Below the pieces are notes generated by a model, which worked only from the letters and a program-made list of their open reading frames with translations, ran no database searches and had not been told where the DNA came from. The translations under genes were made by a program, and so were the position numbers. Source: Vicinamibacterales bacterium (lineage in GTDB: Bacteria; Acidobacteriota; Vicinamibacteria; Vicinamibacterales; UBA8438). From it: 64,000 nucleotides of DNA. Numbering within the stretch: the stretch's first letter is position 1; each line of letters opens with the position of its first letter. Positions 1-64,000 of the stretch are shown here, piece after piece. Location: positions 415,077 to 479,076 of the forward strand of contig CBDAVM010000002.1 in NCBI GenBank assembly GCA_965200895.1, written 5' to 3'.

Positions 1-126
1 CGGAGATGGGGCGGCGGGCGCGGCGACGGTAGTGCCGCCGCCCGCCGCGGGGTCATGTTCAGTCGCTCGACTCGATCGGTCAGCGGCGTACCGGCGTCGC
101 CCACGCGCCGCCGCCGCGGGTCATGT

Positions 127-1092
127 TCAGTCGTTCGACATCTCCGGCCCGAGGACATGCTCACCGAGGAACGCCCGTATCGCCGCGTAGATGCGCTGGT
201 TCTCGTCGGGGCTGAAGCCGCCGTGTCCGCCGCCCTCGATGGTGACGAGCTGATTCGGCACGCCCCACGCATCGAGCATCTCGTGCAGGCGCGTGGCGTG
301 GTCGTAGGGTACAATCGAGTCCGCGTCACCGTGGATGGTCAGGATCGGCGGCGTGTCGCCGTGCACGTAGTTGGTGGGCGAGACGCGCCGCGCAACGTCG
401 TCGCGGTCGCTACGGCTCCCGAGCCACGCCTCGGTGAAGTTCCCGGAAGTTCCCGGGGTGCGGTGGGCCAGATCGTACACGTCGGTGATGCCGTACCAGT
501 TGACGATGGCGGCGACCTTGAGCGGCGCGGTCGACGTGGCGCCGGTGGTCCACATGCGGCGCCGGTCGCCGGGGCACTGGCGGTCGAGGCCGGCCGAGGC
601 CGGGAGCATGCCGGTGGTCAGCGACAGGTGGCCGCCGGCGGAGTTGCCGGTCACCACGATCCGGTCGAGGTCGAAGTTGAACTGCTCGGCGTTGCGGTAG
701 ATCCAGCGCAGCGCGCAGCGGCAGTCCTCTACCGCGGCCGGCGCGTGCGCCGCGTCCGCCAGGCGGTACGAGACGTTGACCACGCTCCAGCCCATCTCCA
801 GGTAGGGGAGGAAGGTCAGCGCGGACGCCTGCCGGCTGCCGTTGGTCCAGCCGCCGCCGTGGATGTAGATCAGCGTCGGGGTCGGCTCGGACGCCGCGCG
901 GGACCGGTAGACGTCGAGCGTCAGGTCCTGCCCGCCCGCCCGGTGGTAGGTGATGTTCGGGGTCAGGCTGTAGCCGGTGGCCACCTGCACGAACGCCGCC
1001 GCCGCGTCGTCGCCCTGCGCGCCCACCGCCGCGGGCGCACCGAGTCCGATGACGGCGGCCAGGCCGATCCCCGCCAGACTGGAAATTCTCAT
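127..1092 (-). CDS. secreted alpha/beta-hydrolase, esterase/lipase (HGGG-type carboxylesterase family)
   Basis: Part of ORF 127..1410(-). The internal Met at 1092 gives signal peptide MRISSLAGIGLAAVIGLGAPAAVGAQG. Oxyanion motif IHGGGW and nucleophile elbow GNSAGG are present. The upstream 106 codons are Arg-rich junk. Confidence 0.85.
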   Translation of the reverse strand: MRISSLAGIGLAAVIGLGAPAAVGAQGDDAAAAFVQVATGYSLTPNITYHRAGGQDLTLDVYRSRAASEPTPTLIYIHGGGWTNGSRQASALTFLPYLEMGWSVVNVSYRLADAAHAPAAVEDCRCALRWIYRNAEQFNFDLDRIVVTGNSAGGHLSLTTGMLPASAGLDRQCPGDRRRMWTTGATSTAPLKVAAIVNWYGITDVYDLAHRTPGTSGNFTEAWLGSRSDRDDVARRVSPTNYVHGDTPPILTIHGDADSIVPYDHATRLHEMLDAWGVPNQLVTIEGGGHGGFSPDENQRIYAAIRAFLGEHVLGPEMSND

Positions 1093-1265
1093 CACTGTCG
1101 CCTCACTTTCTGTCGCTGCACACGTTTCCAGAGATTCTTCCGAACCTGCTGATTCTGTCATTCCTTCCGGCAGGCAGTCGAGCGGGCGCGCAGCGCCCCA
1201 CGGCGAACGCGGAGCGGCGTCGTGGTCGTGTCGAGGTCGGCGCCGGCGGGACGCGAATCCGAACG

Positions 1266-2612
1266 TCAACGTGCTCCGCCCGGGGCGCGTGTCGAGGTGT
1301 CGGCGCTGTCGCGAGGCGTGTGCTGCGCTGAACCACGCCGCGCCAGGATGCCGCCGCCGGCGAACGGGGCCCCGCCCAGCGCTTCCTCGATCCGCAGCAC
1401 CTCGTTCCACTTGGCCATCCGCTCGGACCGCGCGAACGAGCCCACCTTGAGCTGCCCGGCGCTCCAGCCGACGGCCAGGTGGGCGATGGTCACGTCCTCG
1501 GTCTCGCCGGAGCGGGCCGAGACGATGGTGGCGAAGCCGGCGGCGCGGGCGGCCTCCAGCGCGGCGCGCGTTTCGGTCACCGTACCGGCCTGGTTCGGCT
1601 TGACGAGCAGCGCGTTGCAGGTCCGGTCCCGCGCGGCCTGCTCGACCCGCCGGGCGCTGGTGACCAGGTAGTCGTCCCCGACGGTCTGCACGCGGTCGCC
1701 GGCCGCCGCCGCGAAGCGCTGCATGCCGGCGACGTCGTCCTCGGCCAGCGGATCCTCGATGGACACGATCGGATAGCGCTCGAGCCAGCCGAGCAGCAGT
1801 TCGATGAGCGCGTCGCTGTCGATGGCGCGGTCGTCGAGACCGAGGCGGTAGCGTCCGTCGGCGTGGAACTGGGTGGCGGCGACATCGAGCGCGATGGCGA
1901 GCTCGTCACCGGGCGTCCGTCCCGTGTCCTCGATGGCCCGCAGCAGGTACTCCAGCGCCTCCTCGTTGGTGTTGAACGCCGGCCACCAGCCGCCCTCATC
2001 GGCGATCCCGTACAGCCGTCCCGCCCGCGTCATCCGCGCGCCGGCCGCCCTGTACACGTCGGCCGTCCATTCGATCGCCTCCGCGAAGGTGGAGGCCCCG
2101 ACCGGCATGACCATGAAGTCCTGGATGTCGACCCGCCGCCCGGCGTGGGCGCCGCCGCCGAAGATCTGGATCTGGGGCAGCGGCAGCAGGGCCGGGCGGT
2201 CGCCGAGCAGGTGTCGCCAGAGGGGGCGGCCCGCTGCGCCGGCGGCGGCGTGGAGCGCCGCCATCGAGACCGCGATGAGGGCGTTCCCGCCCAGCCGGCC
2301 CCGGTTGCCGGTGCCGTCCAGTTCGACCAGCGCGCGGTCGAGCGCGGCCTGATCCGCCACGTCCCGCCCGCGCAGACGCGGGGCGATCTCGCGTTTGACC
2401 CCGCGCACCGCCGCCGTCACGTCGTGGCCGCCGAAGCGCGTCCCCCCGTCGCGCAGGTCGATGGCCTCGCCGCTTCCCGTCGAGGCTCCGGCCGGCGCGA
2501 TGGCGCGCCCGATGACGCCGCCGTCGAGGTGCACCTCGGCCTCGACCGTCGGACGCCCGCGCGAGTCCCACACGCGGCGGGCGGAGACCTGGGTGATCGT
2601 GTGCGAGCGCAA
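1266..2612 (-). CDS. eno: enolase-family protein (phosphopyruvate hydratase, divergent paralogue-like)
   Basis: ORF 1266..2612(-), TTG start preceded by AAGGAGAAGG. Motifs: DSRGRPTVEAEV, GASTGSGEA, SARSGETEDVTIAHLAVG, KVGSFARSERMAKWNEVLRIEE. Confidence 0.85.
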   Translation of the reverse strand: MRSHTITQVSARRVWDSRGRPTVEAEVHLDGGVIGRAIAPAGASTGSGEAIDLRDGGTRFGGHDVTAAVRGVKREIAPRLRGRDVADQAALDRALVELDGTGNRGRLGGNALIAVSMAALHAAAGAAGRPLWRHLLGDRPALLPLPQIQIFGGGAHAGRRVDIQDFMVMPVGASTFAEAIEWTADVYRAAGARMTRAGRLYGIADEGGWWPAFNTNEEALEYLLRAIEDTGRTPGDELAIALDVAATQFHADGRYRLGLDDRAIDSDALIELLLGWLERYPIVSIEDPLAEDDVAGMQRFAAAAGDRVQTVGDDYLVTSARRVEQAARDRTCNALLVKPNQAGTVTETRAALEAARAAGFATIVSARSGETEDVTIAHLAVGWSAGQLKVGSFARSERMAKWNEVLRIEEALGGAPFAGGGILARRGSAQHTPRDSADTSTRAPGGAR

Positions 2613-2648
2613 GGTCCGCCTTCTCCTTGGCGAGGTCGCAGACCGGTA

Positions 2649-3662
2649 CTATGCCGCAGCGGCCAGGGTCGCCTGCCAGGCCCGCCGCACCGCCGCGAGG
2701 GTTGCCGCCGGCCCGCGGATCAACGGCCGGGCGGTGCGGCGTACGCGTTCGCGGTCGGATTCCGCCGTGACGTACTCGACGGGCGATTTCCCGTCGACGC
2801 GAGCGAGAAACAGGCCGGGCAGCAGATGCGCGGTCCGCGCTTCGATCCCTGCACGCCGCTCCCATTGAACACCCGCGAGGTATGTCTCGGCCAGCGCGTC
2901 GAACGCACGCAGGAAACCGGCCGTCGCCGACGGCGTCCAGAGGCACTTGAGCAGCAGGTGGTTCAGGCAGAACGCCAGATCGAAAGCGGGATCGCCGTAC
3001 CACGCGCACTCGGCGTCCAGGAAGACGGGACCGTGCGGACCGATCAGGATGTTCTTCGGGCTGACATCGCCGTGCACCAGCGCGCGCCTCGTGGCGGCCG
3101 TACGCGAGACGAGGGCGTGCAGCGGGTCCGCGAGATCGGGATGCCGGGCGGCCGTGGCGACCAGGTACGGCTCCAGCCGGATGGCGTGAAAGATGTCATC
3201 GGTGGCGAAGCGGGCCTGAACGTCCGCGCGGCCGGCGGTGGCGTTGTGGATCGCGACCAGGCGCTCACCGACCGCCCGCGCGGTCGTCTCGCGGGCGACA
3301 CCGTCCCGGAGCTGCGCCTTCCACAGGGGGTGGGCCGCCGGTTCCAGGAACCCCATCACGAAGCAGCCCGCCTCGGCGTCGCGGGCGACGAGCGGCGGCG
3401 CGCTCCCCGGGGCGATTCGGGCGGCCTCGCGCATCCACTCCCACTCGTAGCGGTTGCGTTCGACCGGGGCCTCCCAGACCGCGTCGACCTTCAGTCTGGG
3501 GAGCGCGCGCTTGACGCAGACCGGCCCCGTCGGGAGATCGACCCGCCAGATGTCCGAGGAGACGCCGCCGGCCAGCGGCGTCATGGCCGGCGGCCGGTCG
3601 CCGGCGCCGACGACGCCCATGCGCCGGAGCGCGGCCACGATGACGGCGTCGGGTTCTGGCAC
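2649..3662 (-). CDS. aminoglycoside/choline-kinase (APH) family phosphotransferase, substrate unknown
   Basis: ORF 2649..3662(-). Motifs: GGVSSDIWRV..VCVKRAL (nucleotide-binding lysine region) and catalytic loop HGDVSPKNIL followed by DAECAWYGDPAFDLA. Confidence 0.8.
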   Translation of the reverse strand: MPEPDAVIVAALRRMGVVGAGDRPPAMTPLAGGVSSDIWRVDLPTGPVCVKRALPRLKVDAVWEAPVERNRYEWEWMREAARIAPGSAPPLVARDAEAGCFVMGFLEPAAHPLWKAQLRDGVARETTARAVGERLVAIHNATAGRADVQARFATDDIFHAIRLEPYLVATAARHPDLADPLHALVSRTAATRRALVHGDVSPKNILIGPHGPVFLDAECAWYGDPAFDLAFCLNHLLLKCLWTPSATAGFLRAFDALAETYLAGVQWERRAGIEARTAHLLPGLFLARVDGKSPVEYVTAESDRERVRRTARPLIRGPAATLAAVRRAWQATLAAAA

Positions 3663-3702
3663 CGTCCGCGTATGATAGCGAGCGGCGCGCGACCGGGATG
3701 CG

Positions 3703-4647
3703 ATGAACGTCGTCTACCACTATTCCGCCGGCCCCGACCTGACGCGGCGGCTCGCGGCGTTGCAGGGCGAGGGACTGTCGGTCTCCGTCTGCCCGATGGC
3801 GGATCGCGACCGTTTCGCCGCGCTGCTGCCGGAGGCCGAGGTGCTCTGGCACCTGCTCGAGCCGGTCACCGCCGAGGTCCTCGCCGCGGCTCCGCGCCTG
3901 CGCCTCGTCCAGAAGATCGGGGTCGGCGTCAACACCATCGACCTCGAGGCGGCCCGCCGGCGGGGCGTCGCCGTCTGCAACATGCCGGGGACGAACTCGC
4001 AGGCGGTGGCCGAGATGACGCTCCTGCTCATGCTGGGGGCGCTGCGGCGGGTGAGCCAGCTCGACGCCGCCACGCGTGCGGGGCGGGGCTGGGGGTTGTC
4101 GGCGTCGCTGCAGGACCGCTACGGCGAGGTTTGCGGCCGGACCGTCGGGCTGGTCGGCTACGGTGCCGTGGCGCGCCGGCTCGCGCCGGTGCTGCAGGCG
4201 CTGGGCGCCCGCGTCCTGTTCGCCAGCCGCGGCCCGAAGACCGATGCGGTGGGCGAGCGCCGCGAACTCGCCGAGCTGCTCGCCGCAAGCGACGTCGTCT
4301 CGCTCCACGTCCCGCTGACCGCGGACACCGAGCGGCTGATCGACGCGGACGCCATCGCCCGCATGAAGCCCGGCGTGGTCGTGGTCAACACCGCGCGCGG
4401 GGGGCTGATCGACGAGGCGGCGCTCGTGGACGGGTTGCGGACCGGCCGCATCGCTGCGGCCGGCCTCGACGTCTTCGAGATCGAGCCGACGCCCGCCGAC
4501 GCCGCGCTGCTCGAGCTCGACAACGTGGTCTGCACGCCGCACCTTGCCTGGCTCACCCGCGAGACGCTGGAGCGGAGCCTCGCGGTGGCGGTCGAGAACT
4601 GCCGGCGGGTCGCGGCCCGAGAGGCGCTCCTGTACCGCGTGGCGTAG
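3703..4647 (+). CDS. D-isomer-specific 2-hydroxyacid dehydrogenase (glycerate/phosphoglycerate dehydrogenase-like)
   Basis: ORF 3703..4647(+). NAD fold GRTVGLVGYGAVARRLA, NTARGGLIDEAAL, and catalytic C-terminal region TPHLAWLT. Confidence 0.9.
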   Translation: MNVVYHYSAGPDLTRRLAALQGEGLSVSVCPMADRDRFAALLPEAEVLWHLLEPVTAEVLAAAPRLRLVQKIGVGVNTIDLEAARRRGVAVCNMPGTNSQAVAEMTLLLMLGALRRVSQLDAATRAGRGWGLSASLQDRYGEVCGRTVGLVGYGAVARRLAPVLQALGARVLFASRGPKTDAVGERRELAELLAASDVVSLHVPLTADTERLIDADAIARMKPGVVVVNTARGGLIDEAALVDGLRTGRIAAAGLDVFEIEPTPADAALLELDNVVCTPHLAWLTRETLERSLAVAVENCRRVAAREALLYRVA

Positions 4648-4814
4648 CGTTTCTGTGGTTCGCCGCGGGCGCAGAGGCGCGCCATGCTGCGGTATCATGC
4701 CGTCGTCACACCGGACAGGTTCGCGCGCGCCAATCCGGGACCGTCCCGGCTGCGCGGAGCCGCATGCGTTCACCGGGGCCGACGGCGTCGCGGCCGGGCG
4801 GAGAGGAGGAGATC

Positions 4815-5813
4815 GTGAGCAGATCATGGTTGGCGGTCGCGGCGGTGTGCCTGTCGGCGGCGGCCTCGCCGGCCCAGGAGGAGACGGCTGCCGGCTGCGA
4901 GCCGGTCGGCGACATCCGGTTCATCTGCGACCTGATCGGCCCCGAGGATCTGGCCGTCGTGCCCGGGGACGCGTGGGTCGTCGTGTCGGGGAACCAGGAA
5001 GGCGGTCGGATCCACCTTATCGACGTGGCCGACAAGACCACCTCCGTACTCTTCCCGACCGCGGACCGCATCGAGCGGCTCGACGCGGCGGCCTACCCGT
5101 CGTGTCCGGGTCCGCTCGACGCGGCGGAGCTCGATCAGGACGAGTTCCGGGCGCACGGTCTCTACCTGCAGCCGGGGGAGGGCGACGTGCACGCGCTGTA
5201 CGTCGTGCACCACGGCCGGCGCGAGTCCATCGAGGTGTTCGAGCTCGACGCCGGCGCGGCGCCGATGACCCTGGCCTGGGTGGGGTGCGCGGTGGCGCCC
5301 GAGGGCCTGCGCCTCAACTCGGTGGTTGCGCTTCCCGAGGGTGGCTTCGCCGCCACCAGCACGTCCACCGGGGACGTCTGGACGTGGAGCGCCGCGGGCG
5401 GCTGGGCGGTGATCCCAGGCACCGACGACACGACGCCCAACGGCCTGGAGATCTCGCCCGACGGACGCTGGCTGTTCGTGGCCGGGTGGCGCGGAGAAAA
5501 GCTCACGCGGCTGTCGCGCGGGGGACCGCCGCGGCAGAAGGACGTGGTGCCGATACCCTTCCGGCCCGACAATCTCCGCTACGTGGACGACGGCGCGCTG
5601 ATTCTGGCTGCCGGACACGGCAACTTCGGGACGCCGGAGGAGACGTCGAACGTCGCGGTGATCGATCCCGAGACGCTGGAGGTCAGGCACATCTTCACGC
5701 ACCCGCGCCTGGAGGGTTTCGCCTCGTCGACCGCGGCGATCCGCATCGGCGGCGAGATCTGGCTGGGGACGAACCGCGGCGGGATGGTGGCGTACTTTCC
5801 CGCGCCGGAGTAG
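4815..5813 (+). CDS. secreted six-bladed beta-propeller, paraoxonase/arylesterase (SMP-30-like lactonase) family
   Basis: Last 332 codons of the spurious 1444-aa ORF 1479..5813. GTG at 4815 lies 6 nt after GGAGGAG. Signal peptide SRSWLAVAAVCLSAAASPAQ. Collinear blocks HGLYL..LYVVHHGRRESIEVFELD, PNGLEISPDGRWLFVAG, IWLGTNRGG. Confidence 0.7.
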   Translation: MSRSWLAVAAVCLSAAASPAQEETAAGCEPVGDIRFICDLIGPEDLAVVPGDAWVVVSGNQEGGRIHLIDVADKTTSVLFPTADRIERLDAAAYPSCPGPLDAAELDQDEFRAHGLYLQPGEGDVHALYVVHHGRRESIEVFELDAGAAPMTLAWVGCAVAPEGLRLNSVVALPEGGFAATSTSTGDVWTWSAAGGWAVIPGTDDTTPNGLEISPDGRWLFVAGWRGEKLTRLSRGGPPRQKDVVPIPFRPDNLRYVDDGALILAAGHGNFGTPEETSNVAVIDPETLEVRHIFTHPRLEGFASSTAAIRIGGEIWLGTNRGGMVAYFPAPE

Positions 5814-6143
5814 GGCGCGGGCGTCATGGCGGCGGCAGCGCCGGGCGATCCGAAGAGGCGGCGCGAGGCGTCACGACGACGGCAACCGCAGCGCGATCCG
5901 GAACAGCATCGCCAGCACGACCAGGAGCAGTCCGATCACGCTCCCGACCATCCAGCGGAGAATCCGGATCTCGGCGGCGAGCTCGCCCATTCCTCCGCCG
6001 CGGCGAGGGCCGCGTCGGGGTCCGCTCCCGCTGACACGTGCGCCATGCAGGTCTTCGAGACCGCAGTCTTCATGTCACCTTCCGTTCGACCGTGCAGGAG
6101 AGCATCAACCTCACGGTATCGTAACAGGCAGGAGTCGAACCCG

Positions 6144-7778
6144 ATGAAACGGATGGTCCTCTTCGCCCTCGCCCCCGTCGTCCTCGTCGCGCCCGCGACC
6201 GCGCAGGACCCGGCGGCCGACATCGGTACTCCGCAGTTCGCACCCGTCACCTGGGAGCGCCTGCGCAATGCGGCCGACGAGCCGCACAACTGGTTGATGT
6301 ACAACGGCACGCTCGACAGCAGGCGCTTCTCGCGCCTCGACCAGGTCGACCGCGGCAACGTCGCCGACCTGGAGCTGAAGTGGGCCTACAACATCCGCCA
6401 GCTCGACCGCACCGAGACGACCCCGCTCGTGGTCGACGGCGTGATGTTCATCACCGAATCGCCCAGCAACGTGACGGCGGTCGACGCCACCAGCGGGCGC
6501 CCCTTCTGGCGCTACGAGCACCCGCTGCCCGACGACCTGCGCATCTGCTGCGGACGCAACAACCGCGGCGTCGCCATCCTCGGCGAGACGCTCTACATGA
6601 GCACGCTCGACGCGCACCTGGTCGCCATCGACGCGCGCAGCGGCAACCTGGTCTGGGACGCGGAGGTAGCCGATTACCGGGGCGGCTACAGCAAGACGGC
6701 GGCGCCGCTCGTCGTCGGCGACCGCGTGGTGACCGGCATCGCCGGCGGGGAGTTCGGCATCCGCGGGTTCCTCGACTCCTACGACGCCGCAACCGGCGAG
6801 CGCGCGTGGCGCACCTACACCATCCCCGGACCGGACCATCCCGACAACCAGACGTGGTTGGGCGATTCGTGGCGCACCGGCGGGTCGCCGACCTGGATTA
6901 CCGGCTCGTACGATCCCGAGCTGAACCTGGTCTACTGGGGCACCGGCAACCCCGGCCCGGATTACGGCAGCGAAATGCGGCTGGGAGACAACCTGTACTC
7001 CGACTCGGTGCTCGCCCTCGACGGCGACACGGGCGAGATGCGGTGGTACTTCCAGTTCACGCCGCACGATGTCCACGACTGGGACGCGATCCAGATCCCG
7101 GTGCTCGCCGACATCGAGATGCCGGACGGGCCGCGGCGGGCCATGCTCTGGGCCAACCGCAACGGCTTCTACTACACGCTCGACCGCGAGACCGGCGAGT
7201 TCCTGCTCGGCAGGCCGTTCGCCCTGCAGACCTGGGCGGAAGGGCTCGACGAGAACGGCCGTCCGATCCGGCGGCCCGGCCTGTTCCCGTCGCCCGACGG
7301 GACGGTGGTCGCGCCGACCGCTGGCGGCGCCACCAACTGGTGGTCGCCCGCGTTCAGCCCGCGCACCGGGCTGCTCTACGTCAACGCGTTCGACGGCGAG
7401 GGCGAGTTCTTCCTGCGTGACGAGGATTACGTGGAGGGCGAGCGCTACACCGGCGGCGGCGTGCAGTCGCCGCAGCCGATGGACAACTACCGCAGCGCCA
7501 TCCGGGCCATCGACCCGGCCACCGGCGACATCCGCTGGGAGTTCGAGATGAAGCCGCGCGCCCGCTCCGGCGTGCTGGCCACGGCCGGCGGACTCGTATT
7601 CAGCGCGACGGTCGACGGCTACTTCTTCGCCCTCGACGAGGAGACCGGCGAGGCGCTGTGGCAGATCCCGCTCGGCGGGCCGGTCAACGCCAACCCGATG
7701 ACCTACGCGGTCGACGGGAGACAGTACGTCACGATGTCGGTGGGCAACACGGTCTACACGTTCGGTCTGGACGAGTAG
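6144..7778 (+). CDS. PQQ-dependent dehydrogenase, methanol/ethanol family (vicinal Cys-Cys present)
   Basis: In-frame Met 107 of ORF 5826..7778. Signal peptide MKRMVLFALAPVVLVAPATAQ. Motifs: WLMYNGTLDSRRFS, RICCGRNNRGVA, GGEFGIRGF, TGNPGPD, PHDVHDWDA. Confidence 0.9.
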   Translation: MKRMVLFALAPVVLVAPATAQDPAADIGTPQFAPVTWERLRNAADEPHNWLMYNGTLDSRRFSRLDQVDRGNVADLELKWAYNIRQLDRTETTPLVVDGVMFITESPSNVTAVDATSGRPFWRYEHPLPDDLRICCGRNNRGVAILGETLYMSTLDAHLVAIDARSGNLVWDAEVADYRGGYSKTAAPLVVGDRVVTGIAGGEFGIRGFLDSYDAATGERAWRTYTIPGPDHPDNQTWLGDSWRTGGSPTWITGSYDPELNLVYWGTGNPGPDYGSEMRLGDNLYSDSVLALDGDTGEMRWYFQFTPHDVHDWDAIQIPVLADIEMPDGPRRAMLWANRNGFYYTLDRETGEFLLGRPFALQTWAEGLDENGRPIRRPGLFPSPDGTVVAPTAGGATNWWSPAFSPRTGLLYVNAFDGEGEFFLRDEDYVEGERYTGGGVQSPQPMDNYRSAIRAIDPATGDIRWEFEMKPRARSGVLATAGGLVFSATVDGYFFALDEETGEALWQIPLGGPVNANPMTYAVDGRQYVTMSVGNTVYTFGLDE

Positions 7779-7832
7779 CGCGCGCGGCCGAAGTCCGGGA
7801 CGCGCGGCGTGGATCCGGCGGGGGAGGTTCTC

Positions 7833-9140
7833 ATGAAGGCGTCAGTTCTGCGGGGAGCGGTGTTCGGAGTCGTCTGTCTGATGACGGCCGTGGTCGGTCT
7901 GCACGGCGCGGCGGCCGATTTGCCGGTGATGGACGGCGTGCCGACGGCGGCGCCCGAGGCGGTGGGCATGTCGTCCGCGCGTCTCGAACGGCTCGACCGG
8001 GTGATGCGGGCCTACATCGACCGCGAGGAGGTGGCCGGCGTGGTCACCCTCGTCGCGCGGCGCGGCAAGGTGGTCAACTTCTCGGCGCAGGGCCATCGCG
8101 ACGTGGAGGGCGGTCGGCCCATGACCCACGACACCATCTTCCGCATGGCGTCGATGACCAAGCCGATCGCCTCGGTGGCGCTGATGATGCTTTACGAGGA
8201 GGGACACTTCCAGCTCCGCGATCCCGTCTCGAAGTGGCTGCCGGAGTTCGCCGACATGCAGGTGGCCATCCCGGCGCCGGAGCAGGAGCGGCTCACCGGA
8301 CGCTACAAGCTGGTGCCCGCCGCACGACCGATCACCGTGCAGCACGTGCTGACCCACACCGCCGGGCTCGCCAACACCTACCGTGGTCTTGCGCAGCCGG
8401 ACTTCCAGGCGATGACGGCCGAGCGGCGGCCGCACGACACGGTCGGCGACATGGTGAAGCGGCTGGCGAAGCTGCCGCTCAACTTCCACCCCGGCGACCG
8501 GTGGGAGTACGGCCGGGCCACCGACGTGGTGGGGCGGCTCGTCGAGGTGATGTCGGGGAAGACGCTGGATGCCTTCTTCCGCGAGCGCATCTTCGAGCCG
8601 CTCGACATGCGGGACACCCACTTCTACCTGCCGAAGTCGAAGCTCGACCGCTTCGCCGCCCTCTACGGGCCGAACGACGACGGGAAGATCGTCCTCACCG
8701 AGGCGCCGACCGCCGACAGCCGCTTCGTCCGCGAGCCGCACGTCTATTTCAGCGGCGCCGGCGGTCTGGTGTCGACCGCGCGCGACTACTTCCGCTTCCA
8801 CCAGATGATGCTCAACGGCGGCGCACTCGACGGCGTGCGGATCCTGAGCCGCAAGACCATCGAGCTGATGACCGCCAACCACACCGGCGACTTCGGCATC
8901 TGGCTCGCCGGCCCGGGCTACGGCTTCGGCCTCGGCTACGCCATCGTGACGGATCTGGGACCGTCGGCCACCCCGCGCTCGGAGGGCTCCTACTACTGGG
9001 GCGGCGCCTTCGGCACCATCTTCTGGGTGGATCCGTCCGAGGAGCTCATCGGCATCATGCTCACGCAGATGCGGCCGTACACGCACCTGCGCATCCGCGA
9101 CGACCTGGCGACGATGACCTATCAGGCGATCGTCGACTGA
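7833..9140 (+). CDS. serine hydrolase, class C beta-lactamase/penicillin-binding-protein-related family
   Basis: ORF 7809..9140. Met at 7833 gives signal MKASVLRGAVFGVVCLMTAVVGL. SxxK motif FRMASMTKP, later YSGAGGLVSTARDY. Confidence 0.85.
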   Translation: MKASVLRGAVFGVVCLMTAVVGLHGAAADLPVMDGVPTAAPEAVGMSSARLERLDRVMRAYIDREEVAGVVTLVARRGKVVNFSAQGHRDVEGGRPMTHDTIFRMASMTKPIASVALMMLYEEGHFQLRDPVSKWLPEFADMQVAIPAPEQERLTGRYKLVPAARPITVQHVLTHTAGLANTYRGLAQPDFQAMTAERRPHDTVGDMVKRLAKLPLNFHPGDRWEYGRATDVVGRLVEVMSGKTLDAFFRERIFEPLDMRDTHFYLPKSKLDRFAALYGPNDDGKIVLTEAPTADSRFVREPHVYFSGAGGLVSTARDYFRFHQMMLNGGALDGVRILSRKTIELMTANHTGDFGIWLAGPGYGFGLGYAIVTDLGPSATPRSEGSYYWGGAFGTIFWVDPSEELIGIMLTQMRPYTHLRIRDDLATMTYQAIVD

Positions 9141-9318
9141 CCGGGGATCATCTGCGCCGCGGCGACCGGCGGCCTGTCCGCGGCGGGCGCCGGTCGCGCG
9201 CACGCTGCATCCGCGCGGGGCCGTCACGGCCGTGCGCCGTACGCGGGTCGAGACCTGCCACGCACTCGGCGCGCGCCACCTGGCCGCCCCGGCGTGCGCC
9301 CGTACGCGGGGCGGGCCT

Positions 9319-10635
9319 CTATTCGAGGGCCTCGTAGACCAGGGTCTGGAACTCCCGCTCGATGTCGTAGGCTGCGAACTGGCCGAACTGCATCCAGACC
9401 ATGCCGACGAGCTCGGCCGCCGGATCGATCCAGAAGTAGGTGTTGGCGGCGCCGGCCCAGCGGAACGCGCCGTCGTTGTCCGGCTCCGGGCTGGCGTCGG
9501 CGTCGACGACCACTGCGAAGCCGAGGCCGAAGCCGTGACCCGGGCTCAGGTAGTCGCCGAGCCGGATCGGCGTCAACGCGTCCGGCAGGCGGTTCGAGCG
9601 CATCGCCCGGACGGTCTCCGCCGCCAGGATGCGCACGCCGTCGAGTTCACCGTCCTGCAGCAGCATCTGTGCGAAGCGGACGTAGTCCGAGGCGGTCGAG
9701 GTCAGCCCGCCGCCGCCGGACAGCCAGGGCGGGGCCTCGGTGTATTCCCCGTCCACCGGCGAGTCGACGACCTGCAGGACGCCGTCCGGACGGTCGTGGT
9801 TGGCGGTGAAGCGCTCGCGCTTGTCGTCCGGGACGACGAAGCCCGTGTCGGTCATGCCGAGCGGGTCGAAGATGCGCTGCTGCAGGAAGGCGTCGAACGG
9901 CTGGCCGGAGGCGACCTCGACCACCCGCCCGAGGATGTCCGTCGACACGCTGTAGTTCCACCGCTCGCCGGGGCTGGCCAGCAGCGGCAGCGTCGCGACC
10001 TGCTCGGCGAAGTCGTCGAGGCCCTCCGCGCTGAAGAAGAAACCCGACTGGTTGTAGATCCGGTCCACCTGCGAGTTGCCGAAGAAGCCGTAGCTGAGAC
10101 CGGACGTATGGGTCAGCAGGTGCTCGACGGTCATCGGCCGGGCCGGGGCGGCGCGCTGGCCGTCGTCCGCGAGCACCGTCACGTCGGCGAACGCGGGGAT
10201 GAACTTCGAGACCGGATCGTCGAGCGCGAGCGCCCCTTCATCGACCAGCGTCATGGCGGCGACGCTGGTGATCGGTTTTGTCATCGAGTAGATGCGGAAG
10301 ATGTCGTCCGGCTCCAGCGGGTCTTCGGTGTCGATGGCGCGCCGGCCGGCGGCCTTCCAGTGGACGACCTGTCCGCGGCGGGCCACCATCGTCATCACCC
10401 CGGCCAGCCGGCCGTCGTCGACGTAGGCCCCGACGGCGGGGCCGATACGGGCCAGACGCTCCGCCGACATGCCGGCGCTCTCGGGGCTGGCCACGGGCAG
10501 GCCGGCATCGGCGGCGAGGAACCCGGCTTCCCCGGAGAAACGCATCGCGCTTCCCGATTCGACGGTCGTCCGGACGCCGGCGAAGATCGCGAGGACGATG
10601 AGCAGGGCGGTGAGGGATGCGGATCGGCGGATCAT
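9319..10635 (-). CDS. serine hydrolase, class C beta-lactamase-related family (paralogue of 7833..9140)
   Basis: C-terminal 438 codons of ORF 9319..11325(-). ATG at 10635 is preceded by GAGGAG. Signal MIRRSASLTALLIVLAIFAG. SxxK motif FRIYSMTKP; SGGGGLTSTASDY. Confidence 0.85.
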   Translation of the reverse strand: MIRRSASLTALLIVLAIFAGVRTTVESGSAMRFSGEAGFLAADAGLPVASPESAGMSAERLARIGPAVGAYVDDGRLAGVMTMVARRGQVVHWKAAGRRAIDTEDPLEPDDIFRIYSMTKPITSVAAMTLVDEGALALDDPVSKFIPAFADVTVLADDGQRAAPARPMTVEHLLTHTSGLSYGFFGNSQVDRIYNQSGFFFSAEGLDDFAEQVATLPLLASPGERWNYSVSTDILGRVVEVASGQPFDAFLQQRIFDPLGMTDTGFVVPDDKRERFTANHDRPDGVLQVVDSPVDGEYTEAPPWLSGGGGLTSTASDYVRFAQMLLQDGELDGVRILAAETVRAMRSNRLPDALTPIRLGDYLSPGHGFGLGFAVVVDADASPEPDNDGAFRWAGAANTYFWIDPAAELVGMVWMQFGQFAAYDIEREFQTLVYEALE

Positions 10636-10902
10636 GACGGAGTCTCCTCGAGCTGATCGGTTGTCGGTGCGGGACGCGCTGGCGTCAGCCATCGACGCGC
10701 AGAACACGCGGTCCCTGGGCCTCGGGCTGGTCGGTTGGCGGCAGCGGCACGCGCTGGCGCCTCCTCCGATGGTAATCGAACCGCGACGCAAGCGGACAGG
10801 CGAGCGAATGCGTTCTCCGGCGCGGCGCGCCGACGTGCGATAGGGGCGTGCGGCGGTTCCCGCCGCGCGGTTCATCGTTGGATTTGTGACTGGAGGAGAC
10901 CG

Positions 10903-11409
10903 ATGAGACGACTGGTGCTCACCCTGTGCGCGTTGTCGCTGGCCGTGGCGTTCCCGGCCGCGCAGTCGGCCGAGGACGAGATGAACCGGGCCTTGATGGC
11001 CGCGCCGCCCGCGCTGCGGGCCAATGCGATGGTGATCAAGCTCGACTCCGGCGGCGACTACACGGTGCTCCGCGAGGGCTCGAACGACCTCGTCTGCTGG
11101 GACCGCTCGGACGAGCCGGGGCGCGGGTTCAGCGTGCAGTGCACGAGCGTGGCGAATCTGGCCCGCATCCAGCAGAACCGCGCGTTCAACATGTCCGGCG
11201 GGACCGCCGAGGAGATCCGGGCGCTGCGGGAAGAGGCCGAGGCGGACGGCACCCGCGAAGTCTCCGCCTTCGGCAGCGTCTACTACACGCTGAACGGCGC
11301 CGACGCCGAGTCGGCGAGCATGCACATCACCATTGCCGTTCCGTTCGCCACCGGCGAGTCGCTCGGCTACCCCGACCGGGCAGCTACACGCGGGCCGGCT
11401 CCTGGGTGA
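10903..11409 (+). CDS. hypothetical secreted protein (3' end uncertain, possible frameshift to stop at 11456)
   Basis: Met 57 of ORF 10735..11409. GGAGGAG lies upstream. Signal peptide MRRLVLTLCALSLAVAFPAAQSAE. No family recognised. Confidence 0.55.
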   Translation: MRRLVLTLCALSLAVAFPAAQSAEDEMNRALMAAPPALRANAMVIKLDSGGDYTVLREGSNDLVCWDRSDEPGRGFSVQCTSVANLARIQQNRAFNMSGGTAEEIRALREEAEADGTREVSAFGSVYYTLNGADAESASMHITIAVPFATGESLGYPDRAATRGPAPG

Positions 11410-11782
11410 TGGAGGTCGGCACCTCGTCGGCGCACATCATGATTCCGGGCCGCTGATCCCGCGGCGCGGGCAGGCTCCGCAGCGCCGTGTCGAGGATGCG
11501 ATCCGCATTCCGTCAGTGCTGATCCGCGCGCTTGGCCCGGCAGGCTCCGCAGGGCTCGACGGCAGTGCGCGCCGCAGGCTGCCGGGTGGGCGGCGCCGGC
11601 GCGAGAGCGGTGCGGCTCGGCGGCGTGGTCGCCGGGCATTGACAACCGGCGCCGGGTGGCCGACGATAGAGGGATATTCCGCGCCACCGGCGCGGCGGCG
11701 GCCGGCGGGTCTGGGCGACGCTGGCGGCCGGGCGGGTTGGGACCCGCCGTGGTAGGGTGCGCCCAAGCAAGGAGGTGATCCA

Positions 11783-11827
11783 GTGGACGACCATAGTACG
11801 GGCTCTGCGGAGGTGGCGTCCTCGTAG
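11783..11827 (+). other. candidate 14-codon sORF (MDDHSTGSAEVASS) behind a 13-nt perfect anti-16S-3'-end complement
   Basis: AAGGAGGTGATCC at 11769..11781, GTG at 11783, TAG at 11825. Lies in a 750-bp gene-free gap. Confidence 0.25.
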
Positions 11828-11906
11828 GGACCTCCCGCACTCCGACGGGTGGCGGGAGCCCCGCTGACGGGGAATCCCAACGCCACCATCGCAGGCCAAC
11901 CTGGAG

Positions 11907-11943
11907 GGGCTCCGATCCGGACGGGTCGGGGCCCTTCTTCTGT
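11907..11943 (+). terminator. intrinsic-terminator-like hairpin with U-rich tail
   Basis: GGGCTCCGA-(10 nt loop)-TCGGGGCCC forms 9 bp including one G-U pair, followed by TTCTTCTGT. Confidence 0.45.
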
Positions 11944-12215
11944 ACGACACCGCACGAGGTCGGATCACATGCGTGCCGGAGGCGCTGGCAGGCGAACGCA
12001 CCCGCCGCCTAGCGATGCCTCAGCCGAGCAGGCGCAGGATGGCGACCACGGCCCCGATATGGCGCTCGCCTGCAACGGCATCGCGCGGTAGATGTCGCCG
12101 CGCAGGGTGGAGATGGCCGCGTGCAGCGGCGCGCGCCGCGCCGGCATGCGATGATGGGGCGATTCCTCCGGAGCCGCGCGGTTCCGGCCCGGCCGAGATA
12201 CAGGGAGGTCGATCG

Positions 12216-13556
12216 ATGAAGCGAATGGTGTTCACACCGGCTGTCCTGGTGACGATGGCGGCCCTCGCGCTGGCGCAGCCGGCCGCGGCCAGCGACAACT
12301 GGCCCCACTTCCGCGGGCCGACCATGAACGCCGCGGTGACGGACAACCCGGACCTGCCTGAGACCTGGAGCCGGACGGAGAACGTCGAGTGGGTGACCGA
12401 CATCCCCGGACTCGGCTGGTCGAGCCCGGTGGTCTGGGGCAGTCGGGTCTTCCTGACCACGGTCACCGCAGTGGGCGACTTCGAGCAGCCGAAACCCGGC
12501 CTCTATGCCCCCCGCGGGCGTCCCGAGCCGGTGCCGCTGGAGCACGACTGGCGGGTCTACTGTCTGGATCTCGGGACCGGCGCCGTCCTGTGGGAGCACT
12601 CGGTGCGGCAGGGCCGGCCCGATTTTCCCCGCCACATGAAGAACACGTACGCGTCGGAGACCCCGACCACGGACGGCGAGCGCGTCTACGTCCGGTTCGG
12701 TGATCTGGGCCTCTACGCCTTCGACATGGAGGGCAACGAGGTCTGGAGCGTCCTGATCCCGGACCGGCGCACGCGCTCCGAGTGGGGCTCGGCCTCGTCG
12801 CCGGTGGTGTACGACGACAAGGTGATCCTCCTCTACGACAACGAGGAGGAGTCGTGGCTGGCCGCCCTCGACAAGCGCACCGGCGAGGAACTGTGGCGGA
12901 CGCCGCGTGACGAGGTGTCGTCCTGGGCCACCCCCTATGTGTGGGAGAACGATCTGCGCACCGAGATCGTGACCTCCGGCGTCAACCGCATCCGCTCCTA
13001 CGACCTCGACGGACGACTGCTGTGGGAGATGGACGGCCGGATGTCATGGGCGGCCATCGCGACACCCTTCTCCGCCCACGGTCTGGTCTTCGTCAACTCC
13101 GGCTACTTCCGCGACGAGCACCGCCCGGCCTACGCCATCCGTCCCGGCGCGAGCGGCGACATCACCCTTGCCGAAGGCGAGGAGTCGAATGCGCATGTCG
13201 CCTGGTACCAGCCGCGGGCCGGCAACTACAACACCTCGCCGCTCATCTACGGCGACATCTACTACAGCCTGCTCGACCGCGGCTTCTTCGAAGCCTACGA
13301 CGCCCGCACCGGCGAGCCGATCTACGGCCGCCAGCGGATCCGCGTGGGGGCCAGCTTCACCTCGTCGCCGTGGGCCTACAACGGCAAGGTCTTCGCGCTC
13401 AGCGAGCAGGGCGACACCTACGTCATCCGCGCCGGCCGCGAGTACGAGGTGATCGGCGTCAACAGCCTGGACGAGATGGCGATGGCGTCGCCGGCCATCG
13501 TCGGCGACCGGCTGCTGATCCGCACGAGCTCGAAGCTCTACAGCATCCGCAAGTGA
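12216..13556 (+). CDS. PQQ-like beta-propeller repeat protein (BamB-like, secreted)
   Basis: Met 82 of ORF 11973..13556, GGGAGG upstream. Signal MKRMVFTPAVLVTMAALALAQPAAA. Repeated blades of the type 'W....G....SSPVV.G.RVF'. Confidence 0.8.
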   Translation: MKRMVFTPAVLVTMAALALAQPAAASDNWPHFRGPTMNAAVTDNPDLPETWSRTENVEWVTDIPGLGWSSPVVWGSRVFLTTVTAVGDFEQPKPGLYAPRGRPEPVPLEHDWRVYCLDLGTGAVLWEHSVRQGRPDFPRHMKNTYASETPTTDGERVYVRFGDLGLYAFDMEGNEVWSVLIPDRRTRSEWGSASSPVVYDDKVILLYDNEEESWLAALDKRTGEELWRTPRDEVSSWATPYVWENDLRTEIVTSGVNRIRSYDLDGRLLWEMDGRMSWAAIATPFSAHGLVFVNSGYFRDEHRPAYAIRPGASGDITLAEGEESNAHVAWYQPRAGNYNTSPLIYGDIYYSLLDRGFFEAYDARTGEPIYGRQRIRVGASFTSSPWAYNGKVFALSEQGDTYVIRAGREYEVIGVNSLDEMAMASPAIVGDRLLIRTSSKLYSIRK

Positions 13557-13586
13557 CAACGGTGCGGGGTAGTGCGCGGTATCGCC

Positions 13587-13612
13587 GGCGGCCGGCTTGT
13601 GAGCCGGCCGCC
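13587..13612 (+). terminator. 11-bp perfect stem-loop downstream of 12216..13556 (no clear U-tract)
   Basis: GGCGGCCGGCT-TGTG-AGCCGGCCGCC, 30 nt after the stop codon. Confidence 0.35.
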
Positions 13613-13758
13613 GGCCCAGGATGAAACGGCGCGCGTTTCTTCCTCCGAAAGCCCGACAAGGCACGGGACACACTTCACCTCTTTCCGGCCCGGCGACTTC
13701 TCATCGGGCCGGCTGTCCCGGTGTGTGAGACAGGCGTCGGTCCGCCCGGTGCGCGCGC

Positions 13759-13911
13759 TTACCCCTTCGCTCGCGCTTCTTCCGTGCGCGCTCCGACCCG
13801 CGGCACCGTGGCCCGCACCGCCTCAAGGCCCGCCGCCCGCGGCTCGACCACGTGCAGGTCATCGACGGGCAGCGATTCGGTGTCCACGGTATCGACGCCA
13901 TTGCTTGTCAT
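13759..13911 (-). CDS. candidate 50-aa small acidic protein
   Basis: ATG at 13911 lies 6 nt after GGAGGG. MTSNGVDTVDTESLPVDDLHVVEPRAAGLEAVRATVPRVGARTEEARAKG. It is the 3' part of track ORF 13759..14184(-). No homology recognised. Confidence 0.3.
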   Translation of the reverse strand: MTSNGVDTVDTESLPVDDLHVVEPRAAGLEAVRATVPRVGARTEEARAKG

Positions 13912-14265
13912 CGGGTACCCTCCTGGATGGCGGAAGCGGGAGGGCCGACCCGGTGCAGGAAACACCCGCGAGGCGGGGTTCGATCTGCTGCTCGTCCACG
14001 GTTTTCGGCCGGGACGGTTCGGGGCTCGATGCCGGGCGCGGCGGCGTCCGTTTGGACAACGGGGAAAGGTCCATCCTGCCCCGAGAAAAGCTGCGACGAC
14101 TGTTCCCGCTTCCGCCTCTTGAGGATGCCAGACGCGCGGGCAGACCGCCACGAGCTGATACTTCGGTGGCTGCAAGCCGCCCACGTTTCATGACGTCGGG
14201 GTGAGCGGCACCCCCGATCATGACGGTTTGGTAGTGTCCCATCTGTTCGCCGAGGAGGAACGGTC

Positions 14266-15273
14266 ATGACGCCGAGCCGGAGAGAGTTCCTGAAGCGCGC
14301 GGGGGTCGCGGTGGCGGTGGCGGGCGGTTCGGTGCGGTCCGGCGGCGTTGGCGCGCAGTCGCCGGGCGGTGTCGCGCCGGCCGTGCTGCGTGCGGTCGAG
14401 ACCGACGTGCTGGAGATCGGCTACGAGGAGAGCGGCGACCCGGCCGGCTTTCCGATCGTCCTCCTGCACGGGTTCCCCTACGACGTGCGGGCGTGGGACG
14501 GCGTCGTGCCGCCGCTGGCCGAGGCGGGCTACCGGGTGCTGGTTCCCTACCTGCGCGGTTACGGCGCGACGCGCTTCCGCGATCCTGACGCGCCGCGGAT
14601 GGCGGAGCAGGCGGCGATAGCCCGGGACGTTTCCGACTTCGCCGATGCCCTTGGCCTGGAGCGGATGGCGCTGGCCGGTTTCGACTGGGGCAACCGCGCC
14701 GCCTGCATCACGTCCATCCTGCATCCGGAACGGGTGCGCGCGCAGGTCGCCGTCGGCGGCTATTCCGTGCAGGACACGGTGTCGCCGTCGGCGCCGTCGC
14801 CGTCGGCGGCGGCCGAGGCGCGCCTGTGGTACCAGTGGTATTTCAACACCGAGCGGGGCAGGGCCGGCCTGGAGGCGAACCGTCACGCCATCGTGCGCTA
14901 CCTCTGGGAAACGTGGTCGCCGACCTGGGAGTACACCGACGAGGCGTACAACCGTTCCGCGCCGGCGTTCGACAATCCGGACTTCGTCGACGTGGTGATC
15001 CACTCCTACCGCCACCGCCACGGCTATGCGGCGGGGGAGGAGCGTTTCCTCGACGTCGAGCGACGCCTCGCCGAACGGCCGCCCATCACCGTGCCCGCCA
15101 TCGTGCTGCGCGGCAACGACAGCGGCTTCGGCCGACCGTCGGCCGATCCGACGGGCGACCAGCGTCGGTTCACCAACCTCGTCGCGCGCCGGATCGTGGA
15201 AGGGGCCGGACACGACCTGGCGCCGCAGCGGCCGGACGCGGTGTCCTCGGCGCTGCTCGAGCTGCTCGCGTAG
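14266..15273 (+). CDS. alpha/beta-hydrolase (epoxide-hydrolase/haloalkane-dehalogenase-like) with Tat signal
   Basis: ORF 14266..15273. Twin-arginine signal SRREFLKRAGVAV. Motifs: LLHGFPYD, GYRVLVPYLRGYG, nucleophile region LAGFDWG. Confidence 0.85.
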   Translation: MTPSRREFLKRAGVAVAVAGGSVRSGGVGAQSPGGVAPAVLRAVETDVLEIGYEESGDPAGFPIVLLHGFPYDVRAWDGVVPPLAEAGYRVLVPYLRGYGATRFRDPDAPRMAEQAAIARDVSDFADALGLERMALAGFDWGNRAACITSILHPERVRAQVAVGGYSVQDTVSPSAPSPSAAAEARLWYQWYFNTERGRAGLEANRHAIVRYLWETWSPTWEYTDEAYNRSAPAFDNPDFVDVVIHSYRHRHGYAAGEERFLDVERRLAERPPITVPAIVLRGNDSGFGRPSADPTGDQRRFTNLVARRIVEGAGHDLAPQRPDAVSSALLELLA

Positions 15274-15591
15274 GCCGGCGAGCGTCGGGGAGCGCCCGGC
15301 CGTGGCAGTTGCTTCGTGATCGGCGGCGAGCGGTGATGCAACTCCGTGTCGCTCGGCCGTGTGTGCCTCTCGGAGCCCTCGGCGGTGTCCGTGATCGGCG
15401 ACGCGCGGCGACGCGACTCCAGGCCGGGGCGTAACAGGACGAGGGGGAGGTGTTTCCCGGCGCGCCGCTATCCGGTTACGGGACCAGGTCGCGCTGGCGG
15501 CGCGCGTCTCCCGGCGCTCCGCCAGCCGGCTGCGTCACCACGGGTCAGGCTATACTCGCGCCTGTCACGAAACCTGGAAGGAGGCTTTCAC

Positions 15592-16176
15592 ATGAAGTGC
15601 GCATCATTCGTTGTTCTCGGTCTGCTGGCCATCGGGGTTGCCGGTTTCCATTCGCCCGGCGTTTCCGCCCAGGAGGACTTCACGGCGCTGTTCGACGGAT
15701 CCGACCTCGACGCGTTCAATCCCATCGGCGACGCCAACTGGGAGATCGTCGGCGACGTCGTGCAGGCCGACAGCGGCAGTGGCTTCCTCGTGACGAAGGA
15801 GTCGTACACCGACTTCCACCTGACGCTGGACTTCTGGGTGGACGAGCCGGCCAACAGCGGCATCTTCGTCCGCTGCGCCGATCCGACGGCCGTCAACGAC
15901 CGCAACTCGTACGAAGTGAACATCTACGACACGCGCGCCGATCAGACCTACCGGACCGGCGGCATCGTCCACATTGCGGCGCCGAGCAGCGTGGTCATGA
16001 CCGGCGGCCGCTGGAACAGCTACGACATCCGCGTGGAAGGCTCGCGGATCCTGGTGACGCTGAACGGGCTGCACATGGTCGATGTCGAGGATACGCAGTT
16101 CGCCGACGGTCCCATCGCCCTGCAGTACGGCCTGGGCGTGGTGAAGTTCCGCAACGTCCGGGTCCGGGAGCTGTAG
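15592..16176 (+). CDS. DUF1080 (3-keto-disaccharide hydrolase-like) domain protein, secreted
   Basis: Met 83 of ORF 15346..16176. Signal MKCASFVVLGLLAIGVAG. Motifs: F.ALFDGSDLDAF, NSGIFVR, YEVNIYD, GPIALQ..G.VKFRNVRV. Confidence 0.8.
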   Translation: MKCASFVVLGLLAIGVAGFHSPGVSAQEDFTALFDGSDLDAFNPIGDANWEIVGDVVQADSGSGFLVTKESYTDFHLTLDFWVDEPANSGIFVRCADPTAVNDRNSYEVNIYDTRADQTYRTGGIVHIAAPSSVVMTGGRWNSYDIRVEGSRILVTLNGLHMVDVEDTQFADGPIALQYGLGVVKFRNVRVREL

Positions 16177-16233
16177 GCGGCAGCCGGTCGCTGCCGGCCG
16201 CGCTCCGAGGCTGCGCGGCCGGCAGAAACAGCG

Positions 16234-16698
16234 GTGTTCGCCAGGACGAAGCGTGCCATGGGGAGATCGGCGCCGCCGCTGTTCGAGAGATTTCGCCGCC
16301 GGGCCGGGAAGCTGGTCGCCCGGCCGGACAAACTCGTCGGCCTGGTCACGCAGGCCCTGAACAAGGCGAGCCGTCTCGGCCATCGTCCGGCGCGACTCTA
16401 CGGGGTCCGGGAGGATCTGAAGACCCTCATCGATCTCCTGCGCGGCTGGTGTCGCGGGGACTACCGGGACATTCCGATCGACTCGATCGTGCTCATTGCC
16501 GCAGCCGTGCTGTACTTCGTTGTTCCGTTCGATCTGGTATTCGACGGCGTCCCCGGGCTCGGCCTTATCGACGACGCTACCGTGCTCGCCTACGCCATCG
16601 GTTGCGTGCGTGATGAGATCGAGGCCTTCAGACGGTGGGCCAACAGCAACCCGGACGATGCACCGGCAGCAGGACGGTCCGGCTCGTGCAGGAGGTGA
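16234..16698 (+). CDS. DUF1232 (YkvA-like) membrane protein
   Basis: ORF 16234..16698. Motif AAAVLYFVVPFDLVFDGVPGLGLIDDATVLAYAI is typical of the DUF1232 core. Confidence 0.7.
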   Translation: MFARTKRAMGRSAPPLFERFRRRAGKLVARPDKLVGLVTQALNKASRLGHRPARLYGVREDLKTLIDLLRGWCRGDYRDIPIDSIVLIAAAVLYFVVPFDLVFDGVPGLGLIDDATVLAYAIGCVRDEIEAFRRWANSNPDDAPAAGRSGSCRR

Positions 16699-16701
16699 AC
16701 G

Positions 16702-17739
16702 ATGAGCAGGCGGCAGACGCGGCATCACATGTACGTCGCGCTCCAGGATGACAACAGGATCTCCATCTTCACGATGCATCCGTCCACCGGCGCCTTGAGC
16801 TGGCAGGAGGACGTGGAGATCGAGGGCGGGCCGGCGCCGCTGGCGCTGTCGCCGGACAAGCGCGTGCTCTACGTGGGCCGGCGCGGGAGCCAGGAGATCG
16901 CCAGCTACCGCGTCGATCAGCAGACCGGCAGTCTGTCGTTCCTCGGTGCGACGCCGCTGCAGGGCGAGCCGGTCTACGTGGCGACCGACCGGACGGGGCG
17001 GTTCGTGCTCTCCGCCTACTATTACCAGAGCACGGCCGCGGTGCATGCGGTGAACGACGACGGGGTGGCCGCGTTTCCGCCCGTCGAGTGGCGCTTCACG
17101 GCGCACGGGGCGCATGCGATCCTGACGGACCGCTCGAACCGCTTCGCCTACGTGCCGCACATCGCCAACCGGGGACCGAACCGGATCTACCAGTTTCACT
17201 TCGACGAGCAGACGGGCCGGCTGACGCCGAACGACCCGCCGTTCCACGGTCCGGAGGAGTACCTGGGGCCGCGGGCGCTGGCGTTCCACCCGTTCCTCGA
17301 CGTGGTCTACTTCTCGGACGAGCAGGGGAGCAGCGTGACGGCGTACGCCATCGACCCGGAGAAGGGGACGCTGTCGCCGCTGCAGACCATTCCGACGCTG
17401 CCGGCGGGCTACGAAGGGAACAACACCTGCTCGCAGATCCGGATCTCGTCCACCGGCGAGTTCCTGTTCGCGCCCAACCGGGGCCACAACAGCATCGCGA
17501 GCTTCCGCGTGGACGACACCACCGGCCGGCTGACGGCGGCCGGCCGGGTGGGGACCGAACCGGTGCCGCGTGCGTTCGGCCTGGATCCGGACGGGCGCTT
17601 CCTGTTCGCGGCCGGCCAGCAGTCGGGCCGGCTCGCGTCCTACCGCGTGGATCACGAGAGCGGCGATCTGACCCCTCTCGAAACCTACGAGGTGGGCAAC
17701 AACCCGATGTGGGTGCTGATGACCACGCTGGACGGCTAG
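16702..17739 (+). CDS. lactonase, 7-bladed beta-propeller (6-phosphogluconolactonase-like) family
   Basis: ORF 16702..17739. Repeated 'P..LA.SPD.R.LYV', PNRGHNSIASFRVD, TGRLT..G. Collinear with the Pgl/YbhE type. Confidence 0.85.
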   Translation: MSRRQTRHHMYVALQDDNRISIFTMHPSTGALSWQEDVEIEGGPAPLALSPDKRVLYVGRRGSQEIASYRVDQQTGSLSFLGATPLQGEPVYVATDRTGRFVLSAYYYQSTAAVHAVNDDGVAAFPPVEWRFTAHGAHAILTDRSNRFAYVPHIANRGPNRIYQFHFDEQTGRLTPNDPPFHGPEEYLGPRALAFHPFLDVVYFSDEQGSSVTAYAIDPEKGTLSPLQTIPTLPAGYEGNNTCSQIRISSTGEFLFAPNRGHNSIASFRVDDTTGRLTAAGRVGTEPVPRAFGLDPDGRFLFAAGQQSGRLASYRVDHESGDLTPLETYEVGNNPMWVLMTTLDG

Positions 17740-17997
17740 GAGTCTGCGCCACGGGAACGGTGCAGGCTCCTGGTCAGGCCCGGTTGGGCGGCAATCGGAG
17801 CCGCAGGCGACGATTGTCGGGCCAGGAGCTTGCGCCGCGGAACGCAGCGAAAGCGAAGTGCCGAGGCGCAAGGTCATGGAACGGGGGATGCGCCGGAATG
17901 CCGGGCCCGCGAGGGCGTTTCGGGGCGCTGGTCATTGCCAGTCCTGCCCGTCGTGCGGGGACGGGCGCAGAGTGCACGCAGGAAGGTGGAGAAGCAG

Positions 17998-19725
17998 ATG
18001 AGAACAGGGCCGAGATGGGGCGCGATCGCGCTGACCGGTGCGCTGGCCGCCACGCTGGCAACGGAAGTGACGTCGGCGCAGGAGCCGGCAGTCTCGTACA
18101 CCCCCGTGACCGACGAGCGGCTGCGGGAGGGAGATCCGAGCGACTGGCTCATGTACCGCCGCACCTATGACAGCCAGGGTTACAGTCCCCTCGATCAGAT
18201 CACGAGAGAGAACGTCGCGGATCTCGTACCCGTCTGGACGATGTCCACCGGCGTGACGTCCGGTCACGAGGCGCCGCCGATCGTCAACGACGGCGTGATG
18301 TTCGTGACGACGCCGGAGGACCGCGTCATCGCCATCGATGCGCGCACCGGCGAGCAGCTCTGGATCTACAACCGGCAGTTCCCGGACGACATGGCCCACC
18401 CGCATCGCACGAACCGCGGCGTCGCCCTGTACGACGACAAGGTCTTCTACACGACGCACGACGCGTTCGTGGTGGCCCTCGACGCGGTGTCGGGAGAGGT
18501 GGTCTGGGAGACTGCGGTCGCCGACTACCGGACCGGGTATTACATGACGATCGCGCCGCTGGTGGCCAACGGCAAGGTGCTCGTCGGCCCCTCGGGCGGC
18601 GAGCGAGGCATCCGCGGGTTCGTGGCGGCGTTCGATCCGGACACGGGCGAGGAGGTGTGGCGTTCCCACACCATCCCGGGACCGGGCGAGCCGGGCATCG
18701 AGACCTGGCCGGGTGAGACGTGGCGCACCGGCGGGGCGTCGATCTGGATCACCGGTTCGTACGATCCGGAGCTGAACATCACCTACTGGGGCACCGGCAA
18801 CCCCGGCCCGTGGATCGGCGACCAGCGACCGGGCGACAACCTCTACACGAACTCGGTCGTGGCGTTCGACGCCGACACCGGCGAGCTGAAGGGCTACCAC
18901 CAGTACCACCACAACGGCTCGTGGGACTGGGACGAAGTCTCCGCGCCGATCCTGATCGACGTCCCGCGCGACGGGCGCACCATTCCCGCGCTCGTGCACC
19001 CGGCCCGCAACGGCTATCTGTGGATGCTGGAACGTCGGGCGGACTCCATCGGCTTCGTCGATGCGCAGCCGTACGTCGACCAGAACGTGTTCACCGCCAT
19101 CGATCCGGTCACCGGCCGGCCGGAGTACGACCTGGAGCGCAAGCCGGGCACCAACAAGCCGGCCACCTTCTGCCCGTCGCTCTGGGGGGGCAAGGACTGG
19201 CCGCCGGCCGCCTACAGCCCGCAGACCGGATACCTCTACATCCCGGCCAACGAGAACCTCTGCTCGACCATGGTCGGCGTGGAGGTGGACTACGTGCCGG
19301 GGCGCGGCTTCACCGGTGCGTCACAGACGGTGTTCGTGGTGGACGACGCCGACCACATCGGAGAGATCCAGGCCTGGAATCTCGCCACCGGCGAACAGGT
19401 GTGGACCCACGAGTTCGCCACGTCCCAGAACTGGGGGCCGATTCTCGCCACCGGCGGCGGCCTGATCTTCGCGGGCGGCACCAACGACCGGTATTTCCGG
19501 GCCCTGGATGCCGAGACGGGCGAGGTCCTGTGGCGGCAGCGGACCAACTCGGGCGTTATCGGGGTGCCCTCGTCCTATACGGTCGACGGGGTGCAGTACA
19601 TCGCGGTGCAGTCCGGCTGGGGAGTGGACGCAGCAGGAATGCAACGGGCGGTGAACACGCACTTCGACGCCGCGAAGCTGGTGCCCCAGGGGGGCGTCAT
19701 CTGGGTCTTCGCGCTCCGTCGATGA
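17998..19725 (+). CDS. PQQ-dependent dehydrogenase, methanol/ethanol family (no vicinal Cys-Cys)
   Basis: Met 57 of ORF 17830..19725. Signal MRTGPRWGAIALTGALAATLA. Motifs: WLMYRRTYDSQGYS, GGERGIRGF, GTGNPGPW, SWDWDE. Confidence 0.9.
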   Translation: MRTGPRWGAIALTGALAATLATEVTSAQEPAVSYTPVTDERLREGDPSDWLMYRRTYDSQGYSPLDQITRENVADLVPVWTMSTGVTSGHEAPPIVNDGVMFVTTPEDRVIAIDARTGEQLWIYNRQFPDDMAHPHRTNRGVALYDDKVFYTTHDAFVVALDAVSGEVVWETAVADYRTGYYMTIAPLVANGKVLVGPSGGERGIRGFVAAFDPDTGEEVWRSHTIPGPGEPGIETWPGETWRTGGASIWITGSYDPELNITYWGTGNPGPWIGDQRPGDNLYTNSVVAFDADTGELKGYHQYHHNGSWDWDEVSAPILIDVPRDGRTIPALVHPARNGYLWMLERRADSIGFVDAQPYVDQNVFTAIDPVTGRPEYDLERKPGTNKPATFCPSLWGGKDWPPAAYSPQTGYLYIPANENLCSTMVGVEVDYVPGRGFTGASQTVFVVDDADHIGEIQAWNLATGEQVWTHEFATSQNWGPILATGGGLIFAGGTNDRYFRALDAETGEVLWRQRTNSGVIGVPSSYTVDGVQYIAVQSGWGVDAAGMQRAVNTHFDAAKLVPQGGVIWVFALRR

Positions 19726-19827
19726 GCGCGAATCGGCGACTCCCGCGCGGTGACCCGTGGCGGCGCGCTGGATGTGCTCTTCGCTTCGCGGCGGAACGAC
19801 GACACCGGAGCGAAGGCGGCGGACGCG

Positions 19828-20946
19828 TCAGTACTCGCGGAAGATCCGTCTGATCTCGTCGAGATCGCGGGTCCTGGTGAGGGCGAGCATCAGCAGGATG
19901 CGGGCCTTCTGCGGGATCAGAGTGTCGGCGGCGATCATCTGCAGCTCGTCGTTCGTGGTGCGCGGCAGGACGCGGCCGCTGCCGACCCGGTTCGAACGCA
20001 CGATGACGGGCCTGGCCGCGGCGGGCAGCGCGGTCACGCGCTCGATCGCCTCGCGCTCGCCGCGCGACATGCCGCCGGCGCCGGTCCCGGCCACCACGAT
20101 GCCGTCGACACCGTCCTCGATCAGCGCCTCGATCAGGACCGGGTTCGCCTCCACGTAGGAGTAGACGATGTCCACCCGCGGGAACGCCGCGACTCCCGCC
20201 AGATCGAACTCCGAATCGGCGGTGTGACGCCTGGTCGGCGCCCGGTAGAAGGTCACCCGGTCGCCGTCGACATAGCCGAGAAACCCCAGCTCTCGCGAGT
20301 TGAAGGTCTCGACGCGGTAGGTACTGGTCTTGGTGACGTCGCGGGCGGCGTTGATCTCGTCGTTCATGACGACCAGCACACCCTTGCCTCGCGCCTCCGC
20401 CGAGACTGCCGTGCGGACCGCGTTCAGCAGGTTCAGCGGGCCGTCGGCACTGATGGCGGTGGCCGGCCGCTGCGCGCCCACCAGCACTACCGGCCGGTCG
20501 TGTCGCACCGTCAGGTTGAGGAAATAGGCGGTCTCTTCGAGCGTGTTCGTCCCGTGCGTGATCACGATGCCGGCGGTGTCCGGCTCGGCGCTGAAGATCT
20601 CGTCGATGCGACGGGCGAGCGTGCGCCAATCGTCGAAGGTGATGTTCGGACTGCCGACGTTGGCGACCTGCTCGACGCGGATGGTGGCGTGCTGCGCCAG
20701 CGCCGGCACCGCCGCGACGAGCTCTTCGCCCGAGAAGGCGCCCGCCCGGTACCGGGTCAGGCTGGTCGGTGAGGCGCCGGCGCCCGAGATGGTGCCACCG
20801 GTGGCGAGCACCCGGACCACGGGCGGATCGGGCGGCGGCGCCTCCTGCGCGACGGTCTGTGCGGCGAGGGCGAGGAGCGTCAGCGCGACGGTCGCGGCGG
20901 ACAGATGTGCGGCCGGCGATCGGCGATCGTCGGCAGGCGCGGCCAT
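19828..20946 (-). CDS. ansB: L-asparaginase, type II (periplasmic)
   Basis: Met 141 of ORF 19828..21366(-). Motifs: LATGGTISG, ITHGTNTLEETAYFL, GAQRPA, VVMNDEI..ARDVTK. Confidence 0.9.
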   Translation of the reverse strand: MAAPADDRRSPAAHLSAATVALTLLALAAQTVAQEAPPPDPPVVRVLATGGTISGAGASPTSLTRYRAGAFSGEELVAAVPALAQHATIRVEQVANVGSPNITFDDWRTLARRIDEIFSAEPDTAGIVITHGTNTLEETAYFLNLTVRHDRPVVLVGAQRPATAISADGPLNLLNAVRTAVSAEARGKGVLVVMNDEINAARDVTKTSTYRVETFNSRELGFLGYVDGDRVTFYRAPTRRHTADSEFDLAGVAAFPRVDIVYSYVEANPVLIEALIEDGVDGIVVAGTGAGGMSRGEREAIERVTALPAAARPVIVRSNRVGSGRVLPRTTNDELQMIAADTLIPQKARILLMLALTRTRDLDEIRRIFREY

Positions 20947-21398
20947 GCCGACGCCGCAGGTTCGTGGACCTCGGCGTACGCACACCCGCGATGCGCCACC
21001 GCGCAGAGGATCACGGGTCCACCTGCACGATGCCTGTCGTGGATTTCGAGGTACGGGAACCGGCGATGCGCCGACGCCGAGCGGTCTTTCATTCATCGGA
21101 TCTCTCCCGCGCCGGCCGCGCGAACGGCGACGCCGTTGCTCGAACGCATGATGTGGCGACGGCCGGGCGCTCCGCCAGGTCGCGCCCCCGCGGCTGACGG
21201 TGCCCCGGTGACGCGGCGGCGGCCGGTCCCGGTCGATTCTACTCGTGGGCCCGTCGGCGACCTGATTGTCTATGATGGTGCACGACCGTTCCGTACGCCA
21301 GGGAGCCCGGGGCGCACCGGTCCCGTGGAATCCCGAAGAGAGGGCGTGCGCGTGGGGAGCAAACACCGAACGGGTGAGAGCAGGAGGGAGCTCGAATC

Positions 21399-22304
21399 AT
21401 GGACAGACGCCAGTTTCTCAAGATGTCGGGGATGACGGTGACGGCGGCGGCATTCGGGAATCTGCCTCTCGCGGGGTGGCAGGGGCTCACCACGTCGTTC
21501 GAGGACCTGCGCCGGGGCGTGGGCATCTTCAACGGCCAGGGCGGCACGATCGGGTGGCTCGTGAACGCGGACGGGATTCTGATCATCGACAGCCAGAACG
21601 CCGCCGCCGCGGCGGCGTGCATCGACGGGATCGGGGAACGGTCGTCGAACGCGATCGACGTCCTGATCAATACCCATCACCACGGTGACCATGTCGGCGC
21701 CAACCAGACGTTCCGGCCGGTGGTCGGCTCCATCGTCGCCCACGAGAACAGCGCGGCGTGGCAGCGGCGGACGGCCGAGCAGGCCGGGAACGAGGATACC
21801 CAGGCCTATCCGGACGAGACCTTCACCGACGAATGGCGGACGACGATCGGTGACGAGACGGTCGCGGCGCGCTATCACGGCGCCGGCCATACGAGCGGCG
21901 ACTGCGTGGTGACCTTCGAGCAGGCCAACGTCGTGCACATGGGCGATCTGATGTTCAACCGCCTGCACCCGTTCGTCGACCGCGCCTCGGGCGCCCGGAT
22001 CGCGGGCTGGATCGAGGTGCTGGAGCGGGTGTCGGCGGACCATGCGGCCGACACGGTCTACATCTTCGGACACGGGACGCCCGGCGCTGGGGTGACGGGC
22101 GACCAGGCCGATCTCGCACACCTGCGCGACTACTTCACGGCAGCGCTGGAACTGACCCGCCGCGAGATGCAGGCCGGCCGGTCACGGGAGGAGATCGTCG
22201 GCACGGAGTCGCTGCCCGGTTTCGAGGACCACGTGTCGCCGTTCGCACTGCTCAGCCTGAGCGGCGTGCTCGGCGTGGCGTACGACGAGCTCGGCGAGGG
22301 GTGA
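21399..22304 (+). CDS. MBL-fold metallo-hydrolase with Tat signal
   Basis: ORF 21399..22304. Tat signal DRRQFLKMSGMTV. Metal-binding motif NTHHHGDHVG. Confidence 0.85.
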   Translation: MDRRQFLKMSGMTVTAAAFGNLPLAGWQGLTTSFEDLRRGVGIFNGQGGTIGWLVNADGILIIDSQNAAAAAACIDGIGERSSNAIDVLINTHHHGDHVGANQTFRPVVGSIVAHENSAAWQRRTAEQAGNEDTQAYPDETFTDEWRTTIGDETVAARYHGAGHTSGDCVVTFEQANVVHMGDLMFNRLHPFVDRASGARIAGWIEVLERVSADHAADTVYIFGHGTPGAGVTGDQADLAHLRDYFTAALELTRREMQAGRSREEIVGTESLPGFEDHVSPFALLSLSGVLGVAYDELGEG

Positions 22305-22418
22305 GTCGGAGGACCTCAGCTCGAACCAGTCGCGAGGAGAAACGTCATGGCTACGCCCTCCGCGCCGGCCGTGCGCGACCCGATCAGCGCCCATTCCGAG
22401 TTGTCGAGGAGGACAATC

Positions 22419-24071
22419 GTGCGCTTCATGTTCTTGAGACCGATCGTCGTTGCCGCCGCCGTTGTCGTCGCCGTCTCCACCGCGGGCAGGGCCCGCCTGA
22501 CCGCCGCCGAGCCCCGTTCCGCCGCCGAGGCGCAGGAAGCGGCCGACGCGCGCCTGCAGCAGCTTCGGGCCGAGGCACTCGATGGCGTCGACGGCCGCCG
22601 CGCCTTCATCCAGCAGATGATCGACAGCCAGTTCAGCTTCGCCGAGCTCGGCTTCCAGGAGTTCGAGACCCAGCGCTACCTCACCGGGATCCTCGAGCGG
22701 GAGGGTTTCGAGATCGAGCTGGGGACAGCCGGCATGCCGAGCGCTTGGCTCGCCCGGTGGGGTTCCGGACGACCGGTGATCGCGCTCGGCAGCGATGTCG
22801 ACGGCATCCCCAGGTCGTCGCAGATACCCGGCGCGGCGTACCGCCAGCCGCAGATCGAAGGGGCGCCGGGGCACGGCGAGGGCCACAACTCCGGCCAGGC
22901 CCTGAACATCGCCGCGGCGCTCGCGGTGAAGGAGATCATGGAGCGGGAGGAGCTCGCCGGCACGCTGCTGATCTGGCCCGGGATCGCCGAGGAGCAGCTC
23001 GGCGGCAAGGCCCACTTCGTGCGGGCGGGCGTGTTCGACGACGTCGACATCGTCCTCTACAGTCACGTCAGCAGCGCGATGTCGACCGCCTGGGGCGACA
23101 GCCGGGGCAACGGGATGGTCTCGGTCGAATACACCTTCGAGGGCGAATCCGCCCACGGCGCGGGCGATCCGTGGAACGGGCGGAGCGCGCTCGACGCGGT
23201 CGAGCTGATGAACATCGGCTGGAACTTCCGGCGCGAGCACCTGCGCATCCAGCAGCGCTCGCACTACGTCATCAGCGACGGCGGCGACCAGCCCAACGTG
23301 GTGCCGTCGCGCGCCAGCGTCTGGTACTTCTTCCGCGAGAGCGACTACGACAACATCATGCGGATGTGGCGGATCGGCGACGCGATGGCCGAGGGCGCGG
23401 CGAAGATGACCGACACCACGGTCACCTCGCGCGTCCTCGGCGCGGCCTGGCCGCAGCACCACAACCGCGTGGTTGCCGAGACGATGTTCACCCACATCCG
23501 GCGGGTGGGGATGCCCGACTGGTCGGAGGACGACCAGCGCTTCGCCCGCGCCGTCCAGAAGATGCTCGGGGTCGAGGAGCGGGGCCTGTTGACCGAGGCG
23601 CAGGACGAGCTGGTTGGCGCCGAGCGCATTCCCGACAACGAGCGGCGCGGCGGCGGCTCCGACGACATCGGCGACGTCTCGTGGGTCGTGCCGACCGCCA
23701 CGTTGCGGTTCCCGTCCAACATCCCCGGCGGCGCGGGCCACAACTGGAACAAGACCATCGCCATGGCCACGCCGATCGCCCACCAGGGGGCGACCACCGG
23801 GGCGAAGGTCCAGGCGCTGACCCTGCTCGACTTCGTATTGCAGCCCGACCTTGTGCAGCAGGCGAAGGACTATTTCGACAACCAGACGAAGGACCGGCAG
23901 TACACGACCTTCCTGCGCCCCGAGGACGAGCCGGCGATCTGGCTGAACCGCGACATCATGGAGCGCTTCAAGCCGCAGCTCGAGGCGCTCTACTTCGACC
24001 CGACGCGCTACGACACGTACCTGGAGCAGGTGGGTATCGAGTACCCGCAGTTCGAGCCGCCGCAGAATTGA
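22419..24071 (+). CDS. peptidase M20 family amidohydrolase (AbgB-like)
   Basis: ORF 22347..24071. GTG at 22419 lies 6 nt after GAGGAGG. Signal FMFLRPIVVAAAVVVAV. Motifs: FSFAELGFQEFET, GSDVDGIP, GHGEGHNSG. Confidence 0.85.
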   Translation: MRFMFLRPIVVAAAVVVAVSTAGRARLTAAEPRSAAEAQEAADARLQQLRAEALDGVDGRRAFIQQMIDSQFSFAELGFQEFETQRYLTGILEREGFEIELGTAGMPSAWLARWGSGRPVIALGSDVDGIPRSSQIPGAAYRQPQIEGAPGHGEGHNSGQALNIAAALAVKEIMEREELAGTLLIWPGIAEEQLGGKAHFVRAGVFDDVDIVLYSHVSSAMSTAWGDSRGNGMVSVEYTFEGESAHGAGDPWNGRSALDAVELMNIGWNFRREHLRIQQRSHYVISDGGDQPNVVPSRASVWYFFRESDYDNIMRMWRIGDAMAEGAAKMTDTTVTSRVLGAAWPQHHNRVVAETMFTHIRRVGMPDWSEDDQRFARAVQKMLGVEERGLLTEAQDELVGAERIPDNERRGGGSDDIGDVSWVVPTATLRFPSNIPGGAGHNWNKTIAMATPIAHQGATTGAKVQALTLLDFVLQPDLVQQAKDYFDNQTKDRQYTTFLRPEDEPAIWLNRDIMERFKPQLEALYFDPTRYDTYLEQVGIEYPQFEPPQN

Positions 24072-24079
24072 GGCGTGGG

Positions 24080-25629
24080 GTGCGTCGGAGAATCCTGACG
24101 CTGGCCGGCGTGCTGCTGGCGACGGTGACGTACGGGGCGCAGCAGGAGCACGGAGACCTCGAGGTCACGCCGGCGGTCACCCGTGCCGCGGCCCGGACCG
24201 GCCTGCAGACGAACCGGGATCCGTGGCCGACGCCCATCGAGCACACCGGAAGGGTCATCACCGTCGGCCTCGAGGAGTTTGCCGTCCTGCCCGATTCGGA
24301 CGGCCAGCCGGCGCACATGATGCTGCTGTTGGACGAGCCGGGCGCCGGGCGCCTGTTCGTCAACGACATCCGCGGCGTGCTCTACGGCGTCAGCTACACG
24401 GGTACGGCGGTGACCCCGTATCTGGACCTGGGCGACCCGCGCTGGGCGCTCGATCTCGACGTCGGGTCCTTTCGCGCCGGGAGCGGCTTTCAGAGCTTCG
24501 CCTTTCATCCGCAGTTCAACGACATCGGCACGGCCGGCTTCGGCCGGTTCTACACGCTCAGCGAGACGCGCAACACGGTCCCGACCCCCGACTTCGCCGT
24601 AGGCAGCGACGCGCGGTGGTGCCGGAGACCGACACGGTTCTGTTGGAGTGGGCGGCCCGCGAGCCCTCGGCCGCCGCCTACGATGGCGGCCCGCCGCGCG
24701 AGCTGCTGCGGATAAGACAGCCGTTCGTCGGCCACAACGGATGCCAGATCGCCTTCAATCCGACCGCGGCGCCCGGAGACGCCGACTTCGGTCTGCTCCA
24801 TGTCGGCATCGGCGACGGCGGCAGCCAGGGGGATCCGCTCGATCTGGCGCAGGATCTCGGATCGGTCTTCGGCAAGATCCTGCGGATCGACCCGCTCGGC
24901 GGCGACAGCGCCAACCGCCGCTACGGCATCCCGGCCGACAATCCGTTCGCCGGCGGGGGCGCGCTGGGTGAGATATACGCCTACGGCATGCGGCATCCGC
25001 AACGGTTCGCCTGGGACCCGCTGCACGGCGCCCTGTTCGTCGCCGACATCGGCCAGGACGTCGTCGAAGAGGTGAGCCCGGTCACACCGGGCGCCAATCT
25101 CGGCTGGAAGGTGTGGGAGGGGAGTTTCCGCCATGATCAGGGAGTGCAGCCGTACGCCGTGCATCTGGACGGTCCGCGCGCCGACCCCGGGATGACGTAT
25201 CCGATCGTCGAATACGACCATCGCGACCCGCTGCTGCAGGCGGACGATGTCGCCATCACCGGCCTCGTGATCCAGCGCGGAATCGCCGTTCCGCAGCTTG
25301 CGAATCTCTTCCTCTTCGGCGATCTCGTAAGTGGCGAGGTGTTCGCCGCCCCGGCCGACGTCGCGCTCGACGGCGGTCAGCGGATGCACCGTGTACTGTT
25401 CGAGGACCAGGGCATGACGGCGAGCCTGCTCGAGATGATCCGCGCGCGCAACGTTGCGCAGGGACAGCCGGTCGCCAGCCGCGCCGACCTGCGTTTCGGA
25501 ACCGGCCCGGGAGGGCAGGTCTTCCTGCTCAACAAGCGTGACGGTCTGATCCGCCGTCTCCGTCCGAGCCGTCCGGCGCCGGTGTGCCCCGTGACCGTCC
25601 CCGGTTGCGGCCTCGACCGCACGCCGTGA
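24080..25629 (+). pseudogene. PQQ-dependent sugar dehydrogenase (sGDH/sorbosone-DH family), frameshifted near 24610-24625
   Basis: The N-terminal half is the tail of ORF 22301..24715 and the C-terminal half is ORF 24223..25629. Both halves are collinear with the intact paralogue 28643..30067 (e.g. PDFAVGSDA | TDTVLLEWAAREP versus ADFTPDGGADAQDTILLEWTAADP). Confidence 0.7.
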
Positions 25630-25717
25630 TGCCGCCGCCGGGCGGTCCGCCCTGGCCGCCGTGTGGACACCGCCGTGGCGCTGTAGCGGGTAACCGTTGC
25701 TCACGGCTCCGCAGCAG

Positions 25718-27334
25718 CTACCGCGCGCCGGGCCCGTACAGCACGCGGCCCGGTCGCGCGCCGGTGTGCGCGCCGCCGTCGACGGCCAGGACGCCGTTGA
25801 CGAGCACGTACTCGACGCCGGCGGCGTACTGGTGCGGATCCGCGAAGGTCGCACGGTCGATGACGCGGGCGGGGTCGAAGACCGCGATGTCGGCGAAGAA
25901 GCCCTCGCGCAGCAGGCCGCGATCCTGCAGGCCGAGCCGCCCGGCGGTGGCGCCGCTCATCTTGCGCACCGCCTCTTCCAGGGTCAGCACGCCGCGCTCG
26001 CGCACATAGCGTCCGAGCACCCGGGCGAACGTGCCGTACTCGCGCGGGTGCGGCACGCTGGCGCCGAACACCGACACGCCGCCGTCCGAGCCGATGGCGG
26101 TGGCCGGGTGCTGCATGATGCGCTCGACATCGCCCTCGTCCATCGCGTGGTAGATGGCCCGGGCCCCGCCGCGCTCGACGATCTCCATGACCAGGTCGGC
26201 GGCGGCGGCCACCGTCACCTCGATCCCGCGCCCGGCGAGGATGTCGGCGAGGCTGCGGCCCTCCAGCGAACGGTCCCATTCGCAGAGGCCGATGACGATA
26301 TTGGCCGGATCGCCGCCGCCGCGGTCGTGCTCGATGCGGTAGACGATCTCGCCGCGGATGCGCCGGCGTGTCTCCGGGTCCTGCAACCGCACGATCAGCT
26401 CCTGCGTTCCGCCGGCCTGCGCCCACTGCGGCACCACGGCGGTGATCCCCGTCTGCGAGGCCGTGTAGGGATACTGGTCGATGGTGATGTCGACCCCGCG
26501 CGCCCGCGCCGCGTCCACCAGCGCGAGGCTGTCGGTGCTGCGGCCCCACATGTCGCGGCTGATCGCCTTGTGGTGGGTCATCTGCACCGGGATGCCCGCC
26601 TCCTCGCCGATGCGGATCGTCTCCCGCACCGAGTCGAGCAGCCGCAGCGCCTCGTCGCGCATGTGCGAGATGTAGATGCCGCCATGCGCCGCCGCGACCG
26701 CGGACAGCGCGATCACCTCCTCGGTCGACGTGAAGCTGCCCGGCACGTAGAACAGACCGGTGGACAGTCCGAACGCCCCCTCCTGCATCGCGTCGGCGAC
26801 GAGCGTCCGCATGCGGTCGAGTTCGTCGCGCGTCGGAGCGCGGTCGTCGCTGCCCATGACCTCGCGGCGGATCGTCCCCTGGCCCGCGAAGACTCCCCAG
26901 TTCGGGCTGATCCCCAGCTCGGCCATCTGCTCCAGGTGCTCGCCGATCGGCCACGGCGAGCTGCCGTCGTTCCCCTCGGTCAGCGTCGTCACGCCCTGCA
27001 GCAGGTAGTTGTCCGCCGTCGGCACGTCGAAGATGCCGCGGACCGCGTGCGTGTGCGGATCCACGAACCCCGGCGCCACCACCAGCCCTTCGGCATCGAC
27101 GATGCGGGCCGCGGTGGCGTCGGGCAGGTGGCCGATGCGTGCGATCCGGTCCCCACGCACTGCGACGTCGGCGCGCACCCAGGGATTTCCGGTGCCGTCG
27201 ACGACCCGCCCGCCGCGGATGAGCAGGTCGAACGGGTCGCCCGTCTGCCCGGCCGCGGGTGTTGCGGACAGGCCCAGAGTGAAGAGGAGCAGCAGTCCTG
27301 CCGTGCGTGTCATGGTCGATCGCTCTTGCTGCAT
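25718..27334 (-). CDS. N-acyl-D-amino-acid deacylase (D-aminoacylase) family amidohydrolase
   Basis: Within ORF 25718..28012(-). ATG at 27334 lies 7 nt after GGGAG (alternative ATG at 27313). Signal TRTAGLLLLFTLGLSATPAAG. Motifs: PGFVDPHTH, ISHMRDE, IDQYPY, GSDG. Confidence 0.9.
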   Translation of the reverse strand: MQQERSTMTRTAGLLLLFTLGLSATPAAGQTGDPFDLLIRGGRVVDGTGNPWVRADVAVRGDRIARIGHLPDATAARIVDAEGLVVAPGFVDPHTHAVRGIFDVPTADNYLLQGVTTLTEGNDGSSPWPIGEHLEQMAELGISPNWGVFAGQGTIRREVMGSDDRAPTRDELDRMRTLVADAMQEGAFGLSTGLFYVPGSFTSTEEVIALSAVAAAHGGIYISHMRDEALRLLDSVRETIRIGEEAGIPVQMTHHKAISRDMWGRSTDSLALVDAARARGVDITIDQYPYTASQTGITAVVPQWAQAGGTQELIVRLQDPETRRRIRGEIVYRIEHDRGGGDPANIVIGLCEWDRSLEGRSLADILAGRGIEVTVAAAADLVMEIVERGGARAIYHAMDEGDVERIMQHPATAIGSDGGVSVFGASVPHPREYGTFARVLGRYVRERGVLTLEEAVRKMSGATAGRLGLQDRGLLREGFFADIAVFDPARVIDRATFADPHQYAAGVEYVLVNGVLAVDGGAHTGARPGRVLYGPGAR

Positions 27335-27400
27335 GGTGGCACTCCCGAACCGCGGCGTGGGTGTCATGGTCCGTCGCTCTCGGTGCATGGTGGCGCTCCC
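27307..27400. repeat. tandem duplication (period 54 bp) of the D-aminoacylase translation-initiation region
   Basis: GTGTCATGGTCGATCGCTCTTGCTGCATGGTGGCACTCCC (27307..27346) versus GTGTCATGGTCCGTCGCTCTCGGTGCATGGTGGCGCTCCC (27361..27400). Confidence 0.85.
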
Positions 27401-27481
27401 GGGCGCGAATCCGGCTCGAGTCCGGAAGCGCAAGTATAGTTTTGCGGGCGCCGCATCCGGCGCCGGAGGGGAGAAACGGAG

Positions 27482-28405
27482 ATGAAACGTAGCGTGTGCA
27501 TGGGAATCCTGACTCTGGTCGGCGTGGTTCTGACGGCGGCGACCTACGAGGCGCGGCAGGGGCGGGTGGACCTCGAGGTCCAGACGATCGCCGACAACCT
27601 CTACATGCTCGCCAACGCCTCCACGGTGCAGGGGATGGGCGGCGGCGGCAACACCGCCATCTTCGTCATGGACGACGGCGTGGCACTCGTCGACACGAAA
27701 ATCGCCGGCTACGGGCAGGACATCATCGCCCACGTGGCCGGGATCACCGACAAGCCGATCACCACCGTCATCAACACGCACACCCACTTCGACCACAGCG
27801 GCGGCAACACCGAGCTGCCCGACACGGTCGACTTCGTGGTCCACGAGAACACCCGCGCGCAGATGGCCCGCGACACCTGCCAGCCGGTGACCAACTGCGA
27901 CGCCTTCAAGGGCGACAACGCGAAGTACCTGCCGCAGACCACCTACTCCGACCGCATGTCGCTGTTCGCCGGCGCCGATCAGATCGACCTCTACCACTTC
28001 GGACGCGGGCACACCGACGGCGACACGTTCGTCGTCTTCCGGGCGGCGCGCACCCTACACACCGGCGACATGTTCCAGCGCAAGGGCCTGCCGTTCATCG
28101 ACGTGGCCAACGGCAACGGCAGCGCCACCGAGTTCGGCGCCACGCTGGAGAAGGCGGTGGCCGGCATCCCGGACGTGGACATCGTCATTCCGGGCCACAA
28201 CCCGACGCCGGTTACCTGGGCCGAGTTCGTCGACTTCAGCGGGTTCTTCAATGACGTGGTGCGCAAGGCGCAGAACGGCAGGGCCGCCGGGCGGTCCGTC
28301 GAGGAAATCGTCGCCGCCTACCGCGTGCCCGACGAGTACAGCGACTTCGCAGCGCCGGAACAGAGCCTGCGGACGACCGTGCAGTACGTCTACGACGGGC
28401 GGTAG
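27482..28405 (+). CDS. MBL-fold metallo-hydrolase, secreted
   Basis: ORF 27482..28405. Signal MKRSVCMGILTLVGVVLTAA. Metal-binding motif NTHTHFDHSGGN. Confidence 0.85.
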   Translation: MKRSVCMGILTLVGVVLTAATYEARQGRVDLEVQTIADNLYMLANASTVQGMGGGGNTAIFVMDDGVALVDTKIAGYGQDIIAHVAGITDKPITTVINTHTHFDHSGGNTELPDTVDFVVHENTRAQMARDTCQPVTNCDAFKGDNAKYLPQTTYSDRMSLFAGADQIDLYHFGRGHTDGDTFVVFRAARTLHTGDMFQRKGLPFIDVANGNGSATEFGATLEKAVAGIPDVDIVIPGHNPTPVTWAEFVDFSGFFNDVVRKAQNGRAAGRSVEEIVAAYRVPDEYSDFAAPEQSLRTTVQYVYDGR

Positions 28406-28642
28406 GGACATCCCGGCGACCGGCCGGAGAGCTTGCAGAGCCACGCGCCCTCGGCGGCGTGCGCGGCGTTGACGATGCGCCGCGCACGCACCACCGCTTC
28501 CGAACGACGGAACCTTCGTCGCCACGCCCCGAATCGAAGGAGCTCCGTCTCGCGTGGTGACGGGCATGATGCGCATGACGGGTGCATCTCTGCGCTTTCG
28601 GAAGAGTAAAGGGCGCCGCCCCGGATGGCGTCAGGAGGCTAC

Positions 28643-30067
28643 ATGGAGACACTACACGGCATGGGCGTGCGTCTCGGCGCGGCGGCGGTGGTGCTGGCGG
28701 CCTCCGCAGCCGCCGGGCAGACCACCAACGACCCGTTCCCGGATCCCATTCCGGCGACCGAAGGCGTCATCAGGGTCGGCGTCGTCGAGTTCGCCGCGCT
28801 CCCGCTCGTCGACGGCCAGCCGCCGCGCATGATGCGGCTGGTCGACGAGCCGGGCACCGGACGCCTCTTCGTGAGCGACATGTGGGGTCTCGTCTACACC
28901 GTCAGCCACGACGGGGAGGCCGTGACGCGCTATCTCGATCTGCGGGAGCCGCGCTGGGGACTCGACGTCGAGGCGTCCCGCCGCGAACGCGGATTCCAGA
29001 GCTTCGCCCTGCATCCGCAGTTCGGCCTGCGCGGGACGCCGGGGTTCGGGAAGCTCTACACGTACACCGATACGAGCAACACCCGCCCGCCCGCCGACTT
29101 CACGCCCGATGGGGGCGCCGACGCGCAGGACACCATCCTGCTGGAGTGGACGGCCGCCGATCCGATCGCCGCGGTCTACGACGGCGGCCCGCCGCGCGAG
29201 CTGCTGCGCGTGGAGCAGCCGTTCCGCAACCACAACGGCGGACAGCTCGGCTTCAACCCGCTGGCGGCGCCCGGCGATCCGGACTTCGGCCTCCTGTACA
29301 TCGGATCGGCCGACGGCGGCAGCGGGGGAGATCCGCTCGACCTTGCGCAGGACCTCGGCTCGATCCTGGGCAAGGTCCTGCGCATCGATCCGCTCGGCTC
29401 GAACAGCGCCAACGGGCAGTACGGCATTCCCGCCGACAACCCGTTCGCGGGCGACGGCGACGACGGCGCGCTCGGCGAGATCTACGCCTACGGCGTCCGC
29501 AATCCGCAGCGCTTCGCCTGGGACGCCCGGAACGGCAACCTCTTCCTGGCGGACATCGGCCAGAACATCGTCGAGGAGATCAGCCTCGTGCCCCGCGGCG
29601 GCAACCTCGGCTGGAACGACTGGGAGGGGAGCTTCCGCTTCATCAGCCGGCAGGCGGTCAGCCTGGTCGATCCGCGCGGCGAGGCCGGCCTGTCGTTCCC
29701 GGTAGTGGAGTACGGACAGCTCGATCCCCTGTTCCAGCGCAGCTCCATGGCCACCGGGCTCGTCGTCTACCGGGACGATGCGATTCCCCAGCTCGCCGAC
29801 CGGGTGCTGTTCGGGGACGGTCCCAGCGGCGAGGTGTTCCACTTCTCCGCCGACCAACTGCCGGCGGGCGGCCAGGACGGGATGCGGCGCGTCCTGTTCG
29901 ACGACGGCGGGGAGACGAAGACGCTGCTGCAGATGATCCAGGAGAAGAACCGCAGTCAGGGCCGGCCGCCGGCCACGCGCGCCGATGTGCGCATCGATAC
30001 CGGCCCCGGCGGGCAGGTCTTCCTGCTCAACAAGCACGACGGGGTCATCCGCCGGCTGGTACCGTGA
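28643..30067 (+). CDS. PQQ-dependent sugar dehydrogenase (soluble glucose/sorbosone dehydrogenase family)
   Basis: ORF 28625..30067. ATG at 28643 follows AGGAGG. Motifs: GFQSFALHPQF, HNGGQLGFNP, LRIDP, YAYGVRNPQRFAWD, GGNLGWN. Confidence 0.85.
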   Translation: METLHGMGVRLGAAAVVLAASAAAGQTTNDPFPDPIPATEGVIRVGVVEFAALPLVDGQPPRMMRLVDEPGTGRLFVSDMWGLVYTVSHDGEAVTRYLDLREPRWGLDVEASRRERGFQSFALHPQFGLRGTPGFGKLYTYTDTSNTRPPADFTPDGGADAQDTILLEWTAADPIAAVYDGGPPRELLRVEQPFRNHNGGQLGFNPLAAPGDPDFGLLYIGSADGGSGGDPLDLAQDLGSILGKVLRIDPLGSNSANGQYGIPADNPFAGDGDDGALGEIYAYGVRNPQRFAWDARNGNLFLADIGQNIVEEISLVPRGGNLGWNDWEGSFRFISRQAVSLVDPRGEAGLSFPVVEYGQLDPLFQRSSMATGLVVYRDDAIPQLADRVLFGDGPSGEVFHFSADQLPAGGQDGMRRVLFDDGGETKTLLQMIQEKNRSQGRPPATRADVRIDTGPGGQVFLLNKHDGVIRRLVP

Positions 30068-30073
30068 TGCCGT

Positions 30074-30103
30074 CCGGCGGTCGGAGCTTTTCTCGACCGC
30101 CGG
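30074..30103 (+). terminator. 10-bp stem-loop immediately after 28643..30067
   Basis: CCGGCGGTCG-GAGCTTTTCT-CGACCGCCGG. No strong U-tail. Confidence 0.35.
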
Positions 30104-30282
30104 CAGGAGCATCTTGAGGACCGGCGCGGCGAGACGTGATGCACGGCCCGGCGGTACGGGGCTTCCTGGCGACCGACGCGACGGGTGGTCCCCGGCTTCA
30201 CGCAGCGTGAGCGGCCGGACCGGTGCCGTCAGCGCTCTGTAGTTGCACACCATGTCGTCATTTTTCGTCTATTCTTGACGGC

Positions 30283-31437
30283 ATGGTTGGCGCCTTCAAC
30301 CGCCTGATCCGGCCGCCGGAGCAGAGCTTCTTCCTGCTCGGGGTGCGGGGCGTCGGCAAGAGCACGTGGGCACGCGCGGCCTTCCCGGACGCCGTCTACC
30401 TCGATCTGCTCGACGAGCGGCTGTACCAGGATCTGCTGGCCGACCCGTCGCTGTTCGCCCAGTCCGTCCAGCACCTCGACCCGGGGCGCCGGGTCGTCGT
30501 CGACGAGGTGCAGCGGCTGCCCGCGCTGTTGAACGAGGTGCACCGGCTGATCGAGACCCGCCGGCTGCGCTTCGCCCTGCTCGGATCCAGCGCACGCAAG
30601 TTGAAGGCCGCCGGCGTCAATCTGCTGGCCGGTCGGGCGCTGCCGAAGACCATGTTCCCGCTCACCGCGGCCGAGCTTGGCGACGCCTTCGACCTCGAGC
30701 GCGTGCTGCGCCACGGCTCGATTCCGCTCGTCTGGACGAGCGCCGACCCGCGCGCCGTGCTCGACGCCTACGTGCGCCTCTATCTGCGGGAGGAGATCCG
30801 CGCCGAGGCGCTGGTGCGGAACCTGCCCGGTTTCGCCCGCTTCCTGCCCGTGGCGGCGCTGTTCAACGGCCAGGTCGTCAACGTGTCCGGCATCGCCCGC
30901 GATGCCGGCGTCGCCCGCGCCACCGTGCAGGGGTACCTCGACATCCTGGAGGACACCCTTCTCGTGCACCGCCTGCCGGCGCACGAGGCGCGCGTGCGGG
31001 TGCGGGAGCGCCGGCTGCCGAAGCTCTACTGGGTCGACCCCGGCCTGGTGCGAGCAGTCAAGCGCCAGTTGGGCGATCTCGCCGTCGAGGAGCGCGGGCC
31101 GCTGCTGGAGTGCTGGGTGGTGACGACGCTGCGCGCACACGCCGAGGTCGGCGACCTCTGCGACGAGATGATGTACTGGGCGCCGCACGGGTCCGGCGCG
31201 GAGGTGGACGTCCTGCTGCGGCGCGGCGGCGAGTGGCTGGCGGTCGAGGTGAAGGCGACCGACCGCTACCACACGGGTCTGCTCAAGGGGTTGCGCGCCG
31301 TCGCCGCCCTGCCCGGCCTGGCGCGGCGCGTGCTGGTCTACACCGGCGACCGGTCGTTCCGCACTGCGGACGGCATCGAGATCTGGCCCGCCCTCCGCTT
31401 CGCGTCATCGGTCGCCGCCGGGGAACTCTGGCCATAG
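30283..31437 (+). CDS. AAA+ ATPase with DUF4143 domain
   Basis: Met 21 of ORF 30223..31437. Walker A GVRGVGKST, Walker B VVVDEVQ. The C-terminal region (W.P.....EVD.LL) is typical of AAA_14/DUF4143 proteins. Confidence 0.85.
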   Translation: MVGAFNRLIRPPEQSFFLLGVRGVGKSTWARAAFPDAVYLDLLDERLYQDLLADPSLFAQSVQHLDPGRRVVVDEVQRLPALLNEVHRLIETRRLRFALLGSSARKLKAAGVNLLAGRALPKTMFPLTAAELGDAFDLERVLRHGSIPLVWTSADPRAVLDAYVRLYLREEIRAEALVRNLPGFARFLPVAALFNGQVVNVSGIARDAGVARATVQGYLDILEDTLLVHRLPAHEARVRVRERRLPKLYWVDPGLVRAVKRQLGDLAVEERGPLLECWVVTTLRAHAEVGDLCDEMMYWAPHGSGAEVDVLLRRGGEWLAVEVKATDRYHTGLLKGLRAVAALPGLARRVLVYTGDRSFRTADGIEIWPALRFASSVAAGELWP

Positions 31438-31486
31438 GGAAGGCGTCGCCGGCGTCGATCCGATCGCGCGCCCCGAGGCGCAGCGG

Positions 31487-33475
31487 CTACGGCAGCGCCA
31501 GGGCGATGAGTTCCGGCCTGACCGTCTCGCTGTTGCCGGCGCCGACGGCCACCACGATGTACTGCTTGCCCTCGTGCAGGTAGGTGATCGGGTTGCCGTA
31601 GGGGATGGCGGGCAACTCGACCGAACCCAGGTACTCGCCGTTGTCCTTGTGGTACGCGCTGATGGCCTGCGCCGAGGCGATCTGGTCCTCGACGTAGCGC
31701 GCGCCGGAGTTGACGACGAGCAGCGTCTTCGTCACCAGCGGGCCGCCGCCGTGCATGCCGCCGTGGCCGCCCAGCGCCGGCAGGTTCAGATGCCGGATGG
31801 CCGGGTGGTTGCGCGGGCCGTCGCCGTGCGGGGCCATCCAGACGTGCTCACCGGTGTTCAGGTCGATGGCCGTCACGCGCTTGTAGGGCGGCTTGACCAG
31901 GGGCAGTCCGCGCGGGCCGGGCACGGGGACCGCCCACGGATCGGTGAAGTAGCCGACGGTGGCCGGCGGCGGGTACTCCACCAGCTCCACCGCCCGCAGC
32001 CGCGTCTGCGAGGGAACGAAGAGTCGGCCGGTCTCCGGATCGACGGCCGTGCCGGGCCAGTTGACGCCCCCGCCGGGACCGGGCGACTGGATGATCGGCC
32101 GCCCCTGCCCGCGCACCGGCGGCGGCGTGAAGATGGGGCCGAGCTGCGCCCGGCCGGCGATGCGGACGGCCTCCGCACGCAGCTCGGGCGTGAAGTCGAC
32201 CAGGTCGTCGATCGTGATGCCCTGCAGATCGAACGGTGCCGGCTTCGTCGGGAAGGGCTGTGTCGGCGAGTACCATTCGCCCGGGACGTTGCCTTGCGGC
32301 ACCGGCCGTTCCTCGATCGGCCACACCGGCTCGCCCGTCACGCGGTCGAAGACGTAGGTGAACGCCTGCTTGCTCGACTGTGCGATGGCCTTGATCTTCC
32401 GCCCGTCGACCGTGATGTCCAGCAGATTGCCGGCGGTGGGGAAGTCGTAGTCCCACAGGCCGTGGTGGACCGCCTGGAAGTGCCAGATCCGCTCCCCGGT
32501 CTCGGCGTCGACGCAGATGATGCTCTCGGCGAACAGGTTGTCGCCGGGCCGCATGCCGCCGTACCAGTCGTTGGTCGGCGTGCCGGTGGGTAGGTACACG
32601 TACCCGAGCTCCTCGTCCACCGCCATCGTGCCCCAGACGTTCGAGTGCCCGCTGTAGCGCCACGACTCGCCGTGCCAGGTGTCGGCCCCGAACTCCTCAC
32701 CCTGCGGGATGGTGTGGAAGATCCACTTCATCTCGCCGGTCCGCGCATCGAAGCCGCGCACGTGGCCCGGATCCGCCTCGCGGCGGGTGAGGCTCGTGTC
32801 CTGGACGATGCTGCCGACGATGACCGTGTCGCCGGCAATCGCCAGCGGCTGCGAGTGGGTGAAGCGCGAACGGTCGATGGCGCGGCCCAGCGACGCGCTC
32901 AGGTCGACGGCGCCGTCCGCCCCGAAGTCGGCGTACTGCTCGCCGGTCCGGGCGTTGAGCGCCACGAGCAGCAGGTCGTGGGTGGCGATGAAGATGCGGG
33001 CGTCATCACGCGCATCGTCCTCCCAGTAGGAAACGCCGCGGTGCTGCCATCCCATGTTGGCGGGCCGGTCGAGCCGGTCGTAGGTCTGCGGGTCGTAGGA
33101 CCAGACGAGCTCGCCGGTGCCCGCGTCGAGCGCCGCCACCTGCCCGAGCGACGTGCTCAGGTAGACCAGACCACCGATCATCAGCGACACCGACTTGAAC
33201 GGCCCCGGCCGGATGTCGTCCCGCTCGTGCGTCACCTCGGTCTCGATGGACGTCCAGCGCCAGGCGATCTCCAGGTCGGTGAAGTTGGCCGGCGTGATCC
33301 GGTCGAGCGGCGAGTACTTCGTGTTGGCTGCGTCGTGGCCGAAGTGCCGCCACTCGGTGTCGGCCTGCGACTGCGCGGCGGCGGGGCGCGGCGCAGTGAT
33401 CGCCACTGCGACCGTCAGCACGGTCAGTACGGCGGTGCTCGTCGCGTGGAGTCGAAGCCCCCGGCCACTGGTCAT
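31487..33475 (-). CDS. PQQ-dependent quinoprotein glucose/quinate-dehydrogenase-like enzyme (soluble, signal peptide, no N-terminal TM domain)
   Basis: Met 94 of ORF 31487..33754(-), GGGAGG upstream. Motifs: W.HFGHDAANTKYSPL, VHHGLWDYDFP, GGVNWPG. Confidence 0.85.
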   Translation of the reverse strand: MTSGRGLRLHATSTAVLTVLTVAVAITAPRPAAAQSQADTEWRHFGHDAANTKYSPLDRITPANFTDLEIAWRWTSIETEVTHERDDIRPGPFKSVSLMIGGLVYLSTSLGQVAALDAGTGELVWSYDPQTYDRLDRPANMGWQHRGVSYWEDDARDDARIFIATHDLLLVALNARTGEQYADFGADGAVDLSASLGRAIDRSRFTHSQPLAIAGDTVIVGSIVQDTSLTRREADPGHVRGFDARTGEMKWIFHTIPQGEEFGADTWHGESWRYSGHSNVWGTMAVDEELGYVYLPTGTPTNDWYGGMRPGDNLFAESIICVDAETGERIWHFQAVHHGLWDYDFPTAGNLLDITVDGRKIKAIAQSSKQAFTYVFDRVTGEPVWPIEERPVPQGNVPGEWYSPTQPFPTKPAPFDLQGITIDDLVDFTPELRAEAVRIAGRAQLGPIFTPPPVRGQGRPIIQSPGPGGGVNWPGTAVDPETGRLFVPSQTRLRAVELVEYPPPATVGYFTDPWAVPVPGPRGLPLVKPPYKRVTAIDLNTGEHVWMAPHGDGPRNHPAIRHLNLPALGGHGGMHGGGPLVTKTLLVVNSGARYVEDQIASAQAISAYHKDNGEYLGSVELPAIPYGNPITYLHEGKQYIVVAVGAGNSETVRPELIALALP

Positions 33476-33548
33476 CACATCCTCCCTGGTCACGAGTCGG
33501 GCGGCCCGCGCCCGGCCCGGTAGATCCGAAGCGTGGCCGCGCGGACGG

Positions 33549-34252
33549 TCAGTCGACGTATCGGCGGCTGAACGCCGGGGCGAGGCGTACGGCGAGGGCG
33601 TCGGCGCGTTCGGAGCGGGCGATGTCGTCCGGTTCGCGCAGCAGTTCCTCCAGATCGCGCGGACGCACGCCGGGCACCGCCGCGGACTCACCCGCTTCGC
33701 GCCAGCCGTCGGGTTCGGAGATGAGAACGACAGCGGTTCCTTCCGGCCGGGCATCGGTGCCGCCGGTGCGCGACCAGACCCGGACTTCGGGTACGTCGAG
33801 CCGTCGATATGCCGCGAGACGTTGCTCCGTCCGTGTCGGATTCAACGGCGTGGTGTCGATCTCGATGGCGAGGTCGGGGGGCGGGGCGGGGCGGCCGGCC
33901 CTCTGAGCGCCTCCAGCTTGGTCGGGCGCACGAAGAGCTGCACGTCCGGGTGACGCCGGTCCTCCTCATCCTCGATGGGCGCGGTGGTGCCGATGTGTCC
34001 GTGTGCGCCGGAGCGCCGCCGCAACGCTTCGAGCAATCTGAACAAATCGTCGGCCCGCGGGTCGTGATAGCGGCCGTTGGGCACCGCGTCGACCTCCAGG
34101 GCGCCCCGCGCGCCGTTGTAGCACGCGCTGCGCGGCAACTGCCTGCTGTCCATCAGTCGGTCGTAGCACTCGACCGGCATCGGGAAGATCAATGTGCCGT
34201 GCTCGAAGCGCAGATCGGAGTGCTCGTTGAAGACTGTGGTCTCGGCGGTCAT
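33549..34252 (-). pseudogene. Uma2-family (DUF820) endonuclease, frameshifted in a C/G-rich run near 33850-33900
   Basis: ORF 33842..34252(-) holds FEHGTLIFPMP...RHPDVQLFV. The next frame holds PPPDLAIEIDTTPLNPTRTEQRLAAYRRLDVPEVRVW (ORF 33549..33845 plus its upstream extension). Confidence 0.6.
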
Positions 34253-34353
34253 GCTGGACTGGTTCGATTCGTGCCGTCACCGTCCGCTATCGATCGTGTG
34301 ACGCCCGGTATTGTACTCGACGAGCGGGGCGGCGCAGCCCGCTTGCCCCGCTT

Positions 34354-34902
34354 GCTGCCGCAACCGTTCGGCGCGTAGTCTCCGGCGGCGTCGAGCGCGA
34401 AGAGAACAGGCTGAAATGTTGAGTATGGTAGTACCTTCCGCGCAACACGGCCCTTCCGAACGGCGAAGACCAGCGAGTCGGAACGCCCGAGCCCCCGACA
34501 GAGATCGAGAATCCAGAGCGCCTGCCTCGACAGCGGCACGCGATGCTCGCGGCCGTTCTTCATCCGCTCCTTCGGAACGGTCCACAACCCCGACTCGCAG
34601 TCGATCTCCGACCACGTCGCGCCGGCGGCCTCGTTGAAGCGACACGCCGTCAACACGATGAACACCAGCAGGAGCCGCACCGCCTCGTCGACGTCGTCCG
34701 CCGCCCGTACCGCCCGCACCGCGTCGGCGACCCGCTTATGCGGGAGACTCGGATGGTGATCCGGTTCCCGCTTCACCTTCGGCAGCAGCACCTTCAGCTC
34801 GGCCGCCGGGTTGTCCTGCCGGTACTTGTGGGCGACGGCGTGCTGCATCACGCTGTCGAGGCGCTGACGCAGCACGTACCCCTTCGAACCGCGGCCCTTC
34901 CA
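34354..34902 (-). pseudogene. P4-type tyrosine integrase, internal fragment (N-terminus and catalytic C-terminus missing or degenerate)
   Basis: Residues 80-262 of ORF 34249..35139(-): HAVAHKYRQDNPAAELKVLLPKVKREPDHHPSLP...LLLVFIVLTACRFNEAAGATWSEIDCESGLWTVPKERMKNGREHRVPLSRQAL. The expected HG.R box reads NGCG. Confidence 0.7.
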
Positions 34903-34911
34903 GCGCCGGGG

Positions 34912-34985
34912 GAGCTCCGCCCCCGTGCTACACCTTGTGATATCCAATCGCGCGCTTCCCGCGATCGGGACGCTCGAACGGCGTC
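34912..34985. repeat. dispersed repeat R1, copy A (74 bp; 73/74 identical to 41266..41339, same orientation)
   Basis: GAGCTCCGCCCCCGTGCTACACCTTGTGATATCCAATCGCGCGCTTCCCGCGATCGGGACGCTCGAACGGCGTC. Contains the palindrome GGGACGC-TCGAACG-GCGTC(C/T)C. Confidence 0.9.
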
Positions 34986-35020
34986 TCAGCCCCGACACCG
35001 CGAGCCTCCGGAGGCTCGCC

Positions 35021-35714
35021 TCACGCTTCTCGGCCAAGCTTCTCGGCGGCAATGCACGTCGTCGCGCAACCGCAGAACGGATCGAGAACGATGTTCCCCT
35101 CGTTGCTGGACGCTTTGACGATGCGCTCGAGGAGAGCAAGAGGCTTCTGCGTCGGGTAGCCGGTCAACTCTGGTGTCACCGGTGGTTGGACGTCCGTCCA
35201 GACACTGCCGAGTCGAGCCCCTTTCTCGAGGTCGCAGAATCGTCGGCGCTCCAGGCGACCGTCGTCATGGATGACGACCTTCCCGTCCTGGTATTCGGCC
35301 TCCAGCCGGTCCTTCGTGATACGCCAACCACTCGGGTGAGGATTCTCGTACCCACGCCACGAATAGCAAAGGTTCGGACGAGGTCCCATGTTGATCCCGC
35401 AGAAGTGGGCGATGCCGGTATATCAGCATGTAGGCCTTGCTGTGAGTCGATCCCGCGACCCGGACGACATCAGCGACGGCAGGATGCGGCGCCGACATCA
35501 AGTCGACCTCCTCAAGCTTCACGTCGTCGAGCGTCCACGTGTCCTTGAACGCGGCCCCGGCAGCCTTGCTGCCGATGGGCGCCGAGTACATCTTGTTGCT
35601 GTTGAACGGCGGGTCCAGGTAGATGAGGTCGACGCTCTCACTGTTCATCGAGTGCAGGACATCCAGGTTGTCCCCCGTGAACACCGTCCGGTTCGCCCAG
35701 TTCGGTACGCCCAC
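35021..35714 (-). pseudogene. N4/N6 DNA methyltransferase (PF01555-type, DPPF motif), with frameshift/internal deletion and truncated 3' end
   Basis: ORF 35265..35714(-): FTGDNLDVLHSM..SVDLIYLDPPFNSN. ORF 35021..35389(-): [35 protein letters not shown]. The central block and the end after KLGR are missing. Confidence 0.7.
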
Positions 35715-35904
35715 CTACAGCCAACATACCGATGCACATCCGGTTCCCTCGTCCGCCGCGGTCGCCAACCGCGGGTGCCCAAACACCACCCCTCAACCGC
35801 CGCCGCGACACCGACGCCATCCGCGCCGTGCGCGGCACCCACAGCAAGCCGTTCCCGACGCCGGGCAACCGCGAGATCGACGGTCGCATGATCATCGGGG
35901 CAGC

Positions 35905-36147
35905 GTCCTGCTCATCGTGCGCGGCGACAGCATGGCCGCAACCTGCATCCACGACGGCACCATCGTCGCCGTCAAGAAGACGCCCGACGCGCGGTCCGGA
36001 CAGATCGTCGTCGCCCGGTTCGGCGACGCACACGCAGGCACCGGCACGTCAACACAGGCCATCCGGTCCACGACACACCTCGACATGCCGCCGTTCCACG
36101 GGTGCGATCTTGTACAGTACGTCGTGATCAACCGTCGGTTGAAGTAG
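35905..36147 (+). pseudogene. LexA/S24-family peptidase, C-terminal fragment
   Basis: Tail of ORF 35623..36147: LLIVRGDSMAATCIHDGTIVAVKKTPDARSGQIVVARFGD. No intact wHTH domain; the Lys region is degenerate. Confidence 0.55.
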
Positions 36148-36151
36148 GATC
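36091..36151. repeat. dispersed repeat R2, copy A (61 bp; 59/61 identical to 42499..42559)
   Basis: CCGTTCCACGGGTGCGATCTTGTACAGTACGTCGTGATCAACCGTCGGTTGAAGTAGGATC. Covers the 3' end and stop of the S24 fragment. Confidence 0.9.
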
Positions 36152-36286
36152 ATTCGGCCGCATCTTCAGCGCCGGCCCCGCCCGCGAGATGCAGTTCGGC
36201 CTGCGCTACCGTTTCTGAACAGCCGGCCGGCGGCGACCGTGGCGACGGCTGCAGTCCGCGGCGCCGGATGGAGGGGACCAGAACCG

Positions 36287-37306
36287 ATGTCAGACCAGCT
36301 TCGCAAGCCCGCAGCGCCGCCCAGGCAGGGGCTCGCGCCGGTCGTGTCGCGATACAACAAGCTGCACGACGAGACCGCCGGCGGCACCGTGGATGCGCGC
36401 AACGCGCAGCGCATGGAGATGGTGAACGACTATTACGACCTGATCACCGACTTCTGCGAATATGGGTGGGGCGACTCCTTCCACTACGCCCCGCGCAAAC
36501 GGGGCGAATCGTACCGGGACTCGATCGTCCGCCACCAGGTGTTCCTGGCCAATGCTGTCGGGCTGCAGCCGGGCATGCGCGCGCTGGACGTGGGTTGCGG
36601 CGTGGGCGGTCCGTTGCGGACGATAGCCAGGGCCTCCGGCGCTTTCGTCGTCGGACTCAATAACCACGCGTATCAGCTCGAAAAGTGCAAGGCCTACAAC
36701 CTGGAGGCGGGCTTGCAGCATCAGACGGAGCTCCTCAAGGGCGACTTCATGAACATTCCGGCGGAGGCCGAATCGTTCGACGCCGCCTACGAGATCGAGG
36801 CCACCGCCCACACGGCCGACAAGGCGGGCGTTTTCTCCGAGATAGCACGGGTTCTGAAGCCTGGCGGCCTGTTCGGGGGCTACGAGTGGTGCATGACGTC
36901 GCGCTACGACCCGGACAATGCCGAGCACCGCGCCCTGAAGAAAGGCATCGAGCGGGGCAGTGCCGTCCCGGACGTGGCGGCCCCCGCAACGGTGCTCGCC
37001 GGCCTCGAGGCCGCTGGTTTCGAGGTTGTGGAAGCACGCGATCTGGCCCCGGAATCGGACCCGGAAACGCCCTGGCACAGCATCCTGGATCAGCGCGAAG
37101 TCAAACCCGTAAGTTCGCCGGAAACGACCGGCGGCCGGCGCGTCGCCGCCGTGCTGGCGCAAGTCCGGCAGGGCCTCGCCTTCGTGCCCAAGGGCACCTC
37201 CGAGGTGATGGCGGTGCTCGACTGTCTCGTGAACAGCACCAGGGACGCCGGCCGCCTCGGCATCTTCACACCGCTGTTCTATTTCAAGGCGCGCAAGCCC
37301 GCGTAG
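36287..37306 (+). CDS. sterol C-24 methyltransferase (ERG6/SMT1) homologue
   Basis: Met 17 of ORF 36239..37306, after GGAGGGG. Collinear over its full length with ERG6 as I recall it: YYDLITDFCEYGWGDSFHYAPR, LDVGCGVGGP, VVGLNNHAYQ, YEIEATAHT, VLKPGG, YEWCMT, and C-terminal IFTPLFYFKARKP. Confidence 0.85.
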   Translation: MSDQLRKPAAPPRQGLAPVVSRYNKLHDETAGGTVDARNAQRMEMVNDYYDLITDFCEYGWGDSFHYAPRKRGESYRDSIVRHQVFLANAVGLQPGMRALDVGCGVGGPLRTIARASGAFVVGLNNHAYQLEKCKAYNLEAGLQHQTELLKGDFMNIPAEAESFDAAYEIEATAHTADKAGVFSEIARVLKPGGLFGGYEWCMTSRYDPDNAEHRALKKGIERGSAVPDVAAPATVLAGLEAAGFEVVEARDLAPESDPETPWHSILDQREVKPVSSPETTGGRRVAAVLAQVRQGLAFVPKGTSEVMAVLDCLVNSTRDAGRLGIFTPLFYFKARKPA

Positions 37307-37354
37307 GCGCGCGCCAAGCTCACCCCTGACGTGCCCGGCTGCGAGGCAAGCCGC

Positions 37355-37406
37355 TCGAGTGATCTCGACGCGATGTCAAGAGAGCTCTGTGACGCACCGC
37401 ATCCTG
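37355..37406. repeat. dispersed repeat R5, copy A (52 bp; 44/52 identical to 39754..39805 inside the FN3 gene)
   Basis: TCGAGTGATCTCGACGCGATGTCAAGAGAGCTCTGTGACGCACCGCATCCTG. The minus-strand reading GCGASQSSLDIASRSLE matches GCGSSSSSLDVASRSLD in the FN3 gene. Confidence 0.7.
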
Positions 37407-37418
37407 CTAACTAACTAA
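37407..37418. other. CTAACTAACTAA: stop codons in all three frames on both strands
   Basis: TAA x3 on the plus strand and TAG x3 on the minus strand, each staggered by 4 nt. An isolated AT-rich 12-mer in GC-rich DNA, directly abutting the hairpin at 37420..37437. Confidence 0.9.
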
Positions 37419-37419
37419 A

Positions 37420-37437
37420 GCCGCTGCGCCCAGCGGC
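37420..37437 (-). terminator. intrinsic-terminator-like hairpin downstream of the NHLP precursor gene
   Basis: The minus strand reads GCCGCTG-GGCG-CAGCGGC followed by TTTAGTTAGTTAG, about 130 nt after the precursor stop codon. Confidence 0.45.
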
Positions 37438-37565
37438 GGCGGGCGGCCTGTACGATGTGCCGGGCGAGACGGGGGTCTCACCGCCTCGCTCGCGGAGGGG
37501 GGGAGCTCAACCCCCTGCCGGTCCTGATCTGAAGGACGCTCTCCGGATTGCCTTCAGCGATCAAC

Positions 37566-37841
37566 CTAGCAGCACAACTCACACCAGCCGCCGGCGACGT
37601 TCTCGAGCTGTTCCTCGTCGAGCTCGGGCGTTGGCGGCAGGGCGATGTGGGCGTTCTGCATGTCAATCTGATGCACGTGCACCCGCATGCTGTCCGGCAA
37701 CTCCACGCCGAATTCGCGGCTGATGACGGCCTTGGGGTCGGCCACGAACGCCGCCCGGAAGTCGGTATCCTCGCCCGCCCTGTCGACGATCTTCTTCCGG
37801 ATGTCCTCCGCCGTCACCATCATGCTCTCGAAATTCCCCAT
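37566..37841 (-). CDS. NHLP (nitrile-hydratase-like leader peptide) family RiPP precursor; core WCELCC
   Basis: Met 46 of ORF 37566..37976(-). GGAGG lies 6 nt upstream. Leader: MGNFESMMVTAEDIRKKIVDRAGEDTDFRAAFVADPKAVISREFGVELPDSMRVHVHQIDMQNAHIALPPTPELDEEQLENVAGG, followed by WCELCC and the stop. Confidence 0.85.
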   Translation of the reverse strand: MGNFESMMVTAEDIRKKIVDRAGEDTDFRAAFVADPKAVISREFGVELPDSMRVHVHQIDMQNAHIALPPTPELDEEQLENVAGGWCELCC

Positions 37842-37904
37842 CTTCATCCTCCTTGCATGCACGGATGCCAGCCTTGCTTGCACGGAAGGCCAGCTTCCAT
37901 ACCC

Positions 37905-37954
37905 AGTGGTCTCCGAGCGAGACAGATGCGGCGTTCTGCATGCCGACCCCGCAC
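37905..37954. repeat. dispersed repeat R3, copy A (50 bp; about 90% identical to 41681..41730, two compensating 1-nt indels)
   Basis: AGTGGTCTCCGAGCGAGACAGATGCGGCGTTCTGCATGCCGACCCCGCAC. Contains the palindrome GTCTC-CGAGC-GAGAC. Confidence 0.8.
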
Positions 37955-38027
37955 CGAAACCCGACCACCGTACCACGTCTTCCGAACGTCAGGTCGCCCG
38001 CTTCCACGGAAATCGTCCACCCACACC

Positions 38028-38640
38028 CTGCTCGTGACGGTCTGCAACGACTATCTCGACCGCCGCCACGACGACGTCAACCGGCGCCGCATCGCGTCCG
38101 GCGCGCCGTGGATGCTGCTGGCCCCGCGGGGTGAGCGGCCACTGGTCGGACCGGTCTTCCGGCCGGCGGAGCAGGGACCGTGCTGGGCCTGTCTCGTCCA
38201 TCGCCTGCGCGGTCACCGGGAGATCCACGAGTTCGTGCGCAGGCTCGCCGGCGACGACCGCGCGCCGGCGCCGCGGGTGTCCGAGCCGGTCGTCGTGGAC
38301 GCGGTGTACGACCTGGCCGCAGCCGAGATCGCCAAGTGGCTGGTCCTCGACGCGCTGGCGCCGCTGCACGAGAACGTCATCTCGCTGGACGTCCTCGGCC
38401 TGCAGAGCGGGCAGCACGTGACGGTCCGCCGCCCCGCAGTGCCGCGCCTGCGGCGACGAGGCGCTGTATCGCCCCGACCGCCCGCCGGCGCCGGTGCGGT
38501 TGCGGCCGAGTCCCAGGCACGCGCGCAGCAGCGGCGGGGTGCGCTCGGTGCCCCCCGAGGTGACCCTGGCCCGTTACCGGCACCTGATCAGTCCGGTCCC
38601 GCCGGTAACAACCGCTGCGCCACGCCACACCACACCCCGG
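38028..38640 (+). pseudogene. TOMM-type cyclodehydratase (E1-like docking domain fused to YcaO), truncated at 5' and 3' ends and frameshifted
   Basis: Frame of ORF 37548..38678: LLVTVCNDYLDRRHDDVNRRRIASGAPWMLLAPRGERPLVGPVFRPAEQGPCWACLVHRLRGHREI...HVTVRRP. After a 1-nt shift in a C-run (38431..38435) the sequence reads RRPQCRACGDE...GGVRSVPPEVTLARYRHLISPV (frame of ORF 38494..38736). Confidence 0.7.
38234..38368. repeat. dispersed repeat R4, copy A (135 bp inside the cyclodehydratase remnant; 133/135 identical to 63190..63324)
   Basis: CGTGCGCAGGCTCGCCGGCGACGACCGCGCGCCGGCGCCGCGGGTG...GCGCTGGCGCCGCTGCA. Encodes RRLAGDDRAPAPRV(S/A)EPVVVDAVYDLAAAEIAKWLVLDALAPL. Confidence 0.9.
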
Positions 38641-38674
38641 CCCTTCAGATCGGAACCTCCACCGGAAACCGACT

Positions 38675-38707
38675 GTGAACCGACTGTACAGTACAGTCAG
38701 GTTTCAC
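38675..38707 (-). terminator. imperfect 15-17 bp palindrome about 40 nt downstream of the FN3 gene stop
   Basis: GTGAACCGACTGTAC-A-GTACAGTCAGGTTTCAC. The minus strand is followed by AGTCGGTTTCC. Confidence 0.35.
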
Positions 38708-38747
38708 GAATCGATGGCGGTTGCGATCCGCTGTGAACGCGTGGGCC

Positions 38748-41243
38748 TCAGCGTCTTCTCTGTCTGAAACGGGTCCCGGCGATGATCATGAACGCGGCAA
38801 GCACCAACTGTGCGAAGACCGGGAGGGCCGGCACCGGGGCTGCATGCCGGAGAATCTCAGCGTCAGCGGCTCCCACTGTCAACTGAAAATCATCGCTGGC
38901 AGTGCCGCCAGCGGCGTCAGTTGCCGTGATCTCCAGCCCGAGCACGTGTTCGCCCTCCGGGCCCGTAGTCAGCGTCAAAACCTCTCCGGACCAGCCTCCG
39001 GTGACCTTGTTGCGCGCCACGGTGTTGATCGGGCCAGTTCGCACCTGACCGGTGCGGTTGTTCGTCGTGGTAACCATCACGCCGTACGTCACCCCGGAAC
39101 CCGTGAAGTGCTCGCCCATGTCGAGCTCATGCGTCACGCTGTTAGCCAACGACAAATCAGAGAACTCCTGGACCAACGTCGCAGGGTCGTCGCCGTCTCC
39201 CGGGTCGTCGTCGCCGGCGCCGACCGTGAGCTCGAAGCTGTCGCTGGCGGCTCCGACGTTGTTCGACGCTGTGATCTCGAGCGTCAACTCGTGGTCGCCG
39301 GTCGGGCCGGCCGTCAACGTAAGGACGTCCTCGTCCCAAGCGCCGCGCACCTTGTTGCGCGCCACCGTATTGATTGGCGCGGTTCGGACGACGCCCGTCT
39401 GGTTGTGCGTCGTCGTGACGAGGACCGAGTACTCGAGGTTGCTGCCCTTGAAGTACTCCGTCATGTCCAAGTCGTGCATCTGGTCGTGTGCCAGCATCAG
39501 ATCCGGGAACTCGGTCGACACCGTCGCCGGCCCAGGTGTAGCGTGCACTTCGTCCGACCAGCCGCTGTTCGCCTCACCGGTCGTTTCACGGACCCGGAAC
39601 TTGTACTCCTGACCGTCGGTCAGGCCATCTATCAGAGCGGTCGTTCCAGAGACCACCACGCTTTGACTGGTGCTCCAGTCGGCCTCTTCTTCGGCCCAAC
39701 TGACCTCATAGTTCGGATCCGTCGAATCGTCGTCATCTGCAGAAGCCGTCACATCGAGCGATCTCGAAGCGACGTCAAGAGAGCTCGAGGACGAGCCGCA
39801 TCCTGACGAAGCCGCGGCACCCCTCGCTGACGCTGCTTGGGCGCGGAACCCGCTCATCTGGTTTGCCTGCCCTGACACCCAGCAGAGACGCACCTCGTTT
39901 TCCCCCACCACAGGACGGTTTTGGACGGTCGGGATCACGAGTTCGGGCGGTGTCCTTCCCGTCACTTCAACCGGGTCGCTGCAGATGTTGTCCGGCCAGT
40001 AGAGACATGCTTTGACTTGCACGACGTACACGGTGTCTGCGGTCAGTTCGAACATGCGGTACCAGCCCGCGCGTATACTGCCCGACCACTCACTCCAGTC
40101 GGACGCTGTGCTTTCTTTGTATCGTACGTGCGACCAGTGTCCTTCTTCGGTCGTGTTCCAGTCGACCTGGAGCATCGTAGACGCCTGATCCAAATGGCTG
40201 ATTCGCACATTCGTTGGCGCTGGCGGAGGGTCCGGCGGCGGACCCGGTGGAGACCCCGTCGTCGACCCTGTGGCCTCTGACGGCAGGCTGCACGTGTCGT
40301 GTGCGGTGCTCGTGCACGCACCTACCTGGATGTCGTAGCTCGTGCCCGAGATGAGATCGTAGAGGTGGGCTGTCGCTACATTCGAGAAGACGTCGGTGTA
40401 TCCCATCGGCATGTTGTTCTGGTCTGCAGGCCAGCTGTCCGATGTCTCCTTGTATCGGTAGCGCCAGTAGTTGTTTCCGTCGATGTGCCACCAGAACGAC
40501 AGCGACGATGAGCTCGCTCGCGTGAGCTCGAGTCCGGGCGGTGGTGGCACTGTTGACGCTGCCGACCACTTCCAGACGCTGGTCGCGCTGTCGAGGATAG
40601 CGCTGTCGTCCGTTGATGAACGGACGACGGTTCTGACGAACATCCGGTACGCGGTGCGTCGCGACAGTCCCGTGAACTCGTACGGCGCCGCGGTTGTGAA
40701 TCCTTTGCTGTCATCGAGCGGTGCGGTTGCATTCGTGTCGGTGTTGTACCCCACTTGGTACGACACGCTGGATGGCGGTTCTCCTTCGTTCGACCAGCTG
40801 AACCTGATGGATGTATCGCCTCCTCCGACTGGTGATATGCTTTTTACTGGAATCGATGGGATCGCTCCTTCCACAGTGGCAGATACAGCTCCGCAAACGA
40901 TTGGATCGCTATTGTCGCAGTTCTCTGCATAGACCTTGTATCGATATCCTCGCCACGCATTGATCACGTAGACGTCGTCGCTCGTGCTGTCTCTGGTTTG
41001 GTTCTGCCAGTCATCGCTTCCTCGCTGGTACCAGATGCGCACCTTCGGTTGAGGTGCGTCGTCGATCTCAACGCGGAGATCGCCTCTGACGTTCGTGCTG
41101 CTCCCATCCCCGGGTCCGTAAACCCGGGTGATCGTCGGTGCCGGGTAACTCGGTGGTGGTTGTGGTGGTTGTGCCTCGCTGGTGCCCACTGCGGGGACGA
41201 CCAGGAGCAGCGCGCACAGCGTCGTCCGGCCAGTCTTCGACAT
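38748..41243 (-). CDS. large secreted surface protein: FN3-like repeats, two tandem cadherin/Ig-like domains, IPTL/PEP-CTERM-like C-terminal sorting tail
   Basis: Met 91 of ORF 38748..41513(-). GGAGG lies 5 nt upstream. Signal MSKTGRTTLCALLLVVPAVGTSEA. Repeated W..Y.YK/Y.V.V motifs. Two ~105-aa repeats (FPDLMLAHDQMHDLDMTEYF... and FSDLSLANSVTHELDMGEHF...). Tail VPALPVFAQLVLAAFMIIAGTRFRQRRR. Confidence 0.8.
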   Translation of the reverse strand: MSKTGRTTLCALLLVVPAVGTSEAQPPQPPPSYPAPTITRVYGPGDGSSTNVRGDLRVEIDDAPQPKVRIWYQRGSDDWQNQTRDSTSDDVYVINAWRGYRYKVYAENCDNSDPIVCGAVSATVEGAIPSIPVKSISPVGGGDTSIRFSWSNEGEPPSSVSYQVGYNTDTNATAPLDDSKGFTTAAPYEFTGLSRRTAYRMFVRTVVRSSTDDSAILDSATSVWKWSAASTVPPPPGLELTRASSSSLSFWWHIDGNNYWRYRYKETSDSWPADQNNMPMGYTDVFSNVATAHLYDLISGTSYDIQVGACTSTAHDTCSLPSEATGSTTGSPPGPPPDPPPAPTNVRISHLDQASTMLQVDWNTTEEGHWSHVRYKESTASDWSEWSGSIRAGWYRMFELTADTVYVVQVKACLYWPDNICSDPVEVTGRTPPELVIPTVQNRPVVGENEVRLCWVSGQANQMSGFRAQAASARGAAASSGCGSSSSSLDVASRSLDVTASADDDDSTDPNYEVSWAEEEADWSTSQSVVVSGTTALIDGLTDGQEYKFRVRETTGEANSGWSDEVHATPGPATVSTEFPDLMLAHDQMHDLDMTEYFKGSNLEYSVLVTTTHNQTGVVRTAPINTVARNKVRGAWDEDVLTLTAGPTGDHELTLEITASNNVGAASDSFELTVGAGDDDPGDGDDPATLVQEFSDLSLANSVTHELDMGEHFTGSGVTYGVMVTTTNNRTGQVRTGPINTVARNKVTGGWSGEVLTLTTGPEGEHVLGLEITATDAAGGTASDDFQLTVGAADAEILRHAAPVPALPVFAQLVLAAFMIIAGTRFRQRRR
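39754..39805. repeat. dispersed repeat R5, copy B (inside the FN3 gene linker)
   Basis: TCGAGCGATCTCGAAGCGACGTCAAGAGAGCTCGAGGACGAGCCGCATCCTG. Confidence 0.7.
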
Positions 41244-41265
41244 CTTGACCTCCCCAGACCTCATC

Positions 41266-41339
41266 GAGCTCCGCCCCCGTGCTACACCTTGTGAGATCCA
41301 ATCGCGCGCTTCCCGCGATCGGGACGCTCGAACGGCGTC
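41266..41339. repeat. dispersed repeat R1, copy B (starts 22 nt upstream of the FN3 gene start codon)
   Basis: Identical to 34912..34985 except one T/G difference. Confidence 0.9.
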
Positions 41340-41419
41340 CCACCCAAACCCCAACACCATGTGCGCCACACTTGACCAGGGGGCTCGGCGTCCGACCCCT
41401 TCTCGACGCCCTCCAGACC

Positions 41420-41590
41420 AGCAGATCCCGCTCATCGGACCGCTGGCCGAAGTCGCCGCCGGCACGCCGATCGTCTGCGACGCCAACACCGTCGAGCGCA
41501 TGCCGGCGGCCATCGCCGACCGGTTCCGGCCCCGGCCGGACTACCTGCTCACCGTGCGCGGCAACAGCATGAACCGCACCCGCATCGTCG
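41420..41590 (+). pseudogene. LexA/S24-family peptidase, central fragment (second, independent remnant)
   Basis: Within ORF 41182..41685: QIPLIGPLAEVAAGTPIVCDANTVERMPAAIADRFRPRPDYLLTVRGNSMNRTRIV. The homology breaks off right after the GNSM serine motif. Confidence 0.5.
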
Positions 41591-41680
41591 CCGCTGAAGT
41601 GATCGAACATGTCGAGGATTCGCTCGAGCTTTCCGCGCCGAGCTCGGGGAGAGCGGCGGCAACGCGCCCCCTATATACCG

Positions 41681-41730
41681 AGTAGTCTCCGAGCGAGACA
41701 GATGCGGGCGTTCTGCAGGCGACCCCGCAC
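41681..41730. repeat. dispersed repeat R3, copy B
   Basis: AGTAGTCTCCGAGCGAGACAGATGCGGGCGTTCTGCAGGCGACCCCGCAC. Confidence 0.8.
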
Positions 41731-42055
41731 TTTCTGGACGTTCGACCGCGAGGCCAGCGCCATCACGCCGCGCGCATTCAGTGGCGGCGGGGACGGGGCC
41801 TCCATCGATCAGCTCTTCATCACCCACGCCGCGAACGACACGCTGATCGACCGCGCCGCCGAGCCCGGCCGCCTATAGCACCAGGCAGGAGTTCAGCGGC
41901 ATGATCATCGACAACAGCAGCGCCTGAGCGGCGCCACGGCCGCGTCTGAATCCACGGCCTCTGCCCAGTCGCGCTGGCCCGAGCGATACGGTCGCCGCCG
42001 TACCCGCCGTCCCGCATCACCGGTGTAGAATCACCTCAAGGGAGACACGCACGAC

Positions 42056-42421
42056 ATGGCCGACCACACTGCGCCCGCCGCCGAGCACGCAGCCAGCCCC
42101 GCAAAACCGAGACTCTCGGCCGACACCAGGTGGATCGTCACCACCGGCATCGCCCTCGGAGTCCTGCTGGTAGCTCTCACCAGCAGCGCGCTCCTGCTCA
42201 TCAACGCCCGGATCGACGACACCAACAACAACGTGCGCGAGCTCCGCACCGAGATGCACGCGATGCGTGCAGACTTGCAGACCGAGATCCGCGAACGCCA
42301 CGCAGACTTGCAGACCGAGATCCGCGAACGCCACGCAGACATGCAGACCGACATCCGCGAACTCCGCGGCATGTTGCTCCAGCTCCTCGAACGGACTGAA
42401 CCAGCCAGCCCGGTCGACTGA
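42056..42421 (+). CDS. small membrane-anchored coiled-coil protein with 11-residue tandem repeats
   Basis: ORF 42056..42421. TM segment WIVTTGIALGVLLVALTSSALLLI, then ELRTEMHAMR-ADLQTEIRERH-ADLQTEIRERH-ADMQTDIRELR. Weak SD (AAGGGAGA). Confidence 0.55.
   Translation: MADHTAPAAEHAASPAKPRLSADTRWIVTTGIALGVLLVALTSSALLLINARIDDTNNNVRELRTEMHAMRADLQTEIRERHADLQTEIRERHADMQTDIRELRGMLLQLLERTEPASPVD
42269..42367 (+). repeat. 3 x 33-bp tandem repeat (in frame, coding)
   Basis: GCAGACTTGCAGACCGAGATCCGCGAACGCCAC occurs twice perfectly, then GCAGACATGCAGACCGACATCCGCGAACTCCGC. Confidence 0.9.
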
Positions 42422-42427
42422 ACACCC

Positions 42428-42440
42428 GGGGGGGGGGGGG
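42428..42440. repeat. G13 homopolymer
   Basis: ACACCC-GGGGGGGGGGGGG-CCGGGC, 7 nt after the coiled-coil ORF stop. Confidence 0.95.
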
Positions 42441-42498
42441 CCGGGCGCAGCCCGCCACCCGCCTCGCAAATCACGCCCCGTCAGCCGCCCGCACCCGC

Positions 42499-42559
42499 CC
42501 GTTCCACGGGTGCAATCTTGTACAGTGCGTCGTGATCAACCGTCGGTTGAAGTAGGATC
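42499..42559. repeat. dispersed repeat R2, copy B
   Basis: CCGTTCCACGGGTGCAATCTTGTACAGTGCGTCGTGATCAACCGTCGGTTGAAGTAGGATC. Confidence 0.9.
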
Positions 42560-42633
42560 CGTGGGAACGAAACAGGCCAGACGCCGTAAGCCATTGTGTT
42601 TACAGGACTTACGTCAGGGTCAGACGCACCACA

Positions 42634-42804
42634 GAGCGGACGCTCGCCGAATTCGGCGAGCGTCAGGCCACGAAACAGCGTACCCGGCCGACGGGCGAAC
42701 CACTTGTGCACGGCGATGATCGGGCGGTAGTTCTGCTGGATCTGTTTCTCTCGGCGGGCCATCGCCGCAACAAACGCGATGTCGAAGTGGGCCTCGATGG
42801 ACAT
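42634..42804 (-). pseudogene. DUF1156-like putative DNA methylase, N-terminal ~57-residue fragment
   Basis: Start of ORF 42481..42804(-): MSIEAHFDIAFVAAMARREKQIQQNYRPIIAVHKWFARRPGTLFRGL (pattern REK.I....vHkWfARRP). It then runs into repeat R2. Confidence 0.45.
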
Positions 42805-42855
42805 GGCCGTCAGGCTCCTGCCGGCGGCGGAGCGGCGTCCGTGGTCGCCATCGGC

Positions 42856-43767
42856 TCACGCCGTCTCCGGCGTGAACGTCACATCCCCGGCCGCGGTGTC
42901 GCCCGGCGCCAGCACGACGACCCCGGTGTCGGTGCGACCGGCGTCGGCGAGATTGAAGCCGTCGATGCAGTTGGTCGCCGGCTCGACGCAGAAGAAGTCC
43001 CGGCCCGCCGGCGTGTAGACGACGAGGCAGGCGTAGACCGGGTCCGCGTCGATCCGCAGCCGCGCGTTCCACTCGGGCCAGTCGATGACGGCCTGCCCGC
43101 CGAAGCCGACGAAGTTGTTGTCGAGCGTGGTGGTGTCCGGATTCAGGCCGGCGCCGCCGGGCAGGAGCTGCGGGGGCGGTGGCGCGAGGGTGACCGGCAT
43201 GAGCCCGGCGTCGGCTTCCCACATCCGACCGACATCGGCGCGCACGGTGACGCGCGGCGTGCGGATGAAGTACGGATGGAGGCCGAAGCCGACCGGCATC
43301 GGTGCGCTCGCCTCGTTGGTCACCGTGAAGCGGATCCGGAGTCGCGCGTCGGTCAGGTCGAACGCCTGCTGCGCGACGTACGTCCAGGGCCACGAGTCGG
43401 CCGGATGGCGGTATTCCATCGTCAGGGCCGCGTCGGAACTGGAGGTTACGGTCCACGGTTCGCGCCAGGCGTGCCCGTGGATGGCGTGCGGCTCGGGCGG
43501 GAAGTTCTGCGGAAGCTGGATGGTCCGCCCGCGGAAACGGAACGCCGCGTCCCGGATGCGGTTCGAGAACGGCACCATCGGGAAGCTCGACATGCCGCCG
43601 GCCGCGCGGCTGGCGATGGCGTCGGGCGGCGCCGAGCGCAGCCACTCGATGGAGGCGCCGTCGCGGTCCGAGGCGTAGCGGGTGATGGAGCCGCCGACCT
43701 CCGGCGCTACGGCCAGATGCGTCGAACCGGCCCGCAGCTCGATGACTTCCGGCGTGTCCTGGGTCAT
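42856..43767 (-). CDS. aldose 1-epimerase family protein
   Basis: ORF 42856..43767(-). Motifs: FPMVPFSNRI, HAIHGHAWREPW, GFGLHPYF, FCVEP. Confidence 0.85.
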   Translation of the reverse strand: MTQDTPEVIELRAGSTHLAVAPEVGGSITRYASDRDGASIEWLRSAPPDAIASRAAGGMSSFPMVPFSNRIRDAAFRFRGRTIQLPQNFPPEPHAIHGHAWREPWTVTSSSDAALTMEYRHPADSWPWTYVAQQAFDLTDARLRIRFTVTNEASAPMPVGFGLHPYFIRTPRVTVRADVGRMWEADAGLMPVTLAPPPPQLLPGGAGLNPDTTTLDNNFVGFGGQAVIDWPEWNARLRIDADPVYACLVVYTPAGRDFFCVEPATNCIDGFNLADAGRTDTGVVVLAPGDTAAGDVTFTPETA

Positions 43768-43912
43768 GGACGGGATCGTAGCCCGACAATGGCCGCCCGC
43801 GGCTCCGATCGCCGCCCGAATCGCGGCCGCCGACGGCGATGACGATGTCGATGAGGCTCCCGCTCCGGCCGTTCGGCTGCAGCACGGAGACGGCTCACGG
43901 CCGGATTCGTCC

Positions 43913-45745
43913 TTACGTTGCCCGCTTCGGCCGCAGGTTCGCGGCCAGGACCTCCTTGCGCAGTCGGATGCTGCGGGGGGTGATCTCCACCAGCTCGTCG
44001 TCGTCGATGAACTCGATCGCCTGCTCCAGGTTCAGCAGTCGCGGCGGCACCAGCCGCAGCGCCTCCTCGGCGGTGGACGAGCGCATGTTGGTCAGTTTCC
44101 TCTCCTTCGTCACGTTGACGTCCAGGTCGGCCGGCCGCGCGTTCTCCCCGATGATCATGCCCTCGTAGACCGGCGTCCCGGCGTCGAGGAAGATCTCGCC
44201 GCGCTCCTGCAGGTTGTAGATGGCATAGGTGGTCGCCTTCCCGGCCCGGTCGGCCACCAGCACGCCGGTCGGCCGGCCGGGGATGGGCCCGTTCCATGGC
44301 TCCCAGCCCGCGAACAGGTGATGCATGACGCCGGCGCCGCGCGTGTCGGTGAGGAACTGCGACCGGAAGCCGATGAGCCCGCGCGTCGGGATCCGGAACT
44401 CCAGCCGGACCCGGCCGCTGCCGTGGTTCACCATGCGGGTCATCGTGGCTCGCCGGTTGCCGAGCTGCGCGATGACGACGCCCTGGTAGTCCTCGGCCAC
44501 GTCGATGACCAGCTCCTCGACCGGCTCCTCGGTCCGCCCGTTCCGCCGCCGGGTGACGATGCGGGGGCGCGAGACCTGCAGCTCGTAGCCTTCCCGCCGC
44601 ATCATCTCGATGAGGATCGACAACTGCAGCTCGCCGCGCCCGACCACCTGCACCTGTTCCGGCGCGTCGGTGTCCTCGACCCGGATCGACACGTTGCCGA
44701 CCAACTCCCGCGCGAGCCGGTCGCGGAGATTGCGCGAGGTGACGTACCGGCCTTCGCGCCCCGCCATCGGGGACGTGTTGACCCCGAAGACCATCGAGAC
44801 GGTCGGCTCGTCCACGTGCATCGGCGGGATTGGCCGCGGATCGTCCGTGCTGGTGATGGTCTCCCCGATGGTGATCTCGTCGATCCCGGCCAGGCAGATG
44901 ACGTCGCCGGCGGACGCCTGTGACACCTCCATCCGTTGCAGGCCGTCGAAGACGTACAGCTTCGTGACCCGTGTCCGCTCGACCGCGCCGTCCAGCTTCG
45001 AGACCGCGATCGCGTCGCCGGTCGCCACCCGGCCGTTGACGATGCGGCCGATGGCGATTCGTCCCAGGTAGTCGCTCGCATCGAGGTTGGCCACCAGCAC
45101 CTGCAGCGGGGCGTCGGGATCGCCCGACGGAGGCGGCATCCGCTCGGCGATGGCGTCGAGCAGGGGGCGCAGGTTCCGTCCCGGCACGGCGGGGTCGTTA
45201 CTGGCCGTGCCTGCCTTCGCGTTGGCGTAGAGCACCGGGAACTCGATCTGCGCGTCGGTGGCGTCGAGGTCGATGAACAGGTCGTAGATCTCGTCGAGCA
45301 CCTCGGCCGGGCGCGCGTCGGGCCGGTCCATCTTGTTGATGACGACGATCGGCGGCAGTCCCTGCTCGAGCGCCTTGCGCAGGACGAAGCGGGTCTGCGG
45401 CAGGGGCCCCTCGGAGGCGTCGACGAGCAGCAGCACGCCATCGACCATCGTCAGGGTGCGTTCGACCTCGCCGCCGAAGTCGGCGTGGCCCGGCGTGTCG
45501 ACGATGTTGATGATCAGGTTGCGATAGCGGATGGCCGTGTTCTTGGCCATGATGGTGATGCCGCGCTCGCGCTCCAGATCGATGTTGTCGAGGGCGCGCT
45601 CCGCCACGCGCTCGTGCGCGCGGAAGACGCCGCTCTGGTGCAGCATGGCGTCGACCAGCGTGGTCTTGCCGTGGTCCACGTGGGCGACGATCGCGATGTT
45701 GCGGCGGAGGGAGTTGGCGGCGCCGGCGTCGGCGGGCGCTCTCAT
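43913..45745 (-). CDS. typA: translational GTPase TypA/BipA
   Basis: ORF 43913..45781(-). Motifs: [35 protein letters not shown]. The start is ATG 45745 or TTG 45781. Confidence 0.9.
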
Positions 45746-45940
45746 GGGGCGAGGGGCCCCGACGAAACGGTCACCGGCCAATTATCTCACGGTGTCGAGC
45801 GGCGGGCCGGGTTGGCCGGACGCGCCGGCCCGGAGGCACACCGCCGGCGGCCTGCTTCGTGCCGGCGCGGCGGAACCGCGCCCCCGAAGCTGATATCGTT
45901 GACGGCTGCGGAACAGTTTTCCTGTCGGGAGGGTGTGGGC

Positions 45941-48091
45941 ATGCGAGGGAAGTCCGTGAAAGTAGCGGCGGTGGTCGCGGCGCTGGTGCCCGGCATCGGC
46001 GTCCCGTTCGAGGGTGGCGTGCGCGAGGTCGCCGGACAGCAGGAGATGACCGACAATCCGTTCTTTACCGAGAGCACGCTGCCGTACCGGTTGCCGCCGT
46101 TCGACCGGATCGAGGACGCGCACTATGCGCCGGCGTTCGAGCGCGGCATGGCGGAGCAGATCGCCGAGATCGAGGCCATCGCCTCCCGATCGGAGCCGCC
46201 GACCTTCGAGAACACGATCGTCCCGCTCGAACGTTCGGGACGGCTGCTCGATCGTGTGGCGTCGACGTTCTTCAGCCTCGCCAGCGCGCACACCAACGAC
46301 GCCATCAACGCGGTCCGCAACGAGATGTCGCCGCGGCTGGCCGCGCACACCGACCGCATCCTGCTCGACGCGGACCTGTTCGCGCGGGTGCAGACGCTCT
46401 ACGACCAGCGCGGCTCCCTGGGGCTCGACGACGAGTCGCGGCGGCTCGTCGAGGAGTACCACGTCGATTTCGTGCGGGCCGGGGCGCGGCTGTCCGAGTC
46501 GCAGAAGGAGCGGATGCAGGAGATCAACGCGGAACTGGCGGCGCTGTCGAGCCGCTTCACCCAGAACGTGCTGGACGAGGTCAACGCCGCGGCCGTGGTG
46601 GTGGAGACCCGCGAGGAACTCGTCGGACTCTCGGAGAACCGGATCGCGTCGGCGGCCGCGGCCGCGGCGGCGCGCGGCCTGGAGAACCGGTACGTCATCC
46701 CGCTGCTGAACACCAGCGGCCAGCCGGCCCTGGCGTCGCTCGACGACCGCGGCCTGCGCGCGCGCATCATGCGTACGTCGCTGGCGCGCGGGAGCCAGGG
46801 CGGCGAGTACGACAACCGCGAGGTGATCACCACGATGGCCCGGCTGCGGGCCGAACGGGCCGCGATGCTTGGCTACCCGAACCACGCCGCCTACATCCTG
46901 GAGCGCCAGACCGCGCAGACGGTCGAGGCGGTCAACGAGCGGCTCGCCAGCCTGACCCCGCCGGCGGTGGCGAACGCCGAGCGGGAGGCGGCCGATCTGC
47001 AGGCGATGGCCGACGCGGAAGGCGCCGACCTGGAACTGGCGGCCTGGGACTGGTCCTACTACACCGAGAAGGTGCGGGCCGATCGCTACGCGTTCGACGC
47101 GTCGCAGCTCCGTCCCTACTTCGAGCTGGACAACGTCCTCCACAACGGCGTCTTCTTCGCCGCCAACCGGCTCTACGGGCTGACCTTCGAACTGCGGCCC
47201 GAGCTGCCGGTCTACCACCCGGACGTGCGGGTCTGGGAGGTGTTCGACGCCGACGGGTCCGCGCTGGGGCTGTTCCTCGGCGACTTCCACGCCCGGCCGT
47301 CGAAGCGGGGCGGGGCCTGGATGAACGCCTACGTGTCGCAGTCCCACCTGCTCGGCACGTCCCCCGTGGTGGCGAACCACCTCAACGTGCCGGAGCCGCC
47401 GGCCGGCGAGCCGACGCTGCTGACCTTCGACGAGGTGACGACGCTGTTCCACGAGTTCGGCCACGCCCTGCACGGCCTGTTCTCCGACGTGCGTTATCCG
47501 TACTTCGCGGGCACGTCGGTGCCGCGCGATTTCGTGGAGTACCCCTCGCAGGTCAACGAGATGTGGGCCACCTGGCCGGAAGTGCTGGAGAACTACGCCG
47601 TACACCACGAGACCGGCGAGCCGATGCCGGCCGACCTGCTCGAGAGGGTGCTCGCGGCGCAGCAGTTCAATCAGGGCTTCGCCACCACGGAGTACCTCGC
47701 CGCGTCGCTGCTCGATCAGGCCTGGCACCAGTTGACGGCTGACGAGATCCCGGCCGCCGCTGCCGTCGAGGCGTTCGAGGCAGATGCGCTGGAGGCGGCG
47801 GGGGTGGCCCTGGCCGCGGTGCCGCCGCGCTACCGCAGCACCTACTTCTCGCACATCTGGAGCAGCGGCTACTCGGCCGGCTACTACTCCTACATCTGGA
47901 GCGAGGTGCTCGACGCCGACTCCGTCGAGTGGTTCAAGGAGAACGGCGGCCTGCTCCGCGACAACGGCGACCACTTCCGCCGGACGCTGCTGTCGAAGGG
48001 GGGCAGCGTCGACGCGCTGACGCTCTTCCGCGACTTCCGGGGCGCAGACCCGGACGTGCGACCGCTGCTGGTGCGCCGCGGGCTGGACTGA
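45941..48091 (+). CDS. dcp: peptidyl-dipeptidase Dcp (M3 family zinc metallopeptidase)
   Basis: In-frame ATG at 45941 within ORF 44936..48091. Signal-like MRGKSVKVAAVVAALV. Zinc motif TLFHEFGHALHG. Also YFELDNV and GGAWMN. Confidence 0.9.
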   Translation: MRGKSVKVAAVVAALVPGIGVPFEGGVREVAGQQEMTDNPFFTESTLPYRLPPFDRIEDAHYAPAFERGMAEQIAEIEAIASRSEPPTFENTIVPLERSGRLLDRVASTFFSLASAHTNDAINAVRNEMSPRLAAHTDRILLDADLFARVQTLYDQRGSLGLDDESRRLVEEYHVDFVRAGARLSESQKERMQEINAELAALSSRFTQNVLDEVNAAAVVVETREELVGLSENRIASAAAAAAARGLENRYVIPLLNTSGQPALASLDDRGLRARIMRTSLARGSQGGEYDNREVITTMARLRAERAAMLGYPNHAAYILERQTAQTVEAVNERLASLTPPAVANAEREAADLQAMADAEGADLELAAWDWSYYTEKVRADRYAFDASQLRPYFELDNVLHNGVFFAANRLYGLTFELRPELPVYHPDVRVWEVFDADGSALGLFLGDFHARPSKRGGAWMNAYVSQSHLLGTSPVVANHLNVPEPPAGEPTLLTFDEVTTLFHEFGHALHGLFSDVRYPYFAGTSVPRDFVEYPSQVNEMWATWPEVLENYAVHHETGEPMPADLLERVLAAQQFNQGFATTEYLAASLLDQAWHQLTADEIPAAAAVEAFEADALEAAGVALAAVPPRYRSTYFSHIWSSGYSAGYYSYIWSEVLDADSVEWFKENGGLLRDNGDHFRRTLLSKGGSVDALTLFRDFRGADPDVRPLLVRRGLD

Positions 48092-48196
48092 CGCGGCGGC
48101 GGGCTTCGTCCGTCCGGTACGCGGCGCGGGCAGTCAGGCGGGCGTCGAGTTCGTCACACCGCAGGGTCGACGTGTGGTGTACCCGATAATGACGCG

Positions 48197-49222
48197 GTGC
48201 CGATGTCCGTCCACGTCGCCTTCCTCGGCTGCGGCTTCATCGCCGGGGTCCACAGCGGACACCTGCGGCGACTCGGAGGCGAGTGCGTCCCGAGCTACGC
48301 CAGTCGGGACCGCGTGAGGGCGGAGGCGTACCGGTCGCGGCACGGGGGAATCCGCAGCTTCGGGGACTATCGCGCGGCGATCGAGGATCCCGGCGTCGAC
48401 GCCGTCGTCGTTGCCGTGCCGCCGCGGCTGCATCTCGATCTGACGCTGCAGGCGCTGGCCGCCGGGAAGCACGTGCTGGTGGAGAAGCCGGCATTCCCGC
48501 GGCTGGCCGACTACGAGCAGGTCCGGGAAGCGCGCGACCGTGCGGGTCGGGTCGTCCTGGTGGGAGAGAACGACCACTACAAGCCGCTGGCCCTGTGCCT
48601 GCGCCGGCTTCTGGCCCGGGGCGCGATCGGCGAGTTGATCCTGGCCCACTTCACGACGCTGGTGCGCAAGTTCAAGGCGGCCGGCGACTGGCGCAACGAC
48701 GAGGCGCTGGCGGGCGGCGACGCGTTCTTCGAGGAGGGGATCCACTGGCTGCACGTCGCCAACAGCCTGGGACCGACGATCACGGCGGTTCACGGCTATC
48801 GGCCCCCGCCCGCCGCGCAAACGGGGCCGGATGCCCGCGCCAAGACGATGCTGGCGGCGTTCCGTTACGACAACGGCGCGGTCGGGTCGCTGCACTACTC
48901 GCGCGAGGTCCCGTCGCTGTTGCGCGGCGTGCGGTTGTCGAAGCTGTTCGGACGCGACGGCATCATCACCTTCGAGTCGAACGGCGGCTTCGTCCTGGTG
49001 CGCGGGCGGGCGCGGGCGTGGCCGGAGGTGCGGTTCCCCGGCTTCCGCGACATCCGCGGCTACCAGGCCATGTACCGGGACTTCGCGCGGTCGATCCGCA
49101 CCGGAGGCGCCCCGCAGATGAACCTGGAGGCGGCGATGGCCGATCAGCGCCTGATGGAGCGCATCTACGCTACGGCGGATGCCTCTCCGGGTCCGGATCC
49201 CGGGGTCGTGGTGGAGGGCTGA
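48197..49222 (+). CDS. Gfo/Idh/MocA family oxidoreductase
   Basis: ORF 48197..49222. N-terminal Rossmann fold VAFLGCGFIAGVH, plus AGKHVLVEKP. Confidence 0.85.
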   Translation: MPMSVHVAFLGCGFIAGVHSGHLRRLGGECVPSYASRDRVRAEAYRSRHGGIRSFGDYRAAIEDPGVDAVVVAVPPRLHLDLTLQALAAGKHVLVEKPAFPRLADYEQVREARDRAGRVVLVGENDHYKPLALCLRRLLARGAIGELILAHFTTLVRKFKAAGDWRNDEALAGGDAFFEEGIHWLHVANSLGPTITAVHGYRPPPAAQTGPDARAKTMLAAFRYDNGAVGSLHYSREVPSLLRGVRLSKLFGRDGIITFESNGGFVLVRGRARAWPEVRFPGFRDIRGYQAMYRDFARSIRTGGAPQMNLEAAMADQRLMERIYATADASPGPDPGVVVEG

Positions 49223-49233
49223 CGGCAGATCTT

Positions 49234-50754
49234 ATGCGCCAGTGCTTCGACCTCGTCATCGTCGGCAGCGGCGCCGGCGGCGGCACGCTGGCGCAGGCCC
49301 TGGCGCCGACGGGGGCCAGGATCCTGATCCTGGAGCGCGGCGGGTTCGTCCCGCGGGAGCCCGAGAACTGGGATCCGACCGCGGTCTGGAAGCACCTGCG
49401 CTACCGCACCACGGAAACCTGGCTGGACCGCCGCGGGCGGCCCTTCCTGCCGTACACCCACTACTGCGTCGGCGGCAACACGAAGTTCTGGGGCAGCGTC
49501 CTGTACCGGCTGCGGAAGGAGGACTTCGAGCCGGTGGAGCACCTCGGCGGCATCTCGCCCGCGTGGCCCATCGACTACGCGACGCTGGCGCCCTACTACG
49601 AACGGGCCGAGCGGCTCTACCAGGTGCACGGCGAAGCGGGAGACGACCCGACGGAGCCGCCGCGCGGGCCGTATCCCCACCCGCCGATCCCGCACGCGCG
49701 CGAGATCGCCGAGACGGTCGAGCGGCTTCGCGAACAGGGACTGCATCCGTCGCCGCTCCCGCTCGGGCTGATCGATCCGGGTGCGCCGGACGGCTGCATC
49801 CTCTGCAACACCTGCAACTCGTTCCCGTGCCAGCGACACGCGAAGAGCGAAGCGGAGGTCTGCTGCGTCCGGCCCGCGACCGGACAGGAGAACGTCACGC
49901 TCTGGACACGGGCGTTCGCCCGCCGTCTGCTCACCGACGCCCGCGGCCGGCGGGTCGCCGCCGTCGAGGTCCAGCGCGACGGGGAGACGCTGCGGGTCGA
50001 GGCGCCGCTGGTCGTCGTCTCGTGTGGTGCGGTCAACTCGGCAGTGCTGCTGCTGCGCTCCGCCAACGACCGCCACCCCGACGGACTGGGCAACGCTTCG
50101 GGGCTGCTGGGCCGCCGCTACATGGCGCACCTGGCGACCATGATGCAGGGCTTCCATCCCTTTCGGCTGAACCATGCGGTGTTCCAGAAGACGGTGGGGA
50201 TCAACGACTTCTACTTCAGCGGGCCGCGGACGCGCCATCCGCTCGGCCAGATCCAGGCGCAGGGCCGGACGCACGGCGTGATGGGGCAGACGGTCGTCCC
50301 CTGGGTGCCCGTCCGGGCGTACGACGCCTGGATGGCGCGCGGGGTCGACTGGCTCGCACTGTCCGAGGATCTGCCGCGGCAGGACAACCGCGTCGTCGTC
50401 GATGTAGGTGGCCGCATCCGGCTGGACTACCGTCCCAACAACAGGCGGGCGCACCGCCGGCTCGTGCGCCAGATGCGACGGATTCTGCGCCGCCTCGGGT
50501 ACCTGGCGGTAATGACCCACTCGCACGGGACCAGGAACACCACCCACCAGTGCGGGACGCTCTGTTTCGGAACCGATCCCCGGACGTCGGTGCTGGATCC
50601 CTTCTGCCGGTCGCATGACGTGGAGAACCTGTTCGTGGTCGACGCGTCGTTCTTTCCGTCGTCGGCCGCCGTCAACCCCGGGCTGACCATCGCGGCGCAG
50701 GCGTTGCGGGTGGCCGACCACATCGCCGAGACCGAACTGAGGAGCCTGTCGTGA
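49234..50754 (+). CDS. GMC family FAD-dependent oxidoreductase
   Basis: In-frame ATG at 49234 within ORF 48283..50754. FAD motif DLVIVGSGAGGGTLA. C-terminal HQCGTLCFG and FVVDASFFPSS. Confidence 0.85.
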   Translation: MRQCFDLVIVGSGAGGGTLAQALAPTGARILILERGGFVPREPENWDPTAVWKHLRYRTTETWLDRRGRPFLPYTHYCVGGNTKFWGSVLYRLRKEDFEPVEHLGGISPAWPIDYATLAPYYERAERLYQVHGEAGDDPTEPPRGPYPHPPIPHAREIAETVERLREQGLHPSPLPLGLIDPGAPDGCILCNTCNSFPCQRHAKSEAEVCCVRPATGQENVTLWTRAFARRLLTDARGRRVAAVEVQRDGETLRVEAPLVVVSCGAVNSAVLLLRSANDRHPDGLGNASGLLGRRYMAHLATMMQGFHPFRLNHAVFQKTVGINDFYFSGPRTRHPLGQIQAQGRTHGVMGQTVVPWVPVRAYDAWMARGVDWLALSEDLPRQDNRVVVDVGGRIRLDYRPNNRRAHRRLVRQMRRILRRLGYLAVMTHSHGTRNTTHQCGTLCFGTDPRTSVLDPFCRSHDVENLFVVDASFFPSSAAVNPGLTIAAQALRVADHIAETELRSLS

Positions 50755-51263
50755 GAGCCCGATCCTTCAGCCATGCCGGCATCACTGTCTCCGACTTCAA
50801 CGCCGCGGTGAAGTTCTACTGGGACGTCTTCGGCTGTCCGCTCGTGGGGGTCGCCGACCAGCCGTCGGATCGCGTGCGGAGCTTCTTCGGTGTCGACGCG
50901 GCCGCCCCGAGCTGCAAGGTGGGCTGGATCCGCGTGCCGGGAGGCGCGGTGTTGGAGATCTTCGAGTTCCAACCCCACCAGCGGCCGGTCGACATTCCGT
51001 GGAACCGGGTGGGCCTGACCCACATCGCCTTCAACGTCCGCAACACGCAGAAGTGGCACGACTACCTCGTCGCCAAGGGGGTCGAGTGCGTCGGTCGGCC
51101 GGAGCGCTCGCCGCGCGGCCACTCGTTCTTCTTCGCGAAGGACATGGACGGGAACCTGATCGAGCTGATGGACCTCGGCTACAAGTACCACGTGCTCGCC
51201 TGGCTCGGGCCGCTCGGCGGGTTCCTGTTCCGGCGGGGAATGTACAGGCGCTACTACGAATAG
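50751..51263 (+). CDS. VOC (glyoxalase/bleomycin-resistance/dioxygenase) family protein
   Basis: ORF 50751..51263. GTG overlaps the upstream stop (GTGA). Motifs: FSHAGITVSDF..AVKFY, HIAFNV, DMDGNLIEL. Confidence 0.8.
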   Translation: MRARSFSHAGITVSDFNAAVKFYWDVFGCPLVGVADQPSDRVRSFFGVDAAAPSCKVGWIRVPGGAVLEIFEFQPHQRPVDIPWNRVGLTHIAFNVRNTQKWHDYLVAKGVECVGRPERSPRGHSFFFAKDMDGNLIELMDLGYKYHVLAWLGPLGGFLFRRGMYRRYYE

Positions 51264-51371
51264 GCGCGTATCCGCCGGCGGCACCTGGAGCGTCGTCATC
51301 CCGCCCCCGGATCCTGACGGCAGCCGCGATCCGCCGCGCGGGCGGCCCGGCGGACGCCGTCCCGGAGGAGG

Positions 51372-51884
51372 CTACCGGCGGTGGTCGACGACGTGCTCGA
51401 CTTCGATCATTCTGCCGCCGGCCACGGTGATGACATTGTCGCCGGCAAGGCGCTCCCCGAATGCCCCGTAGCGCGCCGCGATGTCGGACGGCTGCGGCGG
51501 AAGGGGAAACCGCACCACGACGCGTACGCTGCCGCGGGGCCAGTTGAACGTATTGATGCGCGTCCAGAACTGGCCTCCGGTGACCGTGGCCCGGCCCGAC
51601 TCGATCAGGTTCGTGGCCGGCCAGTCCTCCGCCGGTGTGGTGCCGCCCATCTCGTGCGTCACCTCGTAGTCGACGAACGCGCCGTCGGGAAGGTCGGTCG
51701 TGCCCTCGATCCAGAGCTGCCGCCACTCGGAGCGGTGTTCGACGCGGAGCTGGACGGTCTCCGTGCCCGAGGCGGTATCGGAGGCCGCCCCGCCGGAAGC
51801 GCCGCACCCCGACGCCGGACCGATTGCGGGCGGAACGAGCAGGAACAGCAGTCCCATCAACCGTGCGCGGTGCATCGAAAACAT
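51372..51884 (-). CDS. hypothetical lipoprotein
   Basis: ORF 51372..51884(-). Signal with lipobox-like AIGPASGC. No family recognised. Confidence 0.6.
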   Translation of the reverse strand: MFSMHRARLMGLLFLLVPPAIGPASGCGASGGAASDTASGTETVQLRVEHRSEWRQLWIEGTTDLPDGAFVDYEVTHEMGGTTPAEDWPATNLIESGRATVTGGQFWTRINTFNWPRGSVRVVVRFPLPPQPSDIAARYGAFGERLAGDNVITVAGGRMIEVEHVVDHRR

Positions 51885-51895
51885 TATAGTGGGCG

Positions 51896-52474
51896 TTGAT
51901 GGAGCCCCTTCCGCGGCTGCCCGTGGTCGGTGTGATGGGGTCGGGCCGCGAGCCCCACAGAAGACGCGCGCATCGCCTTGGGGAGTGGATCGCGCGGGCC
52001 GGATTCCACCTGCTGACGGGGGGCGGTCCGGGTGTGATGGCCGCCGTCACCGAGGCCTTCGTCCGCGTGGCGGAGCGCCGTGGCGCCGCCATCGGCATCC
52101 TGCCGGCCGCCGCGGGCGGGCAGGGAGGCGCTGCGCCGCCGGGATACCCGAATCCATGGGTCGAGATCGCGGTGCGCACGCATCTGGACCAGGTGGGCGC
52201 GGACGGCGCCGGCCACGCCTCGCGGAACCACCTGAACGTGCTCTCGTCCGACGTCGTCATCGTGCTTCCCGGATCGGCGGGGACGGCGAGTGAGGCCCGC
52301 CTGGCGCTGCGCTACGAGCGCCCGTGCATCGCCTGGCTGGCCAATCGGGTCGACGTGCCCGGATTGCCGGAGGAGGTGCCGGTCGAACCGCGGTTCTCGG
52401 CGGTGGAGACGTTCGTCCGGCGGGCATGCGGACGCGCCGGCGCCGATCAGGGGTCGGGGACGGTCATGCGGTAG
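51896..52474 (+). CDS. TIGR00725/LOG-like Rossmann-fold nucleotide-binding protein
   Basis: ORF 51896..52474. Motifs: VVGVMGSG, LLTGGGPGVMAAV, VIVLPGSAGTASE. Confidence 0.7.
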   Translation: MMEPLPRLPVVGVMGSGREPHRRRAHRLGEWIARAGFHLLTGGGPGVMAAVTEAFVRVAERRGAAIGILPAAAGGQGGAAPPGYPNPWVEIAVRTHLDQVGADGAGHASRNHLNVLSSDVVIVLPGSAGTASEARLALRYERPCIAWLANRVDVPGLPEEVPVEPRFSAVETFVRRACGRAGADQGSGTVMR

Positions 52475-54630
52475 GGCCGGAATGTCAGGTAGAGGCGGAC
52501 GCGTCCCTCGATGGCCGGTATGAGTCCCTCGAAAGGGGTGCCGCGGGCCGCGTCTGCGGCCTGGCGCGCGGTCGACAGCGCATCGTCGAACCGTCCTACC
52601 GCGGCATAGGCCACCGCGAGCGTGTCCAGCACTTCGGGGTGGTCATTGCCGATGAGCGCCACCGCGCGCTGCGCCAGCGCGAGCGAGTCGGCTGACGACC
52701 GGAGTGTCGAGTCCGGGGCCGCCGCCCGCAGCCAGGACAGGCCGACCAGCGCGAGCGGTATCCGTGGATTCAGGTCGAGGGCCCGCTCGTAGTGTGTGAT
52801 GCCGCCGGCAAGGTCGCCGGTGGTGACAAGGGCTCGCGCGAGGTTGGTGTGGACGTCCGGATCGTCGGGCGTCAGGGTCAGCGCCTCGCGAAAGTGGTCG
52901 ATGGCCTCGTCAGTGCCGCCCGTCGCCAGCAGCGCGTTGGCCAGGTTGTAGTGTGCGCTGGCGTCGCGCGAGCCGAACTGCAGGGCGAGCCGGTAGTAGA
53001 CGATGGCCTCGGTCACGGAGCCGGTGGCGGCAAGCAGGGCGCCGAGGTTGTTGTGCGCGGCGGCGTACTCGGGCCGGATGCGGACCGCCTCGCGGAACGC
53101 ATCGATGGCGCCGGCCGTGTCGCCTTCCGCCACCAGCAGCGAGCCCAGGTTGTAGCGCGCCGTCGCGTGGTCGGGGGCCAGCGACAGTGCCGTGTCGAGG
53201 TGCTCGCGGGCCAGCGCCAACTGGTTGAGGGAAAGATAGCGGGCGGCCAGGTCCGTGTGACTGCGGTAGTCGTTCGGGTCCGCGCGCAGCATCGCCTGCA
53301 GACCGAGCAGGTCGTTGCGGGCCTGTTTCCGCAGCAGGTTCTCCACCAGAGCCGCCTCGTCGTCCACGCGCGCCGGCAATGCCTGCAGGAAGACCTCGGC
53401 CCGCGGCGTGGTGTCGTCCGGGTTGTACCGCACCCGGACGGGCGGGTTCGACCGGTTGTGGGGGTTCGCGGCGGAGTTGTCGAAGGTGAACCGGGCCCGG
53501 ACCAGCGTGCCCGCCGGCAGGCGTACCGGCTCGGTATAGCGGTAGCCGTCCTGCCAGTCGAACTGCCAGTCGTCGATCCGCAGGAGGCCCAGCGCGGCTC
53601 CGTCGGGAACTTCGGCCGTGACCTCGAGCGCGGTGCCCAGGCGGTGCAGGTACGCGTAGACGCCCGCCACGTCCACGGGGACCGGGATGCGGTAGCGGTC
53701 CTCGATGACATGGGCAGGCTCGTCGGCCGGGATGTCGAGCGCCGGCGCGTCGAGGACGACGCCCACGCCGCGCCGCGCCGGCGGCTCGTCGGTGAAGTAC
53801 AGTCCGACCGACGCCCGTACATCCACCGGCCGTTCGCGTGATCGCAGCCCGAGCTGCAGGAGCAGGTCGGTGCCCGGATCGAGCTGCCACCCGACGTCTT
53901 CCTCCCGTGCTGCCGTGCGGCGGCCTCCGGCCCACACCAGGAAGTCTCCAGGCGGGAACCGGCCGTGATCCGGCGCCAGTCCGGGGTACCCCGGCCGGTC
54001 CTGATCCTGCTGGCGCCGGCGGGCCGCGCCGGTGTCGTCCAGCGTTATCTGCACGCGCTGGATGGATGCCTCCGCCGCCCGGTCCGGCCGGATGTCGACG
54101 CCGCGCACCCAGCGGGGCGCCGGGATGTCGATCGGGAGGACGAAGTTGCGGTATTCCACGCCACCGCCGGGCGCGACGGTGTACGGCTCCGCCATCGAGA
54201 CGACCAGGTCGGGTTCGCCGAGCGGCCACTCCGCCTCCGGTTCGAACGGCCCGGCGCCGCGCAGGCGCCCGGCCGGCGCACCGGCCGCTGCCCAGCGCCG
54301 CAGCGTCCCGATGTCGGCGTCGGTCAGGCGCGGTTCCCCCTCGAAGCCTCTCGCGGCATACCTGCGCACCGGTCGCCAGGGAGGCATCCGCCGCGCCGCA
54401 ACCATTTCGACGATGCGGTCCGCGCGCGCCCGCGCGTCCTCGTAGGCCAGCAGGCTGAACGGCCCCAGGCCGCCCGGCCGGTGACAGCGGACGCAGTGCT
54501 CGCGCAACAGCGGCGCCACGTCGTCGTACGTCACCTCGGCCTGGCCGGCGGCCGGCGCGGGGACGGTCCAGCAGATCAGGATGGCAACCGCGCTCCGTGC
54601 CGTGGCGACCGCGCTCCGCATGGCGTGCAT
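52447..54630 (-). CDS. secreted protein with N-terminal CxxCH heme-binding-like domain and C-terminal TPR repeats
   Basis: ORF 52447..54630(-). CVRCHRPGGLGPFSL and MPPW are near the N-terminus. At least 6 TPR units (AHYNLANAL, AHNNLGALL, ARYNLGSLL...). Confidence 0.75.
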   Translation of the reverse strand: MHAMRSAVATARSAVAILICWTVPAPAAGQAEVTYDDVAPLLREHCVRCHRPGGLGPFSLLAYEDARARADRIVEMVAARRMPPWRPVRRYAARGFEGEPRLTDADIGTLRRWAAAGAPAGRLRGAGPFEPEAEWPLGEPDLVVSMAEPYTVAPGGGVEYRNFVLPIDIPAPRWVRGVDIRPDRAAEASIQRVQITLDDTGAARRRQQDQDRPGYPGLAPDHGRFPPGDFLVWAGGRRTAAREEDVGWQLDPGTDLLLQLGLRSRERPVDVRASVGLYFTDEPPARRGVGVVLDAPALDIPADEPAHVIEDRYRIPVPVDVAGVYAYLHRLGTALEVTAEVPDGAALGLLRIDDWQFDWQDGYRYTEPVRLPAGTLVRARFTFDNSAANPHNRSNPPVRVRYNPDDTTPRAEVFLQALPARVDDEAALVENLLRKQARNDLLGLQAMLRADPNDYRSHTDLAARYLSLNQLALAREHLDTALSLAPDHATARYNLGSLLVAEGDTAGAIDAFREAVRIRPEYAAAHNNLGALLAATGSVTEAIVYYRLALQFGSRDASAHYNLANALLATGGTDEAIDHFREALTLTPDDPDVHTNLARALVTTGDLAGGITHYERALDLNPRIPLALVGLSWLRAAAPDSTLRSSADSLALAQRAVALIGNDHPEVLDTLAVAYAAVGRFDDALSTARQAADAARGTPFEGLIPAIEGRVRLYLTFRPYRMTVPDP

Positions 54631-54743
54631 CCCTGTAGTCTATCCGCAGGACCTTCGTTCCGGTGCGACGCCGCGGTGGACCGCGACCGGCTGCGCAGCA
54701 ACGGCTGGTCGCCGGCCGTGCCCCGCGTGCGGTAGCGCCGCAC

Positions 54744-55437
54744 TCAGTCCAGTGACGTCGGAATCTGCGGCGGGGGCTCCTGCCGACCGGCCTCGCCGGC
54801 CGCGCCCTTCAGCATCCGCAGGATGCGGTCATGCCAGTCGACGTGGCGGCGCTGCTCGCGGGGCGTGAGCATCTCGTCTGGGCTGCGGTACTGTTCGAGG
54901 TGCCCGGTCTCGACGGTGAAGCGGCTGGCGATGCGGCCGTTCTTCTTGCCGCCGACGGGGCGGTCGACGAACCAGGTGATGTCGCGGTTCGCCCGCTTGT
55001 CGGGGCGATCCTTGCAGGCAAGGGTCGCGGCGCTGACGTAGGGCATGCGTTCGACGACGAGACCCGTGGCGGGGGCGCGCTCGCTGCCGGCGGGCCTCTC
55101 GGCCAGCGGTTCCTGTCCGGCCGCCTCGCGCAGCGCGTTATCCTTGGCGAATCCGGCAGCGCTGCCGACGAGCCGGTGCGCCGGGTAGTCGCGGACGAGA
55201 ATGCGCTCACGGGCGACGGCCAGACTCTCGTGGGAGCTGTCGATGGCGATCCAGCGCCGGCCCCCACGTCTCCGCTACGACGGGTGTGGTGCCGCTCCCG
55301 CAGGTCGGGTCGAGCGCGAGGTCACCGGGACGCGTGGTCATCAGCATGCAGCGCTGGATGGCGAGGTCGCCGGTCTGGACCGGGTAGCGCCTGTCTCGGG
55401 GTGCGATCTTTGCGTGCAGGTCTCGGATCGTGGCCTC
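54744..55437 (-). pseudogene. DNA methyltransferase, C-terminal fragment with frameshift, abutting tRNA-Lys
   Basis: The minus strand reads [42 protein letters not shown], then shifts frame to [20 protein letters not shown]... and continues into ORF 54744..55046(-). The N-terminal DPPY half is absent. Confidence 0.6.
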
Positions 55438-55523
55438 TGCTCCGACGGGCGGGACCCCTGGCCGCTGGCGAAGACCTCGTCCAGCGTCGACTGCCGAAAG
55501 TGACGTTTTTCCCCGGTAAAAAG

Positions 55524-55599
55524 TGGTGAGCCGCCAGGGACTCGAACCCCGAACCCGCAGATTAAGAGTCTGCTGCTCTACCAGTTGAGCTAGCGGCCC
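55524..55599 (-). tRNA. tRNA-Lys (anticodon CUU), CCA encoded
   Basis: Reverse complement: GGGCCGC-TA-GCTC-AACTGGTA-GAGC-A-GCAGA-CTCTTAA-TCTGC-GGGTT-CGGGG-TTCGAGT-CCCTG-GCGGCTC-A-CCA. It folds as a canonical cloverleaf. Confidence 0.9.
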
Positions 55600-55881
55600 A
55601 CTGCCATCGCCAAGCCTCCTCAGATCCTAGCACGGCGTCTGCTGGAGGACCGATCAGGCCCCTTCACCACCCAACGGACCGGGGGTAGGTCTGGCCGCCG
55701 GCGCTGCAGGAAGACCGGTCGGGCCACCCTTCACCTCCTGCTTTCACCTCCTGCGATGCGCCAGGCCGTGCCCGATTGCTTGTCCCGGCCCGCCTCGGCG
55801 CGGCTCGCCCGGTCGAGCTGCCGGTAGTACTCCGATATTCGATTCAGACTGATACTTGACTTTGTCCAGAATATAGGGTGA

Positions 55882-58563
<2,682 letters not shown>

Positions 58564-58681
58564 TCCCGGCGCGTGATACCGGCGACGCCTGTCGTGACCG
58601 GCAATACCTGTCGCCACGCGCGCCGCTTTCCGGTAGAGTCGAAGGAGCAGGCAGTGCCAGGCTGCCCCGAAGGAGGGACGC

Positions 58682-59152
58682 ATGAAGATGACAGTTGCCG
58701 CGGTCACCGTGCTCGGGCTGTTCGCGACGATCGGCGCCGCGACGGCTGCCGGGCAGGCGCAATGGGCCTCGATGGACGTCGCGGGCGGCGGCAAGCAGTT
58801 TCAGCTCAGCAACGACGAGGGGGCCGCGATCGTGCTCTTGTGCATGGTCAACGGACAGGCCGTCGGATTCCAGTTTCCCGAGCCGATCGAGTCGACGCAG
58901 CGAGCCACCGTGCGGGGTACGCCCGGCGGCCGGGAGAACGTCCAGGTCGCGCAGGTCACCGAGCAGTTGCTGCAGGTCACGGGTGCGCGTGGCCGCGACT
59001 TCACGCTGGATCTGCTGCAGTCGTCCTCCAGACTCTCGGTGCGGGCCTCGGGACAGGACGCCAACTTCGAGGTCTTCGGGAGCGAATCGACCGTCAGGGA
59101 GTGCATCGAACAGCAGGAGGCGCTGATCGGGGACCCGAGGCGGCAGTTCTGA
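58682..59152 (+). CDS. hypothetical secreted two-Cys protein, tandem paralogue 1 of 3
   Basis: ORF 58682..59152. Signal [26 protein letters not shown]. Shares GGGK.FQL.ND.G..I.L.C, R.TVRG.PG.RENV and F.VFGS......C.EQ with the next two copies. Confidence 0.65.
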
Positions 59153-59163
59153 CGAGGAAGATC

Positions 59164-59679
59164 ATGAGGCCAGCTACAGCGGCGCTGGCGGTGCTCGGAG
59201 TCCTCACGACGATCGGTGCGGTTCCCGCCGTCGGGCAGCAGGAACTGTGGGAAGCGCGCAATCTCGAAGGTGGCGGCAAGGAGTTTCAGCTCCACAACGA
59301 CCAGGGCGACGTGATCATCCTCGCGTGCCGCCTGCAGGGGCTCGGCGCCGGATTCGAGTTCGCCGAAGGGGTCGAGCCGACGCAACGGGCGATGGTGCGC
59401 GGCATTCCGGGCGCGCGTGAGAACGTCGCGGTCGAGCCCGTCAACCCGTATACGGTCCAGGTCGCGGGAGGCCGGAGTCTCGACTTCACGCTGGCGATGC
59501 TGCGCACCGCGTCCAGCCTCTACGTCCGGGTCTCCGGTCAGGCCGCGACGTTCGAGGTGTTCGGCAGCGCCGCGATAGTCCAGCAGTGCCTGGAGCAGAT
59601 GGAGGATCGGGCGGCAGGCATGAGCCGTGACACGGACATGCCGGCGCTGGTCACGTTCGGAAACAGGGACCCGCAATGA
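59164..59679 (+). CDS. hypothetical secreted two-Cys protein, tandem paralogue 2 of 3
   Basis: In-frame ATG at 59164 in ORF 58573..59679. Signal MRPATAALAVLGVLTTIGAVPAVGQQ. Confidence 0.65.
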   Translation: MRPATAALAVLGVLTTIGAVPAVGQQELWEARNLEGGGKEFQLHNDQGDVIILACRLQGLGAGFEFAEGVEPTQRAMVRGIPGARENVAVEPVNPYTVQVAGGRSLDFTLAMLRTASSLYVRVSGQAATFEVFGSAAIVQQCLEQMEDRAAGMSRDTDMPALVTFGNRDPQ

Positions 59680-60138
59680 CGATGAAGAGCACGGTTACGG
59701 CCATGGTGTTGCTGGGCGCGCTTGCGACGCTCGGTGCAGTTCCGGTCGCCGGACAGGCGCAGTGGAACGAGACGGATGTCGAGGGTGGGAAGGAGTTCCG
59801 GCTGTTCACGGAAGCCGGCGACTCCATTCTCCTGTAGTGCCTGACCCGGGGTACCGGGGCGGCCCTCCAGTTCGCCCGGCCGGTCGGGTCGACCCGCGGG
59901 AGTCACGATGCGCGGCGTGCCCGGCGGGCAGCGCAACGTCGCGGTCCGGTGGCAGTCCGGCGGGTACTTCCTGGCCATCGCCAGCGGTTCCGGTCGCGAC
60001 TTCATGTTCCGCATGCTGCGCAACGCCGCGAGCCTGACCGTCCGCGTGGGCGACCGGGAGCTGTCCTTCGACGTGTTCGGGAGCGACCAGATCGTCAGCC
60101 TGTGCCTGCAGCAGCAGGAGGCGGCTCCGCAGGAGTAG
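59676..60138 (+). pseudogene. tandem paralogue 3 of 3, with in-frame TAG (59835..59837) and a 1-nt frameshift near 59895-59905
   Basis: ATGA start/stop overlap with copy 2. MTMKSTVTAMVLLGALATLGAVPVAGQAQWNETDVEGGKEFRLFTEAGDSILL*C. The C-terminal half is readable in ORF 59908..60138. Confidence 0.55.
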
Positions 60139-60197
60139 CGTCGCCAAGGCCCCGTGCTCGGCTCCTGGCCCGACAGCGCCTGACGGGTCAGGCCGAT

Positions 60198-60497
60198 TCA
60201 GGCCGACGATCCCAGGCGGGCGTTGATGGCCCAGAAGATCGCGATGCCCATTCCCAGGGTGATCGCGTGGGGCCACAGGTCCACCAGCGTCAACCCCAGC
60301 AGGACGGCGGCCACGGGGACGCCGCTCTGCATGGTGATGGGCGTTCCGTCCGCCAGCACGGCCTTGCCGGCCAGGGTCCTGGAGATCACGTACAAGGCGA
60401 TGCAGGCGATGACCAGGGTGATGGCGTGAGGCCACATCTCCACCAGCGTCAGTCCGAATGCGATGGCGGCCGCAAGGCCCGCTCTCTGCCACGTCAT
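60198..60497 (-). CDS. small membrane protein with an internal duplication (GLTLV(E/D)(M/L)WPHAITL twice)
   Basis: Met 25 of ORF 60198..60569(-), GGGAGGGAG upstream. Four predicted hydrophobic segments. Confidence 0.5.
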   Translation of the reverse strand: MTWQRAGLAAAIAFGLTLVEMWPHAITLVIACIALYVISRTLAGKAVLADGTPITMQSGVPVAAVLLGLTLVDLWPHAITLGMGIAIFWAINARLGSSA

Positions 60498-60650
60498 TTG
60501 GTCACTCCCTCCCGAACGAAGCGTCGGTGCCTTCCTCGACCTGATGAAGATGGCACCTTGTTTGATCATACCGTTTCATGCTGTTCTGTGACGACGGAGA
60601 TCTGCCCGGCGCCTCCGGGCGAGACGACGTGTAACGAAGGAGCGGGCGTC

Positions 60651-63146
60651 ATGAGGATCTGCACCGTGGTGCTGGCGTCGGCGGTCGCCGCCGGCGCGTG
60701 GCTTCCACCGGCGGCGGCGACCGCGCAGGGCGGCGGCGGCCTGCCGACCATCGAGGCGCGCACGGCCGGCTCCGAGCGGCTCGACGGCTTCTTCCCGCTC
60801 TACTGGGACGACGACGCCGGCACGCTGTGGCTCGAGATCGGCCGGCTCGACGAGGAGGTACTGTATGTCGTCGCGCTGGCCGCCGGGGTGGGATCGAACG
60901 ACATCGGCCTCGATCGCGGCCAGCTCGGCGGCTCGCGCATCGTGCGCTTCGAGCGGGTGGGCCGGAAGATCCTCATGGTGCAGCCCAACACCCGCTTCCG
61001 GGCCGGCAGCGCCAACCCCGACGAGCGGCGGGCGGTGGACGACGCGTTCGCCACCTCCGTGCTGTTCGGGTTCACGGCCGCCGCGCGCAGCGGCGACCGC
61101 TGGCTCGTCGACGCCACGCCGTTCCTGCTCCGTGACGCGCATGGTGTGGCGGACCGCCTGTCGGGCGTCTACCGGCTCGACCCCGGGCGCAGCGCCGTGC
61201 ATCTGCCGCGGACGAAGGCGTTCCCGCGCAACACGGAGCTGGAGGCCACGCTGACCTTCGCCCGCGAGCGGCGCGGCGACGGCCCCGGCTTCGGCCGCGG
61301 CGCCATCGAGGCGGTGGTCCCGAGCGCCGATTCGGTCACCGTCCGCCAGCGGCAGTCGCTCATCGCGCTGCCCGACGACGGCTACGCGCCGCGGCCCCAC
61401 GATCCGCGCGCCGGCTACGGCGCCGTCGCCTGGGAGGACTACGCCGTCCCGCTCGGCGAGCCGCTGACCCGGCGCTACCTGCGCCGCCACCGCCTGCAGA
61501 AGCGCGATCCGTCGGCCGCAGTCAGCGAGGCGGTCGAGCCGATCGTCTACCACCTGGATCGCGGCGCGCCGGAGCCCATCCGCTCCGCGCTGCTGGACGG
61601 CGCGCGGTGGTGGAACCAGGCCTTCGAGGCGGCCGGCTACCGGGACGCGTTCCGCGTGGAGCTGCTGCCGGAGGGGGCCGATCCGCTCGACGTACGCTAC
61701 AACGTCATCCAGTGGGTGCACCGCTCGACGCGCGGCTGGAGCTACGGCAGCTCGGTGACCGATCCGCGCACCGGCGAGATCATCAAGGGACACGTCACGC
61801 TCGGCTCGCTGCGGGTGCGGCAGGACTACCTGATCGCCGAGGGGCTGCTCGCGCCCTATCCTGCCGGCGACGAGGAGCCGCCGGCGCTGGCCGAACTGGC
61901 CCTGGCCCGCATTCGGCAGTTGTCGGCCCACGAGGTCGGCCATACGCTGGGGCTCGGGCACAACTACTACGCGAGCGCACGGGGGCGGATCTCGGTGATG
62001 GACTATCCGCACCCGCTGGTGACCCTGGGGCCGGATGCGCGGATCGACCTGTCCGACGCCTACGCCGTGGGCATCGGGGACTGGGACCGGGTGGCCATCG
62101 CCTACGGCTATCAGGACTTCCCGCCCGACGCGGATGCGGACGCCGCGCTGGCGGCGTTGCTCGACGAGGCGTGGAACCGGGACCTGCGGTATCTGACGAA
62201 CCAGGACGCCGCCATGCACCCGCGGGTCCACCTGTGGGCCAACGGGACCGATCCGGCCGCCGAGCTGGAGCGCATGCTCCAGGTGCGCCGCGTCGCCCTC
62301 AGCCGCTTCGGAGAGCGCGTGATCCCCGCCGGCCGGCCGCTGGCGACGATCGAAGAGGCGCTCGTGCCGTTGTATCTCCACCACCGGTATCAGGTGGACG
62401 CGGCGGCGTCCGCCCTCGGCGGCGTCGACTACACGTACGCGTTCCGGGGCGACGGCCGCGCGCCGCAGACCCCCGTCCCCGGGGACCGGCAGCGGGCGGC
62501 CCTGGCGGCGCTGCTGCGCACGCTCGAACCGGTGGAGCTGGCGCTGCCGCGGAGCATCCTCGACCGCATCCCGCCGCGTCCGCCCGGCCACGGATTGCAC
62601 CGGGAGCTGTTCCCGCGCCGCACCGGCGGGGTGTTCGACGCGCTGACCCCGGCCATCGTCGCGGCGGACCTGACCGTCTCGCAGGTCCTGGCCCCCGCGC
62701 GGGCGGCGCGGCTGGTCCAGCAGGCCCTGCTCGACGAGACACTGCCGGGACTGGCCGAGGTGCTCCAGGCGCTGGTCGGGGCCGGGTTCGACTCGCGGGC
62801 GGACACCGCCTATGAACGCGCGATCCAGCGTGCGGTGCGCCGCGTCCTAGCCGAGCGGCTGATGGGATTGGCGGACCGGGCGCCGATGGCCGAGGTGCGC
62901 GCGCACGCGGCGGACGCGCTGCAGCGCATCCGCCGGCGCATCCCGTCCCTGTCGGTGGAGCGGGAGTACCACCGGCGCCTGCAGGTCGAGATCGACCGGT
63001 TCTTCGAGCGGCCGGCCGAACCCGCGCCGACCCCGGCGGTCCCCGCGCCTGCGGTCCCGCCGGGCAGCCCGATCGGCGATCCGGCGTTCGACTGGCTGCG
63101 GACCGCACCGGAACTGTGCGACTGGGAGCAGCGTCCGGGGTTCTGA
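60651..63146 (+). CDS. secreted zinc-dependent metalloprotease (DUF4953/DUF5117-type, HExxHxxGxxH)
   Basis: In-frame ATG at 60651 in ORF 59949..63146, AAGGAG upstream. Signal MRICTVVLASAVAAGAWL. Zinc motif SAHEVGHTLGLGHN. Confidence 0.85.
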   Translation: MRICTVVLASAVAAGAWLPPAAATAQGGGGLPTIEARTAGSERLDGFFPLYWDDDAGTLWLEIGRLDEEVLYVVALAAGVGSNDIGLDRGQLGGSRIVRFERVGRKILMVQPNTRFRAGSANPDERRAVDDAFATSVLFGFTAAARSGDRWLVDATPFLLRDAHGVADRLSGVYRLDPGRSAVHLPRTKAFPRNTELEATLTFARERRGDGPGFGRGAIEAVVPSADSVTVRQRQSLIALPDDGYAPRPHDPRAGYGAVAWEDYAVPLGEPLTRRYLRRHRLQKRDPSAAVSEAVEPIVYHLDRGAPEPIRSALLDGARWWNQAFEAAGYRDAFRVELLPEGADPLDVRYNVIQWVHRSTRGWSYGSSVTDPRTGEIIKGHVTLGSLRVRQDYLIAEGLLAPYPAGDEEPPALAELALARIRQLSAHEVGHTLGLGHNYYASARGRISVMDYPHPLVTLGPDARIDLSDAYAVGIGDWDRVAIAYGYQDFPPDADADAALAALLDEAWNRDLRYLTNQDAAMHPRVHLWANGTDPAAELERMLQVRRVALSRFGERVIPAGRPLATIEEALVPLYLHHRYQVDAAASALGGVDYTYAFRGDGRAPQTPVPGDRQRAALAALLRTLEPVELALPRSILDRIPPRPPGHGLHRELFPRRTGGVFDALTPAIVAADLTVSQVLAPARAARLVQQALLDETLPGLAEVLQALVGAGFDSRADTAYERAIQRAVRRVLAERLMGLADRAPMAEVRAHAADALQRIRRRIPSLSVEREYHRRLQVEIDRFFERPAEPAPTPAVPAPAVPPGSPIGDPAFDWLRTAPELCDWEQRPGF

Positions 63147-63189
63147 GGGAGTTCGAGGGCCGCGCGGTGACCCTGTAGATCTGTAGGTA

Positions 63190-63324
63190 CGTGCGCAGGC
63201 TCGCCGGCGACGACCGCGCGCCGGCGCCGCGGGTGGCCGAGCCGGTCGTCGTGGACGCCGTGTACGACCTGGCCGCAGCCGAGATCGCCAAGTGGCTGGT
63301 CCTCGACGCGCTGGCGCCGCTGCA
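63190..63324. repeat. dispersed repeat R4, copy B: isolated 135-bp piece of the cyclodehydratase gene
   Basis: 133/135 identical to 38234..38368. Flanks are unrelated on both sides. Confidence 0.9.
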
Positions 63325-63546
63325 GGCAGTGAGCGCCTCCGGCTGTACGAAACCTTCATCCAACCGGCCGCCGCGCGACTCCATGCGCACCTCCACATTC
63401 AACCCGGCGTACCATAGCTTGCGGTCGAAGCACGAACCGTCCCGGAGAACGACGGCGGGAAACATCAGCTCACGGCCGCAGCACGACCCAACCTGAATCC
63501 GAGACCCAAGCCATCCGCAACGCGAAGATGGTCAACTGACGGTCCC

Positions 63547-64000
63547 ATGCACGACGAGACGTACAAGAAGCTCTTCGCCTCCCCCCACATGGTCGAGGAC
63601 CTGGTGCGGGCCTTCGGCCCGGCCCCGATCGCCGACCAGATTGACTACACGTCGCTCCGACGACTGTCCTCCGAGCTGATCAGCCACGACCTGCAGAAGC
63701 GCTCCGGCGACACCATCTGGTCAGCCACGCTCCGCGCGGACGCCCACGCCAAACGAGCACAGAAGCTCTACCTGCTGATCCTGCTCGAGTTCCAGTCCAC
63801 CCACGACCACTGGATGGCGCTCCGCATGGCGGTCTACACCGCGCTGCTGTACCAGAACGGCATACGCGATGGAACGATCACGCCAGCAACCGGCCTCCCG
63901 CCCGCACTCCCGATCGTCGTGCACAACGGTGACCGCCCGTGGCGCGCGCCCCGCTTGATGCGCGAGCTAAGCGCACTCAGCGACGAGAGTCTGCGCGAAC
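63547..64000 (+). CDS. Rpn-family recombination-promoting nuclease / putative transposase (PD-(D/E)XK, YhgA-like), 3'-partial at the window edge
   Basis: Not in the ORF track because there is no stop before the window end. ATG at 63547. MHDETYKKLFASPHMVEDLVRAF...SGDTIWSA...LYLLILLEFQSTHDHWMALRMAVYTALLYQ...LPPALPIVVHNGDRPW. Confidence 0.75.
   Translation, partial: MHDETYKKLFASPHMVEDLVRAFGPAPIADQIDYTSLRRLSSELISHDLQKRSGDTIWSATLRADAHAKRAQKLYLLILLEFQSTHDHWMALRMAVYTALLYQNGIRDGTITPATGLPPALPIVVHNGDRPWRAPRLMRELSALSDESLRE

Follow-up and report, generated by a model that had tools for sequence, protein, structure and literature searches.

The locus lies in a window of 64 kb, the whole stretch of DNA that was analysed, and comprises an intact gene of the SMT/ERG6 family of sterol C-24 methyltransferases (36287..37306, + strand; start ATG 36287, stop TAG 37306; 339 aa). 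The gene stands within a mosaic island of about 9 kb (33800..42850) with lower GC content (0.59–0.68) than the DNA outside (about 0.70). The island is bounded by a PQQ-dehydrogenase gene on one side and by an aldose-1-epimerase/TypA region on the other. The TypA protein of the window is 90–93% identical to entries named 'Acidobacteria bacterium' and 86% identical to Vicinamibacterales, and the host, judged from its sequence, can be taken to be an uncultured Acidobacteriota bacterium close to Vicinamibacterales.

The SMT gene and its protein

The GC contents at the three codon positions (0.68/0.48/0.84) mark the + strand as coding and are alike in the neighbouring genes, which agrees with the neighbour-like, GC-rich codon usage described in an earlier note on this DNA. 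A 290-aa ORF antisense to the SMT gene was discarded as a high-GC shadow. Concerning the start codon, ATG 36287 is favoured over an upstream GTG (36239) by the N-termini of the homologues P0051 and P0002. A GGAGG Shine-Dalgarno-like sequence (36270..36274, + strand) lies 12 nt 5′ of this ATG, a rather long spacing. A scan of the upstream region gave no sigma-70-like promoter, a result that is uninformative for the host phylum.

The earlier note had proposed an ERG6/SMT1-like homologue collinear with the eukaryotic enzymes and a Pfam search as a check. This search yielded Methyltransf_11 (4.7e-18) and Sterol_MT_C (PF08498; 2e-9, 37.8 bits versus a gathering cut-off of 21.7, with 59/66 profile positions), the latter at residues 280–338 (37124..37300, + strand). 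The comparison with Saccharomyces cerevisiae ERG6 and plant SMT1 confirmed collinearity over the whole length, with 40% identity to ERG6 in BLASTP (window residues 13–338 versus ERG6 residues 25–368, E=8e-82). The ERG6 query was validated, as 29/29 ERG6-numbered residues quoted in bioRxiv 10.64898/2025.12.19.695621 fell on the right letters. In the NCBIfam scan, no model, non-SMT models included, came near its curated cut-off, and an SMT model is seemingly absent from that collection; a PDB sequence search returned generic methyltransferases only (MitM and others), with no solved SMT structure among the matches.

The motifs quoted in the earlier note are all found in the translation (YYDLITDFCEYGWGDSFHYAPR, LDVGCGVGGP, VVGLNNHAYQ, YEIEATAHT, VLKPGG, YEWCMT and IFTPLFYFKARKP). 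The features shared with ERG6/SMT1 are the SAM motif DxGxGxxGP, GWGxxFH, E195, G217 and the C-terminal FTP motif. Translation and ERG6 alignment show the SAM-binding Region II, LDVGCGVGGP (36584..36613, + strand; ERG6 D125–P133), to be intact, with D125, G127, G129, G132 and P133 all kept, and the same holds for the Sterol_MT_C residues G333, L341, G352, F357 and P359 (ERG6 numbering). Unlike ERG6, the window SMT is in a bacterial context, is devoid of the N- and C-terminal extensions, and has two substitutions in Region I, Tyr81 to Cys and Phe91 to Tyr. In the SMT reaction, the methyl group of SAM, bound at Region II, is transferred to C-24 of a delta-24 sterol side chain. The aromatic Region I stabilises the carbocation thus formed, whose deprotonation leads to 24-methyl or 24-methylene sterols. 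Region I of the window SMT (F56–Y67, equivalent to ERG6 F80–F91; 36452..36487, + strand) reads FCEYGWGDSFHY, keeping GWGxxFH of the aromatic ERG6 motif Y81-E-Y-G-W-G-x-x-F-H-F91. Position 81, here Cys, is Tyr in 107/110 SMTs of the comparison panel, while position 91, here Tyr, is Phe in 110/110 and also in every SMT tested in bioRxiv 10.64898/2025.12.19.695621. The change F91Y is a conservative one; it is common to the window SMT and P0001 and occurs in none of the 110 panel sequences.

The window gene is thus placed by its sequence as a true, bacterial member of the SMT/ERG6 family. A homologue search gave 820 SMT homologues, and PF08498 was present in all of the best 120 of these 820 except the truncated P0051. 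In the neighbor-joining tree, which was the phylogenetic check advised in the earlier note, the window SMT nests among bacterial SMTs; the tree was rooted on ERG6, the only eukaryotic sequence included. The window SMT forms a clade with P0001 and L072 (60/60 bootstraps), whose sisters are other orphan SMTs, P0049 and P0028 (47/60 bootstraps). A scan of JGI metagenomes for members of the window clade gave no locus whose protein was more than 53% identical to that of the window, so it added no alleles to the estimate of selection given below. The nearest relatives lie without exception on chromosomes of bacterial MAGs, and these belong to collections with many sponge symbionts. SMTs with 44–59% identity to the window SMT occur on MAG chromosomes of Chloroflexota, Latescibacterota, Gemmatimonadota, Myxococcota, Proteobacteria, Nitrospirales and others, and the names of many of those MAGs point to sponge symbionts.

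The island and the mobility of the SMT block

On the side of the island upstream of the SMT gene, domain searches revealed a tyrosine-integrase fragment (34249..35139, − strand) that covers only profile positions 20–81 of 172, a broken N6/N4 DNA-methyltransferase gene in two overlapping ORF fragments (35021..35714, − strand), and a Peptidase_S24 (LexA-like) fragment (35893..36027, + strand), a second one occurring within 41182–41685. The integrase fragment was the only integrase found at the island, where no tRNA target is present. An ARAGORN tRNA-Gly call (32238–32332) was considered in relation to tRNA-linked integration and rejected: its position is internal to the PQQ-dehydrogenase gene, and Rfam gives it no support.

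On the downstream side, the SMT gene is followed by a gene for an NHLP-family RiPP precursor (37566..37841, − strand; TIGR03793, 73.2 bits versus a cut-off of 50.9), with a leader ending in GG, a core WCELCC and a terminator-like hairpin close by (37437–37420). Next come a truncated TOMM leader-peptide-binding/cyclodehydratase fragment (38103..38471, + strand; TIGR03882, 89.8 bits, 122/164 domain positions) and a gene for an fn3-repeat secreted protein (38748..41513, − strand), which lies in the lowest-GC stretch. The RiPP cluster is degraded, with a truncated cyclodehydratase as its sole remaining maturation gene. Two direct repeats were found, D1 (34912..34991 and 41266..41345, copies 96% identical) and D2 (36091..36151 and 42499..42559, copies 97% identical). 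Both bracket the segment, the D2 pair enclosing SMT, NHLP and fn3 genes. The second copy of D2 is fused to a DUF1156 methylase-associated fragment (42481–42804, minus strand).

Comparison with other contigs placed the same gene in different contexts. A 2.24-kb block (35890..38129), formed by the upstream region, the SMT gene and the NHLP gene, is 97.9% identical at the nucleotide level to contig L001, which has unrelated flanks and is devoid of the 3.7-kb segment 38130–41833 that includes the fn3-repeat gene. Contig L070 is 99.9% identical to the window up to a strain-polymorphism breakpoint placed 48 bp past the SMT stop (37354..37355), after which it carries Transposase_31, PIN toxin, DNA methylase and SIR2 genes. 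The first copy of D2 occurs upstream of the SMT gene in both L001 and L070. The NHLP gene is a conserved neighbour of the SMT gene in the window and L001, an adjacency that is absent from L072 and the sister SMTs. In addition, a 5′-truncated SMT paralogue, P0075, is found on the window's own contig of 2,086,339 bp.

The mobility of the SMT gene is inferred from the occurrence of the block in different contexts, and its horizontal spread is well supported. The earlier note had surmised both decayed mobile DNA and horizontal spread, and the shared block, the breakpoint and the broken integrase, methylase and S24 genes bear this out. Its view of the SMT gene as the lone cargo of the island was right in that no sterol partner accompanies the gene, but not in that the NHLP gene travels along with it and the island, a mosaic, also contains the fn3-repeat gene. 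SMT genes thus move between bacterial genomes as small solo units and can reach Acidobacteriota, which helps account for the patchy distribution of the family.

These comparisons also bear on an artefact that the earlier note had named as a danger, an assembly chimera or a contamination by eukaryotic (host) DNA joined to bacterial DNA. Such an origin would fit with SMTs being classically eukaryotic and with the island having lower GC than its flanks, but it can practically be discarded, as the 2.09-Mb contig, L070, L001 and Logan contigs of several sequencing runs all have this gene between bacterial flanks. Furthermore, the gene has no introns, its codon-position GC is bacterial and host-like, its nearest relatives are all bacterial, and its identity is 40% to ERG6 versus 59% to the bacterial P0002.

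Sterol context, selection and probable decay

No substantial ORF of the 64-kb window contains an OSC, squalene epoxidase, CYP51, ERG4/24, SdmA/B or SHC domain, in agreement with the lack of sterol or hopanoid genes stated in the earlier note. For comparison, among 63 SMT loci of bacteria in other phyla, a squalene epoxidase-OSC fusion occurs at up to 10 kb from the SMT gene in 36, a P450 in 36, ERG4/24 in 33, an epimerase/3-beta-HSD in 28 and a Rieske protein in 26; none of these partners occurs in the 64-kb window. A link to OSC is known for 13/24 of the assayed bacterial SMTs (PMC10070321; follow-up bioRxiv 10.64898/2025.12.19.695621). Sterol-synthesis genes may exist elsewhere in the host genome, outside the window, though the host would seem to be without a sterol supply. 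Among the SMT matches listed (best 120 of 820), none was on a contig of more than 3 Mb with a TypA 88–94% identical to that of the window, and the closest complete relatives appear to be without an SMT gene.

The selective constraint on the gene was estimated from pairwise comparisons. The SMTs of the window and L001 differ by 10 nonsynonymous and 2 synonymous changes, giving an omega of 1.64 that rests on 12 substitutions only, while in about 80 other SMT pairs omega ranged from 0.06 to 0.29. The difference from the four closest healthy pairs is significant (Fisher p=0.003), and an omega of 1 is compatible with the data (p=0.40), the value being not significantly above 1. The comparison of the window with L072 gave 0.42 at a dS of 0.34, versus approximately 0.1–0.25 in healthy pairs at similar dS. 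Columns conserved at 95% or more were not avoided by the substitutions, since 2/10 amino-acid differences between window and L001 fall in them and their share of the columns is 18%. The window SMT deviates at 5 such columns, versus a panel median of 1 and a 90th percentile of 3. L072, a 74%-identical relative, has a nonsense codon (TGG>TGA) at the W of YEWCMT. It is worth noting that the Region I changes differ among the clade members: Y81C in the window, Y83C in P0001, and F80L plus G84E in L072.

Taken together, the window SMT is a horizontally acquired orphan of the bacterial SMT family, and one that is probably drifting towards a pseudogene. The gene arrived within the small SMT-NHLP block also present elsewhere and is now stranded in the mosaic of gene remnants (integrase, DNA-methylase, LexA-like and RiPP-cluster). 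Since its arrival the clade has evolved with no detectable purifying selection, and the SMT is therefore probably surplus to requirements. Its function is inferred to be lost or weakened. There are 25 residues common to all functional SMTs, and the window SMT keeps 24 of them, the exception being F91 (Tyr in the window), and the catalytic potential read from these residues is such that some residual C-24 methylating activity may persist. At least one deviation at the same 25 residues occurs in 7/11 inactive SMTs (bioRxiv 10.64898/2025.12.19.695621), so the loss of F91 lowers the confidence in activity, leaving homology unaffected. Cys81 was considered as a proof of inactivation and rejected: it is also found in P0085, an SMT beside Steroid_dh, P450 and amine-oxidase genes at 42x coverage, and is thus probably tolerated.

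The same data can be read, tentatively, in favour of a working accessory enzyme, a solo SMT passed on mobile DNA among sponge- or invertebrate-associated bacteria, where it would methylate sterols supplied by the host, the community or an unlinked pathway, with Cys81 and Tyr91 tuning product or substrate. In two diverged genomes the ORF has stayed intact, the P0001 allele was met on 21 contigs, Logan assemblies of several sequencing runs among them, nearly all functional-SMT residues are kept, and Cys81 occurs in the cluster-embedded P0085. Residues 81 and 83 are known to affect how many methylations take place, without activity being abolished (bioRxiv 10.64898/2025.12.19.695621). Conservation is also seen in other orphan SMTs, of which one lies between transposases, and the sponge-symbiont-rich origin of the nearest relatives would also fit. 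Against this stand an omega out of the range of working SMTs, the substitutions in conserved columns, with F91Y in 0/110 relatives, the nonsense allele of L072, the truncated paralogue in the same genome, the absence of sterol genes within 64 kb and the apparent lack of SMT in the closest complete relatives.

An omega above 1 for the window-L001 pair could equally reflect positive selection. A recruitment of the SMT to a non-sterol substrate (the NHLP/TOMM peptide or another lipid), with remodelling of its pocket by such selection, would be in line with this omega, with the alteration of a different Region I residue in each clade member and with the SMT-NHLP adjacency in both window and L001. 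It is nevertheless improbable, considering that the RiPP cluster is wrecked, that the adjacency is seen only inside one recently shared block, that omega does not exceed 1 significantly and L072 bears a stop codon, and that the remaining sterol-binding and C-terminal motifs are SMT-typical. Rather unlikely, too, is a scenario in which solo SMTs circulate on mobile DNA among bacteria associated with invertebrates, as 'sterol-editing' accessory genes acting on host-derived sterols; the acidobacterial clade (Cys/Tyr at 81, 83 and 91) would then not be decaying, and directional selection would be shifting its range of products or substrates. If this were true, bacteria without a sterol pathway could alter the side-chain alkylation of holobiont sterols.

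Relation to described bacterial SMTs

Bacterial SMTs, many of them from sponge symbionts, were described and assayed in vitro by Brown, Olagunju, Giner and Welander (2023, Nat Commun, PMC10070321), in a paper whose main text makes no mention of Acidobacteriota. Compared to those enzymes and the ones in bioRxiv 10.64898/2025.12.19.695621, the window SMT has the same Methyltransf_11 plus Sterol_MT_C architecture and the same Region I–IV motifs, but it has no linked sterol pathway, sits in degraded mobile and defence DNA, carries Y81C and F91Y, evolves at a dN/dS of about 1 or above and has pseudogenised close relatives. Nothing here is categorically new beyond Brown et al. 2023; what is added is the decayed look of the window clade. 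The window SMT is an ordinary, probably dying member of an already described gene family.

Side-chain-alkylated steranes serve as fossils of eukaryotes and early animals, and thus it matters which bacteria really make the precursor sterols. The relevance of the window gene for these biomarkers, implied in the earlier note, presumes a working enzyme, whereas the clade is under relaxed selection, and as a new point it was anticipated by the 2023 assays (PMC10070321). With no pathway context and in junk mobile DNA, the window SMT evolves as if unconstrained, which should make gene-presence surveys cautious: sterol-alkylating capacity is not proved by an intact, high-scoring bacterial SMT ORF alone.

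The closest distinct relative, P0002 (contig L071 of a Chloroflexota MAG, with a homologue on L005), belongs to the same subclade. Unlike the window SMT, it keeps all conserved residues and is placed between a Rieske/KshA_C gene and an ERG4_ERG24 gene; the cluster-embedded SMTs of L071 and L005 gave an omega of 0.14. The orphan SMTs P0049 (L073) and P0028 (L075) resemble the window SMT in having no adjacent sterol genes, and P0049 has DDE transposases and toxin-antitoxin pairs at its flanks; unlike the window SMT, both keep all near-invariant residues and give no sign of decay, so an SMT without a cluster need not be a decaying one.

Finally, residue 249 is Ser in the window SMT, Asp in ERG6 and Gly in propylating SMTs. 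The formation of 24-isopropyl sterols needs Gly249 plus Phe at 81 and/or 83 (bioRxiv 10.64898/2025.12.19.695621). The window SMT has Ser249, Cys81 and Tyr83, and its lack of Gly249 indicates that, if active, it would give no 24-isopropyl sterols.

Family membership and genomic neighbourhood

The sterol C-24 methyltransferase (SMT) gene is an uninterrupted reading frame of 339 codons at window positions 36287-37306 (+). Its codon-position GC (0.68/0.48/0.84) marks the + strand as the coding one and agrees with that of the neighbouring genes, as the earlier note had held for codon usage; a long antisense ORF was rejected as a high-GC shadow. Pfam detected the class I methyltransferase domain Methyltransf_11 (4.7e-18) and, at residues 280-338, the domain diagnostic of SMTs, Sterol_MT_C (PF08498), with 37.8 bits versus a gathering cut-off of 21.7 bits. 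In BLASTP, the protein was 40% identical to yeast ERG6 and collinear with it over residues 13-338 (E=8e-82); the ERG6 sequence used was checked against bioRxiv 10.64898/2025.12.19.695621, of whose ERG6-numbered residues 29/29 fell on the correct letters. All the motifs quoted in the earlier note were found in the translation, and both domain content and collinear identity bear out its assignment of the protein as an ERG6/SMT homologue.

A search of 5.8 billion proteins (E<=1e-10) gave 820 matches, with Sterol_MT_C present in all of the best 120 of 820 except the truncated P0051. With each GTDB species represented by a single genome, a scan gave 65 SMT loci in many phyla, nearly all on MAG chromosomes. 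Among the hosts of SMTs 44-59% identical are Chloroflexota, Latescibacterota, Gemmatimonadota, Myxococcota, Alpha- and Gammaproteobacteria, Nitrospirales and Poriferihabitaceae, and sponge-symbiont bin names are common among the isolates. The bacterial origin and in vitro activity of this family were demonstrated by Brown et al. 2023 (PMC10070321), where three assayed bacterial SMTs made 24-isopropyl sterols. The window SMT therefore belongs to an already described family; its host phylum, Acidobacteriota, is not mentioned in the main text of that paper.

In 63 bacterial loci, the ORFs up to 10 kb from the SMT were clustered and representatives were annotated. The recurring neighbours were a fused squalene epoxidase-oxidosqualene cyclase (36/63 loci), a P450 (36/63), an ERG4/ERG24 reductase (33/63), an epimerase or 3-beta-HSD-type protein (28/63), VanA-type (26/63) and KshA-type (9/63) Rieske proteins and an MMPL/sterol-sensing transporter (9/63). 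The fused enzyme is a single ORF of about 1150 aa (SE + FAD_binding_3 + SQHop_cyclase_N/C), exemplified by L047:496-3954 (-), with 35 further loci among L014-L067. P0002, at 59% identity the nearest distinct homologue of the window SMT among the matches listed, is encoded with a Rieske/KshA_C gene immediately on one side and an ERG4_ERG24 gene on the other. None of the seven types was found within the 64-kb window, in line with the missing sterol pathway that had been noticed from the sequence.

A decayed island and the mobility of the SMT

The SMT lies within a GC dip of about 9 kb (0.59-0.68 versus about 0.70), together with fragments of a tyrosine integrase, two LexA-like Peptidase_S24 proteins and a DUF1156 protein, and a broken N6/N4 DNA methylase. 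An NHLP-family RiPP precursor is encoded at 37566-37841 (-) (TIGR03793, 73 bits), its leader ending in NVAGG before a six-residue Cys-rich core, WCELCC. Facing it, at 38103-38471 (+), is a truncated TOMM leader-peptide-binding/cyclodehydratase fragment (TIGR03882); the two are what is left of a thiazole/oxazole-type peptide cluster. At 38748-41513 (-), where GC is lowest in the window (0.59-0.63), a gene encodes a large fibronectin type III (fn3)-repeat protein that is secreted and looks like a separately acquired protein with eukaryote-like domains. The segment is bracketed by two pairs of direct repeats, D1 (34912-34991/41266-41345) and D2 (36091-36151/42499-42559), whose copies occur in the same order 6.35-6.41 kb apart. 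Each D1-D2 pair encloses a Peptidase_S24 fragment; two related integrative elements may have accreted here in tandem.

In contig L001, a block 97.9% identical to window positions 35890-38129 (the SMT, its upstream region and the NHLP gene) sits between DUF4920/FeoAB genes and unrelated genes. The NHLP precursor of L001 shows 96% amino-acid identity and an identical core; the 3.7-kb window segment 38130-41833, with the fn3 gene in it, is missing from L001. A 121-aa protein (ORF 42056-42421) also adjoins the SMT block in L001; in the window it contains three tandem 33-nt repeats (42248-42346, +) encoding a repeated RERHADLQTEI-type heptad-like segment. In L070, a strain variant 99.9% identical to window 26287-37354, the DNA is completely different from 48 bp past the SMT stop (window 37355 onward): L070 11076-21020 carries Transposase_31, a DUF6364-PIN toxin-antitoxin pair, two N6/N4 DNA methylases and a SIR2_2 gene. 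The site downstream of the SMT is a hypervariable defence/mobile hotspot. The earlier description of a mobile, decayed setting is correct. "Lone cargo" is an overstatement, because the NHLP gene moves together with the SMT.

Since L070, L001 and Logan contigs of several runs, all independent, carry the same SMT with bacterial flanks, an assembly chimera or eukaryotic contamination can be excluded with near certainty. In a neighbour-joining tree, the sister group of the window clade (47/60 bootstraps) also consists of orphan SMTs, of which P0049 is flanked by DDE transposases and toxin-antitoxin pairs, and P0028 has housekeeping genes around it. No contig of >3 Mb with a TypA 88-94% identical to that of the window carries an SMT among the 120 matches listed; judged from these matches, the closest complete relatives of the host therefore seem to be without it. 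Horizontal acquisition and repeated rearrangement of the SMT are well supported.

Selection and the state of the enzyme

The window and L001 alleles differ by 10 nonsynonymous and 2 synonymous substitutions, giving an omega of 1.64 (Nei-Gojobori), a value derived from a small sample of 12 substitutions. For other bacterial SMTs, about 80 pairs were compared and gave 0.06-0.29. Four pairs of similarly low divergence showed synonymous:nonsynonymous counts of 10:2, 16:7, 15:9 and 13:12, from which the window-L001 counts differ (Fisher's exact test, p=0.003). An omega of 1 is compatible with the data (p=0.40) and one of 0.17 is rejected (p=0.0007); the value above 1 could also reflect positive selection. 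Against L072, the locus of a 74%-identical relative, omega was 0.42 at dS 0.34, versus about 0.1-0.25 for healthy pairs at like dS. The window-L001 substitutions do not avoid conserved columns: 2/10 amino-acid changes fall in columns at least 95% conserved, which make up 18% of the protein.

In ERG6 numbering, the window SMT deviates at five such columns (Y81C, F91Y, L251V, E325Q and A345V); across the panel of 110 SMTs, the median number of such deviations is 1, with a 90th percentile of 3. It keeps 24 of the 25 residues listed as conserved in all functional SMTs (bioRxiv 10.64898/2025.12.19.695621). The exception is Tyr91, a position where 110/110 sequences of the panel, and all SMTs assayed in that work, have Phe. 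Each clade member is altered differently in the sterol-binding Region I: Y81C in the window, Y83C in P0001 (the SMT of L001, which also has L341V) and F80L + G84E in L072, where in addition TGG>TGA replaces the Trp of YEWCMT. The nonsense-mutated gene (L072 10001-11020) lies directly upstream of AbiEi, EcoRII (EcoRII-C) and DNA-methylase genes, a few kb downstream of a row encoding SAM synthetase, PfkB kinase and S-adenosylhomocysteine hydrolase (L072 3564-7263). Cys81 is not necessarily harmful, as it is shared by P0085, whose gene adjoins Steroid_dh, P450 and amine-oxidase genes at 42x coverage; positions 81/83 tune the number of methylations and are not essential (bioRxiv 10.64898/2025.12.19.695621).

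P0075, encoded on the same contig as the window SMT, ends in ~170 residues that are a diverged copy of the C-terminal half of the SMT, fused to unrelated sequence. Overall, an intact but mutated SMT and a truncated one are present in one genome, another mutated version in a sister genome and a nonsense allele in a more distant relative, as would be expected if the gene family were decaying after transfer into a lineage with no use for it. From these comparisons, the window SMT is probably an orphan under relaxed constraint that is losing function. The window ORF is still intact, and 21 contigs carry the P0001 allele; a functional solo SMT that methylates sterols coming from another source is conceivable, albeit rather unlikely, and recruitment to a non-sterol substrate appears very improbable. 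Were the enzyme active, Ser249 and the lack of Phe at 81 or 83 would argue against 24-isopropyl production. The sterane relevance put forward earlier needs qualification, as it assumed a working enzyme, against which omega, F91Y and the L072 stop codon speak. The gene is chiefly of value as a cautionary example that an intact, well-scoring SMT ORF does not count as evidence for sterol alkylation.

Host chromosome

Outside the island, the window is an ordinary high-GC bacterial chromosome, with TypA closest among named relatives to "Acidobacteria bacterium" (90-93%) and Vicinamibacterales (86%). Other genes include enolase, asparaginase, KatG, Fur and TypA. Two long ORF regions, 45782-47974 and 49165-50721 (480-730 aa, candidates on both strands), gave zero Pfam matches. 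A 95-nt tRNA-Gly called by ARAGORN at 32238-32332 (+) lies inside a PQQ-dehydrogenase gene without Rfam support and is probably a false positive; tRNA-Lys (55524-55599, -) is the one credible tRNA of the window. Several PQQ dehydrogenases and beta-lactamase-family proteins are also encoded: four PQQ-dependent dehydrogenase/beta-propeller genes (5826-7778, 11973-13556, 17830-19725 and 31487-33754) and three beta-lactamase-family genes form an unusually dense periplasmic oxidoreductase/hydrolase set for 64 kb.

What the first reader, a model, noticed from the sequence alone, without database searches (positions are those of the whole stretch)
37566..37841. Intact NHLP-type RiPP precursor with a six-residue, three-cysteine core (WCELCC)
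A 91-codon minus-strand ORF has a GGAGG Shine-Dalgarno 6 nt before its ATG and a hairpin plus U-run about 130 nt downstream. Residues 1-85 have the architecture of nitrile-hydratase-like leader peptides: a helical N-terminal part, the block FVADPKAVISREFGVELPDSMRVHV, an acidic PELDEEQLE stretch and a terminal double-glycine motif (VAGG). Only WCELCC remains after GG. That is much shorter than the NHLP cores I know, and half of it is cysteine. A mature product would be a tiny azoline-, thioamide- or thioether-capable hexapeptide, possibly metal-binding. No C39-peptidase ABC exporter and no intact modifying enzyme is present in the window. This is either an orphan or decaying precursor, or it is served in trans.
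Basis: partly seen in the sequence, partly recalled or inferred. Interest (0 to 1): 0.72.

Follow-up and report, generated by a model that had tools for sequence, protein, structure and literature searches.

The report
Orphaned short-core thiazole-peptide precursor gene
This is a real, intact gene for the precursor of a tiny cysteine-rich modified peptide, of a kind already known from marine-sponge bacteria (the "srp" proteusins), but here it sits in the wreckage of its own biosynthetic gene cluster, so it is an ordinary new member of a known family, not a new kind of peptide.

Summary
Window 37566-37841(-) is a 91-codon ORF with GGAGG 6 nt before the ATG. It has an NHLP leader (TIGR03793, 73.2 bits against a cutoff of 50.9), a VAGG cleavage motif and the core WCELCC.

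The short three-cysteine core is not unusual. The ORF is 45% identical to SrpE, the sponge-microbiome proteusin with core LCCCW, whose Cys residues a YcaO enzyme converts to thiazolines. An exhaustive profile search returns srp-type peptides with 4-8-residue cores (LCCCW, LCCCL, RCCC, LSCCL and others) as its nearest relatives.

In a related gammaproteobacterial MAG, homologous precursors (cores YIHCGSC and YFSGCS) lie in an intact cluster. That cluster has a fused YcaO cyclodehydratase, a SagB-type dehydrogenase and NHLP-type C39/ABC/HlyD exporters.

In the window the divergent YcaO gene is reduced to residues 157-358 with a frameshift. A scrap of a second YcaO tail lies downstream. No dehydrogenase or exporter is present, and the locus sits in a low-GC mosaic of broken mobile-element genes.

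The gene is one of at least four dispersed paralogues per genome. Their leaders are about 95% identical and their cores are hypervariable. Any maturation must happen in trans. The only YcaO detectable in this genome lacks its N-terminal leader-binding wHTH.

Verdict: new member of a known kind, modest interest.

The parts
37566..37841 (-). NHLP/proteusin precursor gene. It has 91 codons plus a stop. The leader is 37587-37841 (aa 1-85, ending VAGG), the core WCELCC is 37569-37586, and the stop is 37566-37568.
   Evidence: Translation. TIGR03793 at 73.2 bits. 45% identity to SrpE. Identical protein P0001 in the public database.
37848..37852 (-). Shine-Dalgarno GGAGG, 6 nt before the ATG.
   Evidence: Read from the sequence. 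Conserved in all paralogue loci (alignment A2).
37899..37954 (-). Conserved upstream element of the NHLP genes, a possible promoter or 5' region. A second copy lies at 41675-41730.
   Evidence: blastn finds it in the window and in L001, L002, L016 and L017. No sigma-70 consensus was found.
37420..37437 (-). Terminator-like hairpin with a weak U-run, 129 nt after the stop.
   Evidence: The fold is no more stable than shuffles.
37436..37560 (+). Scar made of the last ~32 codons of a YcaO gene (…GELNPLPVLI*, 37500-37532) plus the first codons of the dehydrogenase gene. It is a remnant of a neighbouring tandem unit.
   Evidence: 79% identical to the YcaO/dehydrogenase junctions L007 2696-2819 and 7364-7487, and to the scar downstream of NHLP1 in L007. 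tblastn tail match.
38004..38631 (+). Gutted YcaO cyclodehydratase pseudogene, divergent from the precursor gene. Residues 157-300 are in one frame (38004-38435). After a frameshift, residues 300 to about 358-365 follow (38434-38631). The N-terminal wHTH/RRE part and the whole YcaO catalytic domain are missing.
   Evidence: tblastn with the L007 YcaO gives 74-79% identity. Domain map of the intact enzyme: TIGR03882 at aa 191-358 and SagD/YcaO at aa 402-770.
36287..37306 (+). 339-aa class I SAM methyltransferase with a Sterol_MT_C-like C-terminus, convergent with the precursor gene. It travels with the precursor as a 2.2-kb module. Any role in the pathway is unproven.
   Evidence: Pfam and NCBIfam. 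Window 35890-38129 matches L015 11947-9725 at 97.9%, with unrelated flanks.
33800..42850 (.). Low-GC (63-66% against ~70%) mosaic island holding the locus. It contains an integrase fragment (34252-35139), a split DNA methylase (35024-35714), an S24-like gene (35623-36144), a 921-aa fn3 protein (38748-41513) and short dispersed repeats.
   Evidence: Composition, Pfam, repeats. The flanking housekeeping genes are a PQQ dehydrogenase and an aldose epimerase.
63162..64000 (+). Second copy of a 160-nt YcaO piece (aa ~230-278) fused to the 5' end of a frameshifted Transposase_31/Rpn-like gene.
   Evidence: Window 38207-38368 matches 63162-63324 at 92.6%. tblastn with the L001 Transposase_31 protein and with YcaO.

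Best explanation
**Identity.** The ORF is a genuine precursor peptide of the srp/mpr type. It has a nitrile-hydratase-like (proteusin) leader followed by a very short Cys-rich core.

**Pathway in complete clusters of relatives (inferred from homology and published work on SrpC and MprC/MprD).**
- A fused wHTH(RRE)-E1-like-YcaO cyclodehydratase binds the leader through helix alpha1 and the L(X)4L motif.
- It converts the core cysteines to thiazolines.
- A SagB-type flavoprotein oxidises them to thiazoles.
- An NHLP-type C39-peptidase ABC exporter cuts after the double glycine and exports the product.
- For WCELCC this predicts a hexapeptide, Trp-Thz-Glu-Leu-Thz-Thz. This product is inferred, not shown.

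**State of the local machinery (shown).**
- The divergent cyclodehydratase gene survives only as residues 157-358.
- Only a scrap remains of a neighbouring YcaO/dehydrogenase unit.
- No dehydrogenase or exporter is present.
- The gene lies in a rearranged low-GC island.

**Paralogues.** The gene is one of at least four dispersed paralogues in this genome. Their leaders and flanks are about 95% identical and their cores are hypervariable.

**Functional state.** Any maturation must be in trans, by enzymes encoded elsewhere. My estimates:
- about 45% that the peptide is still matured;
- about 45% that it is a recently stranded relic;
- about 10% other.

The confidence value refers to the identity and the cluster-wreck reading.
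For: **Identity**
- TIGR03793 scores 73.2 bits against a cutoff of 50.9.
- BLASTP to SrpE gives 45% identity, E 1e-28, aligned up to the cleavage site (SrpE sequence from the supplement of PMC10858898).
- The best PDB sequence hit and the best fold hits are the proteusin precursors 8TB1 and 9CJX.
- An exhaustive profile search ranks srp-type peptides first, with cores LCCCW, LCCCL, RCCC, LSCCL and others.

**Pathway**
- In L007 (a gammaproteobacterial MAG; name), homologous precursors sit in two tandem units of precursor, YcaO and dehydrogenase.
- Exporter genes with best matches to TIGR03797, TIGR03796 and TIGR03794 (all below their curated cutoffs) follow in the same cluster.
- L012 carries a precursor with core LSCCL plus YcaO and the same exporters.
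- Published biochemistry: SrpC converts the three Cys of LCCCW to thiazolines (PMC10858898, PMC10286304). MprC/MprD process ten MprE precursors and need the RRE (PMC12455567).

**Wreck**
- tblastn and blastn map the YcaO fragments in the window.
- No match to the dehydrogenase, exporters or other cluster proteins of L007 at E 1e-3.
- GC dips across the island, and it contains broken integrase and methylase genes.

**Real cores rather than read-through**
- 20 of 80 core residues are Cys, against 2.6% expected from trinucleotide content (P 1.6e-14).
- 20 of 80 are aromatic, and the leader has no Cys.

**Hypervariable core between conserved flanks**
- Between paralogues the core differs at 7-9 of 18 nt, while the leader differs at 13-17 of 255 nt (P 1e-5 to 1e-7).

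**Trans service is plausible**
- The intact-cluster MAG also has an orphan precursor (P0005) about 400 kb from its cluster.
- P0046, a 583-aa YcaO with complete E1-like and YcaO domains, is on a contig of the same length (2,086,339 bp) as P0001.
- An intact dehydrogenase lies next to paralogue P0131.
- All seven NHLP genes seen in six loci of this lineage are intact, while every adjacent YcaO is fragmentary.
- Leader dN/dS is 0.24-0.5 against distant copies.
Against: **Against current function**
- No full-length YcaO from this genome or its sister genome appears among the 120 best hits of the 5.8-billion-protein search.
- The only one, P0046, starts at residue 193 and so lacks the wHTH/RRE region. 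That region maps to aa 84-154 of homologue P0014. MprC needs it for NHLP substrates (PMC12455567).
- dN/dS among close paralogues is 0.4-1.25 on few substitutions, so recent purifying selection is not demonstrated.
- The absence of indels in the gene against L015 is only weakly informative (P 0.13).
- Exporters and the context of P0046 in this genome could not be examined.
- No expression data are available.

**Against the exact product**
- Heterocyclisation of a C-terminal Cys and of Cys2 next to Trp is assumed, not shown.

**Caveats**
- The comparison loci L001, L002 and L015-L017 carry 2x-4x tags in their contig names. I read these as low coverage, so some single-base differences may be errors.
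- Attribution of paralogues to one genome rests on the identical longest-contig length.
Confidence: 0.8

Rival explanations
1. Dead relic. The whole pathway is decaying in this lineage. The precursor ORFs are intact only because they are short and were stranded recently, and no mature peptide is made.
For: - Every YcaO copy next to a precursor in this lineage is a fragment (window, L001, L015, L016, L017).
- The best YcaO of the genome (P0046) lacks the N-terminal 192 residues, including the wHTH/RRE region.
- Close-paralogue dN/dS is 0.4-1.25.
- The locus is embedded in broken mobile-element genes and differs structurally between genomes.
Against: - Cores diverged 7-10 times faster than the leaders and flanks after the modules were copied. 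That pattern is expected from selection on a product.
- Seven of seven precursor genes are intact with only in-frame length changes, while flanks show 4 indel events in 547 nt.
- P0046 keeps a 583-codon open frame, and an intact dehydrogenase exists.
Confidence: 0.45
2. The precursor is matured by different chemistry from azoline formation. One option is methylation by the co-travelling SAM methyltransferase. Others are thioamide or thioether formation by enzymes elsewhere.
For: - The 339-aa methyltransferase is the only intact enzyme that stays linked to the WCELCC gene in two genomes with unrelated flanks.
- It shows no indels and 98.9% identity between the two genomes.
Against: - The methyltransferase is absent from all other precursor loci (L001, L002, L003, L007, L009, L012, L016, L017).
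- It matches no RiPP-tailoring family. Its best hits are MitM and generic class I methyltransferases.
- The only enzymes repeatedly linked to this leader family are YcaO, the SagB-type dehydrogenase and NHLP exporters.
- No TfuA, radical SAM or LanM gene lies next to any member. The radical SAM gene in L002 belongs to a QHNDH operon, and the nearby flavoprotein is QhpG-like.
Confidence: 0.05
3. The unmodified Cys-rich tail is a metal-binding motif. It would echo the C-x-L-C-S-C claw of nitrile hydratase alpha subunits, and the protein would act as a small metallo-protein or chaperone, not as a RiPP precursor.
For: - C-E-L-C-C resembles C-(S/T)-L-C-S-C (own knowledge).
- The leader is homologous to NHase alpha.
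- Some family loci lie near iron-uptake genes: feoB in L003 and L015, and a TonB-dependent receptor gene in L007.
Against: - The motif is not conserved in any paralogue (IGYICC, AWWMNCCC, AAWYCYSC, WYSFSS and others).
- In NHase the claw lies on the N-terminal side of the segment homologous to NHLPs (profile 114-171 of 189), so the position does not correspond.
- The tail follows a canonical double-glycine cleavage site.
- The feoB genes are not orthologous (30-42% identity, no shared flanks).
Confidence: 0.03
4. The ORF is a chance ORF or an annotation artefact on the strand opposite a longer ORF (37548-38678 +, 376 aa).
For: A longer ORF overlaps it on the other strand, as is common in 70% GC DNA.
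Against: - The plus-strand ORF is only read-through into the YcaO fragment and continues out of frame after the frameshift.
- The minus-strand ORF has a strong family hit, an SD and a coding GC3 pattern.
- Intact homologues exist in at least three genomes.
Confidence: 0.01

Closest known systems
SrpE / srp clusters (sponge-derived RiPP proteusins; Nguyen et al. JACS 2021, as described in PMC10858898, PMC10286304 and bioRxiv 10.1101/2023.06.09.544420)
   Same: - NHLP leader of about 80 aa, 45% identical, with the same L(X)4L motif (NLTEEQL against ELDEEQL).
- A very short core with three Cys (LCCCW against WCELCC).
- Association with a YcaO cyclodehydratase that makes thiazolines.
- Many srp precursor genes are likewise not co-located with a YcaO gene (116 of the precursor genes in that study were).
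- srp-type peptides are the top hits of the exhaustive search.
   Different: - The cleavage motif is GG, not AG.
- The Cys residues are not contiguous (C-x-x-C-C).
- Trp is at the N-terminal end of the core, not the C-terminal end, so it does not fit the reported SrpI requirement for a C-terminal Trp.
- No halogenase was seen in any locus of this sub-family.
- Cores are hypervariable between paralogues, whereas LCCCW is highly conserved.
- A sponge origin for this window is unknown.
MprE1-10 / MprC / MprD of Methylovulum psychrotolerans (proteusin linear azol(in)e peptides; PMC12455567, PMC10286304)
   Same: - Several precursors per genome share one conserved NHLP leader and carry different cores.
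- A fused RRE-YcaO cyclodehydratase works with a flavin dehydrogenase to give thiazoles.
- The host is a gammaproteobacterium.
- The structural fold of the leader matches (8TB1 is the top hit).
   Different: - Leader similarity is lower (32 bits).
- Two to six azolines per Mpr peptide are reported; Mpr core lengths were not compared here.
- Here the precursors are dispersed around the chromosome with dead enzyme stubs, not gathered in one cluster.
NHLP/TOMM systems of Haft, Basu and Mitchell 2010 (TIGR03793 precursors with TIGR03796/03797/03794 exporters)
   Same: - The leader family is met above the cutoff.
- The related intact cluster L007 has exporter genes whose best NCBIfam matches are these three exporter families.
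   Different: - None of these partner genes is in the window.
- The exporter scores in L007 are just under the equivalog cutoffs for TIGR03796/03797 (846.6 against 853.3; 658 against 709) and well under for TIGR03794 (81 against 156).

Membership tests
NHLP leader peptide family (TIGR03793) | Profile score above the curated cutoff, with the match ending at the leader/core boundary. | tested here: met
   73.2 bits against 50.9, residues 11-85 on profile 2-77/77.
NHLP leader peptide family (TIGR03793) | Homology to the C-terminal part of nitrile hydratase alpha. | tested here: met
   PF02979 at 29.2 against 27.2. TIGR01323 E 1.1e-6. NHase alpha chains appear among the PDB hits.
NHLP leader peptide family (TIGR03793) | Double-glycine cleavage motif with hydrophobic residues at -4, -7 and -12, for a C39 peptidase. 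| tested here: met
   VAGG, with V82 at -4, L79 at -7 and L74 at -12. The criterion is described in PMC12537861.
NHLP leader peptide family (TIGR03793) | Structured leader: a three-helix bundle plus two strands and a flexible tail. | tested here: inconclusive
   The AF2 model has mean pLDDT 63.6, with helices at 11-24, 26-34, 36-44 and 76-86. The top Foldseek hits are 8TB1 and 9CJX, but with TM ~0.5 and E 0.15-0.3.
NHLP leader peptide family (TIGR03793) | Neighbouring NHLP-type C39/ABC/HlyD exporter genes. | tested here: not met
   No tblastn match in the window. They are present in relatives L007, L012 and L013/L014.
srp-type proteusins (SrpE) | Leader homologous to SrpE. | tested here: met
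   45% identity, E 1e-28. srp-type peptides are the best hits in 1.84 billion representatives.
srp-type proteusins (SrpE) | Very short Cys-rich core. | tested here: met
   WCELCC has 6 residues and 3 Cys. Relatives have cores of 4-8 residues.
srp-type proteusins (SrpE) | LCCCW-type core: a contiguous Cys triplet and a C-terminal Trp as brominase substrate. | tested here: not met
   The core is W-C-E-L-C-C, with Trp at position 1. SrpI did not brominate substrates in which Trp was moved away from the C-terminus (PMC10286304).
srp-type proteusins (SrpE) | Co-located YcaO (SrpC) and flavin-dependent brominase (SrpI). | tested here: not met
   Only a YcaO pseudogene fragment is present. No halogenase family appears among the ORFs scanned in the island. 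The flavoprotein in L002 is QhpG-like.
srp-type proteusins (SrpE) | Origin in a marine sponge microbiome. | not testable with these tools
   Only sample accessions are known (ERZ25068762, ERZ25068043, SRR3396055x). The environment was not retrievable.
Linear azol(in)e peptides / TOMM | Functional E1-like/YcaO cyclodehydratase acting on the precursor. | tested here: not met
   In the window only residues 157-358 remain, with a frameshift. The YcaO domain (aa 402-770 of the intact enzyme) is absent. P0046, elsewhere in the genome, lacks residues 1-192.
Linear azol(in)e peptides / TOMM | Cys/Ser/Thr in the core available for heterocyclisation. | tested here: met
   The core has three Cys. The family cores are 25% Cys and 16% Ser/Thr.
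Linear azol(in)e peptides / TOMM | Azol(in)e rings actually installed. | not testable with these tools
   This needs mass spectrometry of the expressed peptide.

The most novel reading that the evidence does not exclude
The repeated unit [quoted passage not shown] may be part of a recombination-driven system that copies precursor cassettes around the chromosome and diversifies their cores. In two places the unit is fused to a Transposase_31/Rpn-like nuclease gene. Under this reading, a single RRE-less YcaO (P0046) plus a stand-alone dehydrogenase would mature all of the precursors in trans. That would mean NHLP recognition without the wHTH domain that MprC needs.
Probability: 0.08. Interest if true: 0.55.

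Novelty: new member of a known kind. Interest (0 to 1): 0.28.

Why it matters
It adds a small, lineage-restricted branch to the srp/mpr-type proteusin precursors. This branch uses GG instead of AG cleavage sites and has hypervariable aromatic/Cys cores.

It also gives a clear snapshot of how such a cluster falls apart while its precursor genes persist and multiply. That is useful for genome miners. Orphan NHLP genes with 4-8-residue cores should be read as srp-like azoline precursors, and their enzymes should be sought elsewhere in the genome.

It does not open a new class of chemistry. If the RRE-less YcaO proved active, that would bear on how NHLP leaders are recognised.

Tried and rejected
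1. **Halogenase link.** The FAD enzyme upstream of the two precursors in L002 looked like a CmlS-type halogenase in the PDB search. NCBIfam shows it is QhpG-like (202.7 bits), belonging to the adjacent quinohemoprotein amine dehydrogenase operon. Idea dropped.
2. **NHase claw mimic (C-x-L-C-S-C).** Rejected. No paralogue keeps the motif, and the claw lies on the other side of the homologous segment.
3. **Metallophore hint from feoB or TonB neighbours.** The feoB genes of L003 and L015 are only 30-42% identical with no shared flanks, and none is in the window. This is coincidence or unresolved.
4. **Genome context of the window's own genome.** P0001 and P0046 are not in the contig index. The position of P0046, its 5' end and any exporters could not be seen.
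5. **Search with the N-terminal 192 residues of the intact YcaO.** It found no fragment from this genome. It also failed to return the query's own protein, so the negative result is weak.
6. **Scans of GTDB genomes and JGI metagenomes with leader patterns.** They gave only 2 and 3 loci. The patterns were narrow, so this says little about distribution. The exhaustive profile search is the better measure.
7. **Rfam and RNA folding of the island and the 3' region.** Nothing was found.
8. **Literature.** The primary srp paper (PMC8780398) and the mpr paper (PMC9746716) are not held. Their content is cited only through later open papers.
9. **Positional orthology of the window locus and L015.** Rejected. 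Only the 2.2-kb module is shared.
Full report
**1. The observation**

The minus-strand ORF 37566-37841 translates to MGNFESMMVTAEDIRKKIVDRAGEDTDFRAAFVADPKAVISREFGVELPDSMRVHVHQIDMQNAHIALPPTPELDEEQLENVAGGWCELCC. GGAGG lies at 37852-37848, six bases before the ATG. GC by codon position is 0.60/0.48/0.81, the coding pattern of this ~70% GC genome.

NCBIfam TIGR03793 (NHLP leader) scores 73.2 bits against a cutoff of 50.9, E 1.2e-20. The match runs to the last profile position at GG. Pfam NHase_alpha passes its threshold. Leu74 and Leu79 form the L(X)4L motif. Positions -4, -7 and -12 from the cut site are V, L and L.

A hairpin with a poor U-run lies 129 nt downstream. It is not more stable than shuffled sequence. 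A profile scan of all six frames finds no second NHLP gene in the window.

The longer plus-strand ORF 37548-38678 that overlaps the gene is read-through into a pseudogene.

**2. The neighbourhood is a cluster wreck**

A related MAG is labelled Gammaproteobacteria (contig CBDATM010000001.1, locus L007). It carries two tandem units of [NHLP precursor | fused E1-like/YcaO cyclodehydratase, 773 aa | SagB-type dehydrogenase, 460 aa]. These are followed by a conserved 381-aa protein and three exporter genes. Their best NCBIfam matches are TIGR03797, TIGR03796 (with a C39 peptidase domain) and TIGR03794, all below the curated cutoffs. The cores there are YIHCGSC and YFSGCS.

Searching the window with those proteins gave the following:
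- YcaO residues 157-300 at 38004-38435 (74% identity).
- After a frameshift, residues 300 to ~358 at 38434-38631. These fragments are divergent from the precursor gene, exactly as in L007.
- No dehydrogenase, exporter or 381-aa protein.

The intact enzyme has its leader-binding E1-like domain at 191-358 and its YcaO domain at 402-770. A homologue shows a winged-helix (RRE-type) domain further N-terminal. The window copy has therefore lost both the RRE region and the whole catalytic domain.

Downstream of the precursor, 37436-37560 is 79% identical to the junction between the YcaO 3' end and the dehydrogenase 5' end. This includes the last ten YcaO codons. The same scar follows NHLP1 in L007, so the locus descends from a tandem array of that type.

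The locus sits in a 9-kb stretch of lower GC (63-66%). That stretch holds an integrase fragment, a split DNA methylase, an S24-like gene, a 921-aa fn3 protein and several short dispersed repeats. It lies between ordinary chromosomal genes.

**3. A small multi-copy family with hypervariable cores**

The word-indexed search of 5.8 billion proteins found the identical protein (P0001) and a handful of relatives. Cluster look-up added more.

I infer which genome each protein belongs to from the longest-contig length:
- The window's genome (2,086,339-bp contig) carries at least P0001 (WCELCC), P0004 (AAWYCYSC), P0130 (WYSFSS) and P0131 (GVFASGCC).
- A sister genome (2,799,742 bp) carries P0128 (WCELCC again), P0002 (IGYICC), P0003 (AWWMNCCC) and P0129 (GWFSQCC).

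Divergence between paralogues is very uneven:
- Leaders and flanks are ~93-98% identical at the DNA level.
- Core codons differ at 7-9 of 18 positions and in length.
- The excess in the core has binomial P between 1e-5 and 1e-7.
- For one paralogue (L002b) conserved sequence resumes right after the stop. The core is therefore a hot spot between conserved flanks, not a rearrangement breakpoint.

Across 12 distinct cores, 25% of residues are Cys and 25% are aromatic. The leader has no Cys. Random read-through cannot explain this (P 1.6e-14).

The copy with the same core in the sister genome (L015) is intact. It has four leader substitutions and one synonymous change in the core.

**4. The modules move, and the adjacent enzymes are dead everywhere in this lineage**

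Window 35890-38129 (methyltransferase, precursor, start of the YcaO stub) is 97.9% identical to L015. The genes on either side are unrelated in the two genomes.

The YcaO stubs at the other loci are as follows:
- L001 (P0004), L015 and L017 (P0130) share the same 5' boundary at residue ~157.
- In L001, and again at window 63162-64000, a 160-nt piece of that stub is fused to a Transposase_31/Rpn-like gene.
- L016 (P0131) has a different YcaO fragment (residues 382-474) and an inverted duplication of the YcaO tail. It also has an intact SagB-type dehydrogenase, 75.7% identical to L007.

The YcaO search returned one protein attributable to the window's genome, P0046. It is 583 aa and 78% identical to the L007 enzyme over residues 193-772. 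Its E1-like and YcaO domains are complete, but the first 192 residues are missing.

P0046 starts at the first Met after the shared residue-157 boundary. I therefore suspect the same deletion, but I could not see its DNA.

**5. The short three-Cys core is already known**

SrpE, the precursor of the sponge-derived RiPP proteusins, has the core LCCCW. The YcaO enzyme SrpC converts its three Cys to thiazolines, and SrpI brominates the terminal Trp (PMC10858898; PMC10286304). The window protein is 45% identical to the SrpE leader, aligned up to the cut site.

A profile of the family was searched against 1.84 billion representatives:
- 3,656 hits at E <= 1e-3 and 441 at E <= 1e-10.
- The best-ranked hits are srp-type peptides. 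Their cores include RCCC, LCCCL, LCCCT, LCCCW (five representatives), LCCCFFW, MCTCI, LCCRW, RYCACL, LSCCC, LSCCL, TFCCLCL, LCCCS and LCCCI.
- 25 of the 138 best hits with a scorable leader end have cores of 8 residues or fewer.

Multi-precursor NHLP systems with one conserved leader and varied cores are also established, for example MprE1-10 and DprE1-7 (PMC12455567, PMC12537861). The best PDB sequence and fold matches of the window protein are the proteusin precursors 8TB1 and 9CJX, although the model is only of moderate confidence.

**6. How it most likely works**

*Shown.* The gene encodes an NHLP leader with a C39-type cut site and a Cys-rich core. Relatives are linked to YcaO, a SagB-type dehydrogenase and NHLP exporters. 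The local enzymes are destroyed.

*Inferred from homology and published enzymology.* The cyclodehydratase binds helix alpha1 and the L(X)4L motif through its RRE. It converts Cys to thiazoline, and the dehydrogenase gives thiazoles. The C39-ABC exporter then releases a hexapeptide, predicted to be Trp-Thz-Glu-Leu-Thz-Thz.

*Unresolved.* It is not known whether this still happens in this organism.

For in-trans maturation:
- Cores diversified after the modules with dead YcaO stubs were copied.
- All seven precursor genes seen in this lineage are intact, while all adjacent YcaO genes are fragments.
- An orphan precursor also exists about 400 kb from the intact cluster in the related MAG.
- P0046 and a dehydrogenase have long open frames.
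- Leader dN/dS is 0.24-0.5 against distant copies.

For a relic:
- No full-length YcaO is on record for either genome.
- P0046 lacks the RRE region that MprC needs (PMC12455567).
- dN/dS among close copies is 0.4-1.25 on very few changes.
- The absence of indels in the gene is only weakly significant (P 0.13).

I put the two states at about equal odds.

**7. Rivals considered**
- Tailoring by the linked methyltransferase. It is found only with the WCELCC copy and matches generic methyltransferases such as MitM.
- A nitrile-hydratase-claw-like metal site. The motif is not conserved in paralogues and is in the wrong position.
- A halogenase link through L002. That flavoprotein is QhpG-like.
- A chance ORF. 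This is refuted.

**8. Caveats**
- The comparison loci L001, L002 and L015-L017 carry 2x-4x tags in their contig names. I read these as low coverage, so some single-base differences, and the apparent high dN/dS between close copies, may be errors.
- Attribution of proteins to one genome rests on identical longest-contig lengths.
- The environment of the samples is unknown.

**9. Verdict**

This is a correct and careful observation of a real gene. The feature that made it look special is the hallmark of an already described family. It is a new, somewhat divergent member (GG cut site, non-contiguous Cys, hypervariable cores) caught in a decaying, rearranging cluster. Interest is modest.

Noticed in passing
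window 36287-37306 (+): A 339-aa class I SAM methyltransferase with a Sterol_MT_C-like C-terminal domain (Pfam E 2e-9). Its best solved relative is MitM. It stays linked to the WCELCC precursor as a 2.2-kb module (97.9% identical in L015) although the surrounding genes differ between the two genomes. Its substrate is unknown.
   Followed up: partly
window 63162-64000 (+); also L001 8269-9631: A Transposase_31/Rpn-like gene, frameshifted near 63487. Its first ~45 codons derive from YcaO residues ~230-278. The same 160-nt piece occurs at window 38207-38368 (92.6% identical). This suggests recombination between cluster remnants and this nuclease gene.
   Followed up: partly
window 38748-41513 (-), within 38130-41833: A 921-aa protein with three fibronectin type III domains, no NCBIfam match and lower GC. 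It occupies the place where the YcaO catalytic domain should be. The whole 3.7-kb segment is absent from the otherwise near-identical loci L015 and L017.
   Followed up: partly
window 34912-34991 ~ 41266-41345; 36091-36151 ~ 42499-42559; 37899-37954 ~ 41675-41730; 37355-37406 ~ 39754-39805: Four pairs of short direct repeats (85-97% identical) are scattered through the low-GC island. One of them is the conserved upstream element of the NHLP genes, and it recurs upstream of the fn3 gene.
   Followed up: no
window 17733-17842; L001 10289-10412; L002 7856-7940: A ~110-nt palindromic REP/MITE-like element that starts right after a stop codon. In other genomes it recurs immediately downstream of NHLP precursor genes, but not at the window's NHLP locus.
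   Followed up: no
window 34252-35714 (-) and 35623-36144 (+): A phage-integrase fragment, a DNA N6/N4 methylase split into two frames, and an S24 peptidase-like (repressor-type) gene. These are remnants of an integrated element beside the RiPP module.
   Followed up: partly
L002 5416-17244: In the sister lineage, two tandem NHLP precursor genes are inserted between a QhpG-like flavoprotein gene and the rest of a quinohemoprotein amine dehydrogenase operon. That operon contains the heme subunit, a radical SAM gene, the gamma subunit, an ABC exporter and an S8 protease.
   Followed up: partly
L012 14190-16658 (-): In an srp-like cluster with core LSCCL, the gene between the YcaO and the exporters encodes an 823-aa fusion of a fatty-acid-desaturase domain with a GlnE/GlnD-type nucleotidyltransferase domain. 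This is an unusual candidate tailoring enzyme.
   Followed up: no
window 32238-32332 (+): ARAGORN calls a 95-nt tRNA-Gly(ACC) inside the PQQ-dehydrogenase ORF. It is probably a false positive.
   Followed up: no
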